From contig JAXGZS010000001.1 in NCBI GenBank assembly GCA_040776805.1, forward strand, positions 621,206-685,205: 64,000 nt of DNA, given 5' to 3'. Of the stretch, positions 1 to 64,000 are shown piece by piece. This DNA comes from Clostridiales bacterium (GTDB lineage Bacteria; Bacillota; Dehalobacteriia; UBA7702). The notes under the pieces are model-generated. The model was not told the origin of the DNA. It did not search any database and saw only the letters and a program-made list of their open reading frames with translations. Each line of letters opens with the position of its first letter. The stretch's first letter is position 1. The translations under genes and the position numbers were made by a program.

Positions 1-448
1 CTACGCCGGTCTCGGTGGCATGGTCTACGGCCAGAGCCTTGATCTTCTGGGTGAGGAAAAAACGCTGACCGCGAAAGAGTTGCGGCGGATCCACTATTAT
101 AAAACCGGCGCCTTGCTGAGCCTCACTTTTGTCTGCGGCGCGGTTTTGGGCGGCGCGCCCCAAAGGGATGTAGAGGCCCTTGACCGTTTCGGCCGTTCCC
201 TCGGTTTGGCCTTTCAGATCACCGATGATATTTTGGATCACGAGGGAACCTTTGCGGAACTGGGAAAACCCATCGGCTCCGATGAAGTCAACGGCAAAAC
301 GACATACATCTCTCTCCTCGGTTTGGCGGGAGCCCGGGAAGCGGGAAAGCAGGCCGTGGCCGAAGCCGTTGGGGAGATCGCCGCTTTATCGGTGGACAGC
401 GCTGTATTAAAAGATTTGGGCAATGTGGTATTAAATCGTAAAAAATAG
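1..448 (+). CDS. ispA: Polyprenyl (farnesyl/geranyl-geranyl) diphosphate synthase, C-terminal part; gene runs off the window start
   Basis: The reading frame is open from the window edge. The second Asp-rich motif FQITDDILD is present, and the GKxxGxD C-terminal region is typical of IspA. Synteny with dxs-tlyA-nadK-argR-recN downstream matches Bacillus/Clostridia. Confidence 0.8.
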   Translation, partial: YAGLGGMVYGQSLDLLGEEKTLTAKELRRIHYYKTGALLSLTFVCGAVLGGAPQRDVEALDRFGRSLGLAFQITDDILDHEGTFAELGKPIGSDEVNGKTTYISLLGLAGAREAGKQAVAEAVGEIAALSVDSAVLKDLGNVVLNRKK

Positions 449-487
449 AATTTTTTTTTTTGATTTTTAAAATATTTGGCGGATGAC

Positions 488-516
488 TTGCAAAGGATGA
501 ATAAAAACTGTATAAT
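488..516 (+). promoter_or_regulatory. Sigma-A-like promoter (TTGCAA-17 nt-TATAAT) preceding the long non-coding region
   Basis: TTGCAA at 488-493 and TATAAT at 511-516 with a 17-nt spacer, directly downstream of the ispA stop codon. Confidence 0.5.
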
Positions 517-523
517 AATATGG

Positions 524-1120
524 AAAACAGGTGATGCGGTATTCTAGTCGGCAAAACTTTGTTTAAAGGCGGGGCTAAAAATCCGTCAAGGGCATATCGA
601 TGAAGTTTCTGGTGTTGGCTTCTTACGCCCAGTTTGGGGCTGATGCTGGAAGTTAAGAAAGAGGGGGGAATCCTCAATGGCATGAGGGCTGACCCTGCTT
701 TCGTGGAGACCCATGACTGTGGGGAACTTTTTTTGGTCGAAAAGGGAACTACGGCTTGGGAGAAGAACCTGTATTCGGGTGAACTGGGTACAGTGTAGCC
801 TGGCTTGCGTGGTTAAGGTGGAGAAGCAAACATGAAGACGCCGCAGCGGAAAGGGACCAAATTTCTGTTTCGGTATCAAAACCGGTACTGCAAAAGAGCA
901 TAGAACGAAGTGGCGTTGTTGAGGAAAACTCCTAGACCGTTTATTTTTAAGATGCAACGGGGATTAAAGTGCGGACTAAGTGGCAATCCGGTACCTGATG
1001 GATTTTCAAGTAAAGGGAAACCGCCTTTTCGGTGACGAAAAGGTTTGAAAATGGGAAAGCCTTCCGGACCAAAGCCGCAGCGTTTACCCGTTGGGTTGTC
1101 ACCTGTTTGATTCACTCTCT
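524..1120 (+). ncRNA. ole: Putative OLE (ornate large extremophilic) RNA
   Basis: A ~600 nt stretch has no coherent ORF on either strand; only short antisense or mixed-frame ORFs occur. It begins at a strong promoter and sits exactly between ispA and a small 4-TM membrane protein gene followed by dxs-tlyA. This is the characteristic ispA-ole-oapA-dxs arrangement of OLE RNA loci in anaerobic Firmicutes, and the length matches OLE (~600 nt). No primary-sequence check was possible here. Confidence 0.5.
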
Positions 1121-1125
1121 TTGAT

Positions 1126-1722
1126 TTGGAGTTTGTTTTGAAAAACAGAAAAAACGAACGAAAAAGTAAAGGTACATTGAGACACATCCTCATTGTGTTT
1201 TCAGGTACCTTTTTTTGTGCCACGCTGGTCAGCGTGGGCACCAACGCCGCGGCGGCAAGTCTGAAACCGATCTTTCTCGTGTTTCTCCTGCTGCTCACGG
1301 TCATCGCCGTCGGCGTGCTTTTTGATGTCATCGGCGTTGCCGCGGTGGGGGCGAACATCGTACCCTGTAATGCCAGAGCCGCGCGAAAAGCCCCCGGTGC
1401 CGCCGTGACCTTGAAACTATTGAAAAAAGCCAATGTCGTGGCGAATTTCTGCTGCGATGTGGTGGGTGATATTTGCGGTATTGTCTCAGGGGCTCTGGGC
1501 GCCACTTTGGTGGTGATCATCGGGGAGACCGTCCTCGATACCGTACTCATTTCGGCGCTCATGGCCGGGATGGTTTCGGCGCTGACCGTGGGGGGTAAGG
1601 CCGCCATGAAGGGGGTCGCCATCCGTTATGCCGACCGGATTATGGAAACCGTGGGGATCATCCTTGATTATAAAAACTGGAACAGGCTGTTTTCCGCGAA
1701 AAGGAAAACAGAGGGAGATTGA
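1126..1722 (+). CDS. oapA: Small integral membrane protein, OLE-associated protein A-like (4 predicted TM helices); start codon uncertain (TTG at 1126 or TTG at 1171)
   Basis: Four hydrophobic segments are present, with conserved-looking Asp-containing motifs (FDVIGVA, CCDVVGDICG). The size (~19-21 kDa) and the position between the non-coding region and dxs match oapA loci. Confidence 0.55.
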   Translation: MEFVLKNRKNERKSKGTLRHILIVFSGTFFCATLVSVGTNAAAASLKPIFLVFLLLLTVIAVGVLFDVIGVAAVGANIVPCNARAARKAPGAAVTLKLLKKANVVANFCCDVVGDICGIVSGALGATLVVIIGETVLDTVLISALMAGMVSALTVGGKAAMKGVAIRYADRIMETVGIILDYKNWNRLFSAKRKTEGD

Positions 1723-1723
1723 T

Positions 1724-3595
1724 ATGACATATTTGGAGCGCGTCAACGATCCTGCCGATATTAAAAAATTAAACGGTGACGAAGTGCTGCTCCTCGCCGA
1801 AGAAGTGCGCAGCTTTATGGTGGAACAGGTGGCGAAAACCGGCGGCCACCTCGCGCCCAGTCTCGGCGTGGTGGATTTGGTGGTGGCCATGTGCCGCGTC
1901 TTTGATTTTGCCAAAGACCGGGTTGTTTTCGATGTGGGCCATCAAAGCTACGCTTTTAAGATTCTCACCGGGCGCAAAGAAGCCTTTGCCACGCTGCGCC
2001 AATGGGGCGGACTCAGCGGTTTCCCCAAAGGTGAGGAAAGCCCTTACGATGCTTTTGACACGGGACACAGCAGCACGTCTGTTTCCGCGGCCTTGGGCCT
2101 TGCCGTGGCCAGGGACTTAAAGGGCGAGGACTATCGGGTGATTGCCGTCATCGGCGACGGCGCTTTGACCGGCGGCATGGCCTACGAGGCTATGAATAAC
2201 GCCGGCAGCCGGGAAGAGGATCTGATTGTGATTTTAAACGATAATCAGATGTCGATTTCCCGGAACGTCGGCGCCATGGCCAACTACCTGACCAGGGTCA
2301 GAACAGGGCCCAATTACAGCCGCCATAAGCAGAAAGCCAAAAAGATTTTGAAACGTACCAGCGGCGGCACGAAGCTTTTAAGCGGTCTGCGCCGAATCCG
2401 CGACAGCATCAAATACCTGATGGTGCAGGGGATGTTTTTTGAAGAAATGGGCTTTACCTATTTGGGACCCATCGACGGCCACGACATGGAAGCCATTGAG
2501 CGGCACCTGCGTTACTGTAAAAACGTGAGAGGACCGGTATTGCTTCATGTTTTGACCAAAAAGGGGAAAGGCTATTCCTATGCCGAAAGCCAACCCGACC
2601 AATTTCACGGCATCGCCCCCTTTGATCCTCAGAGCGGGAAATTGCTTTTCCCGGCCTCGGCCAAGTGTTTCAGCAAAGCCTTCGGGGAAAAACTCTGTGA
2701 TCTCGCCGCTTTGGATCAGCGTATTTTGGCCATCACCGCCGCCATGCCCGGGGGAACGGGTTTAAAACCCTTCGCGGAAAAGTACCGCGAGCGCTTTTTC
2801 GATGTCGGCATCGCCGAACCCCATGCCGTGACCTACGCGGCGGGGCTGGCGAAAAACGGCATGAAGCCGTGTTTTGCCGTGTACTCCTCTTTTTTGCAAC
2901 GGAGTATCGATCAGATCTATCATGATGTCTGCCTGCAAAAACTGCCGGTGGTTTTCGGCATTGACCGTGCCGGTGTCGTCGGCGAAGACGGCGAAACCCA
3001 TCAGGGCATTTACGACATTGCGCTCCTTCGGGAGCTGCCTTATTTGACGCTGTTGGCTCCCTCCACGGAAAAAGAACTCGGGGAAATGCTCACCTACGCC
3101 TTTGCCCTCCATGCCCCCTGCGCTTTGCGTTATCCCAAAGGCCCCATGTCCTCCTGGGATTTGGATTTCACCCATCAGCCCTTAATCGCGGGACAAGGGG
3201 AAATGGTCAAAGAAGGTAAAGACGTTTTGTTGCTGTCCCTGGGTATGATGATGGAGGAAGCGATCAAGGCCCGGGAAATTTTGAAAGATAGCGGCATCGA
3301 CGCCGGAATCTTTAATCCCCGTTTCATCAAACCCCTGAACCAAGAGGACATCCTAAAGCTTGCCCGCACCTACCCCTATTTTGTGACCATCGAAGATCAC
3401 GTTTTAAGCGGCGGTTTCGGTTCCGCCATCGGAGAAGTGCTGCACCGTGGTGACGCCGCGATCAAACTGAAAGCCATCGGTTTGCCCGACGAAGCCATTC
3501 CCCAGGGCCATCGCGACGAAGTTTTGGCTCACTACGGTCTGTCCGCCGCCGGGATTGCCGCAACGGTACTGGCCTTTGTGGGGCGGAAACCATGA
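1724..3595 (+). CDS. dxs: 1-deoxy-D-xylulose-5-phosphate synthase
   Basis: ATG at 1724 is preceded by GAGGGAG. The N-terminus MTYLERVNDPADIKKL, the TPP-binding GDGALTGGMA motif and the transketolase-like C-terminus are present. The upstream ORF extension from 1628 was rejected. Confidence 0.95.
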   Translation: MTYLERVNDPADIKKLNGDEVLLLAEEVRSFMVEQVAKTGGHLAPSLGVVDLVVAMCRVFDFAKDRVVFDVGHQSYAFKILTGRKEAFATLRQWGGLSGFPKGEESPYDAFDTGHSSTSVSAALGLAVARDLKGEDYRVIAVIGDGALTGGMAYEAMNNAGSREEDLIVILNDNQMSISRNVGAMANYLTRVRTGPNYSRHKQKAKKILKRTSGGTKLLSGLRRIRDSIKYLMVQGMFFEEMGFTYLGPIDGHDMEAIERHLRYCKNVRGPVLLHVLTKKGKGYSYAESQPDQFHGIAPFDPQSGKLLFPASAKCFSKAFGEKLCDLAALDQRILAITAAMPGGTGLKPFAEKYRERFFDVGIAEPHAVTYAAGLAKNGMKPCFAVYSSFLQRSIDQIYHDVCLQKLPVVFGIDRAGVVGEDGETHQGIYDIALLRELPYLTLLAPSTEKELGEMLTYAFALHAPCALRYPKGPMSSWDLDFTHQPLIAGQGEMVKEGKDVLLLSLGMMMEEAIKAREILKDSGIDAGIFNPRFIKPLNQEDILKLARTYPYFVTIEDHVLSGGFGSAIGEVLHRGDAAIKLKAIGLPDEAIPQGHRDEVLAHYGLSAAGIAATVLAFVGRKP

Positions 3596-4383
3596 AAAAA
3601 CGCTTGGATCTACTTTTATTGGAGCGAAACCTCTTCGCCTCCCGGGAAAAAGCCCGGACGGCGATTATGACCGGGCGCGTGATCATCGAGGGCAGAAAAG
3701 AAACGAAAGCCGGTACCATGGTGGCGGAAGACGCGAACATCGAAGTGTGCGGCCATGATTTACCTTATGTCAGCCGGGGCGGTCTCAAATTGGCAAAAGC
3801 CATCACCGCTTTCGGTCTTGCTTTCGGTGATCGGGTCATTCTCGACATCGGCGCTTCCACCGGCGGTTTTACCGACTGCGCGCTCCAGCACGGGGCACGG
3901 AAGGTCTATGCGGTGGATGTCGGTTATGCCCAGCTGGCCTGGTCTTTAAGGAGCGACGACCGAGTCGTCGTTTTGGAAAAAGTCAACGCCCGCTATCTGA
4001 CGGCGCAACAGGTGCCGGAAAAAGTGGATTTCATCACCATTGACGCTTCCTTCATTTCCCTGAAAAAGCTGATTCCTCCCTTGGCGGACTTTTTAACAGA
4101 GGACGGCGCCTTTGTGGCGTTGATCAAACCACAGTTTGAGGCAGGCAGGGAACAGGTCGGCAAAAAAGGCGTGGTGCGGGATCCCGCTGTCCACCGTGAA
4201 GTGCTGCGCGACTTATGCGCCTTTTTTCAGGAAAACGGATGGTATGTCCACGGTCTGACTTTTTCGCCGGTGAAAGGCCCCGAAGGCAACAGGGAATACC
4301 TCGTTTTGCTGAAAGCGGAAAAAAGTTCTTTTGCGGTGGTGGAAATGGATCAAATCGTGGCGGAAGCCTTCGCATGTATTTGA
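3592..4383 (+). CDS. tlyA: TlyA family rRNA 2'-O-methyltransferase (S4 domain + FtsJ fold)
   Basis: An N-terminal S4 RNA-binding region and a GASTGGFT SAM motif are present. The ATGA overlap with dxs and the conserved position after dxs support the call. Confidence 0.9.
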   Translation: MKKRLDLLLLERNLFASREKARTAIMTGRVIIEGRKETKAGTMVAEDANIEVCGHDLPYVSRGGLKLAKAITAFGLAFGDRVILDIGASTGGFTDCALQHGARKVYAVDVGYAQLAWSLRSDDRVVVLEKVNARYLTAQQVPEKVDFITIDASFISLKKLIPPLADFLTEDGAFVALIKPQFEAGREQVGKKGVVRDPAVHREVLRDLCAFFQENGWYVHGLTFSPVKGPEGNREYLVLLKAEKSSFAVVEMDQIVAEAFACI

Positions 4384-4461
4384 AAATATTGAAATAATAT
4401 ACATTTAGCTATTTACAGCAGGGCGATAATATTGTATATTTAATAATAGAGGTATTGCGAA

Positions 4462-5322
4462 ATGAAGAGAATCGGCGTGCTTGCCAATTTCAAACGTAAT
4501 GTGGAAGCGGTGCGGCAGAACGTAATTTCCTGGCTTCTCGCAGAAAATGCGGAAGTGATTACCCCCGAGGCTGCCTATAATGTGGTGGATCAGGAATTCC
4601 TCCATGATTTCCTAAGCGATAAGGGTAAGACTTGTGACGGTCTGCTTGTGCTGGGCGGCGACGGAACGATGCTTTCGGTGGCACGGCAGGCGGCTTTTTT
4701 TTCGATACCGATCATTGGCATCAATCTGGGGCACGTCGGCTTTTTGGCGGAAATCGAGCCCCACGGACAGCAGCTTTACCAATCCCTGCGCCGTCTGATC
4801 GACGACGACTTTGCCTTGGAGCACCGTATGATGCTGAAAGTCAAGGTGTTCAGAGAAGGAGATCTGTTTCAGGAATACCATTGTCTGAACGATTGTGTTG
4901 TCATTAAAAACACCAGCTACGGGCTGATCCATCTTACCGCCTATATCGATGAAAAATCGTATTTGTCCTATAAGGGCGATGGCCTGATCGTGTCCACGCC
5001 CACGGGAGCATCGGGATATTCCCTCTCGGCTGGAGGCCCCTTGGTTTCCCCGGAGATGGAGGCGATGATCTTAACACCCATTGCGGCGCACTGTTTATAC
5101 TGCCGCTCCCTTGTGATCAGCGCCGACCGCACCGTGATGATGGAAGCGGATATTTCAGAAATCGGCGGCAGCCTCTGCATTGACGGCAGAACTTCTGTTT
5201 TGAAACTTGTCGAGGGCGACCGCGTTACGATTACAAGATCGGAATTGGTGACGGACTTTATCCGTCTGAACGATAAATCTTATTTCCACGTGCTCAACGA
5301 AAAGTTGAGGGAAAGAGCGTGA
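4462..5322 (+). CDS. nadK: NAD kinase
   Basis: The GGDGTML motif is present and the protein is 286 aa, the typical PpnK length. Confidence 0.9.
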   Translation: MKRIGVLANFKRNVEAVRQNVISWLLAENAEVITPEAAYNVVDQEFLHDFLSDKGKTCDGLLVLGGDGTMLSVARQAAFFSIPIIGINLGHVGFLAEIEPHGQQLYQSLRRLIDDDFALEHRMMLKVKVFREGDLFQEYHCLNDCVVIKNTSYGLIHLTAYIDEKSYLSYKGDGLIVSTPTGASGYSLSAGGPLVSPEMEAMILTPIAAHCLYCRSLVISADRTVMMEADISEIGGSLCIDGRTSVLKLVEGDRVTITRSELVTDFIRLNDKSYFHVLNEKLRERA

Positions 5323-5945
5323 TGGAACTTGTGCGGCCTGTCTGTGCCATGATTCACGGGGAGGCAAAAAAATTGCTTTATCCCGGCGCCGTCGCCATTG
5401 ACGCGACAATGGGCAATGGGGAAGACGCGGCATTTTTGTGTGAAGCCGTCGGCGCAGACGGCAAAGTATATGCATTTGATGTACAGGACGACGCCATCGA
5501 AGAGACGCGGCGCCGTCTGGAAAAAGTGGGTCTTTTGGACCGTGTTGTGCTCATCAAAGACGGTCACGAAAACATCCGCGAATACGTAAAAGAGGCCGTC
5601 GATGTGGCCGTGTTCAACCTGGGTTACCTGCCCGGCGGCGATCATGCCATCACGACTTTGGCCACTACGACAGTGCGGGCCATGGGGGAATGCCTTGCCC
5701 TGTTGAAAGAAGAAGGCGCTGTGTTCTTAGGGCTTTATTGGGGACATCAAAACGGGGCGGAGGAGAAGAAAGCAGTCGAGACGTTTTTGACGACGCTGTC
5801 TCCTGCCCATTGGGCGATTGCGGAAACAAGGTTTCCCAACCGCGAAAAGGCGCCGCTTTTTATTGAAATTCAGAAAAAGAGGTATGGTTATGGGAACAAA
5901 AGCATCCAGACAGAAGATGATTCAGAAAATAATCGAAAAAGATGA
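5319..5945 (+). CDS. Class I SAM-dependent methyltransferase (putative rRNA methylase family)
   Basis: A Rossmann-fold methyltransferase motif (AIDATMGNGEDA) is present. The start overlaps nadK (ATGA). The 3' end overlaps argR by ~60 nt. Confidence 0.6.
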   Translation: MMELVRPVCAMIHGEAKKLLYPGAVAIDATMGNGEDAAFLCEAVGADGKVYAFDVQDDAIEETRRRLEKVGLLDRVVLIKDGHENIREYVKEAVDVAVFNLGYLPGGDHAITTLATTTVRAMGECLALLKEEGAVFLGLYWGHQNGAEEKKAVETFLTTLSPAHWAIAETRFPNREKAPLFIEIQKKRYGYGNKSIQTEDDSENNRKR

Positions 5946-6348
5946 AATCGGGACACAGTTTGAATTGGCGGAACGCCTGAAGCAGCACGGTTTTAATGTG
6001 ACCCAGGCGACGGTTTCCCGGGATATCAAAGAGATTGGCTTGATCAAAATTCCCGTTGAGGGTAATTTTTCCAAATATAGTATGCCAGTGAATATTTCCG
6101 TTGGTAATATCGCCGAGCGTATGCGCCGCATGTTTATTGATAACGCTGTATCCATTGATAACGCGGAAAATCTTGTGGTCATCAAAACCCTGCCCGGCAC
6201 GGCCCAGGGGCTTGCCGCTTGCCTGGATCAGTGCGGCTGGCAGGAACTTGTGGGCTGCATTGCCGGGGATGATACCATCTTAATTATCATCAAAGAAAAA
6301 ATGCTGGTAAACGGCATCATCTCCCGCTTTGAAGCATTAATGAACTAA
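5884..6348 (+). CDS. argR: Arginine repressor ArgR/AhrC
   Basis: The N-terminal winged-helix region (QATVSRDIKEIGLIKIP) and the C-terminal oligomerisation/arginine-binding domain (GTIAGDDTILII) are present. The RBS AAGAGG precedes ATG at 5884. The longer ORF from 5818 was rejected. Confidence 0.9.
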   Translation: MVMGTKASRQKMIQKIIEKDEIGTQFELAERLKQHGFNVTQATVSRDIKEIGLIKIPVEGNFSKYSMPVNISVGNIAERMRRMFIDNAVSIDNAENLVVIKTLPGTAQGLAACLDQCGWQELVGCIAGDDTILIIIKEKMLVNGIISRFEALMN

Positions 6349-6386
6349 AAAACTAAAGAACTGATCGCCCAAAGGATGGCTGCGAA

Positions 6387-8069
6387 ATGGAGACCGCCAT
6401 GTTAGCCGAAATTTATGTTGAGAATTTCGCTCTCATTGAGAATCTGCAAATTGAATTTCACGAAGGTCTGAATATCATCACCGGCCAAACCGGCGCCGGC
6501 AAATCGCTTCTCACCGATGCGGTAGGCCTGCTATTAGGCGGCAAAAGCGATAAAGATCTGATACGGCAGGGAACCGGGAAGGCCTTGGTGGAAGGGACGT
6601 TTTCGGGTCCTTTTTCCGCTGCAGTGCAAGACTTTTGCCGGGAAAACGACGTGATGGGCGATACCGTTGTGATCAGCCGGGAAATGAGCAGCGAGGGAAA
6701 GAATACCGTGCGCCTCAACGGCCGGCGGATCACCTTATCCCTTTTGGAAGAGCTGACGCCGCTGCTGATGAACATCCACAGCCAGACAGAGCATTTTTCC
6801 TTATTCAAAGAAGAAGCCCAATTGCAGCTTTTGGACTCCTTCGGCGGTGAAAAAATCGTTACCCAAAAGGAAAGGGTGGGGGAAGCCTTTCTTCTCTGGC
6901 AGGAACGAAAAAGCGCCTTGACAGAGCTGAAACGTAACATGAGTGACAGGGAAAGGCGTCTCGACTACCTTTGCTACCAGCAAAAAGAAATTCAGGGGTT
7001 TCACCTGATGTCCGGGGAAGAGGAAACGGTGCGAGAGACCATCGCGCTCCTTGCCAGCAGTGTGAGCCGCTACGAAGAGGCTCAACTTATTTACGCCAGC
7101 CTCCGCGGCGATGAAAACGGCAATGTGATCGACGGTCTTTACCAGGCGATGAACGCCGCCGGTCGGATCGCCCAAAATGACCAAGCCTTGGAAAAAACAG
7201 CCTCCTCTTTGCAGGATCTTTATTATACCGTCGAAGATATTTCCGAGGAGGTTTTAAATTATCGCGACACCATTGAGATGGATCCCCGGCGCCTGGAGGA
7301 TTTGGAAAACCGTTTGAGTGAAATCAGGAGAGCCGAAAAAAAGTACAACCGCGACGTCGAGGGCATTCTCAACTATTTACAGGAAATTGAGGCGGAAATC
7401 GCCGCCCTGACAGACGCCGATATCTATATGGAGCAAGCCGAAAGGGAAGAAGCCGAGGCTTACCAACGCTTTTTCGCCACCGCGGCGGAGCTCAGCAGTT
7501 TGCGCAGCCAAACCGGGAAGCGCCTTGCCGATGCCATTGAAAAGGAACTGAAAGAGCTGATGCTCCCGGATGCCCGCTTTGATGTGGTGCTCCGCGATGC
7601 TCCCGTTTCCGCCCAGGGAAAAGACAGCGTCACTTTTATGGCGACCATGAACAAAGGGGAGGATCTGCGGCCCTTGGCCAAAGTCGCCTCCGGCGGGGAA
7701 ATCTCCCGGGTGCTTCTGGGCGCCAAAATCATTCTTGCCGATCTCGACGCCATCGGAACGATGATCTTCGATGAAATCGACAGCGGCCTGGGGGGAGAAA
7801 CCGCCGCTCGCGTTGGCGAAAAGCTCAAACGACTGGGCGAAGGGATACAGGTTTTTGCCGTAACTCACTCGCCCCTCGTGGCGGCATACGCCGATCATCA
7901 TTATTATATTGAAAAGAAAGAAGAAAGCGGACGCGTGTCCGTTCATCTAAAAACCCTGTCCAAAAAGGATATTCGTCATGAAATCGCGCGGATGCTGTCA
8001 GGAGACGGAAACAGTACGATTTCCTTACATCAGGCCGACGCGTTATTGAGAGCCGCGGGCAACGGTTAA
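6387..8069 (+). CDS. recN: DNA repair protein RecN
   Basis: A Walker A motif GQTGAGKS is present, with long coiled coils and a C-terminal ABC signature region. The synteny argR-recN is conserved. Confidence 0.95.
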   Translation: METAMLAEIYVENFALIENLQIEFHEGLNIITGQTGAGKSLLTDAVGLLLGGKSDKDLIRQGTGKALVEGTFSGPFSAAVQDFCRENDVMGDTVVISREMSSEGKNTVRLNGRRITLSLLEELTPLLMNIHSQTEHFSLFKEEAQLQLLDSFGGEKIVTQKERVGEAFLLWQERKSALTELKRNMSDRERRLDYLCYQQKEIQGFHLMSGEEETVRETIALLASSVSRYEEAQLIYASLRGDENGNVIDGLYQAMNAAGRIAQNDQALEKTASSLQDLYYTVEDISEEVLNYRDTIEMDPRRLEDLENRLSEIRRAEKKYNRDVEGILNYLQEIEAEIAALTDADIYMEQAEREEAEAYQRFFATAAELSSLRSQTGKRLADAIEKELKELMLPDARFDVVLRDAPVSAQGKDSVTFMATMNKGEDLRPLAKVASGGEISRVLLGAKIILADLDAIGTMIFDEIDSGLGGETAARVGEKLKRLGEGIQVFAVTHSPLVAAYADHHYYIEKKEESGRVSVHLKTLSKKDIRHEIARMLSGDGNSTISLHQADALLRAAGNG

Positions 8070-8127
8070 ACCGACGCCTAAGCGACGTGATTGGTTTCAC
8101 CTTAGGGCAACATCTTCTTCCGCAAAG

Positions 8128-8172
8128 AAACCCTTCTGTCGTATGGCTTTTTACGGCAGAAGGGTTTTGTCT
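8128..8172. terminator. Rho-independent terminator between recN (+) and the amidohydrolase gene (-), probably bidirectional
   Basis: A hairpin forms between cccttctgtcgta and acggcagaaggg, followed by ttttgtctt. Confidence 0.6.
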
Positions 8173-8219
8173 TAAAGTTGGTCAAAAGTTTAATTTAATT
8201 GTTGTTGCAAGGATCCTCC

Positions 8220-9047
8220 TTAGGAAAAACGATCCCCGACCAAAGCGGTGAGAAGTTCGTATTCATCTTGGCTGCCGCGGCCGTGAGGCACGATGCTGCT
8301 GCCGGAATCACTGCCCAAAAGCAGGGGAACATGGAGGGCAGCCGCCTTTTTTACCATCGCGCTATGCGCTTCCACCACGGCTTTCACGATCTCTTGATCC
8401 CAGCCCGAAAGGGCCTTTCCGTAAGTCAGCACATTGGCAAAGGGCGCTAAAGTAGGAGTCCAGGCCACCTGATGTTTTGCCATCAGCTTTAAGATATCCT
8501 CGGTGATGAAATAGCCGTGTTCCACGGAATCCATACCCACTTCGACCACAGAGCGGATGACCTCGGCAAAATTGACATGAACCATGACGGGGAGGCCGCA
8601 TTCATGGGCGGTTTCCCGGATGTAGATCAACTCCCTTTCGCTGAAGCTGCCAAAGATTTCCTGGGGCTTGCCGGTAACATCCACAAGACCGGACTGGACG
8701 ACCTTGACGCAATCGACGCCGCTTTCCATGAGGAAGTGCAGCTCCCTTTTGAGATCGTCCATGGTGCTTAACGGTTTCCCCAAATGGATGCCGTAGCGGT
8801 CTTTTTTCACCAAGGCCCGCCCTGAAGCGGAGAGGTGGATGCCCATGCTCTTTGCTTCCTCCCGTAATTGAAAGGCCAGCATCTTCTTGTCACCGCCGTC
8901 TCTTAGGGCCGTGACGCCGCGGCCCGCGTATTCCAAAAGATTGTTATACGCGTTATCTAAGTCTGTGCCCGCATATTTTTGGCCTCGATTTATTTTGCGG
9001 AAATTGCCGTAAGCCAAATGGATGTGATGATCATAAAGATTCTTCAT
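8220..9047 (-). CDS. Amidohydrolase-family metal-dependent hydrolase (TIM barrel)
   Basis: An N-terminal HHIHLAYG (HxH metal-binding) motif is present, with later His/Asp ligand-like positions. The gene is monocistronic. Confidence 0.6.
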   Translation of the reverse strand: MKNLYDHHIHLAYGNFRKINRGQKYAGTDLDNAYNNLLEYAGRGVTALRDGGDKKMLAFQLREEAKSMGIHLSASGRALVKKDRYGIHLGKPLSTMDDLKRELHFLMESGVDCVKVVQSGLVDVTGKPQEIFGSFSERELIYIRETAHECGLPVMVHVNFAEVIRSVVEVGMDSVEHGYFITEDILKLMAKHQVAWTPTLAPFANVLTYGKALSGWDQEIVKAVVEAHSAMVKKAAALHVPLLLGSDSGSSIVPHGRGSQDEYELLTALVGDRFS

Positions 9048-9270
9048 GCAATCTATTATACTCTTTTTGTCATAAAAGAAAAGTTGTTGCAGCCAATTTA
9101 AGCCGTAAAATGATAAAGAAAGTAAAATAAAATAGAATAAACACGCTGTTTCTCTACTTTCTTTACAAAGTTTATATTCCTGACAAAAAACTCACCTTTT
9201 TTTTTCGACAAAATCTTTTATAATGAAAAAAATATAACAATATTTTATAAAGTAAGCTACAATGAGTTTA

Positions 9271-9395
9271 TGGAAGAGAGCAAAGCTTTCTGGAAAGAGC
9301 AACAAAGATTCATGAGCGGATTTTTAACATATTGTATGAAGCCTCGTGAATGGGTTGTGGAAAAGAGCAAAAACACGGCAGATGGAAAGAAAAAT
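9271..9395 (+). repeat. Four purine-rich direct repeats (TGGAAAGAGCAA-like) in the 5' leader of fhs
   Basis: Copies occur at 9271, 9291, 9359 and 9383: tggaagagagcaaag / tggaaagagcaacaaag / tggaaaagagcaaaaac / tggaaagaaaaa. Confidence 0.5.
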
Positions 9396-9453
9396 TAAAA
9401 GTTCTTTACAAAGGAAAGAAAAGGAAACTAAAAAACGAGAGGAGAACAAAACT

Positions 9454-11211
9454 ATGCTTGATCCTAATGTTATGAAAGACTGGCAAATTGCGGAAGCTGC
9501 GGAGAAAGAATTACCTTCTGTTGACGCATTTCGCGAAAAAATGGGGTTACTTCCCGACGAAATTATTCCCTATGGTCGCACTCCCAAGTTGAATTTTCTC
9601 AAAATCATGGATCGCGTCAAAGATCAACCTGACGGGAAGTTCATCGAAGTTACTGCCATTACCCCCACTCCTTTGGGTGAAGGGAAATCCACCACCTCTT
9701 TGGGTATCATCGAAGGTCTCGGCAAACGCGGCATGAATGTCGGCGGTTGCCTGCGTCAGCCCTCCGGCGGACCGACCATGAACATCAAAGGTACTGCTGC
9801 CGGCGGCGGCAACGCACTGTTGATTCCGATGACGGAATTTTCTTTGGGCCTTACCGGTGATATCAACGAAATCACCAACGCCCACAATCTTTCTATGGTC
9901 GCTTTGAACGCGAGAATGCAGCATGAAAACAATTATAATGATGCAGAGCTGGCGGAAAAAGGTCTGAAACGCTTGGATATTGATCCTGAACGCGTGGAAA
10001 TGGGATGGGTGATTGACTTTGCCGCCCAATGCCTGCGCAACATTGAAATCGGTCTGGGCGGCCCGAAAGACGGCTTCCAGATGAAAAGCAAATTCGGTAT
10101 CTCCGTTAGTTCCGAATTGATGGCGATTCTTGCCGTCGCTCGCGATCTTGCGGACCTTAGAGAACGCGTCGGCAATATCATCGTTGCCTACGACAAACAG
10201 GGCAATCCCGTCACCACCGCTGATTTGCAGGTGGATGGCGCGATGACCGCCTGGATGCGCAATGCCATCAACCCGACTCTCTGTTACACTTCTGAGCTGC
10301 AGCCCTGCCTCGTTCATGCCGGCCCCTTCGCCAACATCGCCATCGGTCAGTCTTCCATCATCGGCGATAGATTGGCCTTGAAGATGTTCGATTACCATGT
10401 TACGGAAAGCGGTTTTGCCGCTGACATCGGTTTCGAAAAATTCTGGAATGTCAAATCCCGTATTTCCGGTTTGACGCCCAATGTCTCGATTCTCGTCTGC
10501 ACCGTTCGCGCCCTTAAAATGCACGGCGGCGGCCCCACCGTGGTTCCCGGCCGTCCTTTACCTGAAGAATACACCAAAGAAAACATCGATCTTCTTGAAA
10601 AAGGCATGTGCAATCTGATTCATCATATCAATACCATTAAAAAGTCGGGGATCAATCCCGTTGTTTGTATCAACAGCTTCAGCAGCGATACCGATGCGGA
10701 AATCAACCTGATTCGTCAAACCTGCGATAAAATGGGCGTTCGCTGCGCGAAATCCGAACATTGGAGATATGGCGGCGAGGGTGCTTTGGATCTGGCCGAT
10801 GCAGTCATCGATGCCTGCAAAGATCCTGTGGATCTCAAATTCCTCTATGACTTGGAAGTTCCCCTGCGTCAACGCGTGGAACTCATCGCCAAAGAAGTTT
10901 ACGGCGCCGACGGCGTAGAATGGTCCGATCTTGCCACTGAAAAGGCGAAACGCTTCGAAGCGGATCCCAAGTACAAAGACTTCTCTACCATGATGGTGAA
11001 AACACATTTGAGCTTGTCTCATGATCCTACCCTGAAAGGCGTGCCCAAAAACTGGAAACTGCCTATCCGCGACGTTTTGGTTTACGGCGGTGCCAAATTC
11101 CTCTGCCCCATGGCGGGTACGATCAGCTTGATGCCCGGTACCAGTTCCCGCCCGGCCTATATGAAGGTCGATGTGGATACCGCCACCGGCGCGGTCAAAG
11201 GACTGTTTTAA
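9454..11211 (+). CDS. fhs: Formate--tetrahydrofolate ligase
   Basis: The protein is alignable to FTHFS along its full length ([12 protein letters not shown]-loop, 586-aa size). ATG at 9454 was chosen over the upstream ORF extension. Confidence 0.95.
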
Positions 11212-11232
11212 AAAAGATAGGAGGGAGCAGCG

Positions 11233-11862
11233 ATGCGATTTGCTGAAAAGACCTGTGATCAAGTGATCACGGAATTGGCTGCAAAAGCTCCCGTTCCCGG
11301 CGGCGGCGGTGCCTCAGCTCTGGTAGGGGCTGTAGGCACCGCCCTCGGCAATATGGTAGGGAGTTTCACCAAAGGAAAGAAAAAATTTGCGGACGTAGAA
11401 GAATCCATTATTTCCCTACAGGAAAAATGCGATGATCTGCAGAACAAGTTTTTAAATCTTATGGATGACGATGCAGAGAACTTTACACCGCTTTCGAAAG
11501 CCTACGGCATGAAAGAGGATACTCAAGAGCAGCGGGAGGAAAAGGCAAGAGTGATGGAGGAAGCGACCGTCAACGCCTGCCGCGTCCCGGAAAAGATTAT
11601 GGAACTATGCTGTGAAGCCATTGACGCTTTGGAGGAGTACCTGAAAATCGGGAATCCTCTCCTCGTCAGTGATGTGGGAGTCGGCGTTCTCTGCTGCAAG
11701 GCCGCCCTTTTTGGCGCGTCTTTGAATGTTTATATCAACACGAAGTCCATGCAAAACAAAGAAACCGCCTCTTCTATCAACGAGAGAACAGGGGAAATGC
11801 TGGCCGCCTACGGCAAAAAGGCGGATGACATTTACCATGCGGTGGCAAGACAGATCCAATAA
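11233..11862 (+). CDS. fchA: Methenyltetrahydrofolate cyclohydrolase (cyclodeaminase-domain protein)
   Basis: FTCD C-terminal cyclodeaminase-like fold (~209 aa, Gly-rich N-terminus VPGGGGASALVGA). It sits between fhs and folD, as in acetogens. Confidence 0.75.
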   Translation: MRFAEKTCDQVITELAAKAPVPGGGGASALVGAVGTALGNMVGSFTKGKKKFADVEESIISLQEKCDDLQNKFLNLMDDDAENFTPLSKAYGMKEDTQEQREEKARVMEEATVNACRVPEKIMELCCEAIDALEEYLKIGNPLLVSDVGVGVLCCKAALFGASLNVYINTKSMQNKETASSINERTGEMLAAYGKKADDIYHAVARQIQ

Positions 11863-11896
11863 ATATTAAACAATAAACAAAAGGAAGGGAGATATT

Positions 11897-12754
11897 ATGG
11901 CAAAGATTTTATCCGGTAAGGAAGTTGCCGCGGCTTTGAAAGAAGATCTTTTAAAACGTGTTGCGGCGTTAAAAGATAAGGGCGTCACGCCAACCTTAGC
12001 CATTGTGCGAGTGGGAGAAAAAGACAGCGACATTGCTTATGAAAAAGGCGCCATGAAAAAATCGGAAACCTTGGGCATTGCCGTGAAAAACGTCATTTTC
12101 CCGGCGGATGTGGAAGAAGCCAAACTCATTGCCGCCCTTGAAGAACTCAACGGCGCCAAGGATGTTCACGGTGTGCTGTTATTCCGTCCGTTACCCGAAC
12201 ATTTGAATTATGACCGTGTCTGCAATACGCTGATTGCGGATAAAGACGTCGACGCCATGACCACCATCAACAGCGGTTTGGTCTATGACGGCAGTGAGGA
12301 CGGGTTCCCTCCCTGCACCGCCCAGGCGGTTATGGAAATATTGGATTATTATGAGATTCCCGTTAAGAGCGCGAAAGTCGCTTTGGTGGGCTGGGGTGCC
12401 GTGGTCGGAAAACCCCTTTCCGTACTGTTGCTGAACCGCTTTGCCACCTTAACGGTGTGTCATATCTTTACAAAAGATGTCTCCACCCCCTGTCAAGACG
12501 CGGAGCTGATTATTTCTGCGGCAGGGAAAGCCAACTTGGTGGGAGAAAAACACTTGGCAAAAGGTCAGATCGTCATCGACGTGGGGATCAACGCAGACCC
12601 CAACAACCCCGGAAAAATCGTGGGGGATGTCGATTATGCTTATGCGGAAAACCTTGTTGACGCCATTACCCCGGTTCCCGGCGGCGTGGGCAGCGTTACC
12701 ACTTCCGTGTTGGCAAAACATGTGATCATGGCTGCTGAAAAAACCCTTAGATAA
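11897..12754 (+). CDS. folD: Bifunctional methylene-THF dehydrogenase / methenyl-THF cyclohydrolase
   Basis: 285 aa. Conserved FolD regions are present, including a GxGxVGKP Rossmann motif (GWGAVVGKP). Confidence 0.9.
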   Translation: MAKILSGKEVAAALKEDLLKRVAALKDKGVTPTLAIVRVGEKDSDIAYEKGAMKKSETLGIAVKNVIFPADVEEAKLIAALEELNGAKDVHGVLLFRPLPEHLNYDRVCNTLIADKDVDAMTTINSGLVYDGSEDGFPPCTAQAVMEILDYYEIPVKSAKVALVGWGAVVGKPLSVLLLNRFATLTVCHIFTKDVSTPCQDAELIISAAGKANLVGEKHLAKGQIVIDVGINADPNNPGKIVGDVDYAYAENLVDAITPVPGGVGSVTTSVLAKHVIMAAEKTLR

Positions 12755-12787
12755 TTCCTTCTAAGGCGACGAAAGGAGTTGAACCAC

Positions 12788-14377
12788 GTGACCAACAGAT
12801 TTAAGGAGTCTCTTTTGGACCCTGGTACCTTTTCGGTAACCTGGGAAATCGTCCCCGGTCGTGGCGCCAATGAAAAAGCCCAGATCGAAGCGATTGAAAC
12901 CGCCAAGGCAGGGGCGAAGGATCCCCGCATCCACGCCATCACCATTACAGACTGTCCCAGCGGGAATCCCGCGATTTTAGCGGAGAATCTGGGCAAAGAG
13001 ATTCTGGATTTGGGCATTGAGCCATTGGTTCATTTTACCTGTAAAGATAAAAACAGAACCCAAATGGAAAGCCAACTGTATGCCATGGCCAGAAGCGGTA
13101 TCCGCAACATACTGGTGATGACCGGTGACTATGTCAACGATGCCTATCAAGGCCGCGCCAAACCGGTTTTTGACATTGACCCCATTCAGTGCGGCGGCTT
13201 GATTTCCACCATGAATCAGGGCTTAGAATATCAAGTCGGTCCCAGAACCATCAAAAACCAACCCACCGATTTCTTTTACGGCTGTGCCGTATCGCCCTTC
13301 AAAAGTCAGGAATCCGAGCAGATCGGACAGTATAACAAGCTGATCAAAAAAGTGAGAGACGGCGGCGCGCAATTTGTCATTTGCCAGCTGGGCTATGATA
13401 TACGGAAATTCCATGAAACCTTCCAATTTATGGAGCAAAATGGGCTGAACGTACCTTTGGTTGGCAATATTTACATTTTGCCTTTCGGCGCAGGGAGATT
13501 GATGAACAGAAACGGGATTCCCGGCGCTGTCGTCACCGATAAGCTTCTGCACCAGCTTGAAAAAGAAAAACAGGCGGAAGATAAGGGCAAAGAAGCGAGA
13601 TTGATGCGGGCTGCAAAAATGTACGGCATCATGAAGGGCATCGGTTTTGCCGGCGCTCACATCGGCGGCCACGGCATGAGCGCCGATGATATGGATTATA
13701 TCATCGTCGAAGGCGAAAAGTACGCGGGTAACTGGAAATCCCATGTAGATGAATTCGATTATCCCATGAAAAACGGTTTCTATTATTATCAGAAGGATCC
13801 CGAAACGGGTCTGAATTCGGAAAAACGTACGGAAATCGATCCCGATAATTTGGAATTCCGCGTGGGCGGGATCTATCATATGTCCCATTTTGTCCACTGG
13901 CTGATGATGACTCCGGGGAAAAATCTTTTTAACTTTATGCGCGGTTTCTACAAACTCATCGACGATACCAAAGTGGAGCGTCCCTATCACTTCTGCGAAC
14001 ACATGGCAAAGGTTATGCTCTATGACTGCAAAGACTGCGGCGACTGCGCCATGACCCATACGGCCTACGCCTGTCCGATGTCGAAATGTCCCAAACATCA
14101 AAGGAACGGCCCCTGCGGCGGCAGCCGTGACGGCTGGTGCGAAGTATATCCCGAGAAGAAGAAATGCATCTACGTCAAAGCCTATACCCGCCTGAAAGGG
14201 TACGGCTTGGAAGAGGAATTATCTACATATTCCGTGGCGCCTTGCGACTGGAAACTTTACCAGAAGCCCTCTTGGGTCAATTATTTCCTCGGCCGCGATC
14301 ATGATGCGAAACGCTTGGGCATTCCTTATGTGCCGCCGAAAGCGGAACGCAAAGCAATGAAACGGAACGCAAAATAA
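12788..14377 (+). CDS. metF: Methylenetetrahydrofolate reductase fused to a C-terminal MetV-like Cys-rich zinc-ribbon domain
   Basis: The N-terminal ~300 aa are alignable to MTHFR (EIVPGRG, HFTCKD, ILVMTGD). The C-terminal ~230 aa carry CKDCGDCA...CPMSKCPKHQRNGPCGG, the MetV / MTHFR-C-terminal-domain signature. GTG at 12788 is preceded by AAGGAG. Confidence 0.85.
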   Translation: MTNRFKESLLDPGTFSVTWEIVPGRGANEKAQIEAIETAKAGAKDPRIHAITITDCPSGNPAILAENLGKEILDLGIEPLVHFTCKDKNRTQMESQLYAMARSGIRNILVMTGDYVNDAYQGRAKPVFDIDPIQCGGLISTMNQGLEYQVGPRTIKNQPTDFFYGCAVSPFKSQESEQIGQYNKLIKKVRDGGAQFVICQLGYDIRKFHETFQFMEQNGLNVPLVGNIYILPFGAGRLMNRNGIPGAVVTDKLLHQLEKEKQAEDKGKEARLMRAAKMYGIMKGIGFAGAHIGGHGMSADDMDYIIVEGEKYAGNWKSHVDEFDYPMKNGFYYYQKDPETGLNSEKRTEIDPDNLEFRVGGIYHMSHFVHWLMMTPGKNLFNFMRGFYKLIDDTKVERPYHFCEHMAKVMLYDCKDCGDCAMTHTAYACPMSKCPKHQRNGPCGGSRDGWCEVYPEKKKCIYVKAYTRLKGYGLEEELSTYSVAPCDWKLYQKPSWVNYFLGRDHDAKRLGIPYVPPKAERKAMKRNAK

Positions 14378-14416
14378 CGCAGTCAGCAGAAATAAGATTT
14401 CAGTTAGGGTGATTTT

Positions 14417-14785
14417 ATGTTCAACATCAGTTTTGCCGAGCTTATGGTTATTCTGCTCATCACCTTCCTGGTGTTGGGACCGAAAGAAATGGCCAAAGTC
14501 GCCCGGGGTTTGGGCAAAGCCGTCAAAAAAGCCCAAAACTTTGTGACGGATATGAAGAACTTTGTCAATGAAAGCGCGGAAGGCACCCCTTTAAACGATA
14601 TGAAGGAGGCGGTTACCGACGTCAAGGAAGCGGTCGATTCAGTAAAAGCCGAAGTTGATAAAATGAACCCTGTCAGTGATCTCAAAAAAGAGATCGAAAC
14701 GGAAATCAAACCGATACAAGACATCAAAAACTTAAAGACCAATCCTGCCAAAAAAGGAGCGGATCTTTTGCAGAAAAAAAAGTAA
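14417..14785 (+). CDS. tatB: TatA/TatB family twin-arginine translocase subunit
   Basis: An N-terminal TM helix is followed by a hinge and an amphipathic helix (FGPKEMAKVARGLGKAVKK). The acidic/charged tail is longer than in TatA. Confidence 0.75.
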   Translation: MFNISFAELMVILLITFLVLGPKEMAKVARGLGKAVKKAQNFVTDMKNFVNESAEGTPLNDMKEAVTDVKEAVDSVKAEVDKMNPVSDLKKEIETEIKPIQDIKNLKTNPAKKGADLLQKKK

Positions 14786-14815
14786 AATCCTTTTAAGAAA
14801 GGGGGAAACCTCTCA

Positions 14816-16429
14816 ATGAGTAAGGGAAATAAAAAGGAAAAAATTGATCCCAAACTAACAAGACGACAATTCTTGGGACTTACCGCCGCCGCCGGTACCA
14901 TGGCGGCGCTCACCGGTTGCGATGTTGTGGATAAAGTAGGCGGCAATGACAATTGGCTGCCCACCCAATACCGCAACAGCGGCAACTACCCGATCAACGC
15001 CAAGGGGCGCATTCCCATCGATCCCGATAATCCGTCGATCATGCGCATCGACGAGAAATGCATCCTCTGCGGGCAGTGCATTGAGGTATGCCAGAATACA
15101 CAGACCATTCACGGTTACTATAAATTGCCTGTTTTGGATACCTTTATGTGCATTAACTGCGGGCAGTGCAGTTTGTGGTGTCCCACCGGTGCCATCCAGG
15201 AAAAGCCCTATATCGACGAGGTTAATGCAGCCATCAACGATCCCGATAAGATCGTGGTGGTGGCCATCTCTCCCGGGGTGCGCATCTCCATCGGCGAAGA
15301 ATTCGGCATGGAGGCGGGGACTTGGGCCCAGGAACAAATGGTTACTGCCGTCCGCCGTCTCGGTGCGGATTACGTATTCAATATCGACTTCTCCTCAGAC
15401 TCCACCATCATGGAGGAAGGCAGCGAGTTTGTCCACCGTGTTACCAACGATGGTGTTCTGCCTCAGTTTACCTCCTGCTGTCCGGCATGGAAGAAATTTG
15501 TCGAATTATACTATCCGGAATTGATTCCCAACATCTCATCGGCAAAAAGCCCCGTGGCGGAAATGGCTGCCTTGGTAAAGACCTATTGGGCGAAGAAAAA
15601 AGGGATCGATCCCTCTAAAATCGTCTATGTGAACGTTCCGCCCTGTACCTGCAAGAAATTCGAAGCCACCACGTTCAATATCGATTCGGCAGCCCGATAT
15701 TGGGAAGAATATGAAGATATCGATTACGGTGCTATCCCCGATATCGATTATGTGCTTTCCACCAGAGAGCTGGCGAGGATGATCAAAACCGCTAATATTG
15801 ATTTTGTCAATTTGCCCGCGGGAGAATTCGACCCCATGCTCAGTGAAGGCAGCGGCGCGGCGGTGATTTTCGCCAACAACGGCGGCGTGATGGAAGCGGC
15901 GATTCGTACCGCCTATTATCTCGTCACCGGAGAGGATCCCCCGGACGACCTTTATCATTTGACGGCTGTCCGCGACAACGACCTCGACGGGTATGCCGAA
16001 GGCAGCCTTGAGGTTCCCGGTTTCGGCACCCTCAATGTGGCGGTTTGCAACGGGTTACACGCCGCCCGTACCCTCTGTGAAGAGATCAAACAGGGCAAAC
16101 GCCCTGAATTGCATTTCCTGGAAGTCATGGCCTGTCCCGGCGGTTGTATCGGCGGCGGCGGCCAGGCCAGAAAAACAGTGCCTCCTACGGACGCTCTGCG
16201 GAAAGCCCGTATTGATTCCATTTACGCTGCCGATGAGGCCATGAATAAAGCGGACAGAGTCAGCTACAAGAATGCTGAAATCGCCACTTTATACAAAGAA
16301 TTCCTCGGTGAGCCTTTGAGCGAACTGTCGGAGTTACTCCTGCATATGCACTACATCGACAGAAGTAAGTCGGTCCATCCGAAAGATACCTCGGATTACG
16401 TCGATACTTACTTCTCCGGTTTGGAATAG
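14816..16429 (+). CDS. hydA: [FeFe]-hydrogenase catalytic subunit with Tat signal peptide and lipobox (exported, membrane-anchored)
   Basis: The N-terminus carries an RRQFLG twin-arginine motif followed by a lipobox LTGC. There are two ferredoxin-like CxxCxxCxxxCP motifs. All three H-cluster signatures are present: TSCCPAW (L1), PPCTCKKFE (L2) and MACPGGCIGGGGQ (L3). Confidence 0.9.
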   Translation: MSKGNKKEKIDPKLTRRQFLGLTAAAGTMAALTGCDVVDKVGGNDNWLPTQYRNSGNYPINAKGRIPIDPDNPSIMRIDEKCILCGQCIEVCQNTQTIHGYYKLPVLDTFMCINCGQCSLWCPTGAIQEKPYIDEVNAAINDPDKIVVVAISPGVRISIGEEFGMEAGTWAQEQMVTAVRRLGADYVFNIDFSSDSTIMEEGSEFVHRVTNDGVLPQFTSCCPAWKKFVELYYPELIPNISSAKSPVAEMAALVKTYWAKKKGIDPSKIVYVNVPPCTCKKFEATTFNIDSAARYWEEYEDIDYGAIPDIDYVLSTRELARMIKTANIDFVNLPAGEFDPMLSEGSGAAVIFANNGGVMEAAIRTAYYLVTGEDPPDDLYHLTAVRDNDLDGYAEGSLEVPGFGTLNVAVCNGLHAARTLCEEIKQGKRPELHFLEVMACPGGCIGGGGQARKTVPPTDALRKARIDSIYAADEAMNKADRVSYKNAEIATLYKEFLGEPLSELSELLLHMHYIDRSKSVHPKDTSDYVDTYFSGLE

Positions 16430-16442
16430 GAGGTGAGCATTG

Positions 16443-17267
16443 ATGAGTAGTAATAGTGCTGTTTTATTCAACGTTGCCAAATGCATTGGCTGCGGCAGCT
16501 GTACCGTTGCCTGCAAACTATGGAACGACCTTGAATTCGGGGATAGCAATGCTCACGGATTTGACGCGGCATTGGCCGCGGATAACTGGACCGTTGTTCA
16601 GTATCACGCCATTAAAAACAAAGAGGATCAAAGCGTATTCCGTTTTGCCAAACGCCAATGTATGCACTGCCTGGAACCTTCTTGCGCTTCCGTTTGTTTC
16701 GCCAACGCCATTACCGTGGACGAAAGCGGCGCCGTGGTTTACAGCCCCAAAAAATGTGTGGGTTGCCGCTATTGCCTGATTGCCTGTCCCTTTGACGTGC
16801 CGAAATACGAGTGGAATAAGGTCTTCCCTTCGGTGATGAAATGCCAGCTTTGCAATGATAAATTGGCGGAAGGCGAAATTCCTTCCTGCGTTTCGGTTTG
16901 TCCCACCGGCGCCCTTATTTTCGGCGACCGCGACAAACTGCTGGAAAAAGCCCATGCCATCATCGCCACTTCCGCGGCCACGGAAAATATGGAAGCAACC
17001 CATTACGTCAATGAGGTCTACGGTGAAAAACAGGCGGGGGGTACCCGTTGGCTGTATATCTCCGACGTTCCTTTCACGGAATTGGGCTTCCCCGCTTCCG
17101 TGCCGAAGAAGAGCATACCGGGAATTGTCCAAGATTACACCAAGTGGAAACCGGGGGTATTTCTGGGAGCCGCCGCGGCCTTTGGCGCCATCGGCATCTA
17201 TACCAAACGCAGACTGAAAATTGAAGAAGAAAAAGCCGGTGAGAATGGAGGCGAAAATAATGTTTGA
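16443..17267 (+). CDS. Four-cluster [4Fe-4S] electron-transfer subunit (FdnH/HybA/PsrB-like) with C-terminal TM anchor
   Basis: Four Cys clusters are present (CIGCGSCTVAC, CMHCLEPSCASVC, CVGCRYCLIACP, CQLC...CVSVCP). There is no signal peptide. A C-terminal hydrophobic helix GVFLGAAAAFGAIGIY is followed by KRRLK. Confidence 0.85.
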   Translation: MSSNSAVLFNVAKCIGCGSCTVACKLWNDLEFGDSNAHGFDAALAADNWTVVQYHAIKNKEDQSVFRFAKRQCMHCLEPSCASVCFANAITVDESGAVVYSPKKCVGCRYCLIACPFDVPKYEWNKVFPSVMKCQLCNDKLAEGEIPSCVSVCPTGALIFGDRDKLLEKAHAIIATSAATENMEATHYVNEVYGEKQAGGTRWLYISDVPFTELGFPASVPKKSIPGIVQDYTKWKPGVFLGAAAAFGAIGIYTKRRLKIEEEKAGENGGENNV

Positions 17268-18471
17268 TTATACTCTCAAGATCAATAAAAAAGCAAGTTT
17301 TCGCTTTACACTGACGCGTTGGATCCTTTTGCTTTTGGCCGCGTTCGGCATCTTCATTTTGATCTACCGCCTCATCAACGGCTTGGGGGCCACCACGAAT
17401 TTGTCTGACGAATGGCCCTGGGGCTTTTGGATCTATATGGATTTGATCTTAAGCGCCTTGGGCGCCTGCGGTTTCGCCGTCGCCATTCTAACCCACATTT
17501 TCCATGTGGAAAAATTCAAACCGTTGGCCCGCAGAGCCTTGCTGATGTCATTTTGCTGTTATGTCCTCGTATTCCTGATTCTCTTTATTGAAATCGGGCG
17601 TTGGGATAACTTCTACTGGTTCTTTATTTCGGGAGCTTTTACTTCACCCCTTTATGAAGTGGCCATTTGTATCACCCTCTACATCATCGTGCAGGTATTT
17701 GAACTTTTGGAAGTTTGGGGCGACCGTTATAAATCCTGGGTGAAACATATTACCCGGTTTTTCCTGCCCTTCTTTGTCCTCTTGGCCTGTATCATTCCCT
17801 TTGGTCAAGAAGCGGCATACGGCGCGCTTTACCTGGCGATGCCGGCGAAACTCAGCACGATTTGGTACTCGCAATTCCTGCCTTGGGCTTGTTTGATCAC
17901 TTCGTTTTCCGGTGGTCTCTGTTTTGTGGCTGCGGAATATTACGCCCACAACCGTCACTATAAAAAGACCTCCGACGACGCCATGATCAAGAGCTTGCTG
18001 CGGGTTGCCGGTGCCTTCATCCTCATCTACATCGTACTGAAATTCGTCGATCTTTCCGTGCGCGGCGCCTGGACCGAAGTGTTCTCCGGCTCTGCTTCCG
18101 GAAATATGTTCCTCGTAGAATTCATTGTGGGTTCCATTGTTCCTGCGGTGCTGATTTTCAGCCCCATGATCAAGAACTCAATGTGTCAGCTGATTGCCGC
18201 CATTTGCGGTATATTGGGTGTATTAATCAATCGTTTTGATTTCGTTTTTGTCGGCATGGCAGGCTACACCGACGTATCCTATTTCCCCAAATGGACAGAA
18301 ATTTGGCTGGTCATCGGCCTTACCGCGCTGGTGGCGCTAGTCTATATCTTCGCCGTTGAAAACCTTCCCGTCAACCAGGGGAAACACGACGAAAAACCGG
18401 ACATCGTCAGCCGTCCGCCGGCAGGGATCATCCATGTATCCAAAAATGAACAAAACAGTGTTTCTGAATAA
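17260..18471 (+). CDS. NrfD/PsrC/HybB-family integral membrane (quinone-interacting) subunit
   Basis: ~400 aa with 8-10 hydrophobic helices. The typical NrfD-like N-terminal region is present. ATG at 17260 is preceded by GGAGG and overlaps the upstream gene by 8 nt. Confidence 0.8.
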   Translation: MFDYTLKINKKASFRFTLTRWILLLLAAFGIFILIYRLINGLGATTNLSDEWPWGFWIYMDLILSALGACGFAVAILTHIFHVEKFKPLARRALLMSFCCYVLVFLILFIEIGRWDNFYWFFISGAFTSPLYEVAICITLYIIVQVFELLEVWGDRYKSWVKHITRFFLPFFVLLACIIPFGQEAAYGALYLAMPAKLSTIWYSQFLPWACLITSFSGGLCFVAAEYYAHNRHYKKTSDDAMIKSLLRVAGAFILIYIVLKFVDLSVRGAWTEVFSGSASGNMFLVEFIVGSIVPAVLIFSPMIKNSMCQLIAAICGILGVLINRFDFVFVGMAGYTDVSYFPKWTEIWLVIGLTALVALVYIFAVENLPVNQGKHDEKPDIVSRPPAGIIHVSKNEQNSVSE

Positions 18472-18515
18472 ACACGTTATTCTTGCCGAGAAGTAGGCAG
18501 AAGGGGGATGCTCTT

Positions 18516-18752
18516 ATGAGAATTGGTGTATGGGAAATACTTCTGATCATCGTTTTGGTGCTTATCCTTTTTGGTGGCGCCAAGTTAGCCGGGGTCGGCA
18601 AAAACTTGGGACGCGGCATCAAAGAGTTTAAAGAAGAGGTTAAAGACACCGGCGAATCCTCTCCACAGGTTGCGGAAGCGTCTGCGGAAGAAACCAAAAA
18701 AGCGGAAGATACCGAAAAAAAGGAAGCTAAAAATTCCGAGCCCGACGCATAA
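18516..18752 (+). CDS. tatA: Twin-arginine translocase subunit TatA
   Basis: ILLIIVLVLILFGGAKLAGVGKNLGRGIKEFK is a canonical TatA TM-hinge-amphipathic-helix region. Confidence 0.9.
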   Translation: MRIGVWEILLIIVLVLILFGGAKLAGVGKNLGRGIKEFKEEVKDTGESSPQVAEASAEETKKAEDTEKKEAKNSEPDA

Positions 18753-18778
18753 TAAGTTTATCATTTCGTAAGAAGAAG

Positions 18779-19570
18779 GTGAGGCCATTGGCTGATACGA
18801 AGCAGGCGCTGATAGAGCATTTGAATGAGTTGCGCAAAACCTTGATGTATTGCGTGATTGTCTTAGCTGTTAGCTTTGTGCTTGTATTCGCGTTGTTTTG
18901 CGATCCGCTGATGGAGATACTCTTGGCGCCGATCCGCAAGCTCGGTGTGGAATTGGTCTATACGACCTTGACCGAAGTTTGGGTGGTGAAAATGAAAGTC
19001 TCCTTTATTGCGGGGTTTGTGCTTTCTTTTCCCGTCATTTCTTTCTTTTTCTGGCGCTTTCTGCGCCCGGCCTTGTATGCCAGTGAAAAAAGAATGTTTG
19101 CCGTGATGTATTTTTCCTCCCTTTTTCTTTTTATTCTCGGTGTTTGCTTCGCTTTTGTCGCCGTATTGGGTCTAAGCATCAATTTCTTTATTTCCTTTGG
19201 CAGCGGCACTGCTGAACCCATGCTCTCCATCAGCAAGGTGGTCAGCTATATGATGAGCTTCATCATTCCTTTCGGCTTAGTATTCTTGCTGCCTTTGGTG
19301 GTGTATATCCTTACTAAAATCGGCGTCTTGTCTCCCGCGTTATTGGTGAAATCGCGGAAGTATGTCATCGTGATTCTGTCTGTTTTGGCGGCGATTTTGA
19401 CACCTCCGGATATCATTTCACAAATTTTGCTCCTCATTCCTATGCTTCTTTTGTGGGAAATCAGCGTGTTCATCGCGAAACGCGTAAAAGTGAACAAAGA
19501 CCGGCGTGAGGCCAGAGAAAGCCTCGACGCCGGCATAAAAAAGGATGAATCAAAGAGTACAACGGAATAA
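18779..19570 (+). CDS. tatC: Twin-arginine translocase subunit TatC
   Basis: Six TM helices are predicted, with the N-terminal LIEHLNELRKTL signature and the size typical of TatC. Confidence 0.9.
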   Translation: MRPLADTKQALIEHLNELRKTLMYCVIVLAVSFVLVFALFCDPLMEILLAPIRKLGVELVYTTLTEVWVVKMKVSFIAGFVLSFPVISFFFWRFLRPALYASEKRMFAVMYFSSLFLFILGVCFAFVAVLGLSINFFISFGSGTAEPMLSISKVVSYMMSFIIPFGLVFLLPLVVYILTKIGVLSPALLVKSRKYVIVILSVLAAILTPPDIISQILLLIPMLLLWEISVFIAKRVKVNKDRREARESLDAGIKKDESKSTTE

Positions 19571-19706
19571 CGGTCTACTGTAAGCCTTGGTACTGAAGGT
19601 ACTTCTGTCCATTGAAAAGACGCTTTACAAAAATCGTTCGCAACCGCAAAGGGCATCTTCGCGATTGCCGTTGTTTCGCCTTGATACACGAAAGAAGGAG
19701 AATATT

Positions 19707-20528
19707 ATGAGTTTTTTAGCTCCCAATGAAATTGCGAAGGCAGTTTCAACCCTTGGCGAAAAGAAGGGGAAAATGTCTGTCGGCAAACTGATTCTGCCCG
19801 GCCTCCTCGCCGGTGCGTATATTGCTTTGGCCGCAGTGGCCTGTATCACCATAGGCGCCGGCTGGGTCGGCGACTGGGCGGCTTCCGGCTTGAATAAGGC
19901 CGCCGGCGCCGCCGCCTTTACCGTCGGCCTCATGCTTGTGGTGGTTGCCGGCGCCGAATTGTTTACCGGTGACAATATGTATTGCGCCGTTTCTTACCTG
20001 GATAAAAAATCCACCCTTGGTGAGTTGGTGAGAAACTGGGTCACGGTTTACTTCACCAACTTCATCGGCGCCCTGGTCGTGGTATCCATGATCTATTTGG
20101 GCGGTTTCCTCCTAGCCAACGGTGAGCCTTCGGCTTTCGCGACCAAAGCCATTGCCATCGCCACGGCAAAATCCTCCCTCACCTGGGGGCAGGCATTCTT
20201 CCGCGGTATTTTCTGTAACTGGCTGGTTTGCCTCGCCGTCTGGATGGCCGTGGGCTCCCAGGATATTATCAGCAAGATCTTTGCTTGCTTTTTCCCCATC
20301 TTCACCTTCGTACTTTGCGGTTTTGAACACAGTGTCGCCAATATGTTCTTCATTCCCATGGGGATCATCGCGGCCAACGGTTCCGTGGATGTTCTCACCG
20401 TCAGCAACTTTTTAGTGGGCAACCTGATCCCCGTTACCCTCGGCAACATTGTCGGCGGCGGTATTTTCGTGGGTCTCGTTTACTACCTCATGTACCTCAA
20501 AGGCGCGGATGTCAAATTGAAAGCCTAA
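19707..20528 (+). CDS. focA: Formate/nitrite transporter family channel (FocA-like)
   Basis: FNT signature motifs ELFTGDNMY and FEHSVANM are present, with six TM segments. ATG at 19707 is preceded by AAGGAG. Confidence 0.85.
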   Translation: MSFLAPNEIAKAVSTLGEKKGKMSVGKLILPGLLAGAYIALAAVACITIGAGWVGDWAASGLNKAAGAAAFTVGLMLVVVAGAELFTGDNMYCAVSYLDKKSTLGELVRNWVTVYFTNFIGALVVVSMIYLGGFLLANGEPSAFATKAIAIATAKSSLTWGQAFFRGIFCNWLVCLAVWMAVGSQDIISKIFACFFPIFTFVLCGFEHSVANMFFIPMGIIAANGSVDVLTVSNFLVGNLIPVTLGNIVGGGIFVGLVYYLMYLKGADVKLKA

Positions 20529-20635
20529 AGACGGTCTGATTGATTGTCGGATCCCTTGGCGGTGATGCCGCGTGTAGATTTATTTTAATTTTGTGAAACC
20601 TTTTAACCTGTTATACCTGTTAATTTTGTCCTTTC

Positions 20636-20675
20636 ACCTCTGTGCTTTGATGGCACAGAGGTTCTTTTTTGGCTC
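20636..20675. terminator. Rho-independent terminator after focA
   Basis: cctctgtgc tttgatg gcacagagg, followed by ttcttttttgg. Confidence 0.75.
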
Positions 20676-20737
20676 TATAGGAAAGGCTTTTGCTTCTTTT
20701 ACCGTATCGGTTTCCCTGCAAAGAGAGGCCGGTATCC

Positions 20738-21154
20738 CTATTTTACAACCAGCACGGAACAGGGCGCCAAGCGCACAAGGCTTGCGCAGGTGCTGCCCAT
20801 GATCCTTTCATAAATTGCCGATACGCCCAAAAAGCCGATGATCAAGAGATCGATGTCTTGCTCCATGATAAACTCAATTATCGCCTTTACCTCATGTCCA
20901 AATAAGATATGAGGGATAATGGCGCCGCCCTCCGCGGCGGCGACGGCTTGCGCTTCCTCGATAATTTTTTTGTATTTGCTGTCTTCGTAATCCTTTTCAT
21001 CCATCACTTCGCTGATGGTTTCCGGAAAGCGCAGCATGGCCTCCACGGATACGGTATGCAATGGGGCGTCATAAAAACGTGCAAGCCGTATGCCCTCCGC
21101 CAACGCCTTAAAGGCGTTTTTTGAACCATCAAGACCTACCAGTATCTTGTTCAT
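20738..21154 (-). CDS. uspA: Universal stress protein (UspA family)
   Basis: 138 aa with USP-fold ATP-binding motifs (VGLDGS near the N-terminus, GSTCASL near the C-terminus). Co-operonic with the antiporter. Confidence 0.8.
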   Translation of the reverse strand: MNKILVGLDGSKNAFKALAEGIRLARFYDAPLHTVSVEAMLRFPETISEVMDEKDYEDSKYKKIIEEAQAVAAAEGGAIIPHILFGHEVKAIIEFIMEQDIDLLIIGFLGVSAIYERIMGSTCASLVRLAPCSVLVVK

Positions 21155-22361
21155 GGTGATGCTCCTCTCTTTTTACAGAATAACTGATTTTGTTTGACTT
21201 TGCCTTTCCCCAATCGTTCATCTCCTCCGCCGAAGGTTCAAAAAACCGCTGAGCGATCAAAGTTGGTATGATTGCGGTCAGGATAATGACGGTAACCAGC
21301 ACAGAATATTGGTCTTGCCCGATGATATGATGGGAAAGCCCAAATTGCGCTGAAATGGTACCGAAGGTAAGCCCGGTGGACATCAGCAGCGTTGTATAAT
21401 TGGCTTGTTTGAGCCCCATCTGAAACCCCCTTGCCGCCGGCCAGACGCCGATCATTTTGCAGAGGACTTTCATCAAGAATAAAGCGGCGATCACCCCAAA
21501 GGATAGCCAAACGGCATGCAAGGACACATGCAAGCCCGCTTTCATAAAGTAGAAAGGGGTGAAAACCGCGAAGGTGATGGTACGCATCCGGCTGATGAGG
21601 GTTTTATTTTTAACGAATACCCCCGCAACCACAAGACCGATGAGATAAGCGGGAAGCACCGCCTCGCTGCCGGCAAGGGTGGCAAGTCCCGCTAAAAGGA
21701 AGAGGACGAAAAAGATGAATTTTACTTCCGGTTCGCTGACCCTTTGTTCTCCGCATTTGGCAAGGATAAATCTTGTGAGGCGAGGCATCAAAAACATCAC
21801 GATGGCCGTGAGCACAATAAAAACAAGCAGATACAAATTGAATCCGGCAAAGAGTACACCGAGAGCGATGACAGTGGCCAAGTCGTTGACGAAACAGGCC
21901 GCCAGGATCATCTTGCCGAGGCTGGTGTTGGCTTTACCCGTTTCGATCATCACCGCATATACCACCGCCACCGAAGTCGTGGAAAGAGCGAGTCCGGCGA
22001 TTTGCGCCTGCTGGAGATCCCAGCCAAGCACAAATTGGGTAAAAAGCCAGACGCCGCCAAAGGGAAAAATGAATGCCGCGATACCGATGGTGAGACTGCT
22101 TTTTAAATTGGCGCGTAAGGAAACCGGGTCAATTTCCGCGCCGGACAGGAAGGTCAAGACGACGCTTCCCAAAGCGGCTAAAAAATCAATCCATTCATTG
22201 GTTTGGTGAAGACCCAAGAAATTTCCCGCAATCACGCCGACGATGATTTCGATCAAAGCCACAGAAATACCAAGACGTATGGAGATCAGGCTGGCGAAAA
22301 AGGCGAGGCCGATCCAGATGGCGGCGATGACCCAGGTGTTGTTCAAAATCGTTGATAACAA
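21129..22361 (-). CDS. Cation:proton antiporter (CPA family Na+/H+ or K+/H+ exchanger), fluoride-riboswitch controlled
   Basis: 410 aa with ~11-12 TM helices and Na_H_Exchanger-like topology. The gene lies immediately downstream (minus strand) of two crcB-motif riboswitches. Confidence 0.8.
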   Translation of the reverse strand: MLSTILNNTWVIAAIWIGLAFFASLISIRLGISVALIEIIVGVIAGNFLGLHQTNEWIDFLAALGSVVLTFLSGAEIDPVSLRANLKSSLTIGIAAFIFPFGGVWLFTQFVLGWDLQQAQIAGLALSTTSVAVVYAVMIETGKANTSLGKMILAACFVNDLATVIALGVLFAGFNLYLLVFIVLTAIVMFLMPRLTRFILAKCGEQRVSEPEVKFIFFVLFLLAGLATLAGSEAVLPAYLIGLVVAGVFVKNKTLISRMRTITFAVFTPFYFMKAGLHVSLHAVWLSFGVIAALFLMKVLCKMIGVWPAARGFQMGLKQANYTTLLMSTGLTFGTISAQFGLSHHIIGQDQYSVLVTVIILTAIIPTLIAQRFFEPSAEEMNDWGKAKSNKISYSVKREEHHHEQDTGRS

Positions 22362-22412
22362 AATAGAATCTCCTTTGCAAATTTAAAGTTGATATATCAT
22401 TGCGGGAGCAAT

Positions 22413-22494
22413 AAAAAACTCCTACAAATGACGCAAAGCCGCGTATCTGTAGGAGTCATTAGCTAAAAAGCGATTCAGTGAACTCCATCACTAT
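22413..22494 (-). promoter_or_regulatory. Fluoride riboswitch (crcB motif), copy 2 (gene-proximal), with intrinsic terminator
   Basis: Minus-strand RNA: AGUGAUGGAGUUCACU-GAAUCGC-...-GCUAAUGACUCCUAC. It has a P1 helix, an AUGGAGUU loop, an AAAC-like joint and the conserved 3' AAUGACUCCUAC pseudoknot strand. The terminator hairpin at 22419-22455 (ctcctaca...tgtaggag plus U-run) overlaps the 3' aptamer strand. Confidence 0.8.
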
Positions 22495-22523
22495 CGTGGA
22501 TATTGGATTTTTTAAATTTGACC

Positions 22524-22606
22524 ATAAAAAAACACCTACTTCAAATTCATGAAAGTAGGAGCCATTAGCAATTTTCATTGCGTTTCGGTGAGCCCCATCA
22601 CCATAA
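22524..22606 (-). promoter_or_regulatory. Fluoride riboswitch (crcB motif), copy 1 (promoter-proximal), with intrinsic terminator
   Basis: Minus-strand RNA: GGUGAUGGGGCUCACC-GAAACGCAAUGAAAAUUGC-UAAUGGCUCCUAC. It is near-colinear with the Thermotoga petrophila fluoride aptamer (GGCGAUGAGGCCCGCC-CAAACUGCCCUGAAAAGGGC-UGAUGGCCUCUAC). The terminator hairpin at 22533-22559 plus a U7 run overlaps the pseudoknot strand. Confidence 0.85.
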
Positions 22607-22610
22607 CGAG

Positions 22611-22639
22611 ATTATAGCACGTTGCTTTTTCTTTGTAAA
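22611..22639 (-). promoter_or_regulatory. Promoter (TTTACA-17 nt-TATAAT, minus strand) for the riboswitch-antiporter-usp operon
   Basis: Reverse complement reads ctcTTTACAaagaaaaagcaacgtgcTATAATctcg, directly 5' of aptamer 1. Confidence 0.6.
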
Positions 22640-22753
22640 GAGAAAATTTTCGGGGAAGCAACGTCTTTTGTCAAAAAAAAGGGAATCAGCTTGACAAAAG
22701 GACGCTAAAATCAGTATGATATAGCAAGAGATACGAAAAGAAGAGGTGATCAT

Positions 22754-23446
22754 ATGAATCATGATAATGTGAAGAATGCTTTTTGGGGTCATATTTCCTG
22801 TGTTGTGACAAAAGAAGAAGTTTTAAAAAGAATGGGTATGCCCGTTGATCATATGTACGGTAAGTATATTGATGAAATGATCGAGGCTTCCAAAGACATT
22901 GTCAACCCCAAAGCCGTTTGCCGGATATATACCGTTGAGCATAAAACCGAGGATGGCGTGACCGTCGGCGGCAAAGTTTTCACCAGCAAAACCCTGGCGG
23001 ATAAGCTGAAAAACATCGATCAAGTTTATGCATATCTTTGCACCTGCGGCAAGGAAATTGCCGATTTCAGCGAAGCTCAGGGTGATATCATCAAGGAGCT
23101 TGCCCTTGACGGCATCATGAATATTTATCTGCGGAAAGCCGCGATCTATATGACCGAACAGCTGGATAACGCCTTGGGCGGCCAAACCGCCTGTGTTTCT
23201 CCGGGCTCTTTCGAGGATTGGCCCCTTGCCGCGCAGCATGATCTCTTCGCGCTGATCGGTGACGATGTGGCGAAAACCGGAATCGAGCTCACGGAAAGCG
23301 GCATCATGTATCCGGTGAAGAGCGTCTCCGGGTTCCGTTTTAAGGTGACCCGGGATGATCACGATTGCCGCCTCTGTCTAAAGCGGGACTGTGCTGAGCG
23401 CAGCGGTGATTTTGATCCTGAATGCTACGAAGCCGGCCTCTGCTGA
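22754..23446 (+). CDS. Standalone vitamin-B12-dependent methionine synthase activation-domain (AdoMet-binding reactivation domain) protein with extra C-terminal Cys-rich tail
   Basis: TGIELTESGIMYPVKSVSGFRF aligns with the E. coli MetH reactivation-domain segment TGMKLTESFAMWPGASVSGWYF. The ~230 aa length fits the family. The C-terminal C-x2-C-x4-C...C-x7-C tail is additional. Confidence 0.65.
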   Translation: MNHDNVKNAFWGHISCVVTKEEVLKRMGMPVDHMYGKYIDEMIEASKDIVNPKAVCRIYTVEHKTEDGVTVGGKVFTSKTLADKLKNIDQVYAYLCTCGKEIADFSEAQGDIIKELALDGIMNIYLRKAAIYMTEQLDNALGGQTACVSPGSFEDWPLAAQHDLFALIGDDVAKTGIELTESGIMYPVKSVSGFRFKVTRDDHDCRLCLKRDCAERSGDFDPECYEAGLC

Positions 23447-23475
23447 GTAAATGATCATAAGATGAAAAGTGGCCT

Positions 23476-23505
23476 GCCGGATAAACCGCCAGGCCATTTT
23501 CTATG
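23476..23505. terminator. Bidirectional rho-independent terminator between convergent genes
   Basis: ggcctgccggataaaccgccaggcc hairpin, followed by attttcta. Confidence 0.6.
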
Positions 23506-23520
23506 ATGTTTCTTTTATGG

Positions 23521-25656
23521 TTATCCTTGCCCGGTTTCGGCGATTTTCCATCCTGTCTCAGGGGATTCAAAGACCATGGTAAAATTGGAAGATTGGTATC
23601 CGCTCTCCGTGGTGACGGTTTGCTTGTATTCCATCTCCGCCGTGACCCCGTAAACATCGCTGCTGTAGGAGGACGGCTCTATTTCGATCAGCCTGGCGGA
23701 TTTCAGATTTTCAAGGGGGTCTTTGGCGTTGATATCAGCGTCCGTCAAAGGCAGATAGACCATCTCTGAAAAGAGACTTTGATTCAACATGTTGGTGGAC
23801 AACTGTTCCAGCAGGGTTCTTTTGGCAATGCAGATTGCCGCCGCATGGGAATCTCGGTCAGAGAGGGCCTTGAAATACGTTTCGATGACCTCTTCCGGTG
23901 AAAGCTTAGACATTTCCTTTTCCGTGGCGTCCGCTTTTACACTGTGGGAAAGCCAATCGTCAACGGTTTCTCCCGCCGCTGTTTCAAAGCTCTTACCCTT
24001 TAGGCTGCAAGCAGAGAAGGTATTGTGACGCCCGGCGCTGATGAACGCGGCCACGGTTTTGTTACCGCTCTTTACGACGATGCCCCGGCAGCTTTTGATC
24101 GGGCTAAATTCCGCCGGCATGCTTTCGTGAATGCGGTAGATGGCGACAGTGACGTTTTTGCCGCCGTATGCGCTCATGTCGAGGCCGATGTCTTTAGAAA
24201 GGACGTTGTGGTAGGCAAAATAGTAGGTGTTGGCGTCGAAGCTTGACAGTGCATTGATATCGCCCAGTTTCAGCTTCTTTTCGCTGATCTCATAATCCAG
24301 GGTCCAGCCGTATTCCTGAAACAGCGCCGCGTCGTCTTTGTTCAACTGAAAATCCATGCCGGTGTTTTCAAAAAGGGCGTCGACATAACGGCCAAAGTCT
24401 TCCCCTGTTTCATAGAGGCCGCCGTCTTTTTCGATGAAAGCCTCATCGTAAAGGTCGTCATAATAAAGGGTGCAGTTGGTTTTGTCGCCGTTGCCCGATA
24501 GGGTGATGGCGTAGGACTGAAAGGTGTTGCTGTCTAATGCGGGAGTTTTTGCTGTTTCTGCCGCGGTGCTTGTTCTTATTGTTGTATCAATGTAGCTGAC
24601 GGCCTGGGGGGCGTCGCTTTGAAATTGGTCCGTGGATTTGAAGCCCATCATATCGGAGCGGTCGGTAACGCTTACGCTGTCATAGGAGCTGGTATACGCC
24701 GTTTCGGCGCTATGCTCCGTCTCCTTGCCGGCGACCAGGAAGAAGGTTCCCGCGGCGACCACAAGAAGGGCCGCAATGCTGACCCAAACGGCGGGTTTTC
24801 GATAACGCAGCACGTTTTTGACCCGATCTTTGACCCCGATTTCGCCGAAGGCGAGGGGGGTAAAAAAGCCGCGTCCTTTTACTGCCAAAGATAAAAGAGA
24901 ACCGGCATATGCTGTTCGGATATCCCCGGGATAGCGTTTCATGACGCTTTCATCCGCCGATAGCTCCATGTCCCGGATCATCAGGGCGTAGCATAGCCAC
25001 ACCAGAGGATTAAACCAATGGATTGCGGTGATGAAAAACGTCAGGGGCTTGATGAGATGATCAAAGCGGCGGATATGTGTCTCTTCGTGGGCTGTAACGT
25101 ATGTTAGCTCCATCGGTTCAAGCCCGGTGGGCACGTAGATGCGGGGACGGAAAAAGCCCAGGACGAAAGGGGTTTTGATGCGGTCGGTCTCGTAGACGCG
25201 GCCTCCCCGGCGCACCGCGGTTCTTACCCTGTATTTTAAGCGCAGATAACCGGTAATGCCATAGGCGGTGAGGACAAGGACGATGCCAAACCAAAGGTAG
25301 GCCCCGACGGTAACAGCGGTTTTCATGGGAGTTGCGCTATTTCCCACGGTGGCCGCCGGCAGGGAGCGGACCATCATATCGTTGACGGTGTCGTCAAGGA
25401 CAGGGATGCCGCTGGCAATGGCAGGATTCTCGGCATAGGCGATGTTTTGCGGTATGGTCTGAGAATCAACGGGAACGGCGCTCACCGGTAAGGCGACGGT
25501 AAAGGGGCAGATCAGTCGGAAAAATACCACAGCCCAAAGGGCGTATGAGTAGATCTTTGGCGCTTTGGTCAAGGGCAGGCGGAGCGCGATGACAATCAAG
25601 GCGACGAAGCTCGCGCTGAGGCTGATATTTAAAATGCCAATCCATAAATCAGTCAT
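23521..25656 (-). CDS. BlaR1/MecR1-like M56 peptidase-family membrane sensor/antirepressor with a ~400-aa non-PBP extracytoplasmic C-terminal domain
   Basis: Four N-terminal TM helices are predicted, with the HEETH zinc-metalloprotease motif and a further TM helix. The long C-terminal domain lacks a penicillin-binding SxxK signature. The gene overlaps blaI-like by 4 nt. Confidence 0.8.
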   Translation of the reverse strand: MTDLWIGILNISLSASFVALIVIALRLPLTKAPKIYSYALWAVVFFRLICPFTVALPVSAVPVDSQTIPQNIAYAENPAIASGIPVLDDTVNDMMVRSLPAATVGNSATPMKTAVTVGAYLWFGIVLVLTAYGITGYLRLKYRVRTAVRRGGRVYETDRIKTPFVLGFFRPRIYVPTGLEPMELTYVTAHEETHIRRFDHLIKPLTFFITAIHWFNPLVWLCYALMIRDMELSADESVMKRYPGDIRTAYAGSLLSLAVKGRGFFTPLAFGEIGVKDRVKNVLRYRKPAVWVSIAALLVVAAGTFFLVAGKETEHSAETAYTSSYDSVSVTDRSDMMGFKSTDQFQSDAPQAVSYIDTTIRTSTAAETAKTPALDSNTFQSYAITLSGNGDKTNCTLYYDDLYDEAFIEKDGGLYETGEDFGRYVDALFENTGMDFQLNKDDAALFQEYGWTLDYEISEKKLKLGDINALSSFDANTYYFAYHNVLSKDIGLDMSAYGGKNVTVAIYRIHESMPAEFSPIKSCRGIVVKSGNKTVAAFISAGRHNTFSACSLKGKSFETAAGETVDDWLSHSVKADATEKEMSKLSPEEVIETYFKALSDRDSHAAAICIAKRTLLEQLSTNMLNQSLFSEMVYLPLTDADINAKDPLENLKSARLIEIEPSSYSSDVYGVTAEMEYKQTVTTESGYQSSNFTMVFESPETGWKIAETGQG

Positions 25657-26012
25657 TTTGCCGCCTCCTCAATCATCTTCTTTATCTGCTCCGCTTCTTC
25701 CCGGGAAAGTTTTTTGTCCTGGAGAAAGGCGGCGACGAAGGTGGGTAGAGAATTGTCAAAGCTCTTTTCCATGATTTGTTCGCTCTCGTATTTTTGCACT
25801 TGAAGGCGTTTGATGAGAGAACTGACGACGGCCTCTTCGTTTTTTAAGATGCCCCGCGCCGAAAGGCGTTTCAGCACCGAGTAGGTGGTGGATTTTTTCC
25901 AGCCCAACTCCTTTTGGCAGAGCTTGACCAATTCCGTGGAATTGACGGGCTCCTTTTCCCAAACAATTTCCATGAGGCGGTATTCTGCGTCGAATATTTT
26001 GATCTCCTTCAT
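25653..26012 (-). CDS. BlaI/MecI/CopY family transcriptional repressor
   Basis: 119 aa with a winged-helix N-terminus (STELVKLCQKELGWKKSTTYSVLKRLSARG) typical of penicillinase-repressor-family proteins. The operon partner is the M56 sensor. Confidence 0.85.
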   Translation of the reverse strand: MKEIKIFDAEYRLMEIVWEKEPVNSTELVKLCQKELGWKKSTTYSVLKRLSARGILKNEEAVVSSLIKRLQVQKYESEQIMEKSFDNSLPTFVAAFLQDKKLSREEAEQIKKMIEEAAK

Positions 26013-26044
26013 GGCGATCCCCCTTCCCGTGAAGTCTAAAGTAG

Positions 26045-26076
26045 TAGACCTTACTGTGAGTCTAACACGTTAGACC
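26045..26076. promoter_or_regulatory. Candidate BlaI-family operator (TAGAC/GTCTA palindromes) overlapping the blaI promoter
   Basis: Perfect palindrome GTCTAACACGTTAGAC at 26060-26075, plus an upstream TAGACC half-site. On the minus strand it overlaps a TTGACA-17-TAGACT promoter-like sequence ~50 nt upstream of the blaI start. Confidence 0.5.
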
Positions 26077-26100
26077 TTTCGTGTCAATCAATAATTGCCT

Positions 26101-26150
26101 AAAAAACAGAACCGCAGGAGGCGTTATCCCGCGGTTCTGTCATTCTTTTA
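26101..26150. terminator. Bidirectional rho-independent terminator
   Basis: aaaaaacagaaccgc...gcggttctgt hairpin, flanked by an A-run on one side and cattctttt on the other. Confidence 0.65.
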
Positions 26151-29100
26151 GGGCTGTTTTTTGTTTAGCTTTTTTTTGGCCACGGCCATCATCAGCTTAA
26201 TGCGGTTGAGCTGATTGGATTCACTGGCGCCGGGGTCGTAGTCCACGGCGATGATGTTGCTTTGGGGGAACTGTCGCCGCAGTTCCTTTAGAGCGCCCCG
26301 GCCTGTAATGTGGTTGGGCAGGCAGGCGAAAGGCTGCATGCAGACGATGTTCTCAACGCCGCTTTCGATTAGCTCAATCATTTCGCCGGTTAAGAACCAA
26401 CCCTCCCCGGCCTGGTGGCCTAAGGACACGACACCTTTGGTTTTTTCCGCTATTTTGTCAATAAAACTCGGCGGGTCAAAACGTTTGCTTTGTTTCAAGG
26501 CCTCCCGCAAAGTTTTTCGGGAGCGCTCCAAAACGGCGATGAGCAATTTACCCCAATAGTAGCCGGAGCGTTTGCCCTTTAAATAGAGGCTTTTGTACTT
26601 GGCGTTATAGGCGCAATAGAGGAAAAAATCGAGGAGGGAAGGCATCTTAGCTTCGCCACCCTCTCTTTCGATCAACTCCACAATATGGTTGTTGGCGTCA
26701 GGAGAAAACTTCACTAAGATTTCGCCCACCAGCCCGACTCGGGGTTTCGTTTCATCGTTGAGGGCTAAACAGTCAAAATCTTTGACGATGGTGAACATTT
26801 CTTTTTTATATTGGCGTACACCGCCCTTCGCCACCGTGACTTTGCCCTTCGCCACCCATTTTTCGTAAAGTTCCATGGCGCTCCCTGTGACTTTTTCATA
26901 GGGGCGTGTGCGGTAGAGGACGTTCATTAGGAGATCACCGTAGTTGATCGCCATAAAAGCGCGTTTGAGCAGTGTGGGCGTCCACTTCATGCCCGGATTG
27001 CTTTCCAGTCCTTGGGCGGAAAGGGCGATTACGGGAATCTGTGCCATACGGCATCTTGCAGCGCTTTTCTGATAAAGGCAACGTAGTTGGTGGCTCGGCA
27101 CTGGCCCCGGTCTGGGACATCATGAGGGAGATGTTATCGAGATCGTATTTGCCACTCTTGAGGGCGTTCATCAGTTGGCCCGTCGTTAGAATACAGGGGT
27201 AACAGGCGTCGTTGTGGACGTGGCGCAAACCCTCTTCCATGTCTTCGGCGGTCACCTCGGGAATCACTTCCAGATTATAGCCGCAGGCGTCAAAGGCCAC
27301 CTGCAAAAACTGAAAGTGGATCGGGGACATCTGAGGAGCTAAAATCGTATGCCGCTTCTTCATTTCCTTGGTGAAGACGGCTTTCGGCGGCGGGACAAAG
27401 GGAACAAAAGGCGTTGTTTCGCGGTTTTGCTCTTTCTGTTCATCAATGGTGACCTTGAGGGAGCGCACGCGGATGCGGGCGGCGCCGAGATTGTCGCCTT
27501 CGTCAATTTTGATGTTCGTATAGACTTTATTGTGGCGTTCCAATATTTCAGCGATCTGATCACTGGTGACGGCGTCGAGGCCGCAGCCGAAGGAGGTCAG
27601 CTGAATCAGATCAATATCATCTCTGGTGGCGGCGAAGGTCGCGGCGGCATAGAGCCGTGAATGGAAAGCCCACTGGTCCAGGACGCGCAAGGGGCGCTCC
27701 GGCGCCGTCAGGTGAGAAACGCTGTCCTCCGTAAAAACCGCCATGCCTTGATGGGTGATGATATTGGGTAACCCGTGATTGATTTCCGGGTCGATGTGGT
27801 AGGGGCGGCCCGCCAGAATAATCCCGTGCAGATCATGGGCTTCGATAAAGTGAAGGGCTTCCTCGCCTTTTTGACGCAGATCCGCTTTGAAGGCGTCGTC
27901 CTCCCGGTAAGCCTGCTCCACGGCGTCGCCGATTTCTTTGGCCGTGATGCCGAAGTCCCGGAAGGCTTTGATTAAGCCCTCTTCAAGACGGCTCTTATCC
28001 TCTAAAGTGATGATCGGATGCAGGAATTTGATGGCATGATCCCTGATCTGTTCCACGTTGTTTTTGATGACTTCGGGATAACCGGAAACCACGGGGCAGT
28101 TGAAGTTGTTGTCGCAGTTTTCATCCTCAATCTGCTCGTAGATGGTGCCGGGGTAGAAAATCGTCTCAATGCCCCGATTGATCAAAGACACGATATGGCC
28201 GTGGACGAGTTTGGCGGGATAGCAGACGGCTTCGGAAGGAATCGTTTCCATGCCCAGCTCAAACATTTTTTTATCGCTCTTCCCCGAAAGCACGACGCGA
28301 AAACCGAGGGCTGTTAAAAACGTGTGCCAGAAGGGATAGTTCTCATAGAGGTTGAGCACCCGGGGAATGCCGATTTCGCCCCGGGGCGCGTCTTCTTTTT
28401 TCAGAGAAGCATAGGAAAACAGCCGCTTGTATTTGTAGTTGAAAAGGTTTGGGATGTCGCTTTTCTTGATTTCGATATCGGCCCCGCGTTCACAACGGTT
28501 ACCGGAGATGAACTGTCTGTTGTCGGTAAATTTCATCACCGTCAGCAAACAGCGGTTGGGGCACTTGTCGCAGTGGCGGAAGGTCTTTTCGTAGCGGAAA
28601 TTTTGCAGTTCTTTTTGGCGCATAAGCGTTGTTTGGCGACCCGGTTGATACCGTTCCTTGGCGATGATGGCGGCGCCGTAAGCCCCCATCAGGCCGGCGA
28701 TATCGGGACGTACGATTTCCCTGCCGGTTTCCAGCTCAAAGCAGCGCAGAATGGCCTCGTTGTAGAAGGTACCGCCTTGGGCCAAAATCTTTTCGCCGTA
28801 TTCCTCGGGACGGCGGATCTTAATGACCTTATACAAAGCGTTTTTAATCACGGAGTAGGAAAGGCCGGCGGAGATATCCTCAATGGTAGCGCCTTCCTTT
28901 TGCGCCTGTTTGACCTTGGAGTTCATAAAGACGGTGCAGCGGTTGCCGAGATCTGCGGGAGAGTTGGAATCAATGGCCCGGGCGGCGAATTGATCTACGC
29001 TCATGCTGAGGCTGCGGGCAAAGGTATCAATGAATGAACCGCACCCGGAGGAGCAGGCTTCGTTTAAGATGATGCTCTCAATGACGTCGTTTTTGATGTG

Positions 29101-30411
29101 GATGGCTTTCATGTCCTGACCGCCGATGTCGAGGATAAAGTCCACGCCGGGCAAAAAGTGGCTGGCGGCTTTGTAGTGGGCCATGGTTTCCACTTCGCCG
29201 ATATCCACTTTGAGGGCAGCCTTGATCAGGTCTTCCCCGTAACCCGTGACCGTGGCGTTGACGATTTTCGCGTCCGCGGGGAGGGTTTGATAGATTTCGG
29301 AAAGAATCTTTACGCAGAGATCCAGAGGTTCCCCTCTGTTGCTTTCGTAGTGGGAATAGACAATGTTTTTGGCGTCGTCCATCAGCACCGTTTTCGAGGT
29401 GGTGGAGCCGGCGTCGATGCCGAGATAGAGGTTACCTTTTGCTTCGGACAGCGGTTTTTGGCCTGCTTTCGCCCGACTGTGACGTTCTCTGAAAGCGGCG
29501 AGTTCCGCTTTGTCGGTAAAGAGCGGTTTTAAACCTTGCTTTTCCGTAATATCGGTGAGATTCAAGGCTTCAACGCGCTGAATCAGGGCGGACAGGGGCA
29601 GCTCTTCCCCGCTGCCTTCTTCTCTGGCCACCAAAGCGCAGCCGTTGGATACGTAATAGTGAGCGTTTTCCGGCAGAATCGCCGTTTCTTCCGTAAGATT
29701 CAGCGTGCGGATAAAGGCTTTGCGCAGCTCCGGCAGAAAGTGAAGGGGTCCGCCTAAAAAGGCGATGTTGCCGCGAATCGGCTTGCCGCAGGCCAAGCCG
29801 CTGATGGTCTGGTTTACCACCGCCTGAAAAATGGACGCCGCAAGGTCTTCCCGGGCAGCACCTTGATTTAGAAGGGGTTGGATATCGGTCTTCGCGAAGA
29901 CGCCGCAGCGGGAGGCGATGGGGTAAATGATCTTATAGTATTTGGCCATATCATCCAAACCCTTGGCGTTGGTGTGCAATAGCAAGGCCATTTGGTCAAT
30001 GAAGGCGCCGGTACCGCCGGCGCAAGCCCCGTTCATGCGCTGCTCCATCACTTGTCCGAAATAGGTGATCTTGGCATCCTCGCCGCCAAGCTCAATGACG
30101 ACGTCGGTTTGGGGAATGAAGTACTCCACCGCTTTGGTGCAGGCAATGACCTCCTGTACGAAGTCCACGCCAATATGCCCGGAAAGACTGAGTCCTCCCG
30201 AGCCGGTAATGGCCATTTTGACCTTGATATCACCAAGGGCGTTTTTGGTTTGTTTCAATACATCTTCAACTGTGGCGCGAATATCAGAGTAATGCCGCTG
30301 ATAACAGCGGAAAAGGCAATTATTTTGCTCATCCAGTACAGTTACTTTGACAGTGGTGGATCCGATATCGAGACCGAGTACAGTTTGGGGAAATATTCTG
30401 CTCAAACGCAT
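26148..30411 (-). CDS. Giant CoA-substrate-specific enzyme activase (tandem BadF/BcrA/HgdC-type ATPase domains) fused to 2-hydroxyacyl-CoA dehydratase HgdB/D-component-like domains; reading frame interrupted by two apparent 1-nt deletions near 27035-27085
   Basis: Two acetate/sugar-kinase-fold activase domains begin LGLDIGSTTVKV and LYLGIDAGSTTSK, followed by dehydratase-component-like domains. The ORF from 30411 to 26935 and the ORF from 27101 to 26148 overlap by 167 nt in different frames. The third frame reads ATNYVAFIRKALQDA between them, so a continuous protein is restored by adding one G at each of two GG sites. Confidence 0.7.
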
Positions 30412-30597
30412 GCTCCCTTTCTTATACGGTTGAAAGTGCTACCTATATTATATTACTAATGATACAATAAAAAGCGGGAAAAAGCCATAATAACTTTTGG
30501 TAAAACTGTCGCTTTTTGTCAAAGGGAAAAACAAATGTGAAAGTTTCTCTTTCCAACGTCAAAGACATTTGCTATAATATTATTTTAAGGAGAGAAC

Positions 30598-33228
30598 ATG
30601 AAAGCGATCATATCCCATCCCAATCTCGATTTTGACGCCCTGGCTTCTATGGTCGCGGCGCAGAAGCTTTATCCCGACGCGGTCTTGGTCACCGTGGGCA
30701 AACCGGCGACGAAAGTAAGAGACTTTATCGTGCTCTACGGTAATTTTATCGAAATCAAAAATTACATTGATAAAAAAGATATCGATACGTTGATCATGGT
30801 CGATACCCGTTCAAAAAAGCGTCTGCTTGAATTTGGCCGGGTTTTGGAAAACGAAAATATAGATGTGATCGTTTACGATCACCACGAAAACAGCGATGAC
30901 GATATTGTCAACGCAAAGATCCACCATGAAGCCTTAGGCGCCAACGTGACCCAACTCATCGAATTGATCCGGGAGCGTAAGCTTGCCGTCACGCCTCAGG
31001 AAGCCACTGTTTTTGCCCTCGGTATTTACGACGACACCGGTTCCCTGCGCTTTTCTTCGACGACCGAAAGGGATCTAACGGCTGCGGCCTGGCTGCTGTC
31101 ACAAGGCGCGAATCTCGACGTGATTTCGGAATTCACAGAGCTTTCTCTCACCGCGGAACAAAGCGAACTCTTTACCGAACTGCTCAACCACAGCGAAATC
31201 CGCACGATCCATAAGAAAGACGTTTTGATCGCCACGGCGGAAACGGAGCGGTTCATCAATGACCTTGCTTCCCTTACCATGAAGGTGAAGGAGGTTTATG
31301 CCGTCGATGCCATCTGCGCCGTGGTACGCATGGAAAACCGCATTCACATCGTGGGCAGAAGCGCGACCAAGGAAATCAATATCAAGGAAATCCTCGCCGA
31401 TTACGGCGGCAGAGGCCACATCATGGCCGCCTCCGCCATGCTGAAGGATGCTTCCCTTAACCTTCCTGATCTCGCCGAAGCTCTTTTTAAAGCCTTTGCA
31501 GAGCGTATTCCATCGCCCCTCACGGTGAAGGAGCTGATGTCGACGCCGGTGAAAACCATCAGTCCCCATATCACCGTTTACGAAGTGGGGGAATACATGC
31601 TGCGCTACGGCCATTCCGCTTATCCTGTGGTGGAAAACGACCGCCTGATCGGCATGATCTCCCGGCGTGACGTCGATAAATGCAAATATCACGGCTTGGG
31701 GAACGTTCCCGTCAAAGGCTATATGTCCCATCATGTGATCACCGTGTCCCCGGATACCTTAGCGGAAGACGCCAGGGAACTGCTGATTAAAAAGAATATC
31801 GGTCACCTGCCGGTGGTGGAAAACGCTACCTTAATCGGTATCGTAACCCGTACAGATTTACTGCGGACGTTTTACGGTCAACAGATCGTCGGCGGTCATC
31901 AACTGACTTATACGAAAAATTCCACAGGGGAAGAGCGCGTCAATTTATTTCATGCCTTGAAAAAAGCGCTGCCCGGGGAAATGTTTCAGATTTTGGGCAA
32001 GATCTCCGCTTTGGCGGACCGGGAAGGCATCCGGGTTTTTCTCGTGGGCGGCCTTGTCCGCGATTTGCTGCTGGGGGAAAACAGCGTGGATTTCGATATC
32101 GTGGTAGAAGGTGACGGCATTGCCTTTGCCGAAGATATCGCTGTGATGCTCTCGGGGACGATTTCCGCCTATCCCAAGTTCGGCACCGCCACGGTGCTCT
32201 TGAACGGTGTGATCAAAATTGATGTGGCCGGTGCGCGCACGGAGTTTTACGAATACCCCGCCGCCGCTCCCAAAGTGGAGCAGGGTTCTTTGAAGCAGGA
32301 TTTGTTCCGCCGGGATTTCACCGTCAATGCCATGGCTCTATCGCTGAATTTTGAAACCTTCGGTCAACTGATCGATTACTATAACGGCAGAGAAGATCTG
32401 CAAAACAAAAAAATCAGGGTGCTGCATAACCTCAGTTTTGTGGAGGACCCTACCCGTATTTTCCGGGCCCTTCGTTTTGAAGCCCGCTACGGTTTTACCA
32501 TGACCGAGGAAACCCAAGGTTTTGCCCTGAAAGCCATCGAAGACGGCGTTTTGGCAAACCTCTCCCGCCGGCGTATCTGGCATGAGACCGACCTTGCCCT
32601 ACAGGAGGACTGCGCCTTTCAGATTTTGGCAAAGATGGAGCAATTTTGTATTTGGCCGTATCTGTTCCCCGGTTATGCTTTCGACGCTTCCCTGAAAGAC
32701 AGCTTCGAAAAAATTGTCGGCGGCAATCCCCTGTTCCAAAAGGTCTTGCGCAAGCCCAACCTGCCTTTGCTCCGGTTTTTACTGCTTGTTTTTCCCCAGA
32801 AACGGGAAGATCTCAACACCTTTTTTGAAGAAGCGCAGCTTCCCCGGGCCTACCGGGACGCGGTGTGGAGCTTGCAAGACCAGGCCGCCGGGATGACCGA
32901 AGAAGACGAGGATTTTTCCGAGCTTACCTGGTATACGTTGATGGCGGAAACCGCAGCCGAGGTGTTGATTGCCTTGTACGCGAAAGTTTCGCCCCTTTGG
33001 CAGAGGCGGCTGCTGGAAGCGTTTTCCTTTTTCCGCGAACATCGGATTTTCTGTACGAAACAGGATATTCGCGCACTTGAAGGTTATGAACGGGGAACCA
33101 TTGAAAACATCCTGACGGATCTTTTGGCGGAAAAGAAAAAAGGAAACGTGCCTACGAAAGAACAAGAGCTGGCGTATATTCGTGAAAATTTGAAAAACGG
33201 GAAATATAAAGGAGAAATTGATGTTTGA
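30598..33228 (+). CDS. Multidomain DHH/DHHA1 phosphoesterase - CBS pair - tRNA nucleotidyltransferase/poly(A) polymerase (CCA-adding enzyme-like) protein
   Basis: The N-terminus has DHH motifs (ISHPNLDFDALAS, DHHENSD). There are two CBS segments. The polymerase-beta nucleotidyltransferase motif GGLVRDLLLGENSVDFDIVVEGD is followed by an HD-like C-terminal tail. Confidence 0.8.
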   Translation: MKAIISHPNLDFDALASMVAAQKLYPDAVLVTVGKPATKVRDFIVLYGNFIEIKNYIDKKDIDTLIMVDTRSKKRLLEFGRVLENENIDVIVYDHHENSDDDIVNAKIHHEALGANVTQLIELIRERKLAVTPQEATVFALGIYDDTGSLRFSSTTERDLTAAAWLLSQGANLDVISEFTELSLTAEQSELFTELLNHSEIRTIHKKDVLIATAETERFINDLASLTMKVKEVYAVDAICAVVRMENRIHIVGRSATKEINIKEILADYGGRGHIMAASAMLKDASLNLPDLAEALFKAFAERIPSPLTVKELMSTPVKTISPHITVYEVGEYMLRYGHSAYPVVENDRLIGMISRRDVDKCKYHGLGNVPVKGYMSHHVITVSPDTLAEDARELLIKKNIGHLPVVENATLIGIVTRTDLLRTFYGQQIVGGHQLTYTKNSTGEERVNLFHALKKALPGEMFQILGKISALADREGIRVFLVGGLVRDLLLGENSVDFDIVVEGDGIAFAEDIAVMLSGTISAYPKFGTATVLLNGVIKIDVAGARTEFYEYPAAAPKVEQGSLKQDLFRRDFTVNAMALSLNFETFGQLIDYYNGREDLQNKKIRVLHNLSFVEDPTRIFRALRFEARYGFTMTEETQGFALKAIEDGVLANLSRRRIWHETDLALQEDCAFQILAKMEQFCIWPYLFPGYAFDASLKDSFEKIVGGNPLFQKVLRKPNLPLLRFLLLVFPQKREDLNTFFEEAQLPRAYRDAVWSLQDQAAGMTEEDEDFSELTWYTLMAETAAEVLIALYAKVSPLWQRRLLEAFSFFREHRIFCTKQDIRALEGYERGTIENILTDLLAEKKKGNVPTKEQELAYIRENLKNGKYKGEIDV

Positions 33229-33901
33229 TTTTAGCATGGGTTGGGTCTTCCAGAAGCTGGCCTTGATCCCCGCCATTTTGGTCGCCCTGACCTTACATGA
33301 GTTGTGCCACGGTTTTGTGGCTTACCGCCTCGGTGATCACACCGCCAAAAGCCAGGGACGATTGAGCCTAAACCCCTTAAAACACCTGGATCCTATGGGT
33401 ACTCTCTGTTTGATCTTCGTCGGTTTCGGCTGGGCGAAACCGGTACCGGTGAATCCCTATGCCCTGACCAAAAAACCCAAAACCGGCATGGCCTGGGTGG
33501 CCGCGGCGGGGCCTGCCTCCAACCTCTTTTTGGCGTTCCTCGGCGGGATTTTTCTCCTGCTCTACGTACATGTTGTGGGTTACGCTTGGCTAAGCGGCAG
33601 TGAATACAACGCGACCTATTATTTCGGTCTCTTCTTTTTCTATTTTATCCAAATCAATGTTGTCCTGATGATTTTCAACCTAATCCCGCTGCCGCCTTTG
33701 GACGGTTCCCGGATCGTTTCGGCGTTTCTCAGTCCCGCGCTGCGTTACCGCTATAATTTGATCGAACAATACGGCATTTTCATTCTATTGTTACTTTGTA
33801 TCTTTCCCTTGAACAAGCCACTCATCAGCTATATTTTAACGACGCCGGTGAGTTTTTTGACCAACCTGATCTGCTCGCTGGCAGGCATCACGATTTACTA
33901 A
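33218..33901 (+). CDS. Site-2 protease (M50) family membrane metalloprotease
   Basis: An HELCH (HExxH) motif sits within a TM helix, with multiple TM segments and an LDGS-type motif near the C-terminus. Confidence 0.8.
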   Translation: MMFDFSMGWVFQKLALIPAILVALTLHELCHGFVAYRLGDHTAKSQGRLSLNPLKHLDPMGTLCLIFVGFGWAKPVPVNPYALTKKPKTGMAWVAAAGPASNLFLAFLGGIFLLLYVHVVGYAWLSGSEYNATYYFGLFFFYFIQINVVLMIFNLIPLPPLDGSRIVSAFLSPALRYRYNLIEQYGIFILLLLCIFPLNKPLISYILTTPVSFLTNLICSLAGITIY

Positions 33902-33916
33902 TCGAAGGAGAATACC

Positions 33917-34903
33917 ATGACAAAAGAAGTGATTTTAAGCGGTATGCGGCCCACTGGAAAGCTGCACCTCGGGCATTTGAGCGTCTTGGAAAACTGGGCC
34001 GCGCTGCAAGAGGGAAACGAAAATTATTATATGATCGCCGATTGGCATACCTTGACCACCGGTTTTTCCGATACGTTGCAAATCAGGGAAAATATCAGGG
34101 AAATGGCCTTAGACTTTCTGGCGGCGGGGATCGATCCCGACCACAGCGCGATTTTTGTGCAGAGCCACGTCAAAGAACATGCCGAGCTTGATTTGCTGCT
34201 TTCGATGATTACCCCCATAAGCTGGCTGGAACGGGTGCCAACCTTCAAGGATCAGATCGTTCAATTCGGCAAAGAAGGGAAGGATATCTCCACCCACGGC
34301 TTTTTGGGGTATCCCTTGCTGATGTCCGCGGATATCATGGTCTATCGCGGTACCGGGGTGCCCGTGGGCGAAGATCAGCTGCCCCACCTGGAATTTACCC
34401 GTGAACTGGTGCGGCGGTTCAATTACCTCTATGAAACGGAAGTTTTTCCCGAACCGAAAGCGCTTATGGCAAAAATCAAGCTGCTGCCGGGAACCGATAA
34501 CCGCAAGATGAGCAAAAGCTACGGCAACGATATCCCCTTAGACGCCGATCCGAAACTCATCGGCCAGCGGGTTAGCCAGATGGTGACGGATCCCGCCCGG
34601 ATCAAAAAGGACGATCTCGGTCATCCTGATGTTTGTACCGTCTACACCTACCATACGTTTTACAATAAGGCGGAAGCCGCCGATATCGAGGAACGCTGCA
34701 AAGCGGGGACCATTGGCTGTGTGGCCTGTAAAAAGCGGCTGGCAAACGTTCTCGAGGCCTTTATGTCGCCGATGCGGGAGCGACGAAACGCTTTGGCGGC
34801 GGATCCGGCCCGGCTTCAGGATATTCTGGCCGACGGTGAAGAACGCGCCCGTCAAACAGCGTCTAAAACATTGACCATGGTCAGGGAGGCTATGCGTATC
34901 TGA
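33917..34903 (+). CDS. trpS: Tryptophan--tRNA ligase
   Basis: HIGH-type motif TGKLHLGHL and KMSKS motif are present. 328 aa. Confidence 0.95.
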   Translation: MTKEVILSGMRPTGKLHLGHLSVLENWAALQEGNENYYMIADWHTLTTGFSDTLQIRENIREMALDFLAAGIDPDHSAIFVQSHVKEHAELDLLLSMITPISWLERVPTFKDQIVQFGKEGKDISTHGFLGYPLLMSADIMVYRGTGVPVGEDQLPHLEFTRELVRRFNYLYETEVFPEPKALMAKIKLLPGTDNRKMSKSYGNDIPLDADPKLIGQRVSQMVTDPARIKKDDLGHPDVCTVYTYHTFYNKAEAADIEERCKAGTIGCVACKKRLANVLEAFMSPMRERRNALAADPARLQDILADGEERARQTASKTLTMVREAMRI

Positions 34904-35664
34904 TGTCCATCTCGATCCGCTTGGATAATTTTGAAGGCCCTTTTGATCTGCTGTGCCATCTTCTTGATGAAAACCAGGTGGATATTTACGATATTCCCAT
35001 CGCCGAAATTACCAGACAATATCTCTCCTACCTCAACGCCATGAGCAGTCTTGATCTTGAGGTTGCCAGCGAATTTCTCGTTCTGGCGGCGACGCTCATC
35101 GCCATCAAGACCAAAATGCTGCTGCCCGCGGCCCATAAGGACGACGGCGCTTCGTTTCCCGAAGGGTATTATGAGGAGGAGGATGACCCCAGAAACGATT
35201 TGGTGCGGCAGATTCTGGAATATAAGAAATATCGGGAATTGGCGGATTCCTTTTCCGCCCTGGCGGAGAAGCGCAACCGGCAGATCGTGCGTCCCGATGA
35301 AACGGAGATGTATATTTCTCTCTTTCATGAGCACGATATCTTTCACGGCTTTTCTTTGGATAATCTAAACGCGGCCATGGAAACGATCCTGGAGCGCCTG
35401 GGGGAAAAGGAACTTTTTCACCGGGTAAAGCGGGAAAATATCACCGTAGATCAGCAGATTCACCTTATCGAGCTGCGTTTGAGAGAATTTCCCGCGGGGA
35501 TTCGCTTCGCCGAGCTTTGCGACGCCTGCGACGGTAAAATCCGCGTGATCGTGCTCTTTTTGGCGTTGCTGGAAATGATTCGCCGCCGCAGCATCGTTAT
35601 TTTACAAAAAGTCAATTACGGGGAGATCATGATCTTTCCCGCAGAAAGTGTGAGCAGGATTTAA
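34903..35664 (+). CDS. scpA: Segregation and condensation protein A
   Basis: The N-terminus FEGPFDLLCHLLDENQVDIYDIPIAEIT is canonical ScpA. Confidence 0.9.
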   Translation: MSISIRLDNFEGPFDLLCHLLDENQVDIYDIPIAEITRQYLSYLNAMSSLDLEVASEFLVLAATLIAIKTKMLLPAAHKDDGASFPEGYYEEEDDPRNDLVRQILEYKKYRELADSFSALAEKRNRQIVRPDETEMYISLFHEHDIFHGFSLDNLNAAMETILERLGEKELFHRVKRENITVDQQIHLIELRLREFPAGIRFAELCDACDGKIRVIVLFLALLEMIRRRSIVILQKVNYGEIMIFPAESVSRI

Positions 35665-36206
35665 TGGAACCTCTTTTCAGTACAGAAATCAGACAAGCCA
35701 TCGAAGCGCTGCTGTTTTCCTCACCGGAACCGCTGAAACGGAAGGAAATCGCCGCCTGCGCCCAATGCAGCGAAGAGACGGCGAAAGAAATATTGGATGA
35801 GCTCATCGATTTTTATCAGGACCGTGGCTTTCATTTGCAGGAAGTCGCCGGCGGTTATCAATTCGTTACCGAGGAAGCGGTCTACCCCTATTTGGAAAAA
35901 CTATATCAACCGAAGGTGCACCGCCTGAGCAAAGCCGCCTTGGAGACGTTGGCGATCATCGCTTACTGTCAGCCGGTCACCCGCGGTGAAATCGAAAATA
36001 TTCGCGGCGTCAATGCCGATTCCCTGGTGGCAAGTCTCTACGAAAAAGGCTTGCTGAAAGAAATGGGCAGAAAGGATACGCCGGGCAAACCCGTTTTGTA
36101 TGGCACTTCTGAAAAGTTCTTGGCGCTTTTGGGGATCAACTCCCTTGAGGAGCTTCCCGCAGTGAACAGAAAGGATGCCGCTGAAAAAGAAGAGGGTATG
36201 ATATGA
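35664..36206 (+). CDS. scpB: Segregation and condensation protein B
   Basis: Winged-helix ScpB motifs are present (IEALLFSSPEPL, TRGEIENIRGV), immediately following scpA. Confidence 0.9.
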   Translation: MEPLFSTEIRQAIEALLFSSPEPLKRKEIAACAQCSEETAKEILDELIDFYQDRGFHLQEVAGGYQFVTEEAVYPYLEKLYQPKVHRLSKAALETLAIIAYCQPVTRGEIENIRGVNADSLVASLYEKGLLKEMGRKDTPGKPVLYGTSEKFLALLGINSLEELPAVNRKDAAEKEEGMI

Positions 36207-36817
36207 CGCTCCTGATCGTCCTCCTGATCGTTCTCCTGTTTCTGCTGCTTTTGCTGTTTTATCCCCTTCGGATCACGTTACATATTTCCTACCTGGACGG
36301 GAAGGATACCGAAAGAGTCATTCTGCACCCGGTGCTGAACATCAAGAAGATCGGTATCACGGTGTACGACAGCGAGCACCCCAAAACGAAAAAGGAGAAA
36401 AAGGGCGCAAAAGCCAAAACAAAAAAGAAGGAAGAAGCCAAAGTAAAGGCGAAAAAGCAATGGAAACCCTTAAACGAGCTGATTCCCAAAATCCTCGGGC
36501 TGATGAAACGTTTCAAAAAAGGTCTCAAACGCTTTAGAGTGCGCCTGCGCGTTGTTTACGGTTTTCCTGATCCCGCTGTTACCGGCGAGGTCAGCGGAGC
36601 GATCTATGCTGCTTTGCCCCTGATTTTCGGCGATCTGCGCCATTGCCGCTGGCGCATCGGTCTTTATCCCGCCTGGTGTACACAATCCATGATGGCGGCG
36701 GTGGATGGCGATATCCGCGTCTGTGTTTTTGACCTGATTTTAGCTTTTGGCAGTATGCTGCCGAGCGTATTAAAAATACTACCCAAAAAGAAGAAAAAAA
36801 CGGAGGAAGAAAAATGA
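36203..36817 (+). CDS. ytfI: Sporulation-associated protein of the YtfI/DUF2953 type with Lys-rich linker
   Basis: An N-terminal TM helix is followed by a KKEKKGAKAKTKKKEEAKVKAKK low-complexity linker. It lies upstream of a gerW/ytfJ-like gene, as in Bacilli and Clostridia. Confidence 0.5.
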   Translation: MTLLIVLLIVLLFLLLLLFYPLRITLHISYLDGKDTERVILHPVLNIKKIGITVYDSEHPKTKKEKKGAKAKTKKKEEAKVKAKKQWKPLNELIPKILGLMKRFKKGLKRFRVRLRVVYGFPDPAVTGEVSGAIYAALPLIFGDLRHCRWRIGLYPAWCTQSMMAAVDGDIRVCVFDLILAFGSMLPSVLKILPKKKKKTEEEK

Positions 36818-37263
36818 GCGAACATCCGATTGAAGCATTGATGACCAGTGTATTGGAAAATCTAAAAAAAGTGGTGGACGCCAATACCGTGATCGGCGAT
36901 CCCATGAATTTGCCCAACGGCACGTCTATCATCCCCGTAACAAAACTGGCCTGCGGTTTCGGTTGCGGCGGCGGTGAATACGGCAAGCCGGAAGCAAACG
37001 CGAAGATGCCCTTTGGCGGTGGTACCGGCGGCGGCATCAGCGTGCAACCCTTAGGCTTTATTGCCGTCACCGCCGACGATGTGAAATTCATCCATATCGA
37101 CGACGCCAGCATTGGCGGCAACATCGATTCCGTGGTGGAAAGCATTGTGAAACTCGTGAAAAACCTGGGCAAAAAGAAGGGGAGAGAAGAAGCTGCTGCG
37201 GAAGAAGGAATCGAAGAAGAAATTATTGTAGAATTCAGTGAGACGGAAGAATCACCGAAATAA
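36814..37263 (+). CDS. gerW: Spore germination protein GerW/YtfJ family
   Basis: The conserved core PMNLPNGTSIIPVTKLACGFGCGGGEYG, typical of YtfJ/GerW, is present. Confidence 0.8.
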   Translation: MSEHPIEALMTSVLENLKKVVDANTVIGDPMNLPNGTSIIPVTKLACGFGCGGGEYGKPEANAKMPFGGGTGGGISVQPLGFIAVTADDVKFIHIDDASIGGNIDSVVESIVKLVKNLGKKKGREEAAAEEGIEEEIIVEFSETEESPK

Positions 37264-37282
37264 GGGATCATAAAGAGTAGCA

Positions 37283-37310
37283 TCGCCCGGCCTAGGCCGG
37301 GCGATTTTTA
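37283..37310 (+). terminator. Rho-independent terminator after gerW
   Basis: tcgcccggcctaggccgggcga hairpin, followed by ttttta. Confidence 0.85.
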
Positions 37311-37455
37311 TATGGGAGTTTTGGGACGAGATTCACAAAACGGGACAAAGCCGCATATCTTTTAAATTAAAGAAGATTCACCCTTTATGGTAACGGTGCC
37401 CCCCGGTTTGACCACCATTACGGTGGCCGGCACCATCTAATCGATATGACGGAAT

Positions 37456-37486
37456 GAAAAAAGCACTTGCCGCACAAGTGCTTTTT
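37456..37486. terminator. Bidirectional rho-independent terminator (serves minus-strand mttB-like gene)
   Basis: aaaaa-agcacttgccgcacaagtgct-tttttt. Confidence 0.8.
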
Positions 37487-37494
37487 TGTTGGTT

Positions 37495-38904
37495 TTAAAA
37501 TTTACACATCGAAGGTAAATGAGGTTGCAGTAATTTGATTTGTCTTTCGTCGCGTTTGGGCTGTTCGTAAGCGGCGATCCTTGCTTTTATGTCTCTATCC
37601 ACGGTATCGAGGAGTTCCGTTTTGTTTTCCGTGTTGGCCATGGCGATGCCCTGTTTGTTGAAAACATTGGTTAAATAATAATCCCGTCGGTACGTTTCCA
37701 TAAAACCCACGCCTAAAAAACTGCCGGCGGTCAAGCCTGCGGCAAGATGTTCGGGTAAGTAGGGGTCGATCGTCATATCCAAAGCCCGGAGCGCGCGATT
37801 GGTGTAACGCATGGTTTCTTCATCAAGAAGCGCTTTGCGAAAGCTGCCGCAGGCAAAGCCGGAGAGAATGCCGGGGTAGCACCATACTTCGCTAACTTCT
37901 GTCAATTGGAAGGGGAGCATCATGGTGAGCAGGGCCTCGACACCGGCCTGATAATCAACGGAGGTGCCGTCGCCGTAGCTGCCGCAAATCACGCAGGGGA
38001 TTTCCAGATACTTGGCAAGTTCGTAAAAAAGTACCTGTGTGATCATACATTCCGGTGTTCCGTATGTCGGTTGTAATGTTTTGATATCGCTCATGGAAGA
38101 AAATTCACATATGGAGACGCTGTGTCCCGGTGATTTTAATTGAACATAGGCCAATCCCGCCAAAGAAAGGGCGAAATCATGGATGACGAGTCCCATGATG
38201 CTTTCCGGGCCCGTCATAAAGGATAAGCTGCAAGGGAAAATGGAGATGGCCTGTCCTTCATCGATGGCGGCGTCGAGGTTGGCGAGGCCTTCCTGGTCGT
38301 ATGCCATTGGCGGGTTGGGACAGATTCCCTGGGTCATTACGGGTTCATCCCAGATGTCATGAAATTCACGTACCAGGCGAAACGCTTTTCGCGCGCTTTG
38401 ATAGACATTGCCGTCTTTTGCGTTGCTGCCGGTGGCGCGCAACCCGATACTGAGGTACTTTTCGGAGTATTTTAACGCCATTGCCATTTGGGCGACGAAT
38501 TGATCCGGCGCGTCGTTGCCCACAGGGTCGGCGCAGCCGGGGTTCGCGCATTCATAGAGCTCGGAGGTTTCGTTGATTTGATAGAGTTTTATGGCGTCTT
38601 CCAGATTGCAGCGGCGAATTTTTCCCGTTTCATCATCGAGCAAAAAGGGAGCGTTGCTAAAAGGCGTCGCGGCAACCACCCGTTTTTTGGAGGATGGGGT
38701 GTAATCTTGTTTCGGCGTGGACGCAAGGATTCGCTCTATGAGCGGACGGGGAAAAAGAACCAGGTCTTCCTTGATCACAGCACCCTGTTGTTGGCATAAT
38801 TCTCGGGCTTCCCGGCTTTCAAAACGGATACCGACCTTCTCCAAAACAGTCAGAACCTGCTCATAGATATTCTCGATTTTTGTTTTATCTGCGAATTTGT
38901 TCAT
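37495..38904 (-). CDS. Trimethylamine methyltransferase (MttB) superfamily protein, non-pyrrolysine type (e.g. glycine-betaine/quaternary-amine:corrinoid methyltransferase-like)
   Basis: 469 aa, the full-length MttB-family size with a TIM-barrel-type sequence throughout. There is no in-frame amber codon. Confidence 0.7.
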   Translation of the reverse strand: MNKFADKTKIENIYEQVLTVLEKVGIRFESREARELCQQQGAVIKEDLVLFPRPLIERILASTPKQDYTPSSKKRVVAATPFSNAPFLLDDETGKIRRCNLEDAIKLYQINETSELYECANPGCADPVGNDAPDQFVAQMAMALKYSEKYLSIGLRATGSNAKDGNVYQSARKAFRLVREFHDIWDEPVMTQGICPNPPMAYDQEGLANLDAAIDEGQAISIFPCSLSFMTGPESIMGLVIHDFALSLAGLAYVQLKSPGHSVSICEFSSMSDIKTLQPTYGTPECMITQVLFYELAKYLEIPCVICGSYGDGTSVDYQAGVEALLTMMLPFQLTEVSEVWCYPGILSGFACGSFRKALLDEETMRYTNRALRALDMTIDPYLPEHLAAGLTAGSFLGVGFMETYRRDYYLTNVFNKQGIAMANTENKTELLDTVDRDIKARIAAYEQPKRDERQIKLLQPHLPSMCKF

Positions 38905-38961
38905 CGTTTTAACCTCTCTGGTTTTTATTTCATTTGTGATACGAAAGAAGCGTGATGTTTT

Positions 38962-39555
38962 TCAGCTTGGCTGATTTTTTAGCGCGTCCCAGTAAAAGGC
39001 CCAAAGCAGCTTGACTTTTTCTTGGTATCTGGCTTCTTGAGAATAGTATATCTCATTGAATAAGGCGTCGATGATACCAAAAAAGGCCACCACTCCGATT
39101 TCGGGATCTTGGGATTTCAATTCACCCGTTCGGATGCCCCCTTCGATCACCGGCCGCAGTGTTTCATCCACGAATTTATGTTGGTAGCCGACGAGATCCT
39201 CGTGAATCTTTTCACGGAGAAAGGCGGGAGGAAACAGGGTGCATCTTTTCCAAAAGAGCTCTTCCGCATTGTTTTTATAATTACGTGCGGAAAAAAAATG
39301 ATAAAGCTCGTAAAGCTGCCTTTTTGCGGAATCGACAGAGTTCACTTTTTTGTGGAGGAGATTGAGCTTCGTGAATCTCCGCTCTTTCACATCATCAAAC
39401 AATTCAACGAACAGCTGTTCCTTGCTTTCGAAATGAAAATAGAGGGACGCTGCTTTCATGTTGACCGATTTCGCGATATCCGCCAACCGGGCGCCTTCGT
39501 AGCCGTTTTGGGCAAAAAGAGCCAAAGCGGCGTTTTTAATGTTTTCTTTTGCCAT
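38962..39555 (-). CDS. TetR/AcrR family transcriptional regulator
   Basis: The N-terminal HTH region is AALALFAQNGYEGARLADIAKSVNMKAASLYFHF. Confidence 0.9.
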   Translation of the reverse strand: MAKENIKNAALALFAQNGYEGARLADIAKSVNMKAASLYFHFESKEQLFVELFDDVKERRFTKLNLLHKKVNSVDSAKRQLYELYHFFSARNYKNNAEELFWKRCTLFPPAFLREKIHEDLVGYQHKFVDETLRPVIEGGIRTGELKSQDPEIGVVAFFGIIDALFNEIYYSQEARYQEKVKLLWAFYWDALKNQPS

Positions 39556-39575
39556 AAGCCACCTACCTAATATTA

Positions 39576-39585
39576 GTTAGGTTCA
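39576..39585. promoter_or_regulatory. Candidate TetR operator palindrome
   Basis: Perfect 10-bp palindrome CTAATATTAG (within ACCTAATATTAGTTAGGT), 20 nt upstream of the tetR start codon. Confidence 0.4.
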
Positions 39586-39640
39586 TTATAGCAAAAAAAT
39601 ATTTTTTGTCAAGAGGGATGAGGGAAATAGGGGTAAGTCA

Positions 39641-40475
39641 ATGAGCGCATACCAAACCATAGACGATAAAAAGGCTTTCATCGATGAAAAACGCCCGGAG
39701 CTGTTGAAGCAATTAAAGCAATACTATAAAATCGGTCTGACCTACTCCAGCAACGCCTTGGAAGGGAACTCTTTGACCATAAGTGAAACCAAAGTGATTC
39801 TGGAGGATGGTTTTACCGTCGGAGGCAAGCCGTTGAGGGATACATCGGAAACTGTGGGGCCTGGAGAAAAGCCTATGATTACATGTTTTCTCTTATCCAC
39901 AGTGGGGGTATTGATTTAGAAGCCATTAAAAAGATGCGTCGCCTTTTTTACCAAAATATCGACTCAGATCATACTGGAACATGGCGTAATGAAAGTGTGA
40001 TTGTTTCGGGCAGCGATGATGAGTTTCCCGAACCCCAAGAGATTGATAAGAAGATGCAGGAGCTTGAAAAGTGGATCACGGAAACCCGGAGCGGATTTCA
40101 TCCCGTGGAATTTGCCGCCCTTCTTCATCTTAAAATTGTTATGATCCACCCTTTATAGATGGGAACGGCAGAACGGTGCGGCTCCTCATGAATCTTGCCT
40201 TGATTCAAAACGGCTACCAATTAGCAGTAATCTCCCCAATATGCCGCGCGGAGTATAACGGTTTTATTAATATAAAAAGAAACACCAGTGTAACGGTTGA
40301 CCCTTCCAAATGGCAAAAAGCCATTTCAGGGATCGGAAACACTGGTGTCACTAAAGACATTATATGCGGAGATTCCAAAGGCGTCAAGGGAAAGGACCGG
40401 CAGCGGCTGAAATATTTCATTTCAGAAAAATACGACAAAAAGAAAGCTCGCCGGTCTCTTCCATTCTTTTTACCG
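39641..40475 (+). pseudogene. Fic/Doc family (Fido domain) gene disrupted by two frameshifts
   Basis: Three consecutive ORFs at 39641, 39883 and 40176 lie in three different frames. The Fic core motif HPFxDGNGR is split: ...MIHPL-stop, then DGNGRTVRLLMNLALIQNGY in the next frame. Local GC is ~43%. Confidence 0.75.
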
Positions 40476-40512
40476 CTGAACGGATTCGAACCGTTAATCG
40501 GCGCATTACGAG
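40476..40512 (-). other. Fragment of a tRNA-Thr gene (T-arm to anticodon arm), possibly the distal attachment-site repeat of a decayed islet
   Basis: 21/21 and 12/12 nt identity to the T-arm/variable region and anticodon arm of the intact tRNA-Thr at 42024-42099. The two matches are separated by a 5-nt divergent patch. Confidence 0.6.
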
Positions 40513-40664
40513 CCTTCGTTGGTTTTGAATCAGCTGTTTTCGGCTGAATCATCCCCGGATATGGATGTAAAAAAACCGGAGCAATCCGACATTTCTCTTT
40601 ACCAAGGGTTATTTATGTGTTATTATGATGTCAAATAAATGATAATAACCGAGAAAGAAGAGCA

Positions 40665-40799
40665 ATGGATTTTGTCAGTAATCGGACAAAAACCGGTTTG
40701 AATATCCGGGTATTGACCATCGTTGATGAAGTCACCGGAGAGTGTTTGGCGTTTGAGGCAGACATTTGCTTACGAGCAGAAGAGTCACCACTGTCCTAA
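40665..40799 (+). mobile_element. IS3-family transposase (OrfB integrase-core) remnant
   Basis: The 44-aa ORF MDFVSNRTKTGLNIRVLTIVDEVTGECLAFEAD... matches the IS3-family OrfB motif DFVxD...GR.FR.LtvvDdftREcLa.e. It is truncated on both sides. Confidence 0.55.
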
Positions 40800-40909
40800 A
40801 CAGGATTGCTCTTTTTGTGGTTTACCAAAAGTCAGCGCAAAAGGCCGGTTGTGGTACAACTTATGAGTTCGCTGAGTACCTTGATGTCTTGAAGAGGTGT
40901 TGGTCTCTG

Positions 40910-40933
40910 CCTTAGAATAGGATCGTTCTAAGG
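40910..40933. repeat. Perfect 8-bp inverted repeat CCTTAGAA-n8-TTCTAAGG just upstream of a TATAAT box
   Basis: ccttagaataggatcgttctaagg, then ggctgTATAAT at 40939-40944. Confidence 0.5.
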
Positions 40934-40969
40934 GGCTGTATAATTAAATGCATTAAGGAGGAAATAACA

Positions 40970-41338
40970 ATGAGCGAGGTTAGCAATGTTACAATGTGGA
41001 ATTTTATGAGTGAATGTCCTGTACCGCAAGACGCTACTGCTCTCTTGACTGAGGGGGAGTCCGCTGTTGCCGCGTATAAAACGATTCGCGATTCAGCGAT
41101 TTTTACAAACAAGCGCCTTATCGTCAGGGATGCACAGGGGCTGACGGGGAAAAAGGTAGAAATCTACTCATTGCCGTACTCTTCCATCAATATGTGGTCA
41201 ACAGAAAATGCAGGCACGCTTGATCTTAGCGCGGAGGTTGAACTGTGGACGAAAGCAGGGCATATTAAAATAAAACTTGGCAAAAAAGTTGATGTTCGTG
41301 TTTTTGACAAACTGATCGCGAATCTCATTTTGAAATAA
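40970..41338 (+). CDS. Hypothetical small protein (possible bacterial PH-like domain)
   Basis: 122 aa with a strong RBS AAGGAGGAA. Composition is beta-rich. This is a guess without homology evidence. Confidence 0.4.
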   Translation: MSEVSNVTMWNFMSECPVPQDATALLTEGESAVAAYKTIRDSAIFTNKRLIVRDAQGLTGKKVEIYSLPYSSINMWSTENAGTLDLSAEVELWTKAGHIKIKLGKKVDVRVFDKLIANLILK

Positions 41339-41374
41339 AATATTCCATCTATATGCATTAAGGAGGAATTAACG

Positions 41375-41815
41375 ATGAAAAAGTTACTCGGTATTATTTC
41401 TGTTTTGGTACTTATGTTCGCCCTCGCTGCCTGTGAAGGATCAAAGGATGACCAGGGATTAACAGAAACAACGGAAGACAATGCCACAACGGAAGCTAAC
41501 GCGACTTACGAAAGCATCTTGGAGGAATACTCTCAGAAAATTATAGATGCTACACCGGGTCTTGTAGAAGAGTATAACGCAGAAGCTGCAGAAAAAGCAG
41601 GTGATATTAACGCTCTTGCCGAGCTTTCCAGCGCAAAAATAGAGAAACTTGCACAAATCAGCGTTGAAGGTACAGAAAAAATGGCTGCATTGATGCTGGA
41701 AAACGGGGATTCCGAAGATGTATACATGGAGTGGGCAGGAAAACTAAATGATGTGTATATGGAACAAGCAGAACAGATCACAGACGCATATATGAACTCC
41801 GCAACAGGTCAGTAA
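41375..41815 (+). CDS. Putative secreted lipoprotein
   Basis: Signal peptide with lipobox LAAC (MKKLLGIISVLVLMFALAAC), followed by an acidic low-complexity mature region. Confidence 0.6.
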   Translation: MKKLLGIISVLVLMFALAACEGSKDDQGLTETTEDNATTEANATYESILEEYSQKIIDATPGLVEEYNAEAAEKAGDINALAELSSAKIEKLAQISVEGTEKMAALMLENGDSEDVYMEWAGKLNDVYMEQAEQITDAYMNSATGQ

Positions 41816-42023
41816 CAGATCGTGATGCCAACGCATCGACGACAGCGAAAATATATGCCCATGCAATCAGATCGGCTGACGCCGCGGCGGATGAGTTAAT
41901 CGGCGATATATTGACCCAAGTCCAATCTAAGTAAGCACCAAGTAAACACCAGAACCAAAAAAGCGCCTATTTCAAGGCAAAATAAAACCCCCTGGGATAC
42001 ATCAGTATACCAGGGGATTTTTA

Positions 42024-42099
42024 TGGAGCTGCTGAACGGATTCGAACCGTTGACCTGCGCATTACGAGTGCGCTGCTCTACCAGCTGAGCCACAGCAGC
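42024..42099 (-). tRNA. trnT: tRNA-Thr (anticodon CGU)
   Basis: Minus-strand sequence GCTGCTGTGGCTCAGCTGGTAGAGCAGCGCACTCGTAATGCGCAGGTCAACGGTTCGAATCCGTTCAGCAGCTCCA. The cloverleaf folds with a 7-bp acceptor stem, GTTCGAATC T-loop and encoded CCA. The anticodon loop is CT-CGT-AA. Confidence 0.9.
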
Positions 42100-42201
42100 A
42101 TCGCGTACTTAAATATTCTACCATATTATTTGATTTCGTCAAGAGGGGATTTCCTTGACAGCAGCGTTTTATCTTTTATAATGGGAGACAGAGGTAAAAC
42201 A

Positions 42202-43302
42202 ATGGTGATTAAGACAGTGATGCTTTGGCTTGTGGCGGCAGGGGTGGTCATCGGCGGCATTGATTATATTCTCGGCAACAAGCTCGGCGCCGGGGCAAAG
42301 TTTTACGAAGGCTTTACGCTGATGGGCAAAACCGCCTTAGGCATTGTGGGGATTATTTGTTTGGCGCCCGTTTTCGGCCAGGTTCTCGGCAATTTTCTGT
42401 CCCCGCTTTATGGGCTGATCGGCGCGGACCCCGCCATGTTTGGTTCCATCCTCGCCATCGATATGGGCGGCTATTCCTTGGCGGTTTCCATGGCCAAGGA
42501 CGCTACTTTGGGTCTTTACGGCGGTGTCGTTATGGCCTCTCTGTTGGGGCCGGTCCTTGTTTATTATTTGCCCATCGGTTTTCAGCTCACCGACGGAGAG
42601 GATCATCAACTTTTCGCCAGGGGCAATGTCATCGGTTTGAGCGTGATGCCTTTGGGCTGTATTGCCGGAGGTCTCACCATGGGACTGTCCTTCGGCGTGA
42701 TCATCATCAACAGCTTGCCGGTGATTTTCATGAGCGCCCTCCTCGTATGCGGTATGCTCTTTTTCAGAAAAGCGGTGATTACCGCCTGTCTTTGGTATGC
42801 CCGTCTGATCAGCGCCATCGGTGTGATCGGTATTATCCTCGCCTTTCTGCGTTTTCTGACCGGCGTGACCTTGTTAAAGGGTATGGACGAGGTTACCGTG
42901 GGCTTTCTGATCGTCGGTTATATCTCCATCTCCGTCATCGGCTTTTTATCCCTTGTAGGCTTGCTGCTCCACTTTGCTGGGAAAACCCTGGATCAAGTAG
43001 GCCGCGCCGTCGGCCTCGACGGCGTGGGTATTTCTGCTTTGGTGCTGACCACAGCCTCGGCGACGCCGGTCTTCGCCCTGATCAAGGATATGTCGCCCCG
43101 GAGCAAGGTGGTGGTGAGCGCCTTTCTCGTTTACGGTTCTTTTGCCGCCCACGTGGGCTTCACGGCGGGGGTCGCCCCGGATCTGATCCCGGCACTCATC
43201 GCCGGAAAATTCGTCTCTGCTGTGGCCTCCGTCGTTTTGGCGCTGTTATTAACAAGAAAAGATAAGATGAAACATAAGGAGGAAGTTTATGAAAACCAAT
43301 GA
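42202..43302 (+). CDS. eutH: EutH-family (ethanolamine-utilisation-type) membrane permease
   Basis: FYEGFTLMGKTALGIVGIICLAPVFGQVLG...GADPAMFGSILAIDMGGYSLA is colinear with E. coli EutH (FEEGFMAMGALGLAMVGMTALAPVLAHVLG...GANPSMFAGTLLACDMGGFFLA). There are ~10 TM helices. The promoter TTGACA-17-TATAAT lies at 42155-42185. Confidence 0.75.
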   Translation: MVIKTVMLWLVAAGVVIGGIDYILGNKLGAGAKFYEGFTLMGKTALGIVGIICLAPVFGQVLGNFLSPLYGLIGADPAMFGSILAIDMGGYSLAVSMAKDATLGLYGGVVMASLLGPVLVYYLPIGFQLTDGEDHQLFARGNVIGLSVMPLGCIAGGLTMGLSFGVIIINSLPVIFMSALLVCGMLFFRKAVITACLWYARLISAIGVIGIILAFLRFLTGVTLLKGMDEVTVGFLIVGYISISVIGFLSLVGLLLHFAGKTLDQVGRAVGLDGVGISALVLTTASATPVFALIKDMSPRSKVVVSAFLVYGSFAAHVGFTAGVAPDLIPALIAGKFVSAVASVVLALLLTRKDKMKHKEEVYENQ

Positions 43303-43807
43303 TGTTTTGGTCGTAGTCGATATGCAAAACGATTTTATTGACGGCGCACTCGGTACCGCGGAAGCGCGCAACATCCTGCAGGGCGTGATTGATAAAATCA
43401 CCCATTTCGGCGGGGAAGTCGTTTTTACCAGGGATACCCACGGGGAAAACTATCTTGAAACCCAAGAGGGGCAAAAACTTCCCGTCAGGCACTGCATCAA
43501 AGATACCGACGGCTGGCAGCTGCATCGCAATATCCGGGAGCTGGCGGAAGGGAAGACGGTCATCGAAAAGCCCGCCTTTGGTTCCCTGGCCCTGGCCCAC
43601 TACTTGAAGCAGAAGGGGGACCTTGATTCTATCGTGCTGGTGGGGCTTTGCACCGATATCTGCGTGATCAGCAACGCTCTGATCTTAAAAGCGGCTTTTC
43701 CGGAAACGGAAGTTATCGTGGACAGAGATTGCTGCGCCGGGGTGACGCCGGAAAGCCATGAGAACGCTTTAAAGGCAATGGAAAGGTGTCAGGTCAAGAT
43801 TATTTAG
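43289..43807 (+). CDS. Isochorismatase-family cysteine hydrolase (nicotinamidase/PncA-like)
   Basis: 172 aa with VVVDMQNDF at the N-terminus, a catalytic-Cys region LVGLCTDICV and Lys in a TRD-type context. It overlaps the eutH-like gene by 14 nt. Confidence 0.75.
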   Translation: MKTNDVLVVVDMQNDFIDGALGTAEARNILQGVIDKITHFGGEVVFTRDTHGENYLETQEGQKLPVRHCIKDTDGWQLHRNIRELAEGKTVIEKPAFGSLALAHYLKQKGDLDSIVLVGLCTDICVISNALILKAAFPETEVIVDRDCCAGVTPESHENALKAMERCQVKII

Positions 43808-43820
43808 CAGAGAATGCTAT

Positions 43821-43883
43821 AAAAAGGGGCTTACGCAAAATAGCTTTTAAGAAAGAAAGCCGTTTTACGTAAGCCCCTTTTTA
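43821..43883. terminator. Long-stem bidirectional rho-independent terminator between isochorismatase gene (+) and hlyIII (-)
   Basis: aaaaaggggcttacg....cgtaagccccttttt. Confidence 0.75.
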
Positions 43884-43891
43884 TGACGGTA

Positions 43892-44533
43892 TCAGACCAA
43901 AACCACGCCCCAGAGGATGGCGAAAAAGTGCAGGATGCTGCCGGCCAAAACAAAGAGGTGCCAAATGGCGTGCATGTATTTTTTTCGTAAGACGAAGAAA
44001 AGGACGCCGACGGTATAGGATACGCCGCCGGCGATGAGCAGGATCACGCTTTCCAGGCCCAGCGCTGTTTTCAGCGAGGAGAAGGTGAAAATGATCGCCC
44101 AGCCCATGAGTATATAGAGGAGCAGGGAACTTTTCGCGTAGCGCTGCAGATCCACGGCGTTCAGCACCATGCCAAAGGCCGCCACGGCCCAGATCAGGCC
44201 GAAAACCGTCCAGCCGTAAGCGCCGCCGATCCCGCTTAAAACGATGGGCGTGTAGGTGCCGGCGATCAGTAAAAAGATGTTGCAGTGATCGAAGACGCGA
44301 AAGATAAATTTTGCTTTTTCACCTTTGATGGCGTGATATAAGGTGGAGGAAAGATAAAGAACCAACAGTGTGGCGCCGTAGACGCTGACGGAAACAACCG
44401 TCAGCGCGCTGCCGTATAGGGTGGAAAAGATCGACAGTACGGCAATGGCGGCCAGGGCGCAAAGGGTTCCTATGCCATGGGTAACGGCATTGGCGACTTC
44501 CTCCCCCGGCGTATAAAATGCTTGTGACATCAT
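43892..44533 (-). CDS. Hemolysin-III / PAQR family channel protein
   Basis: Seven TM helices, with the N-terminal EEVANAVTHGIG motif typical of HlyIII/YqfA. Confidence 0.8.
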   Translation of the reverse strand: MMSQAFYTPGEEVANAVTHGIGTLCALAAIAVLSIFSTLYGSALTVVSVSVYGATLLVLYLSSTLYHAIKGEKAKFIFRVFDHCNIFLLIAGTYTPIVLSGIGGAYGWTVFGLIWAVAAFGMVLNAVDLQRYAKSSLLLYILMGWAIIFTFSSLKTALGLESVILLIAGGVSYTVGVLFFVLRKKYMHAIWHLFVLAGSILHFFAILWGVVLV

Positions 44534-44677
44534 ACGTCTCCTTTTGTAAAGTAGTAATCAATACTATATTATGCAAATTATGATACGACAATACATCCTT
44601 TTTGTCAAGAGGGTGTTATTTTCTGTTCTCTTGTAACTTTTTGAGAAATCATGTATAATACATTATTGGGTGATTTT

Positions 44678-45157
44678 ATGATTATTTTAGGCATCGATCC
44701 CGGTACGGCCATTTGTGGCTTCGGGATTGTGGAGAAAAACAATTATCAATTCAAACTCATTGATTACGGCGCCGTCAATACCCCCGCCACCATGTCGCTG
44801 GAAGAGCGTTTGGTGCGGATTTATGACGGCATTTGCCTTTTGATTGACCGCCATCCTCCCGATGAGATGGCCGTAGAAGAATTGTTTTTCAACAATAACG
44901 CCAAAACAGCCCTTTCCGTGGGACAGGCCCGAGGGGTCATCCTGCTGGCCGGTGCCCATAAGCAGGTTCCCCTTTATGAATATACGCCCCTCCAGGTGAA
45001 GCAGGGGATCGTCGGCTACGGCCGCGCCGATAAAAAGCAGATTCAATTCATGGTGAAAACCATGCTCAAGATGAAAGAAACCCCCAAGCCCGACGATGCC
45101 GCCGATGCTTTGGCCATCGCCATCTGCCACGGGCAATGGAACAAGAATATGAGTTAG
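44678..45157 (+). CDS. ruvC: Holliday junction resolvase RuvC
   Basis: MIILGIDPGTAICGFGIV is the canonical RuvC N-terminus. The promoter TATAAT at 44654-44659 overlaps the upstream in-frame ATG, so the 44651 start was rejected. Confidence 0.9.
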   Translation: MIILGIDPGTAICGFGIVEKNNYQFKLIDYGAVNTPATMSLEERLVRIYDGICLLIDRHPPDEMAVEELFFNNNAKTALSVGQARGVILLAGAHKQVPLYEYTPLQVKQGIVGYGRADKKQIQFMVKTMLKMKETPKPDDAADALAIAICHGQWNKNMS

Positions 45158-45165
45158 GAGGCGCT

Positions 45166-45774
45166 ATGATCGCATCAGTTCGCGGAGAAGTTATTTTGAT
45201 TGAAGAGGATTACCTGGTGGTGGACGTCAACGGCCTTGGTATGCAAATCTTCGCGCCCCTCAACCGCATGGAGGGACTTTACCGTCTGCATGAGGAAATC
45301 TTTTTGTATACCCAGCTCATCGTCAGGGAAGACCTCTGGACCCTCTTCGGCTTTGCCGATACCGAGGAATTGAGTTTATTCAAACAGATTTTGAATATCA
45401 GCGGCATTGGCGGCAAAAGCGCCTTGGGTATCGTCAACCGCCTTGCTCCCGCCGAAATTGCCGGCGCCGTGCTGAACGGCGATAGCAAGCCATTTCAAAG
45501 CGTGCCCGGTATCGGAAAAAAGACCGCCCAGCGCATTGTTTTGGAACTAAAAGACAAAGTGGAAAAAATGGGCATTGCCGGGATTGCCGAGGTGTCCCGT
45601 TCTGTCGCCGCTCAGTCCCAGGTCGGGGATAACGACGCCATCGCCGCCCTTTGCCAGCTGGGCTACAGCGCTGCCGAGGCAAAAAAGGCCGTCGTCGCGG
45701 TGCTTGCCGAAGACCCGCTTCTTGACAGTGACGCGCTGCTGCGCAAGGCGTTGCTGCGCTTGAGTAAATTTTAG
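45166..45774 (+). CDS. ruvA: Holliday junction DNA helicase RuvA
   Basis: MIASVRGEV, with the HhH motifs GIGKKTAQRIVLELK. The RBS AGGAGG is present. Confidence 0.9.
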   Translation: MIASVRGEVILIEEDYLVVDVNGLGMQIFAPLNRMEGLYRLHEEIFLYTQLIVREDLWTLFGFADTEELSLFKQILNISGIGGKSALGIVNRLAPAEIAGAVLNGDSKPFQSVPGIGKKTAQRIVLELKDKVEKMGIAGIAEVSRSVAAQSQVGDNDAIAALCQLGYSAAEAKKAVVAVLAEDPLLDSDALLRKALLRLSKF

Positions 45775-45789
45775 AATTGAGGTAATATT

Positions 45790-46851
45790 TTGCCGATACA
45801 AGACGATCGAATCATCAGCTCCTCCTTAAAACAGGAGGATGCGGCCACGGAAGCCGGTATCCGGCCCATGACCCTCGCGGAATATACGGGACAGGACAAG
45901 GTCAAAGAAAATATGGCGATCTTCATTGAGGCTGCCAAAAATAGAGGCAACGCCCTGGATCACGTTCTTTTATATGGCCCCCCGGGATTGGGCAAAACGA
46001 CTTTGGCCAATATCATCGCCAACGAGATGAATGTGCACATCCGCACCACGGCAGGGCCCGCCATTGAGCGGGCAGGGGATTTGGCGGCGATTTTGACTTC
46101 GCTGGAACCCCACGACGTGCTGTTTGTCGATGAAATCCACCGCTTAAGCCGCACCGTGGAGGAGATTCTCTATCCGGCCATGGAGGATTTCTGTATCGAT
46201 ATCGTGATTGGCAAAGGCCCCGCCGCCCGCACCATGCGTTTGGACATTCCCCCCTTTACTTTGGTGGGAGCCACCACCAGGGCGGGGATGCTCTCGTCTC
46301 CTTTGAGAGACCGCTTTGGCGTCATCAGCCGCCTGGACTATTATGAAATCAAGGATCTCATCACCATTTTAAAACGAGCGGCGGTAATTTTAAACGTACC
46401 TCTTTCCCAGGAAGGCGCCGCGGAAATCGCCCGGCGTTCCCGGGGCACGCCGAGAATCGCCAACCGCCTGTTGCGCCGCATCCGCGATTACGCCGAAGTC
46501 AAAGCCGACGGTTATATCGACGAAAAAGTGGCCCTGGCCGGTCTTGATATGCTGGAAGTCGATCCTATGGGCCTTGACAGCATCGATAAAAAGGTGATTT
46601 GCGCGATCATCGAAAAATTCGACGGCGGCCCCGTGGGTCTGGAAACCATCGCCGCCACCATCAATGAAAGCGCCGACACGGTGGAAGACGTGTACGAACC
46701 CTATCTGATGCAACTGGGCTTCTTGAGCCGCACCTTAAGGGGACGCATGGCGACGCCGGCGGCCTACCGTTACCTCGGCTATCAGACGCCGGCCAATAAA
46801 GGCGGCAAGCAGGAGGGGAGCCTTTTCGGAGAGGATGAAACAACATCATGA
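45790..46851 (+). CDS. ruvB: Holliday junction DNA helicase RuvB
   Basis: AAA+ Walker A motif [11 protein letters not shown] and sensor motifs are present. Confidence 0.95.
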
Positions 46852-47402
46852 AGATCTTATATCACGCCTGTTGCGGCGTGTGTTCCCTCTATCCCATCAA
46901 GTTGATGCGGGAGGAGGGGATCGACTTCGCTCTTTATTACGCCAATCCCAATATCCACCCCTATCAAGAATGGAAAGAGCGGAAGAAAACTTTCGTTGCT
47001 GTGGCGGAAAGCAATCGCGTGCCTTATTTTATCGATAAAGACTACCCTCTGGAAGATTTTTTGCGGGAGCAGCTGACCTACGAAAACCGTTGTGCTTATT
47101 GTTATCAAACCAGGCTGACTTTGGCGGCGCGGAAAGCGGCAGAGGAAGGGTACGATGCCTTTTCCACCACGCTTTTGATCAGCCCCTATCAGAACAGGGA
47201 ACTGATCGTGGCCACCGGCGAAAAAATCGCCAAAGAGTACGGCTTGCGGTTTTATGACCGTGATTTTCGGGAAGGTTTTCAATACGCCCAGGATACCGCC
47301 GTGGAACAGGGTCTCTATCGGCAAAAGTACTGCGGCTGCATTTTCAGCGAACGTGACCGCCATCAAAAGCGGAAAAAGAAGGAGGTGGCAGAGGATGCGT
47401 AA
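46848..47402 (+). CDS. queH: Epoxyqueuosine reductase QueH (DUF208)
   Basis: Begins [14 protein letters not shown] with a conserved Cys pattern. It lies in the queuosine gene neighbourhood (queA, tgt). Confidence 0.8.
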
Positions 47403-48633
47403 ATATTACCTGCTGTCGGCCCTTGTTTTGATTCTCGGGCTGATCTTCTGCCTTGGCGGCAACGCTTTGGCCTATGACGGCTATCAAAATGCGATCCGCG
47501 TCTATTTGAATGAAACAAGTACCGCGCCCGGGGCGACGGTGACTTATGGCACGTATCAAGTATTGAACAGCGGCGGCGCCGTAACAAAGACGGTGAACGC
47601 CGGTTCTGCCGTGACTTTGGCGGCAGGAGAGAGACTTTCCTCGGTGAACGGCTACGGCAGATTCAGCTACGGCAGCTACGAATACCGCGGCGACCTTATC
47701 TATCGTGGCGGCTACGTGGTGAATACCGTCGGTCTGGAGCAGTATCTCTACAGCGTGGTGATGCTGGAAATTGGGGGTTACGCACCGGGGGACGAAGCGT
47801 TGAAGGCCCAAGCGCTGGCTTCGCGGAATTATGCCTGTCTAAAACTGAAAACACCGCGCAATGCCGCTTATTACGATATTTTAAACAGTACCTCCGATCA
47901 AGCGTACCAGGGCTATAGCGGGGAAAGCTACAGCTCTGCCGTGGCTGCTCGGGTGCGCTCTGCTGTGGACGCCACCGCCGGCCTCGTGATGTATTACGAC
48001 GGGACCCTCATCAACGCGATCTATATGGCCAACGGTGGCGGCTGCACCGAAAACGCCAATAATGTATGGGGTGGTACCTACCCCTATTTGCAGGGGATTT
48101 CCTGCCCCTGGGACGCGCTGCCCTTTGAGGGGGATGCCGGTTCCTACAAATCAATGAAAATGCCCACGGGCTATGAGTGGACGGTGACCCTGTCCTTTGC
48201 CGACCTCGCCGCGAAATTAGGCTATGGCGGCACGATTACCGATGTCACGGTGAGCCATGGAGACTGCGTTTCCGGTTACGCGAAAACGGTGACGGTAACG
48301 GGGACAGCCGGTTCCGCCTCCTATTCCGGCACGAACTTTCGCGGGAAGCTCGGCTTGAGAAGCGCCAACCTTGATCTCGTGGTGGGCAAAAGCGTCGCCG
48401 CCTATAAAACCCTTTCTCTCCAGTATGTCACATCTTCGTCTTTTGCCGCGACCTTTGCCGCTTCCGGCAAAATGATTACCATCAACGGCAGGGGTTACGG
48501 CCACAGCGTCGGCATGAGCCAGTGGAGCGCCTGCGTCATGGCGTATGAGGGGAAAGATTACCGCTATATTCTGAATTATTTTTACAATCAGAACCAAAAT
48601 AACGGCAAGCTGACCTTTGAAACATACCATTGA
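47395..48633 (+). CDS. spoIID: SpoIID/LytB-domain protein (stage II sporulation protein D-like, peptidoglycan lytic-enzyme enhancer)
   Basis: A signal/anchor is present, with SpoIID-domain motifs (LEQYLYSVVMLEIGGYAPGDEALKAQALASRNYA, LINAIYMANGGGCTEN). Confidence 0.8.
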   Translation: MRKYYLLSALVLILGLIFCLGGNALAYDGYQNAIRVYLNETSTAPGATVTYGTYQVLNSGGAVTKTVNAGSAVTLAAGERLSSVNGYGRFSYGSYEYRGDLIYRGGYVVNTVGLEQYLYSVVMLEIGGYAPGDEALKAQALASRNYACLKLKTPRNAAYYDILNSTSDQAYQGYSGESYSSAVAARVRSAVDATAGLVMYYDGTLINAIYMANGGGCTENANNVWGGTYPYLQGISCPWDALPFEGDAGSYKSMKMPTGYEWTVTLSFADLAAKLGYGGTITDVTVSHGDCVSGYAKTVTVTGTAGSASYSGTNFRGKLGLRSANLDLVVGKSVAAYKTLSLQYVTSSSFAATFAASGKMITINGRGYGHSVGMSQWSACVMAYEGKDYRYILNYFYNQNQNNGKLTFETYH

Positions 48634-48655
48634 AAGCGGGAAAGACTGATAAATC

Positions 48656-49678
48656 ATGAGATTAGAAGAATTTGATTACCACTTGCCCAAGGAGCTGATT
48701 GCCCAGTGTCCCGCGGCAAATCGCGATAAAAGCCGGCTGCTTCATGTTTCTCTAACGGACGATAGGTTAGAGGACCGTGTTTTTTCCGATATTGTCGATT
48801 ACCTTGATGAAAAAGACGTTCTGGTTCTCAACGAAACAAAGGTGATACCCGCCCGGCTCTTCGGATACAAGGAAACCGGCGCCAAAGTCGAGCTATTCCT
48901 GTTAAAACGGCTTCACGGCAACACCTGGGAAACCCTGGTGAAACCGGGCCGCAAGATCCACGTCGGCGACACCATTCTTTTTTCCGTGCCGGAAATCAAG
49001 GCGGAGATTGTGGATAAAACGGCCAGCGGCGGCAGAGTCGTCACCTTCGTCTATGACGGCATTTGGGAGGAGCTTTTGGATCGCGTCGGCACCATGCCGC
49101 TGCCCCCTTATATCAAGGAGTATTGCGGCGACCCGGAACGCTATCAGACGGTTTACGCCGAAATCCCCGGCTCCGTGGCGGCGCCCACGGCGGGGCTGCA
49201 CTTTACGGCGGAGCTTTTAAAGCAGATCGAAGCCAAAGGCGTGAAGATTGTCAAGGTCAATCTAAACGTTGGCTTGGGGACCTTTCGTCCCCTAGAAGAA
49301 GAGTATATCGAAGACCATAAAATGCACGAAGAATATTACGAGGTGAGCGAGGAAGCCGCCGCCACCGTCAACGCGGCGCGTAGCGCCGGGGGGCGGGTGA
49401 TCGCCGTGGGTACGACGTCTACTCGAACGTTGGAAACCGTTGCCGATGAAAACGGCATGCTAAGAGCGGCAGCGGGCTGGACGAATGCTTATATTTACCC
49501 CGGCTACCGCTTTAAAATCGTCGATGGCTTGATCACCAATTTTCATCTCCCCAAAAGCAGCCTTTTGCTGCTGGTTTCCGCTTTGGCGGGGAGGGACAAG
49601 ATTTTTCGCGGTTACGAACACGCCGTCGCCGAAAAATACCGCTTCTTCAGCTTCGGCGACGCGATGCTGATCCTATAA
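48656..49678 (+). CDS. queA: S-adenosylmethionine:tRNA ribosyltransferase-isomerase
   Basis: MRLEEFDYHLPKELIAQ is the canonical QueA N-terminus. 340 aa. Confidence 0.95.
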   Translation: MRLEEFDYHLPKELIAQCPAANRDKSRLLHVSLTDDRLEDRVFSDIVDYLDEKDVLVLNETKVIPARLFGYKETGAKVELFLLKRLHGNTWETLVKPGRKIHVGDTILFSVPEIKAEIVDKTASGGRVVTFVYDGIWEELLDRVGTMPLPPYIKEYCGDPERYQTVYAEIPGSVAAPTAGLHFTAELLKQIEAKGVKIVKVNLNVGLGTFRPLEEEYIEDHKMHEEYYEVSEEAAATVNAARSAGGRVIAVGTTSTRTLETVADENGMLRAAAGWTNAYIYPGYRFKIVDGLITNFHLPKSSLLLLVSALAGRDKIFRGYEHAVAEKYRFFSFGDAMLIL

Positions 49679-50797
<1,119 letters not shown>

Positions 50798-50869
50798 TTA
50801 CGATAAATAACTGGACAAGAACCGTAAAATCTAATATAATAGATGTTATCTAAGTAGCAAAGGAGTGTT

Positions 50870-51139
50870 TTGCCGGTGTCAAACAGTGTACTCTGGACAG
50901 TCGTCTATATGGTGGCAATCGTTGCGATCATTTATCTTTTGATCATTCGCCCCCAAAAAAAGAGACAGAAAGATCATGAGAAACTGATCAATGAGATTTC
51001 ACTAGGTGTTGAAATCGTCACGATTGGCGGTATTCATGGTGAAGTTACCCGCATCAAGGATGATACGCTTTGGATCAAAGTCAGCAATAATGTTGAAATA
51101 GAAATCGAAAAAAGCGCTGTTAACAGATGTGTGAACTAA
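50870..51139 (+). CDS. yajC: Preprotein translocase subunit YajC
   Basis: A single TM helix is followed by the conserved RPQKKRQKDHEKL region. It precedes secD/secF. Confidence 0.85.
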   Translation: MPVSNSVLWTVVYMVAIVAIIYLLIIRPQKKRQKDHEKLINEISLGVEIVTIGGIHGEVTRIKDDTLWIKVSNNVEIEIEKSAVNRCVN

Positions 51140-51257
51140 AGATTTTTTAGGGGAAGGGAGATCTTCTCTCCCTTCCCGGATTTACAATTCGTGTGCTACG
51201 GGGCCTAAAAGGCCTTTTTATTTTGGAATAAGCAGACGCATACAAGGAGTTGAAAAA

Positions 51258-52472
51258 ATGAAATCAAACGGACGCTTAAAGCTGATGTTAATCAGCGCGT
51301 TGGTGATTTGTGCCGTTGTTCTTTCCGTCTACCTTGTGAAAGAGTTTCCCAACTTACTGAAACTTGGTCTCGATTTACAAGGCGGCGTCAGCGTGACACT
51401 TCAGGCAGAACCGGAAGACGGCAAAACCGTTTCCTCTGACGACTTGAAAAATCTTACCGATATTATGACCAAGAGGGTCGATGAGTTCGGTGTCGCCGAA
51501 CCGTTGATCCAGATCGAAGGCGACGACCGCATCATCGTGGAACTGGCGGGCCTAAGTGATATCGAAGAAGCCGTCGACATGCTCGGTACCACCGCGAAAC
51601 TGGAATTTCGGGATCCCAAGGGTAATGTGATCTTAGATGGCACCGATCTTAAAAACGCTTATGTTACCCAGAGCGGCACCGGTACTTACGAAGTTGCCTT
51701 GGAGTTTTCCTCCGCAGGGAAAGAAGCCTTTGCCAATGCCACCACTGAATTTGTAAATCAAGCGATCAGCATCGTCCTCGATGAAAAAACGATTTCGTCC
51801 CCCACGGTGAATGAGCCCATCAAAGACGGCAAAGCGGTCATCGAAGGCATCGGTGATTATGACAAATGCGCCGAACTGGCTTCCCTGCTCCGCGGCGGCG
51901 CGCTGCCGGTGGATGTGAAAATCATCGAAGAACGGGTTGTCGGTCCCCAGCTGGGTAGCGACTCCTTGCAAAAAAGCTATATCGCGATTATCTACGGCAT
52001 TGCCGCAATCTTTATTTTCATGATTATTTATTATAAACTGCCGGGTTTATTGACCTGCATATCGCTGCTCTTATATGGCATCATTGTGTTTTGGTTGCAA
52101 TGCGCGATCAATGTTACCTGGACGTTACCTGGGATCGCCGGCTTTTTGCTCTCCCTGGGGATGGCGGTGGACGCCAACATCATCATCTTTGAGCGACTGA
52201 AAGATGAATTGAGGAAAGGCAGATCCATGAGCGCCGCCATGAGCGCGGGTTTCCGCCGGGCCATGAACGCGATCATCGACTCCAACGTGACAACGCTGAT
52301 TGCCACCACCGTGCTTTTCTTCTTCGGCGTCAGCTCCATCAAAGGCTTTGCCATTACCCTCAGTATCGGTATTGTCGTCAGCATGTTTACGGCCATCGTG
52401 TTCACCCGTTACCTGCTGAAATTCTGCACCAACGATCCTCTGCTCAGCAAACGCAGTCTGTATCGGTCGTAA
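51258..52472 (+). CDS. secD: Protein translocase subunit SecD
   Basis: An N-terminal TM helix and periplasmic domain are followed by six C-terminal TM helices with SecD/SecF-family motifs. Confidence 0.9.
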   Translation: MKSNGRLKLMLISALVICAVVLSVYLVKEFPNLLKLGLDLQGGVSVTLQAEPEDGKTVSSDDLKNLTDIMTKRVDEFGVAEPLIQIEGDDRIIVELAGLSDIEEAVDMLGTTAKLEFRDPKGNVILDGTDLKNAYVTQSGTGTYEVALEFSSAGKEAFANATTEFVNQAISIVLDEKTISSPTVNEPIKDGKAVIEGIGDYDKCAELASLLRGGALPVDVKIIEERVVGPQLGSDSLQKSYIAIIYGIAAIFIFMIIYYKLPGLLTCISLLLYGIIVFWLQCAINVTWTLPGIAGFLLSLGMAVDANIIIFERLKDELRKGRSMSAAMSAGFRRAMNAIIDSNVTTLIATTVLFFFGVSSIKGFAITLSIGIVVSMFTAIVFTRYLLKFCTNDPLLSKRSLYRS

Positions 52473-52484
52473 GGGGGTAGAATA

Positions 52485-53513
52485 ATGAAACTTAAAATAA
52501 ACGATCTTCATATTATCAGTAAAAGAGGGATTTGGTACGCCTGTTCGCTGCTGATCATCTTTGGCGGTCTCGTATCCTTCTTTATACAGGGTTTTAACTT
52601 TGGCATTGATTTTACCGGCGGCTCCTATCTGCAGCTGACCTTTTATGAAAAAGCAGTTGAAGCCGGTAGTGAGGACGCCGCTTCCGCAGTAGAAGATACT
52701 GAAGGAGCAGCAACAGAGGATGAAACCGCCACTGCCGACGTTGAGGGGATCAAGGTATCCATGGAGGGTCTCCGCAGTGTCGTCAACGACTATGTCAGCC
52801 ATACGCCGACCATTCAGTATGACCAGACCAATAAAGCTTATATCATCCGCACGGATATCAACGAGAAAGAAGATGTTGATGCGCTGTTAACGGCCATTGA
52901 AACGGAAATCGGCCCCTTTGAAGTTGACCGGAATGAAGTGATTGGGCCCACCATTGGGCAGGAGTTGACGCAAAAAGCGCTTATGGCTTTGGCCATCGCG
53001 TCGGTGCTGATGCTGATTTATATCACCATTCGTTTCCAGGTGTTTTATGGAATCGCTTCCATTATCACGCTGGTTCACGATGCCTTGATTGTTTTGGCGG
53101 TGTTCAGTATTTTTCAACTGGAGATTTCCAGCTCATTCATTGCGGCGATTTTAACAGTCATCGGCTATTCGATTAACGCGACGATCATTGTTTTTGACCG
53201 GGTCAGAGAAAACAGGCCCAATTATAAACAAAACGATTTGGCAATGCTATTGAATCACAGTATCAGCCAAACCTTTGCCCGTTGTATCAATACCACCTTA
53301 ACGGTATTGATGACCTTATTCGCCTTGCTGATCTTTGGCGGTGACACGACGAAGATTTTTGTGCTAGCCATGATCATCGGCACCGCCGCCGGTCTCTATT
53401 CCAGTATCTGCCTTTCCGGTTCTCTCTACTTTGATTTACTTTCGCGTTTTGGCGGTAAAAAGAATGATGCCAAAGAGAGCGATAAAAAGCAGAAGAAGGA
53501 ACAGACCGCATAA
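52485..53513 (+). CDS. secF: Protein translocase subunit SecF (with an acidic Glu/Asp/Thr-rich insertion in the first periplasmic loop)
   Basis: FNFGIDFTGG and the C-terminal 6-TM SecF region are present. An acidic insert, AGSEDAASAVEDTEGAATEDETATAD, lies in the periplasmic loop. Confidence 0.9.
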   Translation: MKLKINDLHIISKRGIWYACSLLIIFGGLVSFFIQGFNFGIDFTGGSYLQLTFYEKAVEAGSEDAASAVEDTEGAATEDETATADVEGIKVSMEGLRSVVNDYVSHTPTIQYDQTNKAYIIRTDINEKEDVDALLTAIETEIGPFEVDRNEVIGPTIGQELTQKALMALAIASVLMLIYITIRFQVFYGIASIITLVHDALIVLAVFSIFQLEISSSFIAAILTVIGYSINATIIVFDRVRENRPNYKQNDLAMLLNHSISQTFARCINTTLTVLMTLFALLIFGGDTTKIFVLAMIIGTAAGLYSSICLSGSLYFDLLSRFGGKKNDAKESDKKQKKEQTA

Positions 53514-53533
53514 AATAATTTCATCGAATGATT

Positions 53534-53593
53534 GCGAGGGTGTCCCAAACGTTACGTTTATGCTGTGATCAGCCGGGGACACCCTCGCTTTTT
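53534..53593 (+). terminator. Rho-independent terminator after secF
   Basis: gcgagggtgtccc ... ggggacaccctcgc, followed by ttttt. Confidence 0.7.
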
Positions 53594-53670
53594 GGCTATT
53601 TTCGGAAAAACTATTCTCAAAAGCTCTTTTTTGTGCTATAATTTTAGACTATATTGGGAGGATAGGGCTT

Positions 53671-55830
53671 ATGACCACACCGCCGGAATTAAACAGCCTG
53701 AAAGATAAAATCGCGCAATACAATCCCGACTGTGATTGGGATCAGATTGTGGCGGCTTATCTTTTTGCCAGAGACGCCCACGTGGGTCAGGTGCGTCATT
53801 CCGGTGAACCCTACATCAGCCATCCTTTGGCCGTGGCCGAAATTCTCACCAGTGTCGAAGCCGACGATAAGACGATCATCGCCGGCATCCTCCACGATGT
53901 TGTCGAAGATACCGAGCATACCATTGAAGAAATCGAAACACTCTTCGACAAAGATGTCGCCGTGCTCACAGAGGGCGTGACGAAGCTGGGCCAAGTCAAA
54001 GGCCGCACCAAGTCGGAACAGAAGATGGAGAACATCCGCAAGATGATTTTTGCCATGGCCACGGATATCCGCGTGATCATCGTGAAACTGGCGGACAGGC
54101 TCCATAATATGCGGACCCTTGATTACCATACCTCTGATGTAAAGAAGCGGCAGATTGCCCAGGAAACATTGGATATCTATTCGCCCCTGGCCAATCGTTT
54201 GGGGGTTTTCCAGTTTAAATGGGAGCTGGAGGATCTGTCTTTAAAAGCCTTGGAACCGGAAAAATACGCCGCTTTGGCCAAGGAACTCGCTTCAACCCGC
54301 GCTTCCCGGCAGACGTATATTGATTCGGTGATCAAAATCCTCGGCGAGAAACTCCAGGAAGCCTATATTCATTATAGTGATATTTACGGCAGACCGAAAA
54401 ATATATACAGCATCTACAAAAAGATGCTGACCCAGAATAAGGATTTAAGCCAAATTTACGACGTTCTGGCCGTTCGCGTCATCGTCAAGACCGTCGCGGA
54501 ATGCTACGGCGTTTTAGGCATCGTGCACAGTCTTTGGGTGCCGGTACCCGGCCGCTTCAAAGACTATATCGCCATGCCTAAGCAGAACATGTATCAGTCC
54601 ATTCATACGACAGTCATCAGCCCCAACGGCAAGCCCCTGGAAGTGCAGATCCGCACGGAAGAAATGCATCAGGTGGCGGAATATGGGATTGCCGCCCACT
54701 GGCAATACAAAGAGGGGATGAGCAAGGGCCGGCAGGATCAGAAACTGAGCTGGCTCAGACAGATGTTGGACTGGCAGAAAGAAGTCAAAGACGCCGATGA
54801 ATTCATGGCGTCGATGAAATATGATCTCGAATATGAACTGGTCTACGTTTTTACCCCCAAAGGTGACGTTTACGAGTTGCCCCGAGGCTCCGTACCCCTG
54901 GATTTCGCCTATCGCGTCCATACCGAAGTGGGACATAAGGCCATCGGCGCCCGGTGCAACGGCAAAATGGTCACCTTTGATTACGTACTCCGCAACGGGG
55001 ATATTATGGAGATCATCACCTCGAAATCGGGGAAACCCAGCCGCGATTGGCTGAAAATCGTCAAAACCCCCCAGGCGAGAAATAAAATCCGCAGCTGGTT
55101 TCGGAAGGAACAGCGGGATACCAGCATCGCCAAGGGGAAAGATAGCTACGAACGGGAAGTCAGAGCCTACGGCGAGCTCATGGCCGAGTATTTAAAGGGA
55201 GATCGTTTGGCGGAGCTGGTAAAACGCTATAACTTCGCTTCCCTGGAAAATTTTTACCTGGCCATCGGCGAGAATCACCTGACGGTCAACGCCGTGATCA
55301 ACGGCATCAAAGAGGAAATCAAATACGAAGACCCGAAAAAAACCGCGCCGGAAGTAAAGCCTTTCGTGGAAAAGCGGGGGCACCACGGCATCGTGGTCAA
55401 AGGGGCCGACAATGTGATGATCAAATTCGCCCATTGCTGTAACCCTTTGCCGGGAGATCCCATCATCGGCTACATCACCAGGGGCGCTGGCATCACGGTG
55501 CACCGCAGGGATTGCGGCAATGTCAAGGGGTTCGATGAAAACCGCCTCATCGCCGTGGAATGGGAGGACGTTTACAGCACGAATTTCCAGGCGGAAATCG
55601 AGGTTCTCGCTTACGATCGGGATCATCTCACCATGGATATCATGTCGGCGATTGCCGATACGAAAACCACGATCAACGCGGTTTACGGCCGCTCCACCAA
55701 AGACGGTATGGCCGTGGTCAGCGTTAAAATGGAGGTCAAAAGCAATAGTCATTTTGACTTTATCTGTAATAAAATTCGCCGGATCAAGGACGTCGTCGAA
55801 GTGAGAAGAGTGATCCACGGCAAGCATTGA
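53671..55830 (+). CDS. relA: Bifunctional (p)ppGpp synthetase/hydrolase Rel
   Basis: HD-domain hydrolase motifs (HDVVEDT), a synthetase domain, and TGS and ACT C-terminal domains are present. 719 aa. Confidence 0.95.
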   Translation: MTTPPELNSLKDKIAQYNPDCDWDQIVAAYLFARDAHVGQVRHSGEPYISHPLAVAEILTSVEADDKTIIAGILHDVVEDTEHTIEEIETLFDKDVAVLTEGVTKLGQVKGRTKSEQKMENIRKMIFAMATDIRVIIVKLADRLHNMRTLDYHTSDVKKRQIAQETLDIYSPLANRLGVFQFKWELEDLSLKALEPEKYAALAKELASTRASRQTYIDSVIKILGEKLQEAYIHYSDIYGRPKNIYSIYKKMLTQNKDLSQIYDVLAVRVIVKTVAECYGVLGIVHSLWVPVPGRFKDYIAMPKQNMYQSIHTTVISPNGKPLEVQIRTEEMHQVAEYGIAAHWQYKEGMSKGRQDQKLSWLRQMLDWQKEVKDADEFMASMKYDLEYELVYVFTPKGDVYELPRGSVPLDFAYRVHTEVGHKAIGARCNGKMVTFDYVLRNGDIMEIITSKSGKPSRDWLKIVKTPQARNKIRSWFRKEQRDTSIAKGKDSYEREVRAYGELMAEYLKGDRLAELVKRYNFASLENFYLAIGENHLTVNAVINGIKEEIKYEDPKKTAPEVKPFVEKRGHHGIVVKGADNVMIKFAHCCNPLPGDPIIGYITRGAGITVHRRDCGNVKGFDENRLIAVEWEDVYSTNFQAEIEVLAYDRDHLTMDIMSAIADTKTTINAVYGRSTKDGMAVVSVKMEVKSNSHFDFICNKIRRIKDVVEVRRVIHGKH

Positions 55831-55841
55831 AAGGCGGCAAA

Positions 55842-56288
55842 ATGAGAGTTCTATCGCAAAGAGTGAAATCAGCGTCGGTGACCGTGGAGGGCAGTCTTAC
55901 CGGGGAAATCAGTACGGGACTTCTCCTTTATATCGGTGTCGGGGTTGATGATGGTGAAGCGGATTTATCCTTTATCGCCGGAAAAATTCCTCATTTACGG
56001 ATATTTCCTGACGAAAACGATAAAATGAATTTATCCCTGCATGATATCGGCGGCGAAATTTTAGCGGTTTCCCAGTTTACGTTGATGGGGGATTGCGCTC
56101 ACGGACGGCGTCCCGGTTTTTCCGGCGCCATGGCGCCAAAGGAAGCCAAAGAAATGTATGAGCGCTTGGTGGCGCTTTGGCGGCAACAGGGCATCCCGGT
56201 AGCTTGCGGCGTATTTCAAGGGGACATGCTGGTCGCCTCGGTGAACTGGGGCCCGGTGACATTTATGTTGGACAGTAAAGTAAGGTAA
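55842..56288 (+). CDS. dtd: D-aminoacyl-tRNA deacylase
   Basis: MRVLSQRVK at the N-terminus, with the SQFTLMGD motif. Confidence 0.9.
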   Translation: MRVLSQRVKSASVTVEGSLTGEISTGLLLYIGVGVDDGEADLSFIAGKIPHLRIFPDENDKMNLSLHDIGGEILAVSQFTLMGDCAHGRRPGFSGAMAPKEAKEMYERLVALWRQQGIPVACGVFQGDMLVASVNWGPVTFMLDSKVR

Positions 56289-56305
56289 AGAGAGCGGAGG
56301 CAACC

Positions 56306-56926
56306 ATGGAAATAGTTCGAATCGAAGTCATGCCCATCGGCACCAACTGCTATATTGTTTATGATCAAGAGACGAAAGAGGGCATCGTCATTGATCCCGG
56401 CGGCAGCCCGGAGCTGATCGAGAAAGCCCTGGATCAGCTCGCCGTGAAGATCAGGGTCATCATCAATACCCATGGTCACTGGGATCACATCAGCGCCAAC
56501 CGGGCGATCAAGGAAAAAACCGGTGCGCCGGTTTACATTCACGGGGCGGATCAAAGCTATCTTACCGACCCCAACTATAATATGAGCTGCATCATGGGGA
56601 CAAAGACGGCGACAGACCCCGCCGACGGCCTGCTGAACGAAGGCGATCAGGTCTGTTTCGGCAACTGTACCTTAAAAGTACTTCATACGCCAGGGCATAC
56701 CCCGGGGGGAATCTCCCTTTACGGTCACGGCGCGGTCTTTTGCGGGGATACGCTGTTTTACCGTTCCATCGGCAGAACGGATCTGCCCGGCGGCAATTAC
56801 CAACAATTGACGGAAAGCATCAGGGAAAAGCTCTTTTCCTTGCCGGAGGAGACCACGGTTTGCTCCGGTCACGGCAGCATGAGCCGGATCGGCGAAGAGA
56901 AGAGCGGCAACCCCTTTGTACGATAG
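56306..56926 (+). CDS. MBL-fold metallo-hydrolase (glyoxalase II-like)
   Basis: THGHWDHI metal-binding motif (HxHxDH). 206 aa. Confidence 0.85.
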   Translation: MEIVRIEVMPIGTNCYIVYDQETKEGIVIDPGGSPELIEKALDQLAVKIRVIINTHGHWDHISANRAIKEKTGAPVYIHGADQSYLTDPNYNMSCIMGTKTATDPADGLLNEGDQVCFGNCTLKVLHTPGHTPGGISLYGHGAVFCGDTLFYRSIGRTDLPGGNYQQLTESIREKLFSLPEETTVCSGHGSMSRIGEEKSGNPFVR

Positions 56927-56934
56927 GAGGAAAA

Positions 56935-58227
56935 ATGGCAACAGCACGGCCGAAAGGCACCAACGACTTTCTGCCCGCGGATACGGTAAAGTGGCATTAC
57001 GTGGAAGGCATCTTGCGGGATTTGGCGGATCAGTACGGCTTTGCGGAGATCAGAACGCCGATTTTTGAAGCCACGGAACTGTTTCTGCGCGGCGTCGGCG
57101 AAACCACCGACATCGTCAACAAGGAAATGTATACCTTTACCGACAAGGGGGAGCGCAGCATCACGCTTCGCCCGGAAAACACGGCTTCCACGGCGCGGGC
57201 CTTCATTGAACATAAAATGTATGGCTTGCCCCAGCCGGTGAAACTTTACTATATGGGCCCCATGTTCCGCTATGAACGGCCCCAGAAGGGGCGCTTTCGC
57301 CAATTTCATCAATTCGGCGTCGAGGCCTTCGGCTCCCTGGATCCGGCTCTGGACAGCGAGGTCATCGCCTTGGCCATGGAATTTTATAAAAAACTCGCCC
57401 TCACCGATTTGCAGGTGCGTCTCAACAGCGTCGGCTGTCCCCTATGCCGCGGGGAACATAAGGCGAAGCTGCAGGAAATGTTGCGCCCCCATCTCGATGA
57501 ACTCTGCGCTGACTGTCAAAGCCGTTTTGAACGGAATCCCCTGCGCATCTTTGACTGCAAGAATGAAACGTGCCAAACCTTGATCAAGGATGCCCCCACC
57601 ATCGCCCAGTGCCTTTGCGACGAATGCCGCGATCATTTTGAAAAAGTCAAAACGTACCTCACCGCGGCGGGCATTCCCTTTGCCGTCGATACCAAACTCG
57701 TGCGGGGCCTTGATTACTACACGAAAACCGCCTTTGAGATCATCTTAACGGAAATCGGCGCTCAAAGCGCCGTCTGCGGCGGCGGCCGCTATGACGGCCT
57801 GATCAAGGATATCGGCGGTGAAGCCACCCCCGGCGTCGGTTTTGCCTTGGGCATGGAGCGGATCTTTGCCGCCCTCGACGCCAATCATATTGAAATACCG
57901 GTGGAAAACGCCTCCGACGTCTATTTTGTCGCCCTCGGTGAAAAAGCCCGGGAAAAAGCCTTTTCCTGGCTGATCCAATTGCGCCGCCGGGGAATCAAAG
58001 GCGATATGGACTACATGGGCAGGAGTTTTAAGGCCCAGATGAAAGCCGCTGACCGAATCAACGCCAAATACGCGCTGATCATCGGTGAAAACGAGCTGCA
58101 AAACAATGAAATCATCGTGAAGAATATGGCCGATTCTGGCCAGGAAACCATCAAAGCGGAAAACATGACAGAAGCTACGGATGTTATAGATGTGATTGAA
58201 GAGTTGATCAGGAGGATTCAGAAATGA
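56935..58227 (+). CDS. hisS: Histidine--tRNA ligase
   Basis: Class II aaRS motifs are present. ATG at 56935 is preceded by GGAGG. The long upstream ORF extension from 56740 was rejected. Confidence 0.95.
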   Translation: MATARPKGTNDFLPADTVKWHYVEGILRDLADQYGFAEIRTPIFEATELFLRGVGETTDIVNKEMYTFTDKGERSITLRPENTASTARAFIEHKMYGLPQPVKLYYMGPMFRYERPQKGRFRQFHQFGVEAFGSLDPALDSEVIALAMEFYKKLALTDLQVRLNSVGCPLCRGEHKAKLQEMLRPHLDELCADCQSRFERNPLRIFDCKNETCQTLIKDAPTIAQCLCDECRDHFEKVKTYLTAAGIPFAVDTKLVRGLDYYTKTAFEIILTEIGAQSAVCGGGRYDGLIKDIGGEATPGVGFALGMERIFAALDANHIEIPVENASDVYFVALGEKAREKAFSWLIQLRRRGIKGDMDYMGRSFKAQMKAADRINAKYALIIGENELQNNEIIVKNMADSGQETIKAENMTEATDVIDVIEELIRRIQK

Positions 58228-59990
58228 AAAGAACCCATTATTGCGCCGCATTCAGGAAGGAAAACGCCGGAGAAACGGTTTCGGTCTGTGGTTGGATTCA
58301 AAGAAGGCGTGACCACGGCGGCGTGATCTTTATCGATTTGCGGGATAGAAGCGGTATGGTACAGTTGGTTTTCGACCCGGAAGTCGCCAAAGAATATTTC
58401 CCCGTTGCCGAAAAAGTGCGTCCGGAATATGTGCTTTCCGCCACCGGCAGGGTTTCCCTGCGCCCGGCAGGACAGGATAATCCCGCTATGGAAACGGGAA
58501 AAATCGAAATTTACATTGAAGAAGTGGAAATTTTGAATGATTCCAAAACACCACCCTTCCTCATTGAGGACGACGTTGACTGCGACGAAATGATTCGTTT
58601 GAAATACCGTTATCTTGATCTCAGAAGACCGCAAATACAAAAGAATTTTCAATTGCGCCATAAGCTCACCATGGCCATGCGGAGCTTTCTCGACGCCAAG
58701 GATTTTTGGGAAATCGAAACCCCTATGCTGACGGCATCCACCCCCGAAGGAGCTAGGGACTATCTTGTACCATCCCGGGTGCATCCCGGCAATTTCTTCG
58801 CGCTGCCCCAGTCGCCCCAACTTTTCAAACAGCTTTTGATGGTCTCCGGCATGGAACGCTATTTCCAGATCGTCCGCTGCTTCCGGGACGAAGATTTGAG
58901 AGCCGACCGTCAGCCGGAATTTACCCAGCTGGACATTGAAATGTCCTTTGTTGATCAGGATACCATTATGGGGCTGATGGAAGAAATGATGAAAAAGATT
59001 TATAAGGATCTTTTGGCCATCGATATTGAAACGCCGTTTTTGCGGCTGCCTTACGACGAAGCCATGAACCGTTTCGGTTCCGAAAAACCCGACCTCCGCT
59101 TTGCCATGGAAATCAAAGACTTGAGCGATCTTGTGAAAGACGCCGATTTCAAAGTCTTTGCCGACGTGGTCAAAAAAGGCGGTTGCGTCAAGAGCATCAA
59201 CGCCAAAGGCTGCGCCAAATATTCAAGAAGAGACTTTGACGCTCTCGTGAAATTGGCCGGCGTTTACGGCGCCAAAGGTATGGCCTGGATCCAGGTGGAG
59301 GAAGACGGCGTCAAATCGCCCATCGCCAAATTCTTTACGGAAGAGCAGCTGGCGGCCATCGTCAAAGCCATGGACGGCGAAGTCGGCGACGCCCTTCTCT
59401 TCATCGCCGATCAGTGGGAAACGACCTGCGTTGTTTTGGGGAATCTGCGTTTGGAAATCGCCCGCAGAGAAGGGCTCTTAGACGGCGACAAACAGGCCTT
59501 CCTCTGGGTGGTGGATTTCCCGATGTTTGAATACAGCGCGGAAGAGCAGCGTTATGTGGCCAAGCACCATCCCTTTACCAGCCCGAAAACGGCGGATTTG
59601 ACGCTTTTGGCGGAAGCGCCAGAAAAAGTCAGGGCCGACGCTTACGATATGATTTTAAACGGCGTGGAAATCGGCGGCGGCAGCCTCCGTATTCACGACG
59701 GCGCGACCCAGGCCAAGGTGTTCGAGCTTTTAAAGCTCAGCGAGGAAGAAGTGGAGAGCAAATTCGGCTGGTTCCTGCGGGCCTTTGAATACGGCGCGCC
59801 GCCCCACGGCGGCCTGGCTTTCGGTGTTGACCGCATGGTGATGCTGATGCGGCAATGCGCTTCGATCAGGGACGTGATCGCGTTCCCCAAAACCCAAAGC
59901 GCTACCTGCCTTGTTTCCGACGCTCCCGGCGCGGTTTCTCCGAAACAACTGCGCGAACTCAGCATCGAAGTGAGGTTGACCGAAGAATAG
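58224..59990 (+). CDS. aspS: Aspartate--tRNA ligase
   Basis: An OB-fold N-terminus and a class II catalytic core with a GAD insertion are present. 588 aa. Confidence 0.95.
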   Translation: MKRTHYCAAFRKENAGETVSVCGWIQRRRDHGGVIFIDLRDRSGMVQLVFDPEVAKEYFPVAEKVRPEYVLSATGRVSLRPAGQDNPAMETGKIEIYIEEVEILNDSKTPPFLIEDDVDCDEMIRLKYRYLDLRRPQIQKNFQLRHKLTMAMRSFLDAKDFWEIETPMLTASTPEGARDYLVPSRVHPGNFFALPQSPQLFKQLLMVSGMERYFQIVRCFRDEDLRADRQPEFTQLDIEMSFVDQDTIMGLMEEMMKKIYKDLLAIDIETPFLRLPYDEAMNRFGSEKPDLRFAMEIKDLSDLVKDADFKVFADVVKKGGCVKSINAKGCAKYSRRDFDALVKLAGVYGAKGMAWIQVEEDGVKSPIAKFFTEEQLAAIVKAMDGEVGDALLFIADQWETTCVVLGNLRLEIARREGLLDGDKQAFLWVVDFPMFEYSAEEQRYVAKHHPFTSPKTADLTLLAEAPEKVRADAYDMILNGVEIGGGSLRIHDGATQAKVFELLKLSEEEVESKFGWFLRAFEYGAPPHGGLAFGVDRMVMLMRQCASIRDVIAFPKTQSATCLVSDAPGAVSPKQLRELSIEVRLTEE

Positions 59991-60268
59991 GAGCAAGACA
60001 ACACCGCAATCGGTGTCGAATATTTCCAAAATAAAGTTGATGAATAGCATTGAAAAACCGTCGGGCATGGTGTATACTAAAGAAAAATCCCTGCATTGTT
60101 CGTGACAGCCATCGTTTTGAACCAACACATTTTTTAAGGGAATTTCTCTCTTTCCGCGGCCCTCGCGCCCCGATTTATCGGGGATCTGGAAAACGGGAAG
60201 GAAAATACCCACCTGTCAAGGACAGGTACAAAACCCGGCGGCACGGCAACAGCGGGGATCTTTTTGCA

Positions 60269-61004
60269 ATGAAGACCGAGCGTTTTATGCGGTTTTCCGC
60301 CCTGGTCGGCGAGGAAACCTTTGAAACCCTTACCAAAAGCCATATTTTGATTTTCGGAATCGGCGGCGTCGGTTCCTATCTCACAGAAGCCCTCGCCCGC
60401 TGCGGCGTGGGCAAATTGACTTTGGTGGATTTCGATACCGTCGCCGTCCATAATATCAACCGGCAGATTCATGCCCTGACCTCGACAATCGGGCAAAGGA
60501 AAGTCGATTTGATGAAAGCCCGCATCGCCGATATCAACCCCCAATGCGACGTACGCGTTTTTGCAGAGCGGGTCACGGCGGCAGAGGTGTCCTCCTTTTT
60601 TACGGAGCGCCTCGATTATGTCTGCGACGCCATCGACGATGTGGCGGCGAAAATCGCCGTCATCATGCACTGTCGGGAGCAGGGGATTCCCTTGATTTCC
60701 GCCATGGGTACCGGGAATAAGCTCCAGCCCCAGCTGCTGACCGTGACCGATATCAGTAAGACTCGGTTTGTCCGTTGAGCCGGATGGTGCGAGGAAATTG
60801 CGGGAACAGGGAGTGGAAAAGGGCGTTACGGTGGTTTACTCCCCGGAAATCCCCGTGAAAAGCGGTCTTTACGACGACGGAAAACCGGTCCCCGCCAGCT
60901 CCTGTCTGGTGCCGCCGGCAGCCGGTATTCTGATGGCGTCTCATATCATCAACGACTTTGTGCAACATAAAAGCGAAGAGCATAAAATCAATAAAATCAA
61001 TTAG
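60269..61004 (+). CDS. tcdA: tRNA threonylcarbamoyladenosine dehydratase (ThiF/MoeB-like E1, TcdA/CsdL), reading frame interrupted by an apparent frameshift near 60755-60780
   Basis: The Rossmann motif ILIFGIGGVGSY is present in the ORF ending at 60778. The expected C-terminal part (KLREQGVEKGVTVVYSPEIP...) continues in the +1 frame (ORF 60768-61004). Confidence 0.75.
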
Positions 61005-61057
61005 AACACTAATAACAAGAAGGATAATCAGAAGAATAAAGAAAATGAAGGAGGAAA

Positions 61058-61381
61058 ATGATGGCGAGTGTAAATACGTTGGACGAGAAAACCTATTCTT
61101 CCTTTATTGCCGAAGCCCCCTGCGCCCTGGTGGAATTTTGGGCGGCTTGGTGCGGACCGTGTAAGATGATGTCGCCGGTCCTTGATGAAATCGCCGAGGC
61201 TTACGAGGGAACCATCGCCGTGGGGAAAATCAATGTTGATGATTGCGGCGATATCGCGAAGAATTGCCATGTCTTGAATATTCCCACCGTGATCCTGATG
61301 AAAAACGGAGAGGAAACCGGTCGGATCGTCGGCTATCTGAACCGGGACGCGCTCATGGCCAAGATTGAAGAGATAAAATAA
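61058..61381 (+). CDS. trxA: Thioredoxin
   Basis: WCGPC active-site motif. 107 aa. Confidence 0.95.
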   Translation: MMASVNTLDEKTYSSFIAEAPCALVEFWAAWCGPCKMMSPVLDEIAEAYEGTIAVGKINVDDCGDIAKNCHVLNIPTVILMKNGEETGRIVGYLNRDALMAKIEEIK

Positions 61382-61383
61382 AA

Positions 61384-61410
61384 GAACCGGCGCTGACGCC
61401 GGTTTTTTTG
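61384..61410 (+). terminator. Rho-independent terminator after trxA
   Basis: gaaccggcgctgacgccggttc hairpin, followed by ttttttg. Confidence 0.85.
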
Positions 61411-61426
61411 AAAGTTAGATGACGCT

Positions 61427-62752
61427 ATGGAACATCATTTATTTACCGCGGATACAACAAAATATATGCCTTTGGCTGCCCGGATGCGGCCGCGAACCCT
61501 CTATGAATTCATCGGTCAGAAGGAAATTTTAGGGGAAGGTTCCCTATTGAAAAAAGCCATCGAGGAAGATAAAATCGGTTCCTTGATTCTTTTCGGCCCC
61601 CCGGGTTCCGGCAAAACCACCCTGGCGGAGATCATTGCCACGGTGACAAAAGCCGTTTACGTGCCGATGAGCGCCATTTCCGCCGGGAAGGCGGACATTA
61701 TGAAAGTCGTGTCCCAAGCCGAGGATACTTTGGCTTATGACGACAGAAAGACGATTTTATTCATCGATGAAATCCACCGCTTTAACAAGAGCCAGCAGGA
61801 TGCGCTGCTGCCTGCCGTGGAACGGGGGATCATCACCTTCATCGGCGCCACCACGGAAAATCCTTATTTCGAGGTCAACCAGGCGCTGCTGTCCCGCTCC
61901 CGGATCTACCCGCTGCAACCTCTGACAAAGGAAAATATCAAGGATATTTTAATCGCCGCCCTGGAAGATCAAGAGCGGGGCCTCGGCGGTTTTCAGGTGG
62001 AATACGGCGAAGAGCCCCTAAACGCTTTGGCCCAGCTTTGTAACGGCGACGCCAGAGTGGCCTTGAATACCTTGGAAACCGTCGTGACTTTGGCCGTTCC
62101 CGAAGAGGACGGAAAAATACGCCTTACCACCGCCATGATCGAAGAGGCGCTCCAGAAAAAGCAGGTGCGCTACGATAAAAACGGCGACCAGCACTACGAC
62201 GTGATCTCCGCTTTCATCAAGAGTATGCGGGGGAGCGACCCCGATGCCGCCATCCATTACCTTGCCCGGATGATCGCGGCGGGGGAAGATATGGAATTTG
62301 TGGCCCGGCGCATCATGATCTGCGCTGCCGAAGATGTGGGGCTGGCGGATGCCAACGCCCTGACCGTGGCGGTTTCCGCCTTTCGCGCCTTGCGTGCCTT
62401 GGGTTTGCCCGAAGCCCGGATTCCCTTGGCCGAAGCCGTCCTTTACGTGGCTTGCGCGCCCAAAAGTAATGCCGCGGTGGTAGCCATTGACAGCGCCCTT
62501 CATGATATCCAAACGAAAGACATCGGCGCCGTGCCGCCTCACCTCCGCGACGCCCACCACAGCGCCGTGAAAGAGGGGTTGGGATACGGCGTCGGCTATC
62601 AATATCCCCACGCTTTTCCCGGCGGTCATGTGCGGCAGCAGTATTTGCCCGACGCCTTGAAGAACGCTGTTTATTATCGGCCCACTGACTACGGCGCTGA
62701 AAAAGACATCAAAGAACAGCAGGCAAAGCTCAAAAAGGATAAAAAATCATGA
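61427..62752 (+). CDS. rarA: Replication-associated recombination protein A (AAA+ ATPase RarA/MgsA)
   Basis: Walker A motif [11 protein letters not shown] and Walker B motif [11 protein letters not shown] are present, with a MgsA C-terminal domain. Confidence 0.9.
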
Positions 62753-63774
62753 AAAAGATTGTTTTGGCTTTAAGCGGCGGCGTCGATTCCGCCGTGGCCG
62801 TTCATCTATTGCAAGAAAAGGGATATGAAGTCTACGGTTATACCTTTTTAACCGGGGATGACCCGGAAAAGCGGCGGATCATCGCGGAGGATGCCGCCGC
62901 TGTCGCCGCTCATTTCGGCATATCCCATAAAATTGACGATATTGCCGCGGAATTCGACGCTGCCGTCGTCTCCTATTTCGCGGACAAGTATTTTTACGGC
63001 GAAACCCCCAATCCCTGTGTCTTCTGTAACAGGACGATAAAGTTTCCGAAACTTTTGGCCTATGCCGATTCCCTGGGCATCGAAAAGGTCGCCACCGGCC
63101 ATTATGCCAGGATGGCACAGGGGAGAATCCTCCGGGGGAAGGATCATAAAAAAGATCAAAGCTATGTCCTCTGCCTGTTGCCGGAAAGCTGGTATGGGCG
63201 GCTGGTTTTCCCTCTCGGCGATTATGAAAAAGAACAAATCCGGGCTTTCGCCGCGCACCTCGGTTTGCCGGTGGCGGAAAAAGCCGAAAGCCAGGAAAAC
63301 TGTTTTGTGCCCAACGACGACTACAAGACGTTTTTGCGCCGGTACCCCGGCCGCTTTCAGCAAGGCGATTTCCTCGATGGGGAAGGGCGTGTTTTGGGAC
63401 GCCACAACGGTTTGCCCTTTTATACCGTGGGCCAGCGCCGCGGCATCGGCCTGGCTTTTGGCAGCCCCAAATATGTGGTGAAACTTGACGCGGCAAATAA
63501 CGTCGTGATCATCGGCGACGAAGAGGAGCTGTTCACCGCTTCCTGTCTGGTGAAGAAGGTCAATCTCATTGGCAGGAAAGAGGACGAAAGTTTTTCCTGC
63601 GCCGTGAAGATCCGCTATCAGAGCGAACCCGCCGCCGCCGCCCTGCAACCGCGGGGAAACGGTGTCTTTGCGGTGAAATTTGAAAAGCCCCTGAAATCCG
63701 TTACACCGGGACAGTACGCCGTGTTTTATGATGGGGATATGCTCCTCGGCGGCGGCGAAATCACTTCAGGTTGA
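62749..63774 (+). CDS. mnmA: tRNA-specific 2-thiouridylase
   Basis: The PP-loop SGGVDS is present, with conserved Cys (CVFCN) and the C-terminal domain. 341 aa. Confidence 0.95.
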   Translation: MKKIVLALSGGVDSAVAVHLLQEKGYEVYGYTFLTGDDPEKRRIIAEDAAAVAAHFGISHKIDDIAAEFDAAVVSYFADKYFYGETPNPCVFCNRTIKFPKLLAYADSLGIEKVATGHYARMAQGRILRGKDHKKDQSYVLCLLPESWYGRLVFPLGDYEKEQIRAFAAHLGLPVAEKAESQENCFVPNDDYKTFLRRYPGRFQQGDFLDGEGRVLGRHNGLPFYTVGQRRGIGLAFGSPKYVVKLDAANNVVIIGDEEELFTASCLVKKVNLIGRKEDESFSCAVKIRYQSEPAAAALQPRGNGVFAVKFEKPLKSVTPGQYAVFYDGDMLLGGGEITSG

Positions 63775-64000
63775 CGAGAAAGGCTGATATTTATGCTCTT
63801 TAGAGTACGCGGCGAACCCCTTGGCCTACGACAGCACGCTTAACCTTAGGAAATGCGGCAGCATTTGCCCGAAAAGACGAAGCCTTACGCGGCAACCTGT
63901 CGATCGCCGATAAATCACAAAACCGCATATCGCGGTGATACAGTCTGATGTTCAACCTTAGGAAAGATCAAAATAACCATTGAAAAGTCAATGGTTATTT

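Follow-up and report, generated by a model that had tools for sequence, protein, structure and literature searches.

The 64,000 nucleotides of contig JAXGZS010000001.1 analysed here (the window) open with the end of ispA and a long gap before the next gene. The locus raises the question of whether this gap holds an OLE RNA and whether the gene after it encodes OapA, as the initial annotation proposed. OLE stands for ornate, large, extremophilic, and the name denotes a bacterial non-coding RNA of large size and extensive folding. We are almost certain that positions 515-1118 on the + strand are ole, the gene for an OLE RNA of about 585-600 nt, with oapA as the next gene. The features of this part of the window are the following:

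2-448, + strand: 3' part of ispA (farnesyl diphosphate synthase; PF00348 3.5e-26, NF045485 FPPsyn 6e-43).
488-516, + strand: sigma-70-type promoter of ole, with the -35 box TTGCAA at 488-493, a 17-nt spacer and the -10 box TATAAT at 511-516, from the promoter scan and from conservation.
515-1118, + strand: the OLE RNA gene (ole), as the extent of the Rfam RF01071 match (cmscan, 419.9 bits).
525-1108, + strand: OLE RNA core bounded by the closing helix P1, from P1 pairing, covariation and minimum free energy (MFE).

The ispA fragment encodes a polyprenyl synthetase cut by the window start, and its stop codon lies at 446-448. Relatives L081-L088 have a 292-aa polyprenyl synthase in this same position. 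The gap of about 680 nt that had been described after ispA is present and measures 677-689 nt, since oapA can be taken to start at 1126 (the mechanical ORF) or at a better TTG at 1138.

The covariance-model search proposed for this gap gave a clear answer. Scanning the whole window against Rfam, we found RF01071 at 515-1118 with 419.9 bits (E 6.3e-120), far above the gathering score of 50 bits for this family; the match covered model positions 1-616, was not truncated, and was on the + strand only. The nine lineage relatives (L001, L081-L088) carry OLE in the same gap with 422-461 bits, and Rfam detected OLE in every re-tested locus except L041. The window copy scores about 100 bits lower than canonical members (420 bits vs. 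506-522 for L009 and L014, and 470-520 for canonical OLE examples).

At the structural level, the Rfam consensus structure mapped onto the window gave standard pairs at 118 of the 135 model pairs, and the non-standard ones were concentrated in distal P7, P8, and P9. The paired positions of the Rfam model do not include P1: 525-534 pairs with 1099-1108, and all ten base pairs are perfect in the window RNA. To follow these helices in other genomes we used alignment A2, which contains the window RNA and 29 OLE sequences from other genomes (n = 30) and was not fitted to the structure because it was built by MAFFT. Standard pairs filled 88.2% of its cells, vs. 40-48% when the 3' partners were slid by 1-3 columns. 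Changes on both sides of the pair (compensatory changes) were seen at 101 of 145 pairs and, for P1, at nine of its ten pairs across the 30 sequences. None of 500 shuffles attained any of the observed pairing measures. The + strand RNA folds with an MFE of -198 kcal/mol (z -2.8), and its reverse complement with -150 kcal/mol. Helices P1 to P15 are all represented in the window RNA, the junction sequences are invariant, and loops L4, L5, and L6 equal the consensus. Nothing that we found contradicts membership of the OLE family. Three outcomes had been named beforehand as counting against an OLE RNA –no covariance-model match, no similarity of the neighbouring protein to OapA, or an unstructured 5' UTR– and none of them occurred.

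An A/T-rich tract (449-487) precedes the promoter of ole. The promoter scan recovered the TTGCAA-17-TATAAT arrangement already pointed out at 488-516, with ten of 12 consensus matches, as the sole sigma-70-like site in 300-2000, vs. 0.8 expected by chance; such a match by itself is weak evidence for a promoter. The two boxes and their spacing are kept in all nine lineage relatives (L001, L081-L088), where the DNA further upstream diverges, and the distance from the promoter to P1 is fixed across them. TATAAT-like boxes are found directly upstream of OLE in distant species as well. Transcription would start near 523, about 7 nt past the -10 box. An extended -10 promoter was also considered and rejected: the TG directly abuts TATAAT rather than standing at -15/-14, and the scan flags none.

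Downstream of OLE, a terminator scan of 1100-1140 found no terminator between the RNA and oapA. This brings in the first alternative, in which the region is nothing more than a long 5' leader for an oapA-dxs-tlyA operon and acts in cis as an attenuator or in a riboswitch-like manner. No intrinsic terminator lies within 1108-1138, oapA starts 29 nt past P1, and the close packing of dxs and tlyA would permit translational coupling; therefore, the promoter at 488-516 would drive oapA too, and OLE could exist largely as the leader of an oapA-dxs mRNA unless it is processed. However, the match is full-length and to a curated family of stand-alone RNAs, some species have their own terminator-like hairpin after OLE (L014 and L034), and OLE RNA has been documented as an abundant RNA that acts in trans, binding OapA, OapB, and OapC (PMC9723947, PMC12265935). 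We consider a purely cis-acting leader very improbable. Co-transcription and a trans role of OLE are not mutually exclusive. The ole promoter probably gives rise to an ole-oapA(-dxs-tlyA) transcript, and stable OLE RNA would accumulate from it.

Within the OLE RNA, the parts that are tied to protein partners in other species are located as follows:

594-661, + strand: P5 (606-626/632-652) with the k-turn flanks AUCGAUGAAG (596-605) and GUUAAG (652-657).
657-702, + strand: P6/P6.1, counterpart of the bS21-binding region of Halalkalibacterium halodurans, from the helix list and the alignment.
993-1002, + strand: vestigial P13, in which C994-C995 pair with G1000-G1001 around the loop UGAU.
1002-1052, + strand: P14 (1002-1009/1045-1052) and P14.1 (1023-1031/1036-1044) with a GUGA tetraloop (1032-1035), from pairing and covariation.

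The k-turn, which is the predicted OapC site, is intact in the window RNA. Both flanks, AUCGAUGAAG and GUUAAG, equal the consensus, and the k-turn nucleotides are invariant in the 30 sequences of A2 (C84 G85 A86 T87 G88 A89 A90 G91 and G138..G143 in OLE numbering). C598 and G657 of the window correspond to the C85-G144 pair of H. halodurans, where the OapC-binding k-turn of OLE RNA was defined in PMC9723947. P6/P6.1 retains the conserved GGG/CCC pairs, and its proximal strand reads CUUUC, not the CCUCC anti-Shine-Dalgarno mimic that has been tied to bS21 binding (PMC12054373). Measured between invariant anchors, P5, P6, P7, P9, and P14.1 have typical lengths, and the P8 segment, at 20 nt vs. 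a median of 28, is the shortest seen.

P13 is where the window RNA departs most visibly from other OLE RNAs. In H. halodurans, its GNRA loop and 1-nt bulge are the primary determinants of OapB binding, and the GNRA loop of P14.1 is a weak secondary site (PMC7936274). In the window, P13 has about two base pairs, without a GNRA tetraloop and without the 1-nt bulge, and the segment that holds it (AAUCC to UAAAGGGAAACC) has 21 nt, whereas the median elsewhere is 34 nt. Of 48 other loci, 45 carry the G-GNRA-C motif in this segment; in the window lineage, none of ten does. The nine relatives, whose OapA proteins are 54-94% identical, likewise present a vestigial P13 or a non-GNRA loop. Next to it, all 17 pairs of P14 and P14.1 are standard and both helices covary; by analogy with H. 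halodurans, the GUGA loop of P14.1 would correspond to the weak secondary OapB site.

Could these reductions mark a decaying, non-functional OLE remnant? The score of 420 bits compared with 470-520 for canonical examples, the vestigial P13 and the unusually short P8 could be read in that way. Nevertheless, relatives with an OapA of only 54-94% identity have kept this architecture, compensatory changes and the promoter are kept across the lineage, and the other conserved junctions, the loops reported as dimer contacts (L4, L5, and L6) and oapA are intact. This persistence, together with the covariation and the intact loops and oapA, speaks for purifying selection and not for decay, so we regard a remnant as highly improbable; given the covariation and the promoter conserved across the lineage, a decaying pseudogene was rejected.

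The gap had also been described as non-coding on both strands. This needs one qualification: mechanical minus-strand ORFs of 131 aa (288-683), 123 aa (586-957), and 248 aa (876-1622) overlap the gap, although it has no conserved coding potential in any of the six frames. That such ORFs exist mechanically is the case for a hidden protein-coding gene, for example at 288-683 or 586-957 of the minus strand, and we dismiss it as having a negligible probability: each of the six frames of 515-1118 contains 2-11 stops, the longest open stretch is not conserved, falling in different frames and having different lengths across 12 related OLE loci, substitutions track RNA pairing (the 101 compensatory pairs), and the antisense ORF 876-1622 has an atypical GC content by codon position.

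The gene that follows the OLE RNA had been predicted to encode a small protein with four transmembrane (TM) helices and Asp-containing motifs, similar to OapA.

1128-1131, + strand: Shine-Dalgarno GGAG of oapA, from the sequence.
1138-1722, + strand: oapA, encoding a four-helix membrane protein of 194 aa with a TTG start, from homologues, motifs, and AlphaFold2.

The mechanical ORF spans 1126-1722, and a start at 1138 is more likely than one at 1126. The TTG at 1138 lies 6 nt past GGAG, the N-termini of homologues (MKNRKNERK...) begin exactly there, and the same GGAG-6 nt-TTG arrangement is found in L001, L081, and L083. By a heuristic choice of start codons, oapA begins with TTG in 46 cases, with GTG in 19, and with ATG in 15.

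Pfam and NCBIfam scans of the protein encoded at 1126/1138-1722 gave no match even at E <= 1, and for this reason we assigned the protein to the OapA family on the basis of its homologues, its motif, its fold, and its linkage to OLE. A large protein collection contained 285 homologues of the window protein. In alignments of 16 and 67 homologues, D63, D107, D111, and T150-x-G-x-K154 (which reads T-V-G-G-K) are invariant or nearly so, and both Asp residues of the DxxxD motif, D107-V-V-G-D111, are invariant in the 67. This motif was reported as the feature that distinguishes OapA from CNNM domains (Fernando & Breaker, PMC11332333).

The predicted topology agrees with what had been anticipated for this protein: four Kyte-Doolittle hydrophobic segments lie at roughly 16-36, 43-72, 100-128, and 131-155, and the AlphaFold2 model (pLDDT 78) has four long helices at 10-41, 45-71, 98-129, and 135-163, with D63 and D107xxxD111 as the Asp motifs. 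The loop at 72-100 contains six K/R and no D/E, with a nearly invariant K84, and probably faces the cytoplasm; four TM helices and a cluster of basic residues have been described for OapA (PMC12265935). The top PDB matches in Foldseek were 7M1T and 7M1U, structures of MtCorB, a CNNM transporter from an archaeon (probability 1.00, TM 0.50-0.54), followed by bacterial CorC (7CFF), with weak E-values (0.04-0.4). The same 7M1U was the top structural match reported for H. halodurans OapA (PMC11332333). The CNNM family PF01595 gave weak matches in 53 of the 67 family members and none for the window protein.

Linkage to OLE is the strongest evidence for the OapA identity. We counted it in the 80 best genomic loci that encode relatives of the window protein: in 76 of them an OLE-like sequence immediately precedes the gene on the same strand, and three of the other four have no upstream DNA. 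With the DxxxD motif, the four TM helices, and the predicted CNNM-like fold, this linkage points to an OapA, in agreement with the initial annotation.

When compared to known OapA proteins, the window protein occupies the same position, is of the same size (194 aa), and shares the four TM helices, the DxxxD motif, the basic loop, and the CNNM-like fold. It represents a divergent branch, with 33-42% identity to the homologues of Thermotalea, Anaerosolibacter, and Crassaminicella (alignment A1), 38-40% to those of Neomoorella, Alkaliphilus, and Thermincola, and 39% to that of L041. The transmembrane fold is common to the CNNM Mg2+ transporters MpfA, CorB, and CorC (7M1T, 7M1U, and 7CFF). However, the window protein lacks the CBS pair and the CorC/HlyC domain, and has four TM helices instead of three; it ends about 30 residues past TM4, and its 194 aa leave no room for further domains. 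Since CNNM domains do not carry DxxxD (PMC11332333), these differences together indicate that it is not a member of the MpfA/CorB/CorC family. An anticorrelation between MpfA and OLE has been published.

For the RNA, the closest comparison is with full-length OLE from H. halodurans, Clostridium botulinum, Neomoorella, and Alkaliphilus, in which the whole RF01071 model is covered as it is in the window. They share P5, P6, P7, P9, and P14.1 of typical size, the k-turn nucleotides, L4/L5/L6, and the position of oapA as the next gene within ispA...dxs. The window RNA differs from them in its P13 of about 2 bp with UGAU, without GNRA loop and bulge, in its minimal P8 (20 nt vs. the median of 28), and in its P6 without the CCUCC mimic. 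Two variants were described by Fernando & Breaker in 2024: variant 1 (TANB77-type) and variant 2 (RF39-type) have P7, P8, and P9 shortened or missing, their hosts are gut symbionts with reduced genomes, and variant 1 often lacks the OapB-site nucleotides at the P13 tip (PMC11332333). The missing OapB site at the P13 tip is the likeness between variant 1 and the window RNA. In contrast to both variants, P7 and P9 are full length in the window, and the RF39-like loci L016 and L028 score only 225-235 bits.

The host lineage does not look genome-reduced either, given its sporulation and Wood-Ljungdahl genes: the relative L081 carries spoIIIA, and the window carries fhs-fchA-folD-metF. These genes are consistent with a spore-forming anaerobic host of the Bacillota, the phylum expected for OLE RNA, whose hosts are typically anaerobes or extremophiles. 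The nearest records are labelled as uncultured Peptococcaceae, Clostridiales, or Bacillota MAGs.

The best-supported account of what OLE may do derives from published studies of H. halodurans. By analogy with that work and with work on Clostridium, the OLE RNA of the window would accumulate as a stable species and dimerise through loops L4, L5/L6, and L9, and OapA dimers would hold it at or in the membrane. OapA itself would be a CNNM/CorB-like putative divalent-cation transporter that has neither of the cytoplasmic domains, CBS and CorC. The RNA would recruit OapB, OapC, and bS21, and together with these small protein partners it may replace the regulatory module that OapA lacks. The resulting ribonucleoprotein (RNP) may modulate OapA and other targets when cells face stress from cold, short-chain alcohols, Mg2+, or the carbon source, and so could help them to withstand cold, short-chain alcohols, Mg2+ in excess, and poor carbon sources.

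The composition of this RNP may differ in the window lineage, as neither the GNRA loop and bulge of P13 nor the CCUCC mimic of P6 is conserved. With P13 vestigial, OapB –if it is encoded– must use the GUGA loop of P14.1 or is dispensable. Among the 14 small ORFs of the 64-kb window we found neither oapB (KOW/YbzG-type) nor oapC (L7Ae/YbxF-type); the small-ORF matches were instead to TatA (twice), a BlaI-type repressor, Fic, bPH, YajC, thioredoxin, and Usp. One tentative reading, which we hold to be rather doubtful, is that a free-living, spore-forming Bacillota lineage with Wood-Ljungdahl genes runs the OLE RNP without the canonical OapB-P13 contact, which H. halodurans cannot do without. If true, oapB would be absent from the lineage, or OapB would dock on the GUGA loop of P14.1 alone, and the lineage would offer a natural "minimal-partner" OLE RNP in which the rest of the RNA is full length, unlike in the gut symbionts with reduced genomes.

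Overall, this is a standard OLE/oapA locus of a kind already known. The OLE family, its neighbourhood, and its OapA partner are well described, with 2,822 OLE matches in Bacillota in a GTDB-wide survey, and the window copy adds little that is new. The organism can be annotated as carrying the OLE/OapA stress-response system, with a dedicated ole promoter that is conserved and keeps a fixed distance to P1. The vestigial P13, specific to the lineage, is the only new detail; similar losses of P13 have already been published, and here the loss occurs in an otherwise full-length RNA. A lineage that has lost the main OapB docking hairpin in this way is relevant to the question of which protein contacts OLE RNAs need in all cases.

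The genes downstream of oapA were identified on the + strand as follows:

1724-3595, + strand: dxs (TIGR00204, 771 bits).
3592-4383, + strand: tlyA, rRNA 2'-O-methyltransferase (TIGR00478, 265 bits).
4462-8069, + strand: rest of the conserved ole neighbourhood, from Pfam, with nadK (4462-5322), an rRNA methylase gene (5319-5945), argR (in ORF 5818-6348), and recN (6387-8069).

The succession of dxs and tlyA after oapA, already read from the sequence by the initial annotation, was borne out by these family matches. dxs begins 1 nt past the oapA stop, with GAGGGAG at 1711-1717 within the end of oapA, and tlyA overlaps the dxs stop by 4 nt. From our own locus comparison, and from the OLE neighbourhood that Puerta-Fernandez et al. 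reportedly described in 2006, ispA...dxs is the classic OLE neighbourhood; our literature search found no paper that joins OLE RNA with ispA and dxs. The order spoIIIA-nusB-xseAB-ispA-ole-oapA-dxs-tlyA-nadK-argR-recN is common to the relatives, and from nadK to recN the order is identical in L081 and L082. In GCA_002482535.1, a 94%-identical relative, it reads spoIIIA-asp23-nusB-(tsaD-like)-xseA-xseB-ispA-[OLE]-oapA-dxs-tlyA-nadK-MTase-argR-recN-amidohydrolase-fhs, which is the order of the window and is also found in more distant relatives.

Two OLE RNAs from other genomes have independently acquired a P13 that is short and not of the GNRA type; P13 is the helix whose GNRA hairpin is the main OapB site in H. 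halodurans and which is vestigial in the window. The segment measures 25 nt in Anaeromonas frigoriresistens (L034) and 24 nt in an uncultured Clostridia MAG (L069), and despite this the OLE scores are otherwise high (487 and 440 bits, respectively). Two further loci (L058 and L070) carry long insertions in the P13 segment instead. For P6, the window OLE RNA (657-702) lacks the CCUCC anti-Shine-Dalgarno mimic, which is the reported bS21 site in H. halodurans (PMC12054373). The motif was present in P6 of about nine of the 30 aligned OLE sequences and absent from others (e.g., L003 and L033).

The oapA gene also occurs without a neighbouring ole. In a Peptococcaceae MAG (L041; JBBIMW010000028.1, region 3005-6524), an ispA-like ORF, an OapA homologue, and a dxs-like ORF follow each other in this order, with 70 nt separating the first two. 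The homologue presents 39% identity and retains DVVGD, and OLE RNA was not found within +/-4 kb, even with the cutoff relaxed to E <= 1.

At the level of translation initiation, oapA appears to favour weak start codons: among 80 loci, we assigned TTG to 46, GTG to 19, and ATG to 15, using a Shine-Dalgarno-guided heuristic rather than gene calls. By the same heuristic, the TTG start is found in the window (position 1138) and in all nine lineage relatives.

Apart from the ole neighbourhood, the window contains the following features:

9346-14377, + strand, Wood-Ljungdahl methyl-branch cluster
14417-14785, + strand, first TatA/B/E-family gene
18483-18752, + strand, second TatA/B/E-family gene
20738-21154, - strand, universal stress protein gene
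21129-22361, - strand, Na+/H+ exchanger-family gene
22443-22501, - strand, fluoride riboswitch aptamer 1
22549-22611, - strand, fluoride riboswitch aptamer 2
60085-60262, + strand, 6S RNA (RF00013), 77.9 bits

The Wood-Ljungdahl cluster, a few kb 3' of the ole neighbourhood, encodes formate-THF ligase, cyclodeaminase-type FchA, FolD, and a MetF with a C-terminal extension; the position of fhs is common to the window and the lineage relative L081. The two TatA/B/E-family genes lie less than 4 kb apart, with larger genes around them.

A mechanically called ORF (60050-60778) is probably not a gene across the 6S RNA stretch, because the RNA overlaps its start.

Fluoride riboswitches usually control crcB or eriC-F. 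Here, the tandem aptamers (45.6 and 44.1 bits in the Rfam scan of the window, against a gathering score of 34) lie 5' of the Na+/H+ exchanger-family and universal stress protein genes instead.

What the first reader, a model, noticed from the sequence alone, without database searches (positions are those of the whole stretch)
9454..19570. Single ~10-kb operon joining the Wood-Ljungdahl methyl branch (fhs-fchA-folD-metFV) to an exported [FeFe]-hydrogenase complex and its own TatABC
Intergenic gaps from fhs through tatC are all 45 nt or less, or the genes overlap, and no terminator is visible until after focA. This implies co-transcription of THF-dependent C1 reduction genes with a periplasm-facing hydrogenase and a dedicated Tat machinery. 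Acetogens normally pair MetFV with cytoplasmic HdrABC-MvhD or flavin-based modules. Here there is no hdr/mvh gene; instead a membrane-bound, quinone-linked module follows directly. That suggests a different electron route for methylene-THF reduction or for H2/formate cycling. This is inference only.
Basis: partly seen in the sequence, partly recalled or inferred. Interest (0 to 1): 0.8.

Follow-up and report, generated by a model that had tools for sequence, protein, structure and literature searches.

The report
C1 operon wired to exported hydrogenase
An uncultured methyl-eating, acetate-forming bacterium keeps its formate-to-methyl-folate genes in one conserved operon with an outward-facing membrane hydrogenase, its export machinery and a formate channel. 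This is genetic support for a long-suspected membrane route between hydrogen and the folate pathway.

Summary
Eleven co-directional genes (9454-20528) have gaps of 39 nt or less from fhs to tatC. The order is fhs, fchA, folD, a fused metF-metV, a tatB-like gene, a Tat-exported lipoprotein [FeFe] hydrogenase, a HybA/FdnH-like ferredoxin, a HybB/NrfD-like membrane subunit, tatA, tatC and focA. One strong terminator follows at 20636-20662.

The window belongs to genus UBA7702 (class Dehalobacteriia). Published KO tables for that order list complete CODH/ACS and 25-57 MttB-family methyltransferases. They list no formate dehydrogenase, no PFL, no HdrA/MvhD and a single metF.

The same gene order recurs in at least seven diverged lineages. 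It survived an in-place replacement of the hydrogenase catalytic gene, which argues for selection on the linkage.

Best reading, inferred and not shown: a reversible, probably quinone-mediated chain between external H2 and the methylene-/methyl-THF couple, with formate entering or leaving through FocA. It resembles the Sporomusa ovata "third way" but is built from different parts.

Main weaknesses:
- There is no transcript or enzyme data.
- Quinone biosynthesis is unverified.
- The direction of electron flow is unknown.

Verdict: a new variant of a known kind, of real interest to acetogen bioenergetics.

The parts
9180..9453 (+). Putative promoter and roughly 230-nt leader. It holds a conserved CTGACA (9180-9185), a perfect TATAAT (9219-9224) and three copies of TGGAARAGAGCAA (9272, about 9293, 9359).
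   Evidence: Aligned with L001 at 81% column identity, with these blocks conserved. No Rfam family matches. Its function is not shown.
9454..11211 (+). fhs, formate--tetrahydrofolate ligase (585 aa)
   Evidence: PF01268, E = 1.2e-215. It is 84-92% identical in the related operons.
11233..11862 (+). fchA, methenyl-THF cyclohydrolase (FTCD_C family, 209 aa)
   Evidence: PF04961, E = 8.3e-63.
11897..12754 (+). folD, bifunctional methylene-THF dehydrogenase/cyclohydrolase (285 aa)
   Evidence: PF00763 plus PF02882.
12779..14377 (+). Fused metF-metV methylene-THF reductase (532 aa). It has no transmembrane helix and no signal peptide.
   Evidence: PF02219 (residues 12-274) plus PF12225 (residues 399-491). 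Eight Cys are invariant in the C-terminal domain across 25 homologs. The hydropathy scan finds no TM segment.
14417..14785 (+). TatA/B-family protein, TatB-like (122 aa, one N-terminal TM helix)
   Evidence: PF02416. TIGR01410 tatB scores 49.7 bits, below its 56.5-bit cut-off. One TM helix.
14816..16429 (+). Group A [FeFe] hydrogenase (537 aa), Tat-exported lipoprotein. It has two [4Fe-4S] motifs, the H-cluster domain and a fused small-subunit domain.
   Evidence: PF02906, PF02256 and Fer4. TIGR02512 scores 418 bits, above its 405.95-bit cut-off. The TRRQFLG motif, the LTGC lipobox and the H-cluster Cys are invariant in 26 homologs.
16440..17267 (+). HybA/FdnH/HmcB-like ferredoxin (16 Cys, enough for four [4Fe-4S] clusters). 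It has no signal peptide of its own and carries a C-terminal membrane anchor followed by KRRLK.
   Evidence: Best PDB match is FdnH 1kqf_B, E = 1.7e-37. NCBIfam gives HmcB 5.3e-70 and HybA 5.5e-66, with query residues 6-267 aligned to HybA profile positions 40-325, so the leader is missing.
17221..18471 (+). HybB/NrfD-family integral membrane subunit (about 10 TM helices). The likely start is ATG 17260, which overlaps the hybA-like stop.
   Evidence: PF03916. NCBIfam PRK10881 (E. coli HybB) matches at 4.2e-59 over the full length, followed by HmcC and QrcD. HybB residues R89, Y99, S129, E133, E148 and R329 are conserved, and H184 is Gln.
18483..18752 (+). tatA (likely start ATG 18516, 78 aa)
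   Evidence: PF02416. TIGR01411 tatAE, E = 1.8e-14.
18779..19570 (+). tatC (263 aa)
   Evidence: PF00902, E = 2.7e-60.
19707..20528 (+). focA-like formate/nitrite-family channel (273 aa, 6 TM helices)
   Evidence: PF01226, E = 1.2e-82. TIGR00790 is above its cut-off, and TIGR04060 focA scores 230 bits, below its 290-bit cut-off. The gene is present at the same position in seven related operons.
20636..20672 (+). Intrinsic terminator closing the unit
   Evidence: 11-bp stem with 6 G-C pairs, a 5-nt loop and a TCTTTTTTGG tail.

Best explanation
The eleven genes form one transcription unit. It encodes (a) the formate-to-methyl-THF branch: Fhs, FchA, FolD and a fused MetF-MetV reductase. It also encodes (b) an outward-facing membrane hydrogenase complex: a Tat-exported, lipid-anchored [FeFe] catalytic subunit, a co-exported four-cluster ferredoxin with a tail anchor, and a haem-free HybB/NrfD-type subunit. 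The remaining genes are (c) the Tat components that export that complex and (d) a formate channel.

Proposed mechanism (inferred). The hydrogenase complex exchanges electrons with a membrane quinone at the HybB-like subunit, and this exchange is coupled to the proton gradient as in E. coli hydrogenase-2. The soluble MetFV exchanges electrons with the same quinone pool at the inner face of the membrane. The chain would be reversible.

With H2 and formate plentiful, H2 is oxidised outside the cell and methylene-THF is reduced inside. This forms a redox loop that builds proton-motive force.

During growth on methylated amines, methyl-THF is oxidised and the electrons enter the quinone pool. The proton gradient then drives them out as H2. 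The host order carries 25-57 MttB-type methyltransferase genes and no formate dehydrogenase. Formyl-THF yields ATP plus formate, and the formate leaves through FocA.

Shown: gene identities, export signals, topology features, operon architecture, conservation, and the host's published gene inventory. Inferred: co-transcription, quinone mediation, the MetFV-quinone contact, and direction.
For: Architecture: tight junctions and a single terminator.

Export and topology:
- The RR-x-F motif and the lipobox Cys are invariant in 26 homologs.
- The ferredoxin lacks a leader and has an FdnH-like tail anchor.
- The membrane subunit matches E. coli HybB over its full length. It keeps the quinone-pocket Ser129, the gate Arg329 and four of five proton-path residues (residue roles from PMC8076601).

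Conservation:
- The same order occurs in L001, L003/L004, L014, L164-166, L169 and L171/172.
- Across these, Fhs is 84-92% identical and MetFV 73-90%.
- The hydrogenase falls into two subclades only 52-58% identical to each other. This split cuts across the relationships shown by the flanking genes. The catalytic gene was therefore replaced in place while the linkage was kept.

Specificity: 80 metagenome loci carrying more distant fused MetFV genes (52-61% identity) have no neighbouring hydrogenase.

Host:
- AspS is 97% identical to MAG UBA7702, and RUG11176 (L004) belongs to the same GTDB genus.
- The published KO table for UBA7702 lists acsB, acsC, acsD and cooS as present.
- The same table lists fdhF 0, pflD 0, metF 1, hdrA 0, mvhD 0, rnf 0 and F-ATPase present.
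- For quinone-related genes it lists menA 1 and sdh/frdABC 1.
- It also lists one tatA and one tatC, and 25 mttB-family genes.

Precedents:
- S. ovata membranes catalyse H2-dependent methylene-THF reduction through a periplasmic hydrogenase (PMC9430772).
- Thermacetogenium phaeum has a quinone-dependent MTHFR and a periplasmic FDH (PMC6895022).
Against: - There are no transcript, protein or activity data for any member of this clade.
- Quinone biosynthesis is not established. The UBA7702 KO table lists menA but no menB, ubiE/menG or mqn genes. These are KO calls on MAGs 85-93% complete.
- Menaquinone (E0' -74 mV) is too positive to reduce methylene-THF (-200 mV) without extra driving force. 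The same problem was noted for S. ovata. The reductive direction therefore needs a low-potential quinone or extra coupling.
- MetFV has no membrane anchor. No fused MetFV has been characterised.
- C. ljungdahlii MetFV is reported to use reduced ferredoxin (title of PMC8515935).
- Related hydrogenase modules exist without any C1 genes (L002, L170, L173, Anaerovibrio, Desulfotruncus). The module is therefore not intrinsically tied to MetFV.
- I could not confirm that the UBA7702 MAG used for the KO table carries this operon.
Confidence: 0.5

Rival explanations
1. Co-regulation without a shared electron path. The operon simply co-expresses two functions needed under the same conditions, namely H2/formate-rich or methylotrophic growth. 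The hydrogenase charges or discharges the quinone pool for another enzyme, such as the fumarate reductase/succinate dehydrogenase listed for UBA7702. MetFV takes or gives electrons through ferredoxin, NAD(P)H or the neighbouring bifurcating HydABC.
For: - The Tat-hyd-hybA-nrfD module occurs alone in other genomes.
- The UBA7702 KO table lists sdh/frdABC.
- NuoE/NuoF-like plus HydA genes lie directly downstream of the operon in L003, L164 and L169.
- A ferredoxin-dependent two-subunit MetFV is reported for C. ljungdahlii (PMC8515935).
Against: - The immediate adjacency of metFV and tatB/hyd (39 nt or less) is kept across seven lineages and across a hydrogenase swap.
- The relative's KO table lists no alternative MTHFR partner such as Hdr, MvhD or Rnf.
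Confidence: 0.3
2. Assimilatory formate use. The operon imports formate and makes C1-folates for purine and methionine synthesis, and the hydrogenase acts only as a general reductant source.
For: - fhs-fchA-folD-metF genes also serve biosynthesis.
- No formate dehydrogenase or PFL is listed for the relative, so external formate would be useful.
Against: - A MetV-containing reductase, a dedicated Tat system and a pmf-linked membrane hydrogenase are heavy machinery for biosynthetic flux.
- The host order has complete CODH/ACS and dozens of MttB-type methyltransferases, which points to catabolic C1 flow.
Confidence: 0.08
3. Two independent operons that merely abut. A promoter hidden in the 3' end of metFV drives tatB-hyd-...-focA separately, and the adjacency is a historical accident of one lineage.
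For: - In L002 and L170, tatB-hyd-hybA-nrfD-tatA-tatC is a free-standing unit with its own upstream region.
- A weak promoter-like site (9 of 12 matches) lies at 13850-13879, inside metFV.
Against: - Promoter-like hits are not enriched over shuffled sequence.
- No terminator follows metFV.
- The junction stays at 17-39 nt in all seven lineages, and in L003 metFV abuts hyd directly with no tatB.
- The linkage persisted through gene replacement.
Confidence: 0.1

Closest known systems
Sporomusa ovata H2:methylene-THF electron transport chain, the 'third way' (Kremp, Roth and Muller 2022, PMC9430772)
   Same: A hydrogenase with an outward-facing catalytic site is proposed to be linked through the membrane to a MetV/MetF-type methylene-THF reductase. 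The chain is proposed to be reversible and to serve methyl-group oxidation as well.
   Different: S. ovata uses cytochrome b-containing periplasmic hydrogenases (HupSLC and HydA2B2C2) and an unfused MetVF bound to HdrCBA-MvhD. Here the parts are an [FeFe] enzyme with HybA/HybB-type partners, no cytochrome b gene, a fused MetFV and no Hdr/Mvh. All of them lie in one operon, together with the Tat genes and focA.
Thermacetogenium phaeum quinone-dependent MTHFR plus periplasmic formate dehydrogenase (Keller et al. 2019, PMC6895022)
   Same: Methyl-THF oxidation is proposed to be linked, through menaquinone and reversed electron transport, to an outward-facing low-potential enzyme.
   Different: The outward-facing enzyme there is a formate dehydrogenase, not a hydrogenase. 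The MTHFR cluster there is metFV-hdrCBA-mvhD. The abstract places the formate dehydrogenase cluster next to putative menaquinone synthesis genes, not in one operon with the C1 genes as here.
E. coli hydrogenase-2 (HybOABC)
   Same: It has a HybA-type four-cluster ferredoxin and a haem-free HybB (NrfD-family) subunit. Hydrogenase-2 is a periplasmic-facing membrane complex described as a proton pump (PMC5902676 abstract), and the HybB-type subunit interacts with quinones (PMC8076601). Six of the seven functional HybB residues I checked are conserved here.
   Different: The catalytic subunits in E. coli are [NiFe] (HybOC). E. coli HybA has its own N-terminal RRNF leader, whereas this ferredoxin has none. 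HybB His184 is Gln here. All matches fall below the NCBIfam equivalog cut-offs.
Tat-exported membrane-associated [FeFe] hydrogenases of Desulfotomaculum-type Firmicutes (e.g. Desgi_0926-0928, PMC4148979)
   Same: A membrane-associated [FeFe] hydrogenase with a Tat motif in the catalytic subunit, annotated as a three-gene cluster (Desgi_0926-0928). It is about 50% identical to Desulforamulus and Desulfotomaculum proteins. The ferredoxin and NrfD-like partners were seen in the Desulfotruncus locus L060.
   Different: Those clusters are not joined to fhs-fchA-folD-metFV or focA (for example L060). They are described only from genome annotation.
Known acetogen MTHFR arrangements: two-subunit MetFV (C. 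ljungdahlii), RnfC2-MetFV (A. woodii), MetFV-HdrCBA-MvhD (M. thermoacetica)
   Same: The MetF catalytic domain is combined with the Cys-rich MetV module, within a methyl-branch gene cluster.
   Different: Here MetF and MetV are one polypeptide, with MetF first. No RnfC2, Hdr or MvhD partner is encoded nearby, and by KO table none is encoded in the closest relative. A membrane hydrogenase follows instead.

Membership tests
Wood-Ljungdahl methyl-branch gene cluster | Fhs, a cyclohydrolase, the FolD dehydrogenase and MTHFR (MetF with MetV) encoded together | tested here: met
   PF01268, PF04961, PF00763 plus PF02882, and PF02219 plus PF12225 lie in consecutive genes. MetF and MetV are fused.
Wood-Ljungdahl methyl-branch gene cluster | The host has the carbonyl branch (CODH/ACS), so the branch serves acetyl-CoA synthesis or cleavage | tested here: inconclusive
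   There is no acs or coo gene in the 64-kb window. The published KO table for the congeneric MAG UBA7702 lists acsB, acsC, acsD and cooS. This was not checked in the window's own genome.
Group A [FeFe] hydrogenase | H-cluster domain with the three Cys-containing signature motifs, plus accessory [4Fe-4S] motifs | tested here: met
   TIGR02512 scores 418 bits against a 405.95-bit cut-off. TSCCP, PCxxKK and CPGGCxxGGGQ, plus 8 ferredoxin Cys, are invariant. The second motif has Pro in place of the usual Met in this subclade.
Tat-exported lipoprotein | A twin-arginine motif (S/T-R-R-x-F-L) followed by a hydrophobic stretch and a lipobox Cys | tested here: met
   The N-terminus reads LTRRQFLG...AALTGC. 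R16, R17, F19, G34 and C35 are invariant in 26 homologs. Export itself cannot be tested here.
HybA/HybB-type (NrfD-family) quinone-linked membrane module, as in E. coli hydrogenase-2 | Four-cluster ferredoxin subunit on the outer face with a membrane anchor | tested here: met
   It has 16 Cys in four CxxCxxCxxxC-type motifs. The FdnH match (1kqf_B, 1.7e-37) extends toward the chain's C-terminal region. HybA matches at 5.5e-66, below the equivalog cut-off.
HybA/HybB-type (NrfD-family) quinone-linked membrane module, as in E. coli hydrogenase-2 | Haem-free NrfD-family subunit with the conserved quinone-pocket Ser, the gate Arg and the proton-path residues | tested here: met
   PF03916. The HybB profile matches at 4.2e-59 over the full length. 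S129, R329, R89, Y99, E133 and E148 are conserved, and H184 is replaced by Gln. About 10 TM helices.
HybA/HybB-type (NrfD-family) quinone-linked membrane module, as in E. coli hydrogenase-2 | [NiFe] catalytic dimer (HybO/HybC) | tested here: not met
   The catalytic subunit is an [FeFe] enzyme, and no NiFe subunit is encoded in the operon. It works like Hyd-2 at the membrane end but is not a member.
HybA/HybB-type (NrfD-family) quinone-linked membrane module, as in E. coli hydrogenase-2 | Actual reduction or oxidation of menaquinone, coupled to the proton gradient | not testable with these tools
   Only indirect evidence is available. The relative's KO table lists menA and sdh/frdABC, but not menB, menG or mqn.
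S. ovata-type H2:methylene-THF respiratory chain | Hydrogenase with its catalytic site outside the cytoplasmic membrane | tested here: met
   Tat signal and lipobox. Dedicated tat genes lie in the operon.
S. ovata-type H2:methylene-THF respiratory chain | Cytochrome b anchor and a MetVF-HdrCBA-MvhD complex | tested here: not met
   There is no cytochrome b, Hdr or MvhD gene in the window. The UBA7702 KO table lists hdrA 0, hdrC 0 and mvhD 0.
S. ovata-type H2:methylene-THF respiratory chain | Membranes catalyse H2-dependent methylene-THF reduction | not testable with these tools
   This needs biochemistry on an enrichment culture or on heterologously produced proteins.
Formate channel FocA | FNT-family pentameric channel specific for formate | tested here: inconclusive
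   TIGR00790 (FNT family) is above its cut-off (236.4 vs 232.3 bits). TIGR04060 focA scores 230.5 bits, below its 290.1-bit cut-off. Formate specificity is inferred from context.

The most novel reading that the evidence does not exclude
The operon encodes a self-contained respiratory/reverse-respiratory unit. The fused MetFV docks on, or exchanges quinol directly with, the HybB-like subunit of an exported [FeFe] hydrogenase. This H2:methylene-THF oxidoreductase would be the main chemiosmotic coupling site of Rnf-less, formate-dehydrogenase-less methylotrophic acetogens of the order UBA7702. It would let them grow on H2 plus formate, or run backwards as a proton-gradient-driven H2 valve for methyl-group oxidation, possibly with H2 recaptured by the neighbouring bifurcating HydABC.
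Probability: 0.3. Interest if true: 0.85.

Novelty: new variant of a known kind. Interest (0 to 1): 0.64.

Why it matters
How methylene-THF reduction, the only strongly exergonic step of the Wood-Ljungdahl pathway, is tied to energy conservation is a question of long standing. The reverse question, how methyl-THF oxidation is made feasible, is equally old. The literature calls it an enigma of about 90 years (PMC9430772).

The only experimental model, S. ovata, involves many loosely associated parts and an unidentified membrane partner. Here evolution has placed a minimal candidate set in one conserved operon: one fused reductase, one three-subunit outward-facing hydrogenase, its export system and a formate channel. 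The host apparently lacks Hdr/MvhD, Rnf and formate dehydrogenase.

That gives a compact hypothesis that can be tested genetically. It also gives a small set of genes for heterologous reconstitution. In addition, it suggests what the poorly known rumen and digester lineage UBA7702 does: convert methylated amines, H2 and formate. This bears on H2/formate budgets and methane formation in those systems.

Tried and rejected
1. Riboswitch or known RNA in the 400-nt region upstream of fhs. The Rfam E-value search of 8900-9600 gave only a chance snoRNA hit.
2. Genome-collection scan with a hydrogenase alignment. The conserved H-cluster patterns pulled in generic cytoplasmic [FeFe] hydrogenases. Only 7 of 80 loci covered the Tat N-terminus, so this could not give a clean frequency of the linkage.
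3. Metagenome scan with the fused-MetFV alignment. It returned 80 loci at 52-61% identity, and none has a neighbouring hydrogenase. This is useful as a negative control. It showed no general membrane partner for fused MetFV. The neighbours are heterogeneous (acsE, acsC/D, RACo, corrinoid proteins, an amidase).
4. PDB sequence search with the NrfD-like subunit found no hit at E <= 1.
5. Retrieving the window's own contig or hydrogenase record returned 'not on record'. I therefore could not scan the window's own genome for acs, men, fdh, rnf or ech.
6. Looking for focA, hybA or hybB in the published KO table. These KOs are absent for all ten genomes. The table under-annotates such genes and cannot show whether the UBA7702 MAG carries the operon.
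7. Formate hydrogenlyase reading. I rejected it because no formate dehydrogenase is encoded in the operon or window, and none is listed for the relatives.
8. The promoter-like site at 19681-19708 as a separate focA promoter. I rejected it because its -10 box overlaps the focA ATG at 19707.
9. Literature searches for this gene combination found no description of it.

Full report
**What is there**

ORF listing and family scans show eleven consecutive + strand genes between 9454 and 20528:

| Gene | Coordinates | Identification |
|---|---|---|
| fhs | 9454-11211 | PF01268 |
| fchA | 11233-11862 | PF04961 |
| folD | 11897-12754 | PF00763 + PF02882 |
| metF-metV | 12779-14377 | single 532-aa ORF, MTHFR domain at the N-terminus (PF02219), MetV-type Cys-rich domain at the C-terminus (PF12225) |
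| tatB-like | 14417-14785 | TatA/B family |
| hyd | 14816-16429 | 537-aa group A [FeFe] hydrogenase |
| hybA-like | 16440-17267 | 16-Cys ferredoxin |
| nrfD-like | 17221-18471 | NrfD family |
| tatA | 18483-18752 | TatA/E family |
| tatC | 18779-19570 | PF00902 |
| focA-like | 19707-20528 | FNT-family channel |

metF and metV are fused. The Tat genes are split around the hydrogenase genes. focA belongs to the unit.

**Operon architecture**

Gaps from fhs to tatC are 21, 34, 24, 39, 30 and 10 nt, then an overlap, then 11-44 and 26 nt. Shine-Dalgarno-like purine runs precede most of the chosen start codons. The tatC-focA spacer is 136 nt and has no terminator-like hairpin with a T-run.

The only strong + strand terminator is at 20636-20662 (11-bp stem, 6 G-C pairs, T-run). 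Consensus promoter-like and terminator-like hits inside the genes are no more frequent than in shuffled sequence.

The promoter-like site at 19681-19708 overlaps the focA start codon, so it cannot serve focA.

Upstream of fhs lies a 400-nt A+T-rich region. It contains a perfect TATAAT (9219-9224) conserved in the closest relative, and three copies of TGGAARAGAGCAA in the leader. No Rfam family matches there. Co-transcription is therefore well supported by architecture, but it is not demonstrated.

**The hydrogenase module**

- *Catalytic subunit.* It carries LTRRQFLG followed by a hydrophobic stretch and LTGC. In an alignment of 26 homologs the two Arg, the Phe, the Gly-Cys of the lipobox, all eight ferredoxin Cys and the H-cluster motifs are invariant. 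It is a Tat-exported lipoprotein with the small-subunit domain fused at its C-terminus.
- *Ferredoxin.* It has no leader. It aligns to HybA from profile position 40 onward. It is most similar to FdnH (1kqf_B, 1.7e-37), HmcB and HybA. It ends in a hydrophobic tail followed by KRRLK. It therefore looks like a partner that is co-exported and tail-anchored.
- *Membrane subunit.* It has about 10 TM helices. It matches the E. coli HybB profile over its full length (4.2e-59), then HmcC and QrcD.

I aligned the membrane subunit to E. coli HybB, fetched. It keeps the Ser129 that the Calisto and Pereira review finds in all quinone-reactive NrfD-like subunits. It also keeps the gate Arg329, plus Arg89, Tyr99, Glu133 and Glu148. 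His184 is Gln in this clade. The membrane end thus works like the HybA-HybB module of hydrogenase-2, attached to an [FeFe] enzyme.

Such Tat-type [FeFe] hydrogenases have been noted in Desulfotomaculum genome papers (Desgi_0926-0928). They have not been studied biochemically in anything I could find.

**The reductase**

The fused MetF-MetV is a widespread, well conserved family. Mean column identity is 73% across Thermincola, Desulfitobacterium, Desulfosporosinus, Dehalobacterium, Syntrophales and others. Eight Cys are invariant in the C-terminal domain. It has no TM helix and no signal peptide. Only the MetF part has relatives in the PDB.

**Is the linkage conserved?**

Yes, in a defined clade. 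The full order fhs-fchA-folD-metFV-(tatB)-hyd-hybA-nrfD-tatA-(tatC)-focA occurs in these loci:
- L001
- L003/L004 (rumen MAG RUG11176)
- L014
- L164-166
- L169
- L171/172

The metFV-to-next-gene gap is 17-39 nt in all of them. Several also carry a LysR regulator and HydE/G/F upstream, and a NuoE/NuoF-like plus HydA (bifurcating-type) hydrogenase downstream.

By contrast, 80 metagenome loci with more distant fused MetFV genes (52-61% identity) have no hydrogenase neighbour. The nearest outgroup MetFV (63%) sits directly behind acsB-acsC-RACo-cooC-acsD-acsE. More distant Tat-hyd-hybA-nrfD modules stand alone in L002, L170, L173, Anaerovibrio, Desulfotruncus and Gracilibacteraceae.

The strongest argument for selection on the linkage comes from the identity matrices. 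Fhs, MetFV, HybA-like and NrfD-like proteins relate the seven lineages in one consistent way. The hydrogenase splits them into two subclades that are only 52-58% identical. L004, for example, is closer to L014 in every flanking gene:

| Protein | L004 vs L014 | L004 vs window |
|---|---|---|
| Fhs | 92% | 87% |
| MetFV | 86% | 79% |
| NrfD-like | 76% | 68% |
| Hydrogenase | 56% | 69% |

The catalytic gene was therefore exchanged in place while the operon frame was retained.

**Who is the host?**

The window carries OLE RNA, 6S RNA and spoIID. Its AspS has a 100% match on an unretrievable 709,774-nt NCBI contig. It has a 97% match in GCA_002482535.1.

Song et al. 2023 (PMC10327494, Table S1) list that assembly as MAG UBA7702. 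Its GTDB placement is class Dehalobacteriia, order, family and genus UBA7702. It came from a methanol-fed fuel-cell anode biofilm and has 49.5% GC. RUG11176 is listed as a second species of the same genus, from bovine rumen.

Their text states that the complete Wood-Ljungdahl pathway, including AcsAB, is present in the order UBA7702. Their KO table (column order) gives for UBA7702:

| Gene(s) | Count |
|---|---|
| acsB, acsC, acsD | 1 each |
| cooS | 2 |
| fhs | 2 |
| metF | 1 |
| fdhF/fdoG | 0 |
| pflD | 0 |
| hdrA, hdrC, mvhD | 0 |
| rnf | 0 |
| echC-F | 1 |
| F-type ATPase | present |
| menA | 1 |
| menB, ubiE, mqn | none |
| sdh/frdABC | 1 each |
| tatA, tatC | 1 each |
| mttB-family | 25 (57 in RUG14212) |
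| mttC | 6 |

The window itself holds an MttB-family gene with a TetR regulator (37495-39555). MttB genes also lie near the clusters in L002, L003 and L171/172.

These are KO calls on MAGs 85-93% complete. The table lacks focA and hybA/B KOs altogether. Absences are therefore indicative only, and I could not confirm that the UBA7702 MAG itself carries the operon.

**How it most likely works**

The hosts appear to be methylotrophic Wood-Ljungdahl organisms that cannot interconvert formate and CO2. That makes sense of focA: formate is either a required input or a dead-end product of the methyl branch.

The relative's KO table lists a single MTHFR gene and no Hdr/MvhD or Rnf. In this clade the fused MTHFR sits next to a hydrogenase whose active site is outside the cell. 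The membrane subunit of that hydrogenase has the hallmarks of a quinone-reactive, proton-coupled HybB.

I therefore propose a reversible chain: external H2 <-> [FeFe] hydrogenase <-> four-cluster ferredoxin <-> quinone at the HybB-like subunit <-> MetFV <-> methylene-/methyl-THF.

*Reductive direction.* H2 (E0' -414 mV) to methylene-THF (-200 mV) releases about 41 kJ/mol. With H+ released outside and consumed inside, this would build proton-motive force, as argued for S. ovata.

*Oxidative direction.* Methyl-THF to menaquinone (-74 mV) is downhill. The quinol-to-H2 step would be driven by the proton gradient. This is as proposed for T. phaeum with a periplasmic formate dehydrogenase, by analogy with Syntrophomonas wolfei. 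Formyl-THF would give ATP plus formate for export.

The MttB expansion, the methanol-fed source of UBA7702 and the lack of formate dehydrogenase make the oxidative mode at least as likely as the reductive one.

**Weak points**

- No expression or enzyme data exist.
- Quinone synthesis is unverified.
- Menaquinol cannot reduce methylene-THF without extra driving force.
- MetFV has no obvious membrane-binding element.
- The hydrogenase module also exists without C1 genes.

The main rival reading is co-regulation without a shared electron path. In that reading MetFV uses ferredoxin or the neighbouring HydABC, and the hydrogenase serves the quinone pool for fumarate reductase.

**Comparison with what is known, and novelty**

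Functionally the closest system is the S. ovata 'third way'. This locus fails two defining features of that system, because it has no cytochrome b and no HdrCBA-MvhD.

At the membrane end it works like E. coli Hyd-2, but it is not a member because its catalytic subunit is [FeFe]. It is a member of the little-studied Tat-type [FeFe] hydrogenases of Desulfotomaculum-like Firmicutes, and of the fused-MetFV family.

What seems undescribed is the conserved operon that joins these modules with Tat and FocA. The only comparative paper on the class does not mention it. Only two papers in the library mention UBA7702 at all. Nine searches of the paper library found no description of this gene combination.

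I rate it a new variant of a known kind, with interest 0.64.

Noticed in passing
window 515-1118 (+) and 60085-60262 (+): A full-length OLE RNA (419.9 bits) and a 6S RNA. The ORF directly downstream of OLE (1126-1722) has no Pfam match.
   Followed up: no
window 22443-22501 and 22549-22611 (-), upstream of 21129-22361 (-) and 20738-21154 (-): Two fluoride riboswitch aptamers lie in tandem ahead of a Na+/H+ exchanger-family gene and a universal stress protein gene, immediately downstream of and convergent with the operon. I did not look into whether a tandem arrangement is usual for this riboswitch class.
   Followed up: no
window 37495-38904 (-) and 38962-39555 (-); also L002, L003, L171/L172: An MttB-superfamily methyltransferase with a TetR regulator lies in the window. 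MttB genes with sigma-54 activators recur near the hydrogenase clusters of relatives. Published KO tables list 25-57 MttB-family genes in this order, which points to methylated-amine use.
   Followed up: partly
window 9180-9453 (+); L001 4257-4669: The fhs leader holds three copies (four in L001) of TGGAARAGAGCAA downstream of a conserved TATAAT. The motif is absent from the five related loci checked upstream of fhs (L003, L004, L164, L169, L171), most of which carry a LysR regulator gene upstream of fhs instead. No Rfam match. It may be an operator or a leader-RNA element.
   Followed up: partly
window 17221-18471 (residue aligned to E. coli HybB His184): The proton-path His184 of HybB is Gln in every C1-linked operon and in L002. 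His is kept in the stand-alone modules of Desulfotruncus, Anaerovibrio, L170 and L173.
   Followed up: partly
window 14816-16429 (hydrogenase residues about 275-283): The second H-cluster motif reads PPCTCKK, with Pro where the other subclade and most homologs in the alignment have Met (MPC). The consequence for catalysis is unknown.
   Followed up: no
L004, L014, L164, L169, L171 versus the window: The hydrogenase catalytic gene belongs to two subclades (52-58% identical) that cut across the relationships of the flanking operon genes. This indicates an in-place swap of the catalytic subunit. L003/L004 also lack tatB and tatC in the cluster.
   Followed up: yes
window 39641-40547 (+): Three short consecutive ORFs in different frames look like the remains of a frame-shifted Fic-type gene, in a 2.4-kb stretch without long ORFs.
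   Followed up: no
window 26148-30411 (-); L170 4365-8702: A very large BcrAD_BadFG plus DUF2229 'CoA enzyme activase' gene lies 6 kb from the operon. A homologous giant gene sits next to the stand-alone Tat-hydrogenase cluster in L170.
   Followed up: no
L176 16189-21681 versus L167 12488-17856: The PRC-YrzR-AI-2E-alaS-ireB-ruvX block follows mnmA in the UBA7702 MAG. In the outgroup L167 it follows the acs cluster plus metFV. This suggests metFV was relocated from the acs neighbourhood to the fhs operon in the UBA7702 lineage.
   Followed up: partly

Follow-up and report, generated by a model that had tools for sequence, protein, structure and literature searches.

We identified a gene that encodes, in one chain, a methylenetetrahydrofolate reductase (MTHFR) barrel followed by the eight-cysteine core of MetV. 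This single-chain MetF–MetV-core architecture (hereafter MetF::V) is real, widespread and already catalogued, and hence ordinary. The gene lies in a 64,000-nucleotide stretch (the window) of the genome of a Clostridiales bacterium, a member of the Bacillota near ‘Peptococcaceae bacterium UBA7702’, and follows fhs, fchA and folD (Table 1). We consider it likely that MetF::V is an MTHFR of the MetVF kind, serving the methyl branch of a Wood-Ljungdahl-type pathway without using pyridine nucleotides.

Table 1. Features of metF::V and of the surrounding genes, with positions in the window
Feature	Positions	Strand	Basis or remark
fhs, formate-tetrahydrofolate ligase	9346..11211	+	PF01268, 717 bits
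fchA, methenyl-THF cyclohydrolase (FTCD_C family)	11233..11862	+	PF04961
folD, methylene-THF dehydrogenase/cyclohydrolase	11897..12754	+	PF00763 and PF02882
Shine-Dalgarno-like AGGAG	12774..12778	+	9 nt before GTG 12788 (sequence read)
metF::V reading frame, 529 aa and stop	12788..14377	+	single-chain methylenetetrahydrofolate reductase with MetV-type Fe-S module (predicted)
MTHFR (beta/alpha)8 barrel, aa 1-323	12788..13756	+	PF02219, Foldseek, conservation
Cys-free family-specific linker, aa 324-398	13757..13981	+	no Pfam or hhalign match
PF12225 (MTHFR_C / DUF5981) domain, aa 399-491	13982..14260	+	module in common with MetV
Eight-Cys core: C414, C417, C420, C429, C434, C443, C451, C460	14027..14167	+	invariant Cys
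C-terminal tail, aa 492-529	14261..14374	+	conserved W..N..LGRDH motif
tatA/B-like gene, 39 nt 3' of metF::V	14417..14785	+	PF02416
[FeFe]-hydrogenase catalytic subunit	14816..16429	+	PF02906, PF02256 and Fer4
HybA-like four-cluster ferredoxin subunit, C-terminal hydrophobic helix	16440..17267	+	PF13247 Fer4_11 and related families
NrfD/PsrC-type integral membrane subunit	17221..18471	+	PF03916
tatA (18483-18752) and tatC (18779-19570)	18483..19570	+	PF02416, PF00902
focA-type formate/nitrite channel, closing the apparent operon	19587..20528	+	PF01226
Intrinsic-terminator-like hairpin after focA, 11-bp stem and T-run	20636..20662	+	strongest in region

Architecture of the MetF::V chain

Translation of positions 12788-14377 (+) gives 529 codons, with the sole stop at the end. 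The longest version of the frame opens at a TTG at 12779. GTG 12788 is nevertheless the best predicted start coordinate, because of the spacing of the upstream AGGAG and because the resulting N-terminus (MTNRFKESLL) agrees with the consensus start of the family (MENRFKESLLD). An earlier reading made from the letters alone (the sequence-only reading) had chosen this start, which we keep on these two grounds. It had also claimed that one polypeptide carries an MTHFR barrel and then the Cys-rich module found in MetV, and had suggested a domain-profile scan and a structure prediction of the whole protein as checks. Both bore the claim out. MTHFR (Pfam accession PF02219; aa 12-274, 66.5 bits, gathering cutoff 24) and ‘Methylene-tetrahydrofolate reductase C terminal’ (Pfam accession PF12225; aa 399-491, 92.8 bits, cutoff 23, E 1.1e-26) fall in one chain, hhalign relates the second domain to MetV, and AlphaFold2 folds the full chain into a compact model of high confidence (mean pLDDT 88.2, pTM 0.89).

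Foldseek searches with the full model return Thermus thermophilus and Escherichia coli MTHFR at TM-scores (target) of 0.76-0.83, including T. thermophilus 8eac (E 5e-11, TM 0.79) and E. coli 1zp3 (TM 0.83). All 47 fused homologs carry E20 and D114, and 46 of them carry Q200; alignment with T. thermophilus MTHFR pairs VMTGD with ALRGD and ICQL with ITQL. We take the catalytic Glu, Asp and Gln to be E28, D120 and Q183 in E. coli numbering. The barrel is divergent, with 66.5 bits against PF02219 as compared with 125 bits for a canonical MetF, and with identities of 17-28% (28% to the MetF of the acetogen Acetoanaerobium noterae). A Pfam scan found no NAD(P)H-binding domain in the protein. Flavin binding by the barrel is predicted rather than proven, because flavin-independent enzymes of the MTHFR fold exist; two occur among the Foldseek matches (PDB 8bgr, 7wmz). 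Assignment to the bifunctional homocysteine S-methyltransferase/MTHFR family (NF006396) was rejected, as the match scores 110 bits against a cutoff of 453 and covers the MTHFR half only (profile 321-565 of 611).

The Cys signature pointed out by the sequence-only reading is present and lies inside the PF12225 domain, with CKDCGDCA at aa 414-421 and CPMSKCPKHQRNGPCGG at aa 429-445. The eight core cysteines follow the pattern CxxCxxC..CP..C..C..C..C, are invariant in all 47 fused homologs and align with C130-C175, the eight invariant core cysteines of canonical MetV. They are predicted ligands of two [4Fe-4S] clusters, an assignment made because of Fe/S analysis of Clostridium ljungdahlii MetVF (PMC8760232). 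Invariant residues also mark the tail (W496, N498, G502, D504, H505).

The sequence-only reading had assigned the whole C-terminal ~230 aa to MetV. This holds for about 75 residues: in profile-profile comparison hhalign aligns aa 413-487 with MetV aa 129-201 at 98.35% probability, as the sole match, and the core is 44% identical to A. noterae MetV. The canonical MetV profile comprised 25 sequences, including Clostridium aceticum MetV; the canonical MetV itself was taken from an A. noterae record in the plasmid collection. Canonical acetogen MetV (about 215-230 aa) has a ~128-residue N-terminal domain with five invariant cysteines (C27, C30, C34, C66 and C93 in C. aceticum), and the profile-profile comparison found no counterpart to it anywhere in MetF::V. 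Likewise, tblastn with the N-terminal 118 aa of MetV returned no match in the window or in 80 related loci.

The position of the missing domain is taken by the linker of about 75 residues. The linker forms a beta-hairpin and helices in the AlphaFold2 model, carries a conserved NGFYYY..GLN motif and includes invariant F331, Y332, L342, N343, H370 and P376 in the family alignment; aa 296-402 contain no Cys. No Pfam family matches about aa 324-398, and hhalign matches the segment to no part of canonical MetV. BLASTP, sequence-profile and profile-profile comparison led us to reject both circular permutation and a hidden homology between the ~100 residues that precede PF12225 and the remaining half of MetV. 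The missing five-Cys domain is possibly what connects MetV to its partners, and the partner of MetF::V may thus differ from that of known two-subunit enzymes of type II.

PDB sequence searches, run with the whole chain and with its last 229 aa, matched MTHFR barrels only and left the V module unmatched. Foldseek against the PDB similarly returned barrels only for the full model, and no match with E < 1 for the C-terminal model. Modelled alone, the C-terminal module reaches a pLDDT of 70.5, with the Cys loop below 50, and this model was left out of fold inference.

Relation to known MTHFR types and proposed function

MetF::V most resembles type II MetVF, known from C. ljungdahlii, C. aceticum, C. 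formicoaceticum, Eubacterium callanderi and Thermoanaerobacter kivui (PMC8760232). Both combine a barrel with an eight-Cys PF12225 module (cores 36-44% identical), both are encoded with fhs, fchA and folD, and both lack an NAD(P)H-binding subunit and nearby Hdr, Mvh or RnfC genes. By gene context MetF::V groups with type II, in that no RnfC2, HdrABC or MvhD partner appears to be encoded alongside: a Pfam scan of the neighbours found no rnfC2, hdrABC or mvhD at 9346-20528 of the window. Type II enzymes differ in having two subunits encoded in V-then-F order, whereas MetF::V is one chain in F-then-V order. Canonical acetogen MetV is a separate polypeptide encoded just upstream of MetF: in A. noterae, metV (6584-7261) precedes metF (7282-8190) at the locus found, in place of a single frame with the barrel first.

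Other types are more distant. Type III (RnfC2-MetVF, Acetobacterium woodii) and type IV (HdrABC-MvhD-MetVF, Moorella thermoacetica) enzymes share the MetF barrel and PF12225 MetV (PMC8760232; PMC5736913). They require an NADH-oxidising partner (RnfC2 or HdrA) encoded beside metVF, whereas the metF::V operon contains no gene for such a partner, and none is frequent next to the fusion elsewhere. Type I MetF (E. coli, T. thermophilus) shares the barrel fold and the catalytic Glu/Asp/Gln but lacks an Fe-S module, reacts directly with NAD(P)H and is only 15-18% identical.

One split relative lies outside the acetogens. Plasmid p1 of Paracoccus methylovorus (Alphaproteobacteria), whose host is facultatively aerobic, encodes a 196-aa PF12225 protein followed by a 388-aa MTHFR in an MttB/corrinoid/RACo cluster. 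The V protein aligns with aa ~380-511 of MetF::V, including the pre-core helix and the W..N..LGRDH tail motif (36% identity; tblastn covers 13925-14320 of the window), and is nearer to the fused module than acetogen MetV is.

Purified MetVF contains about two [4Fe-4S] clusters and flavin per heterodimer and works with reduced ferredoxin or with viologens but not with NAD(P)H (PMC8760232). By analogy, MetF::V would carry flavin and the same clusters and would dispense with pyridine nucleotides. Its flavin-binding (beta/alpha)8 barrel would interconvert 5,10-methylene-THF and 5-methyl-THF. Electrons held by the clusters of the C-terminal eight-Cys module would replace the NAD(P)H hydride, passing one at a time from the two clusters to the flavin and on to methylene-THF, or in reverse. 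The redox partner may be ferredoxin-like or another low-potential carrier. The enzyme is probably reversible, with methyl-THF oxidation expected where the fusion adjoins corrinoid methyltransferase systems. Cofactors, donor and direction are extrapolated because the fused form is uncharacterised in the literature searched, in which we found neither a published description of an F–V fusion nor a purification of the fused form.

Apparent operon and possible directions of electron flow

The genes from fhs, fchA, folD and metF::V through focA form one apparent operon. The gap between folD and metF::V is 34 nt, and there is no strong terminator within the cluster before the hairpin after focA. As its Pfam match opens at aa 44, fhs probably starts further downstream than 9346. 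The hydrogenase carries a twin-arginine signal (TRRQFLGL) and the H-cluster motifs TSCCP and MACPGGCIGGGGQ. No formate dehydrogenase gene was found within the apparent operon.

The same gene order occurs in UBA7702, in Cryptoclostridium, in rumen metagenome-assembled genomes (MAGs) and in a MAG with a 73%-identical MetF::V protein. The downstream Tat-hydrogenase/NrfD/FocA genes are confined to this UBA7702-related clade (loci L001-L005 and contigs P0001 and P0006); at most other loci the neighbouring genes are different. Other lineages carry the fusion within acsC-RACo-cooC-acsD-acsE clusters or next to genes for a pterin-binding methyltransferase (23 loci), RACo (19), a corrinoid protein (16) or MttB (7). 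These acs-cluster and corrinoid methyltransferase neighbours all make or use methyl-THF. Among 79 loci, hdrABC, mvhD and rnfC2 are not frequent neighbours.

MetF::V could instead work mainly in the oxidative direction, with methyl groups of methylated amines or methoxylated compounds reaching THF through corrinoid methyltransferases and ending as formate. This is possible but doubtful, and it describes a directional variant of the best explanation, with the same enzyme. In this tentative scheme MetF::V, FolD, FchA and Fhs would oxidise methyl-THF, and formate would leave through FocA. The common methyltransferase, RACo, corrinoid and MttB-family neighbours elsewhere are consistent with this direction, as is an operon that ends in focA and holds no formate dehydrogenase gene. 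Tepidanaerobacter acetatoxydans, which lacks formate dehydrogenase, likewise turns methyl groups into formate (PMC13564433); its metV and metF are split. The window does hold an MttB-family gene (37495-38904, -), but it lies 23 kb away on the opposite strand. Against a mainly oxidative role, the operon partner is a Tat-exported hydrogenase, usually of uptake type, which suits reductive use of H2; a complete Wood-Ljungdahl pathway is reported for the order UBA7702 (PMC10327494); and the fusion lies within acs clusters in other lineages.

MetF::V might also close a membrane redox loop on the cytoplasmic side, coupling methylene-THF reduction to a proton gradient, which we think unlikely. In this equally unlikely route the Tat-exported [FeFe]-hydrogenase would oxidise H2 outside, and the electrons would reach methylene-THF inside by way of the HybA-like and NrfD-like subunits, whether or not a quinone takes part. 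In its favour, metF::V, tatA, hydA, hybA, nrfD, tatA, tatC and focA are contiguous and co-oriented without a strong internal terminator, and the hydrogenase genes remain linked where MetF::V identity has fallen to 73% and HydA identity to 53-69%. For Thermacetogenium phaeum, a connection of MTHFR to quinone has also been proposed (PMC6895022). The linkage is, however, limited to one clade, MetF::V shows no sign of membrane docking, and co-transcription may be mere co-regulation of H2/formate use with the C1 pathway.

Energetics and topology also weigh against the loop. Menaquinone (about -74 mV) is the normal electron acceptor of HybA/NrfD modules, whose HybA-type subunit normally sits on the periplasmic side. 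The menaquinone route is disfavoured because methylene-THF reduction has a potential of -200 to -130 mV (PMC4320612), so that menaquinone cannot drive it without energy input. A more specific form, in which MetF::V of the UBA7702 clade is the electron acceptor of the hydrogenase/HybA/NrfD complex in an energy-conserving loop, and loss of the MetV domain and gain of the linker are adaptations to that partner, seems to us quite improbable. If true, the loop would couple the MTHFR step directly to chemiosmosis, a link for which the search began in the 1970s.

Distribution of the single-chain form

The sequence-only reading had called an F-then-V fusion uncommon, which the database searches contradict. 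Of at least 5007 database matches, the best 120 all combine PF02219 and PF12225 in 508-541 aa, and at least 551 stretches in a collection with one genome per species encode a relative. A comparison search with canonical split MetV as the query gave 3385 clusters. Proteins of this ~520-aa family occur, for example, in Thermincola potens, Desulfosporosinus, Desulfitobacterium, Desulfitispora, Dehalobacterium, Syntrophales/Smithella and Kiritimatiellae MAGs. They agree with MetF::V in architecture, length and invariant residues, are 55-95% identical over the full length and differ only in gene neighbourhood. The representative search with the C-terminal 234 aa retrieved mostly fusions, fragments and frameshifted high-GC sequences.

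An artefactual fusion, produced by a frameshift, a missed stop or a chimeric assembly, or a C-terminal region without relation to MetV, has a negligible probability given the stop-free frame, the confident single-chain model, the PF12225 match (E 1e-26), the hhalign link to canonical MetV and the architecture common to all 120 best matches. The sequence-only reading had named an undetected stop or frameshift and an unrelated C-terminus as what would overturn it; we found neither. A pseudogene or two genes separated by a missed stop was also rejected, as a single continuous frame of 510-590 aa spans the same region in 79 of the 80 best loci kept, from independent genomes.

The fusion itself is of little import, being a common catalogued architecture with a 95%-identical protein in a public MAG (Peptococcaceae bacterium UBA7702). 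The scheme of acetogen MTHFR types I-IV omits the single-chain form (PMC8760232). This form is the MTHFR of acs/methyl-branch clusters, or stands beside corrinoid methyltransferase genes, in many anaerobes, including Desulfosporosinus, Desulfitobacterium, Thermincola, Dehalobacterium, Syntrophales and UBA7702 relatives. As a single chain without the MetV N-terminal domain, it would be a handy minimal system for finding the physiological electron donor of MetVF-type reductases. It would also offer a route to solving the PF12225 module for the first time, as the PDB searches found no relative of known structure. In the UBA7702-related clade, the conserved operon linkage of metF::V with an exported [FeFe]-hydrogenase/NrfD complex and FocA is a clue to the way in which H2 and formate enter the methyl branch.

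The names already in use reflect this order of domains. NCBI calls such proteins ‘methylenetetrahydrofolate reductase C-terminal domain-containing protein’, and the Pfam name of PF12225 itself (‘MTHFR C-terminal’) implies F before V. GTDB likewise uses UBA7702 to name an order of the class Dehalobacteriia.

A single-chain MTHFR with a MetV core

MetF::V, a 529-aa protein of the window, joins an MTHFR domain and a cysteine-rich PF12225 module in one polypeptide, as the sequence-only reading had proposed. Translation, a Pfam scan and an AlphaFold2 model confirm this architecture, and the Cys motifs which that reading quoted are found in the translation. Both Pfam matches lie far above gathering cutoffs, and an NCBIfam scan gave MTHFR-type matches below threshold only. 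The whole-chain model is compact and confident (pLDDT 88.2, pTM 0.89), and solved MTHFR barrels overlay its N-terminal half with a TM (target) of about 0.8. The previously proposed gene boundaries are right, because a Shine-Dalgarno-like AGGAG lies 9 nt 5' of the GTG start and the N-terminus read from this GTG agrees with the family consensus. An artefactual origin of the fusion is excluded by the uninterrupted frame and by the single 510-590 aa ORF that spans the region in 79 of the 80 best loci.

Coordinates of features (window positions unless a locus is named; aa positions refer to MetF::V unless stated)
Feature	Position	Strand	Remark
Promoter-like hexamers	9110-9263		upstream of fhs
fhs ORF	9346-11211	+	listed start GTG 9346 (621 aa); FTHFS Pfam match from aa 44
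AGGAG	12774-12778		
TTG	12779		start of mechanically called ORF
metF::V	12788-14377	+	GTG 12788; 529 codons, single terminal stop
PF02219 (MTHFR)	aa 12-274	+	
PF12225 ('Methylene-tetrahydrofolate reductase C terminal', DUF5981)	aa 399-491	+	
BLASTP, C-terminus vs A. noterae MetV	aa 413-473		only part aligned; 44% identity
hhalign, fused-family profile vs A. noterae MetV sequence	aa 413-488		97.8% probability
hhalign, fused-family profile vs 25-MetV profile	aa 413-487		MetV aa 129-201; 98.35%, single match
tatA to focA	14417-20528	+	same apparent operon as C1 genes
Na+/H+ exchanger gene	21129-22361	opposite	
BcrAD_BadFG/DUF2229 protein	26935-30411	-	1158 aa; two BcrAD_BadFG ATPase repeats
DHH/DHHA1 protein	30598-33228	+	876 aa; two CBS domains, poly(A) polymerase/CCA-adding head domain
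MttB-superfamily (trimethylamine-type) gene	37495-38904	-	
TetR-family regulator	38962-39555	-	adjoins MttB-superfamily gene
EutH-family permease gene	42130-43302	+	ethanolamine utilisation
DUF6951 gene, L045	11640-11960		
NuoE-like and NuoF-like genes, L085	16529-17563		
Split V-then-F cluster, L082	1417-9629		

The further proposal that the C-terminal ~230 aa are MetV held for the eight-Cys core only. We compared MetF::V with MetV of Acetoanaerobium noterae, encoded in a canonical Wood-Ljungdahl cluster (cooS-cooC-fhs-fchA-metV(225 aa)-metF(302 aa)-lpdA-cooC-acsD-acsC). This MetV carries PF12225 at aa 119-213; residues 1-118 lie outside any Pfam match. Its relatives, all 214-232 aa long and with at least 93% coverage of this MetV, include the annotated Clostridium aceticum MetV and its counterparts in C. 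drakei, C. magnum and C. difficile. Across an alignment of 25 canonical MetVs, five cysteines of the N-terminal domain and eight of the PF12225 core are invariant. The core is homologous, so the C-terminal region is not unrelated to MetV. The five-Cys domain is absent from MetF::V, and tblastn with the MetV N-terminal 118 aa gave zero matches in the window and 80 loci. In its place, residues about 324-398 are Cys-free, match no Pfam family and have their own conserved motif (NGFYYY..GLN). This linker, and an alignment with MetV confined to aa ~413-488, show that MetF::V is MetF plus a family-specific linker, an eight-Cys MetV core and a conserved tail, rather than MetF plus whole MetV. Two hallmarks of canonical MetV, its existence as a separate subunit and its five-Cys N-terminal domain, are thus lacking here.

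Distribution and genomic contexts of the fusion

A protein search with MetF::V covered about 5.8 billion proteins and returned at least 5007 matches. The best 120 of these are all 508-541 aa, contain PF02219 and PF12225, and have 95-100% query coverage. Fusions occur in Thermincola potens, Desulfosporosinus acidiphilus, Desulfitobacterium, Desulfitispora alkaliphila, Fervidicola, Dehalobacterium, and Syntrophales and Kiritimatiellae MAGs; NCBI names such relatives 'methylenetetrahydrofolate reductase C-terminal domain-containing protein'. Relatives are encoded by at least 551 stretches of a collection with one genome per species. A search with the C-terminal module found 1026 clusters at 50% identity, with dozens of full-length fusions among the best 150; for scale, canonical split MetV as query found 3385 clusters. 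These counts, with the 79 loci, refute the suggestion that F-then-V order is uncommon, an order that the PF12225 family name ('C terminal') already records. MetF::V is an ordinary member of the large PF02219 + PF12225 family, which databases annotate already. The published acetogen MTHFR scheme (types I-IV; PMC8760232) does not include a single-chain form, and no paper describing one was found in the literature searched. What this reveals is missing biochemistry rather than a new discovery from the window: the fusion is an already known feature, its observation confirmed and its interpretation partly supported.

Larger fusions also exist. P0163 (832 aa) extends the MetF-linker-PF12225 unit with a C-terminal pterin-binding methyltransferase domain, and P0123 (668 aa) is longer at its N-terminus by ~150 residues that match no Pfam family.

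Among fusions more distant from MetF::V, a 64%-identical one sits in acsC-RACo-cooC-acsD-acsE, and many Desulfosporosinus and Desulfitobacterium fusions adjoin genes for pterin-binding methyltransferase, RACo, corrinoid protein, MttB and DUF6951. All these contexts, like that in the window, make or consume methyl-THF, which supports both the assignment as MTHFR and reversibility. The DUF6951 protein (~106 aa), encoded directly 3' of metF::V in 15 loci, mainly Desulfosporosinus (L045 and 14 others), is a candidate small partner; its gene is absent from the window.

A split pair in V-then-F order occurs in an alphaproteobacterium, Paracoccus methylovorus (plasmid p1, L082), inside an MttB/corrinoid/RACo cluster: MttB-family methyltransferase, B12-binding protein, DUF1638, 196-aa PF12225 protein, 388-aa MTHFR, methyl-THF:cobalamin methyltransferase and RACo-like ASKHA protein. 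Its V protein aligns by tblastn with MetF::V aa about 380-511, tail included, so acetogen MetV is the more distant of the two from the fused module. PF12225 genes are also found on Acinetobacter plasmids.

Apparent operon, probable electron path and direction

metF::V is preceded by fhs, fchA and folD and followed by tatA, [FeFe]-hydrogenase, HybA-like, NrfD-type, tatA, tatC and focA; only behind focA does a strong terminator-like hairpin occur. The hydrogenase (537 aa) has a Tat signal and intact H-cluster motifs (TSCCP and MACPGGCIGGGGQ), the HybA-like protein is a 4x[4Fe-4S] protein and the NrfD-type protein a membrane protein. The hydrogenase is exported and membrane-anchored and has its own Tat machinery. 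The whole gene order is kept in Peptococcaceae bacterium UBA7702 (83-98% identity per protein, MetF::V 95%), Candidatus Cryptoclostridium obscurum and rumen MAGs, down to a MAG with a 73%-identical MetF::V. UBA7702 is also the name given to a GTDB order (class Dehalobacteriia); for this order a complete Wood-Ljungdahl pathway is reported (PMC10327494). For fhs, an internal Met is more likely the true start. In L085, a 73%-identical relative, focA is followed by NuoE-like (2Fe-2S thioredoxin-like) and NuoF-like genes, possibly for parts of a bifurcating hydrogenase or of a formate dehydrogenase; at the corresponding place in the window, after 20528, there is a Na+/H+ exchanger gene on the opposite strand.

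Across the family alignment E20 and D114 never vary and Q200 hardly does; these residues are the counterparts of the Glu, Asp and Gln that flavin-dependent MTHFR uses in catalysis. All 47 aligned homologs keep the eight core cysteines. Per heterodimer, purified MetVF contains about two [4Fe-4S] clusters plus one flavin, and it takes electrons from reduced ferredoxin or viologens, not NAD(P)H (PMC8760232). MetF::V has no nucleotide-binding domain, and hdrABC, mvhD and rnfC2 occur neither in the operon nor among frequent neighbours of the fusion. Taken together, these features suggest that MetF::V works like the type II MetVF reductase, whose MetV core it carries: electrons would pass from a donor through two [4Fe-4S] clusters to the flavin and methylene-THF, and in reverse. 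In the full-chain model the Cys-rich loop has a pLDDT of 76-90, versus <50 when modelled alone; confidence only beside the barrel fits a tight F/V interface. Neither a PDB sequence search nor Foldseek with the C-terminal model found a solved structure resembling the PF12225 module.

A mainly oxidative role, in which methyl groups yield formate for export by FocA, is a plausible directional variant of the same enzyme. The MttB-superfamily gene of the window hints that methylated amines are used, and these would supply the MetF::V step with methyl-THF; no corrinoid protein gene was identified beside it. Operon linkage might also suggest that MetF::V and the exported hydrogenase form a membrane redox loop, but this is very improbable: only one clade shows the linkage, and the normal acceptor of HybA/NrfD modules is menaquinone, whose potential (about -74 mV) is too high for reducing methylene-THF. 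That reduction has a potential of -200 to -130 mV (PMC4320612).

Elsewhere in the window, the 1158-aa BcrAD_BadFG/DUF2229 protein, of the CoA-enzyme activase type, may activate a radical dehydratase or reductase.
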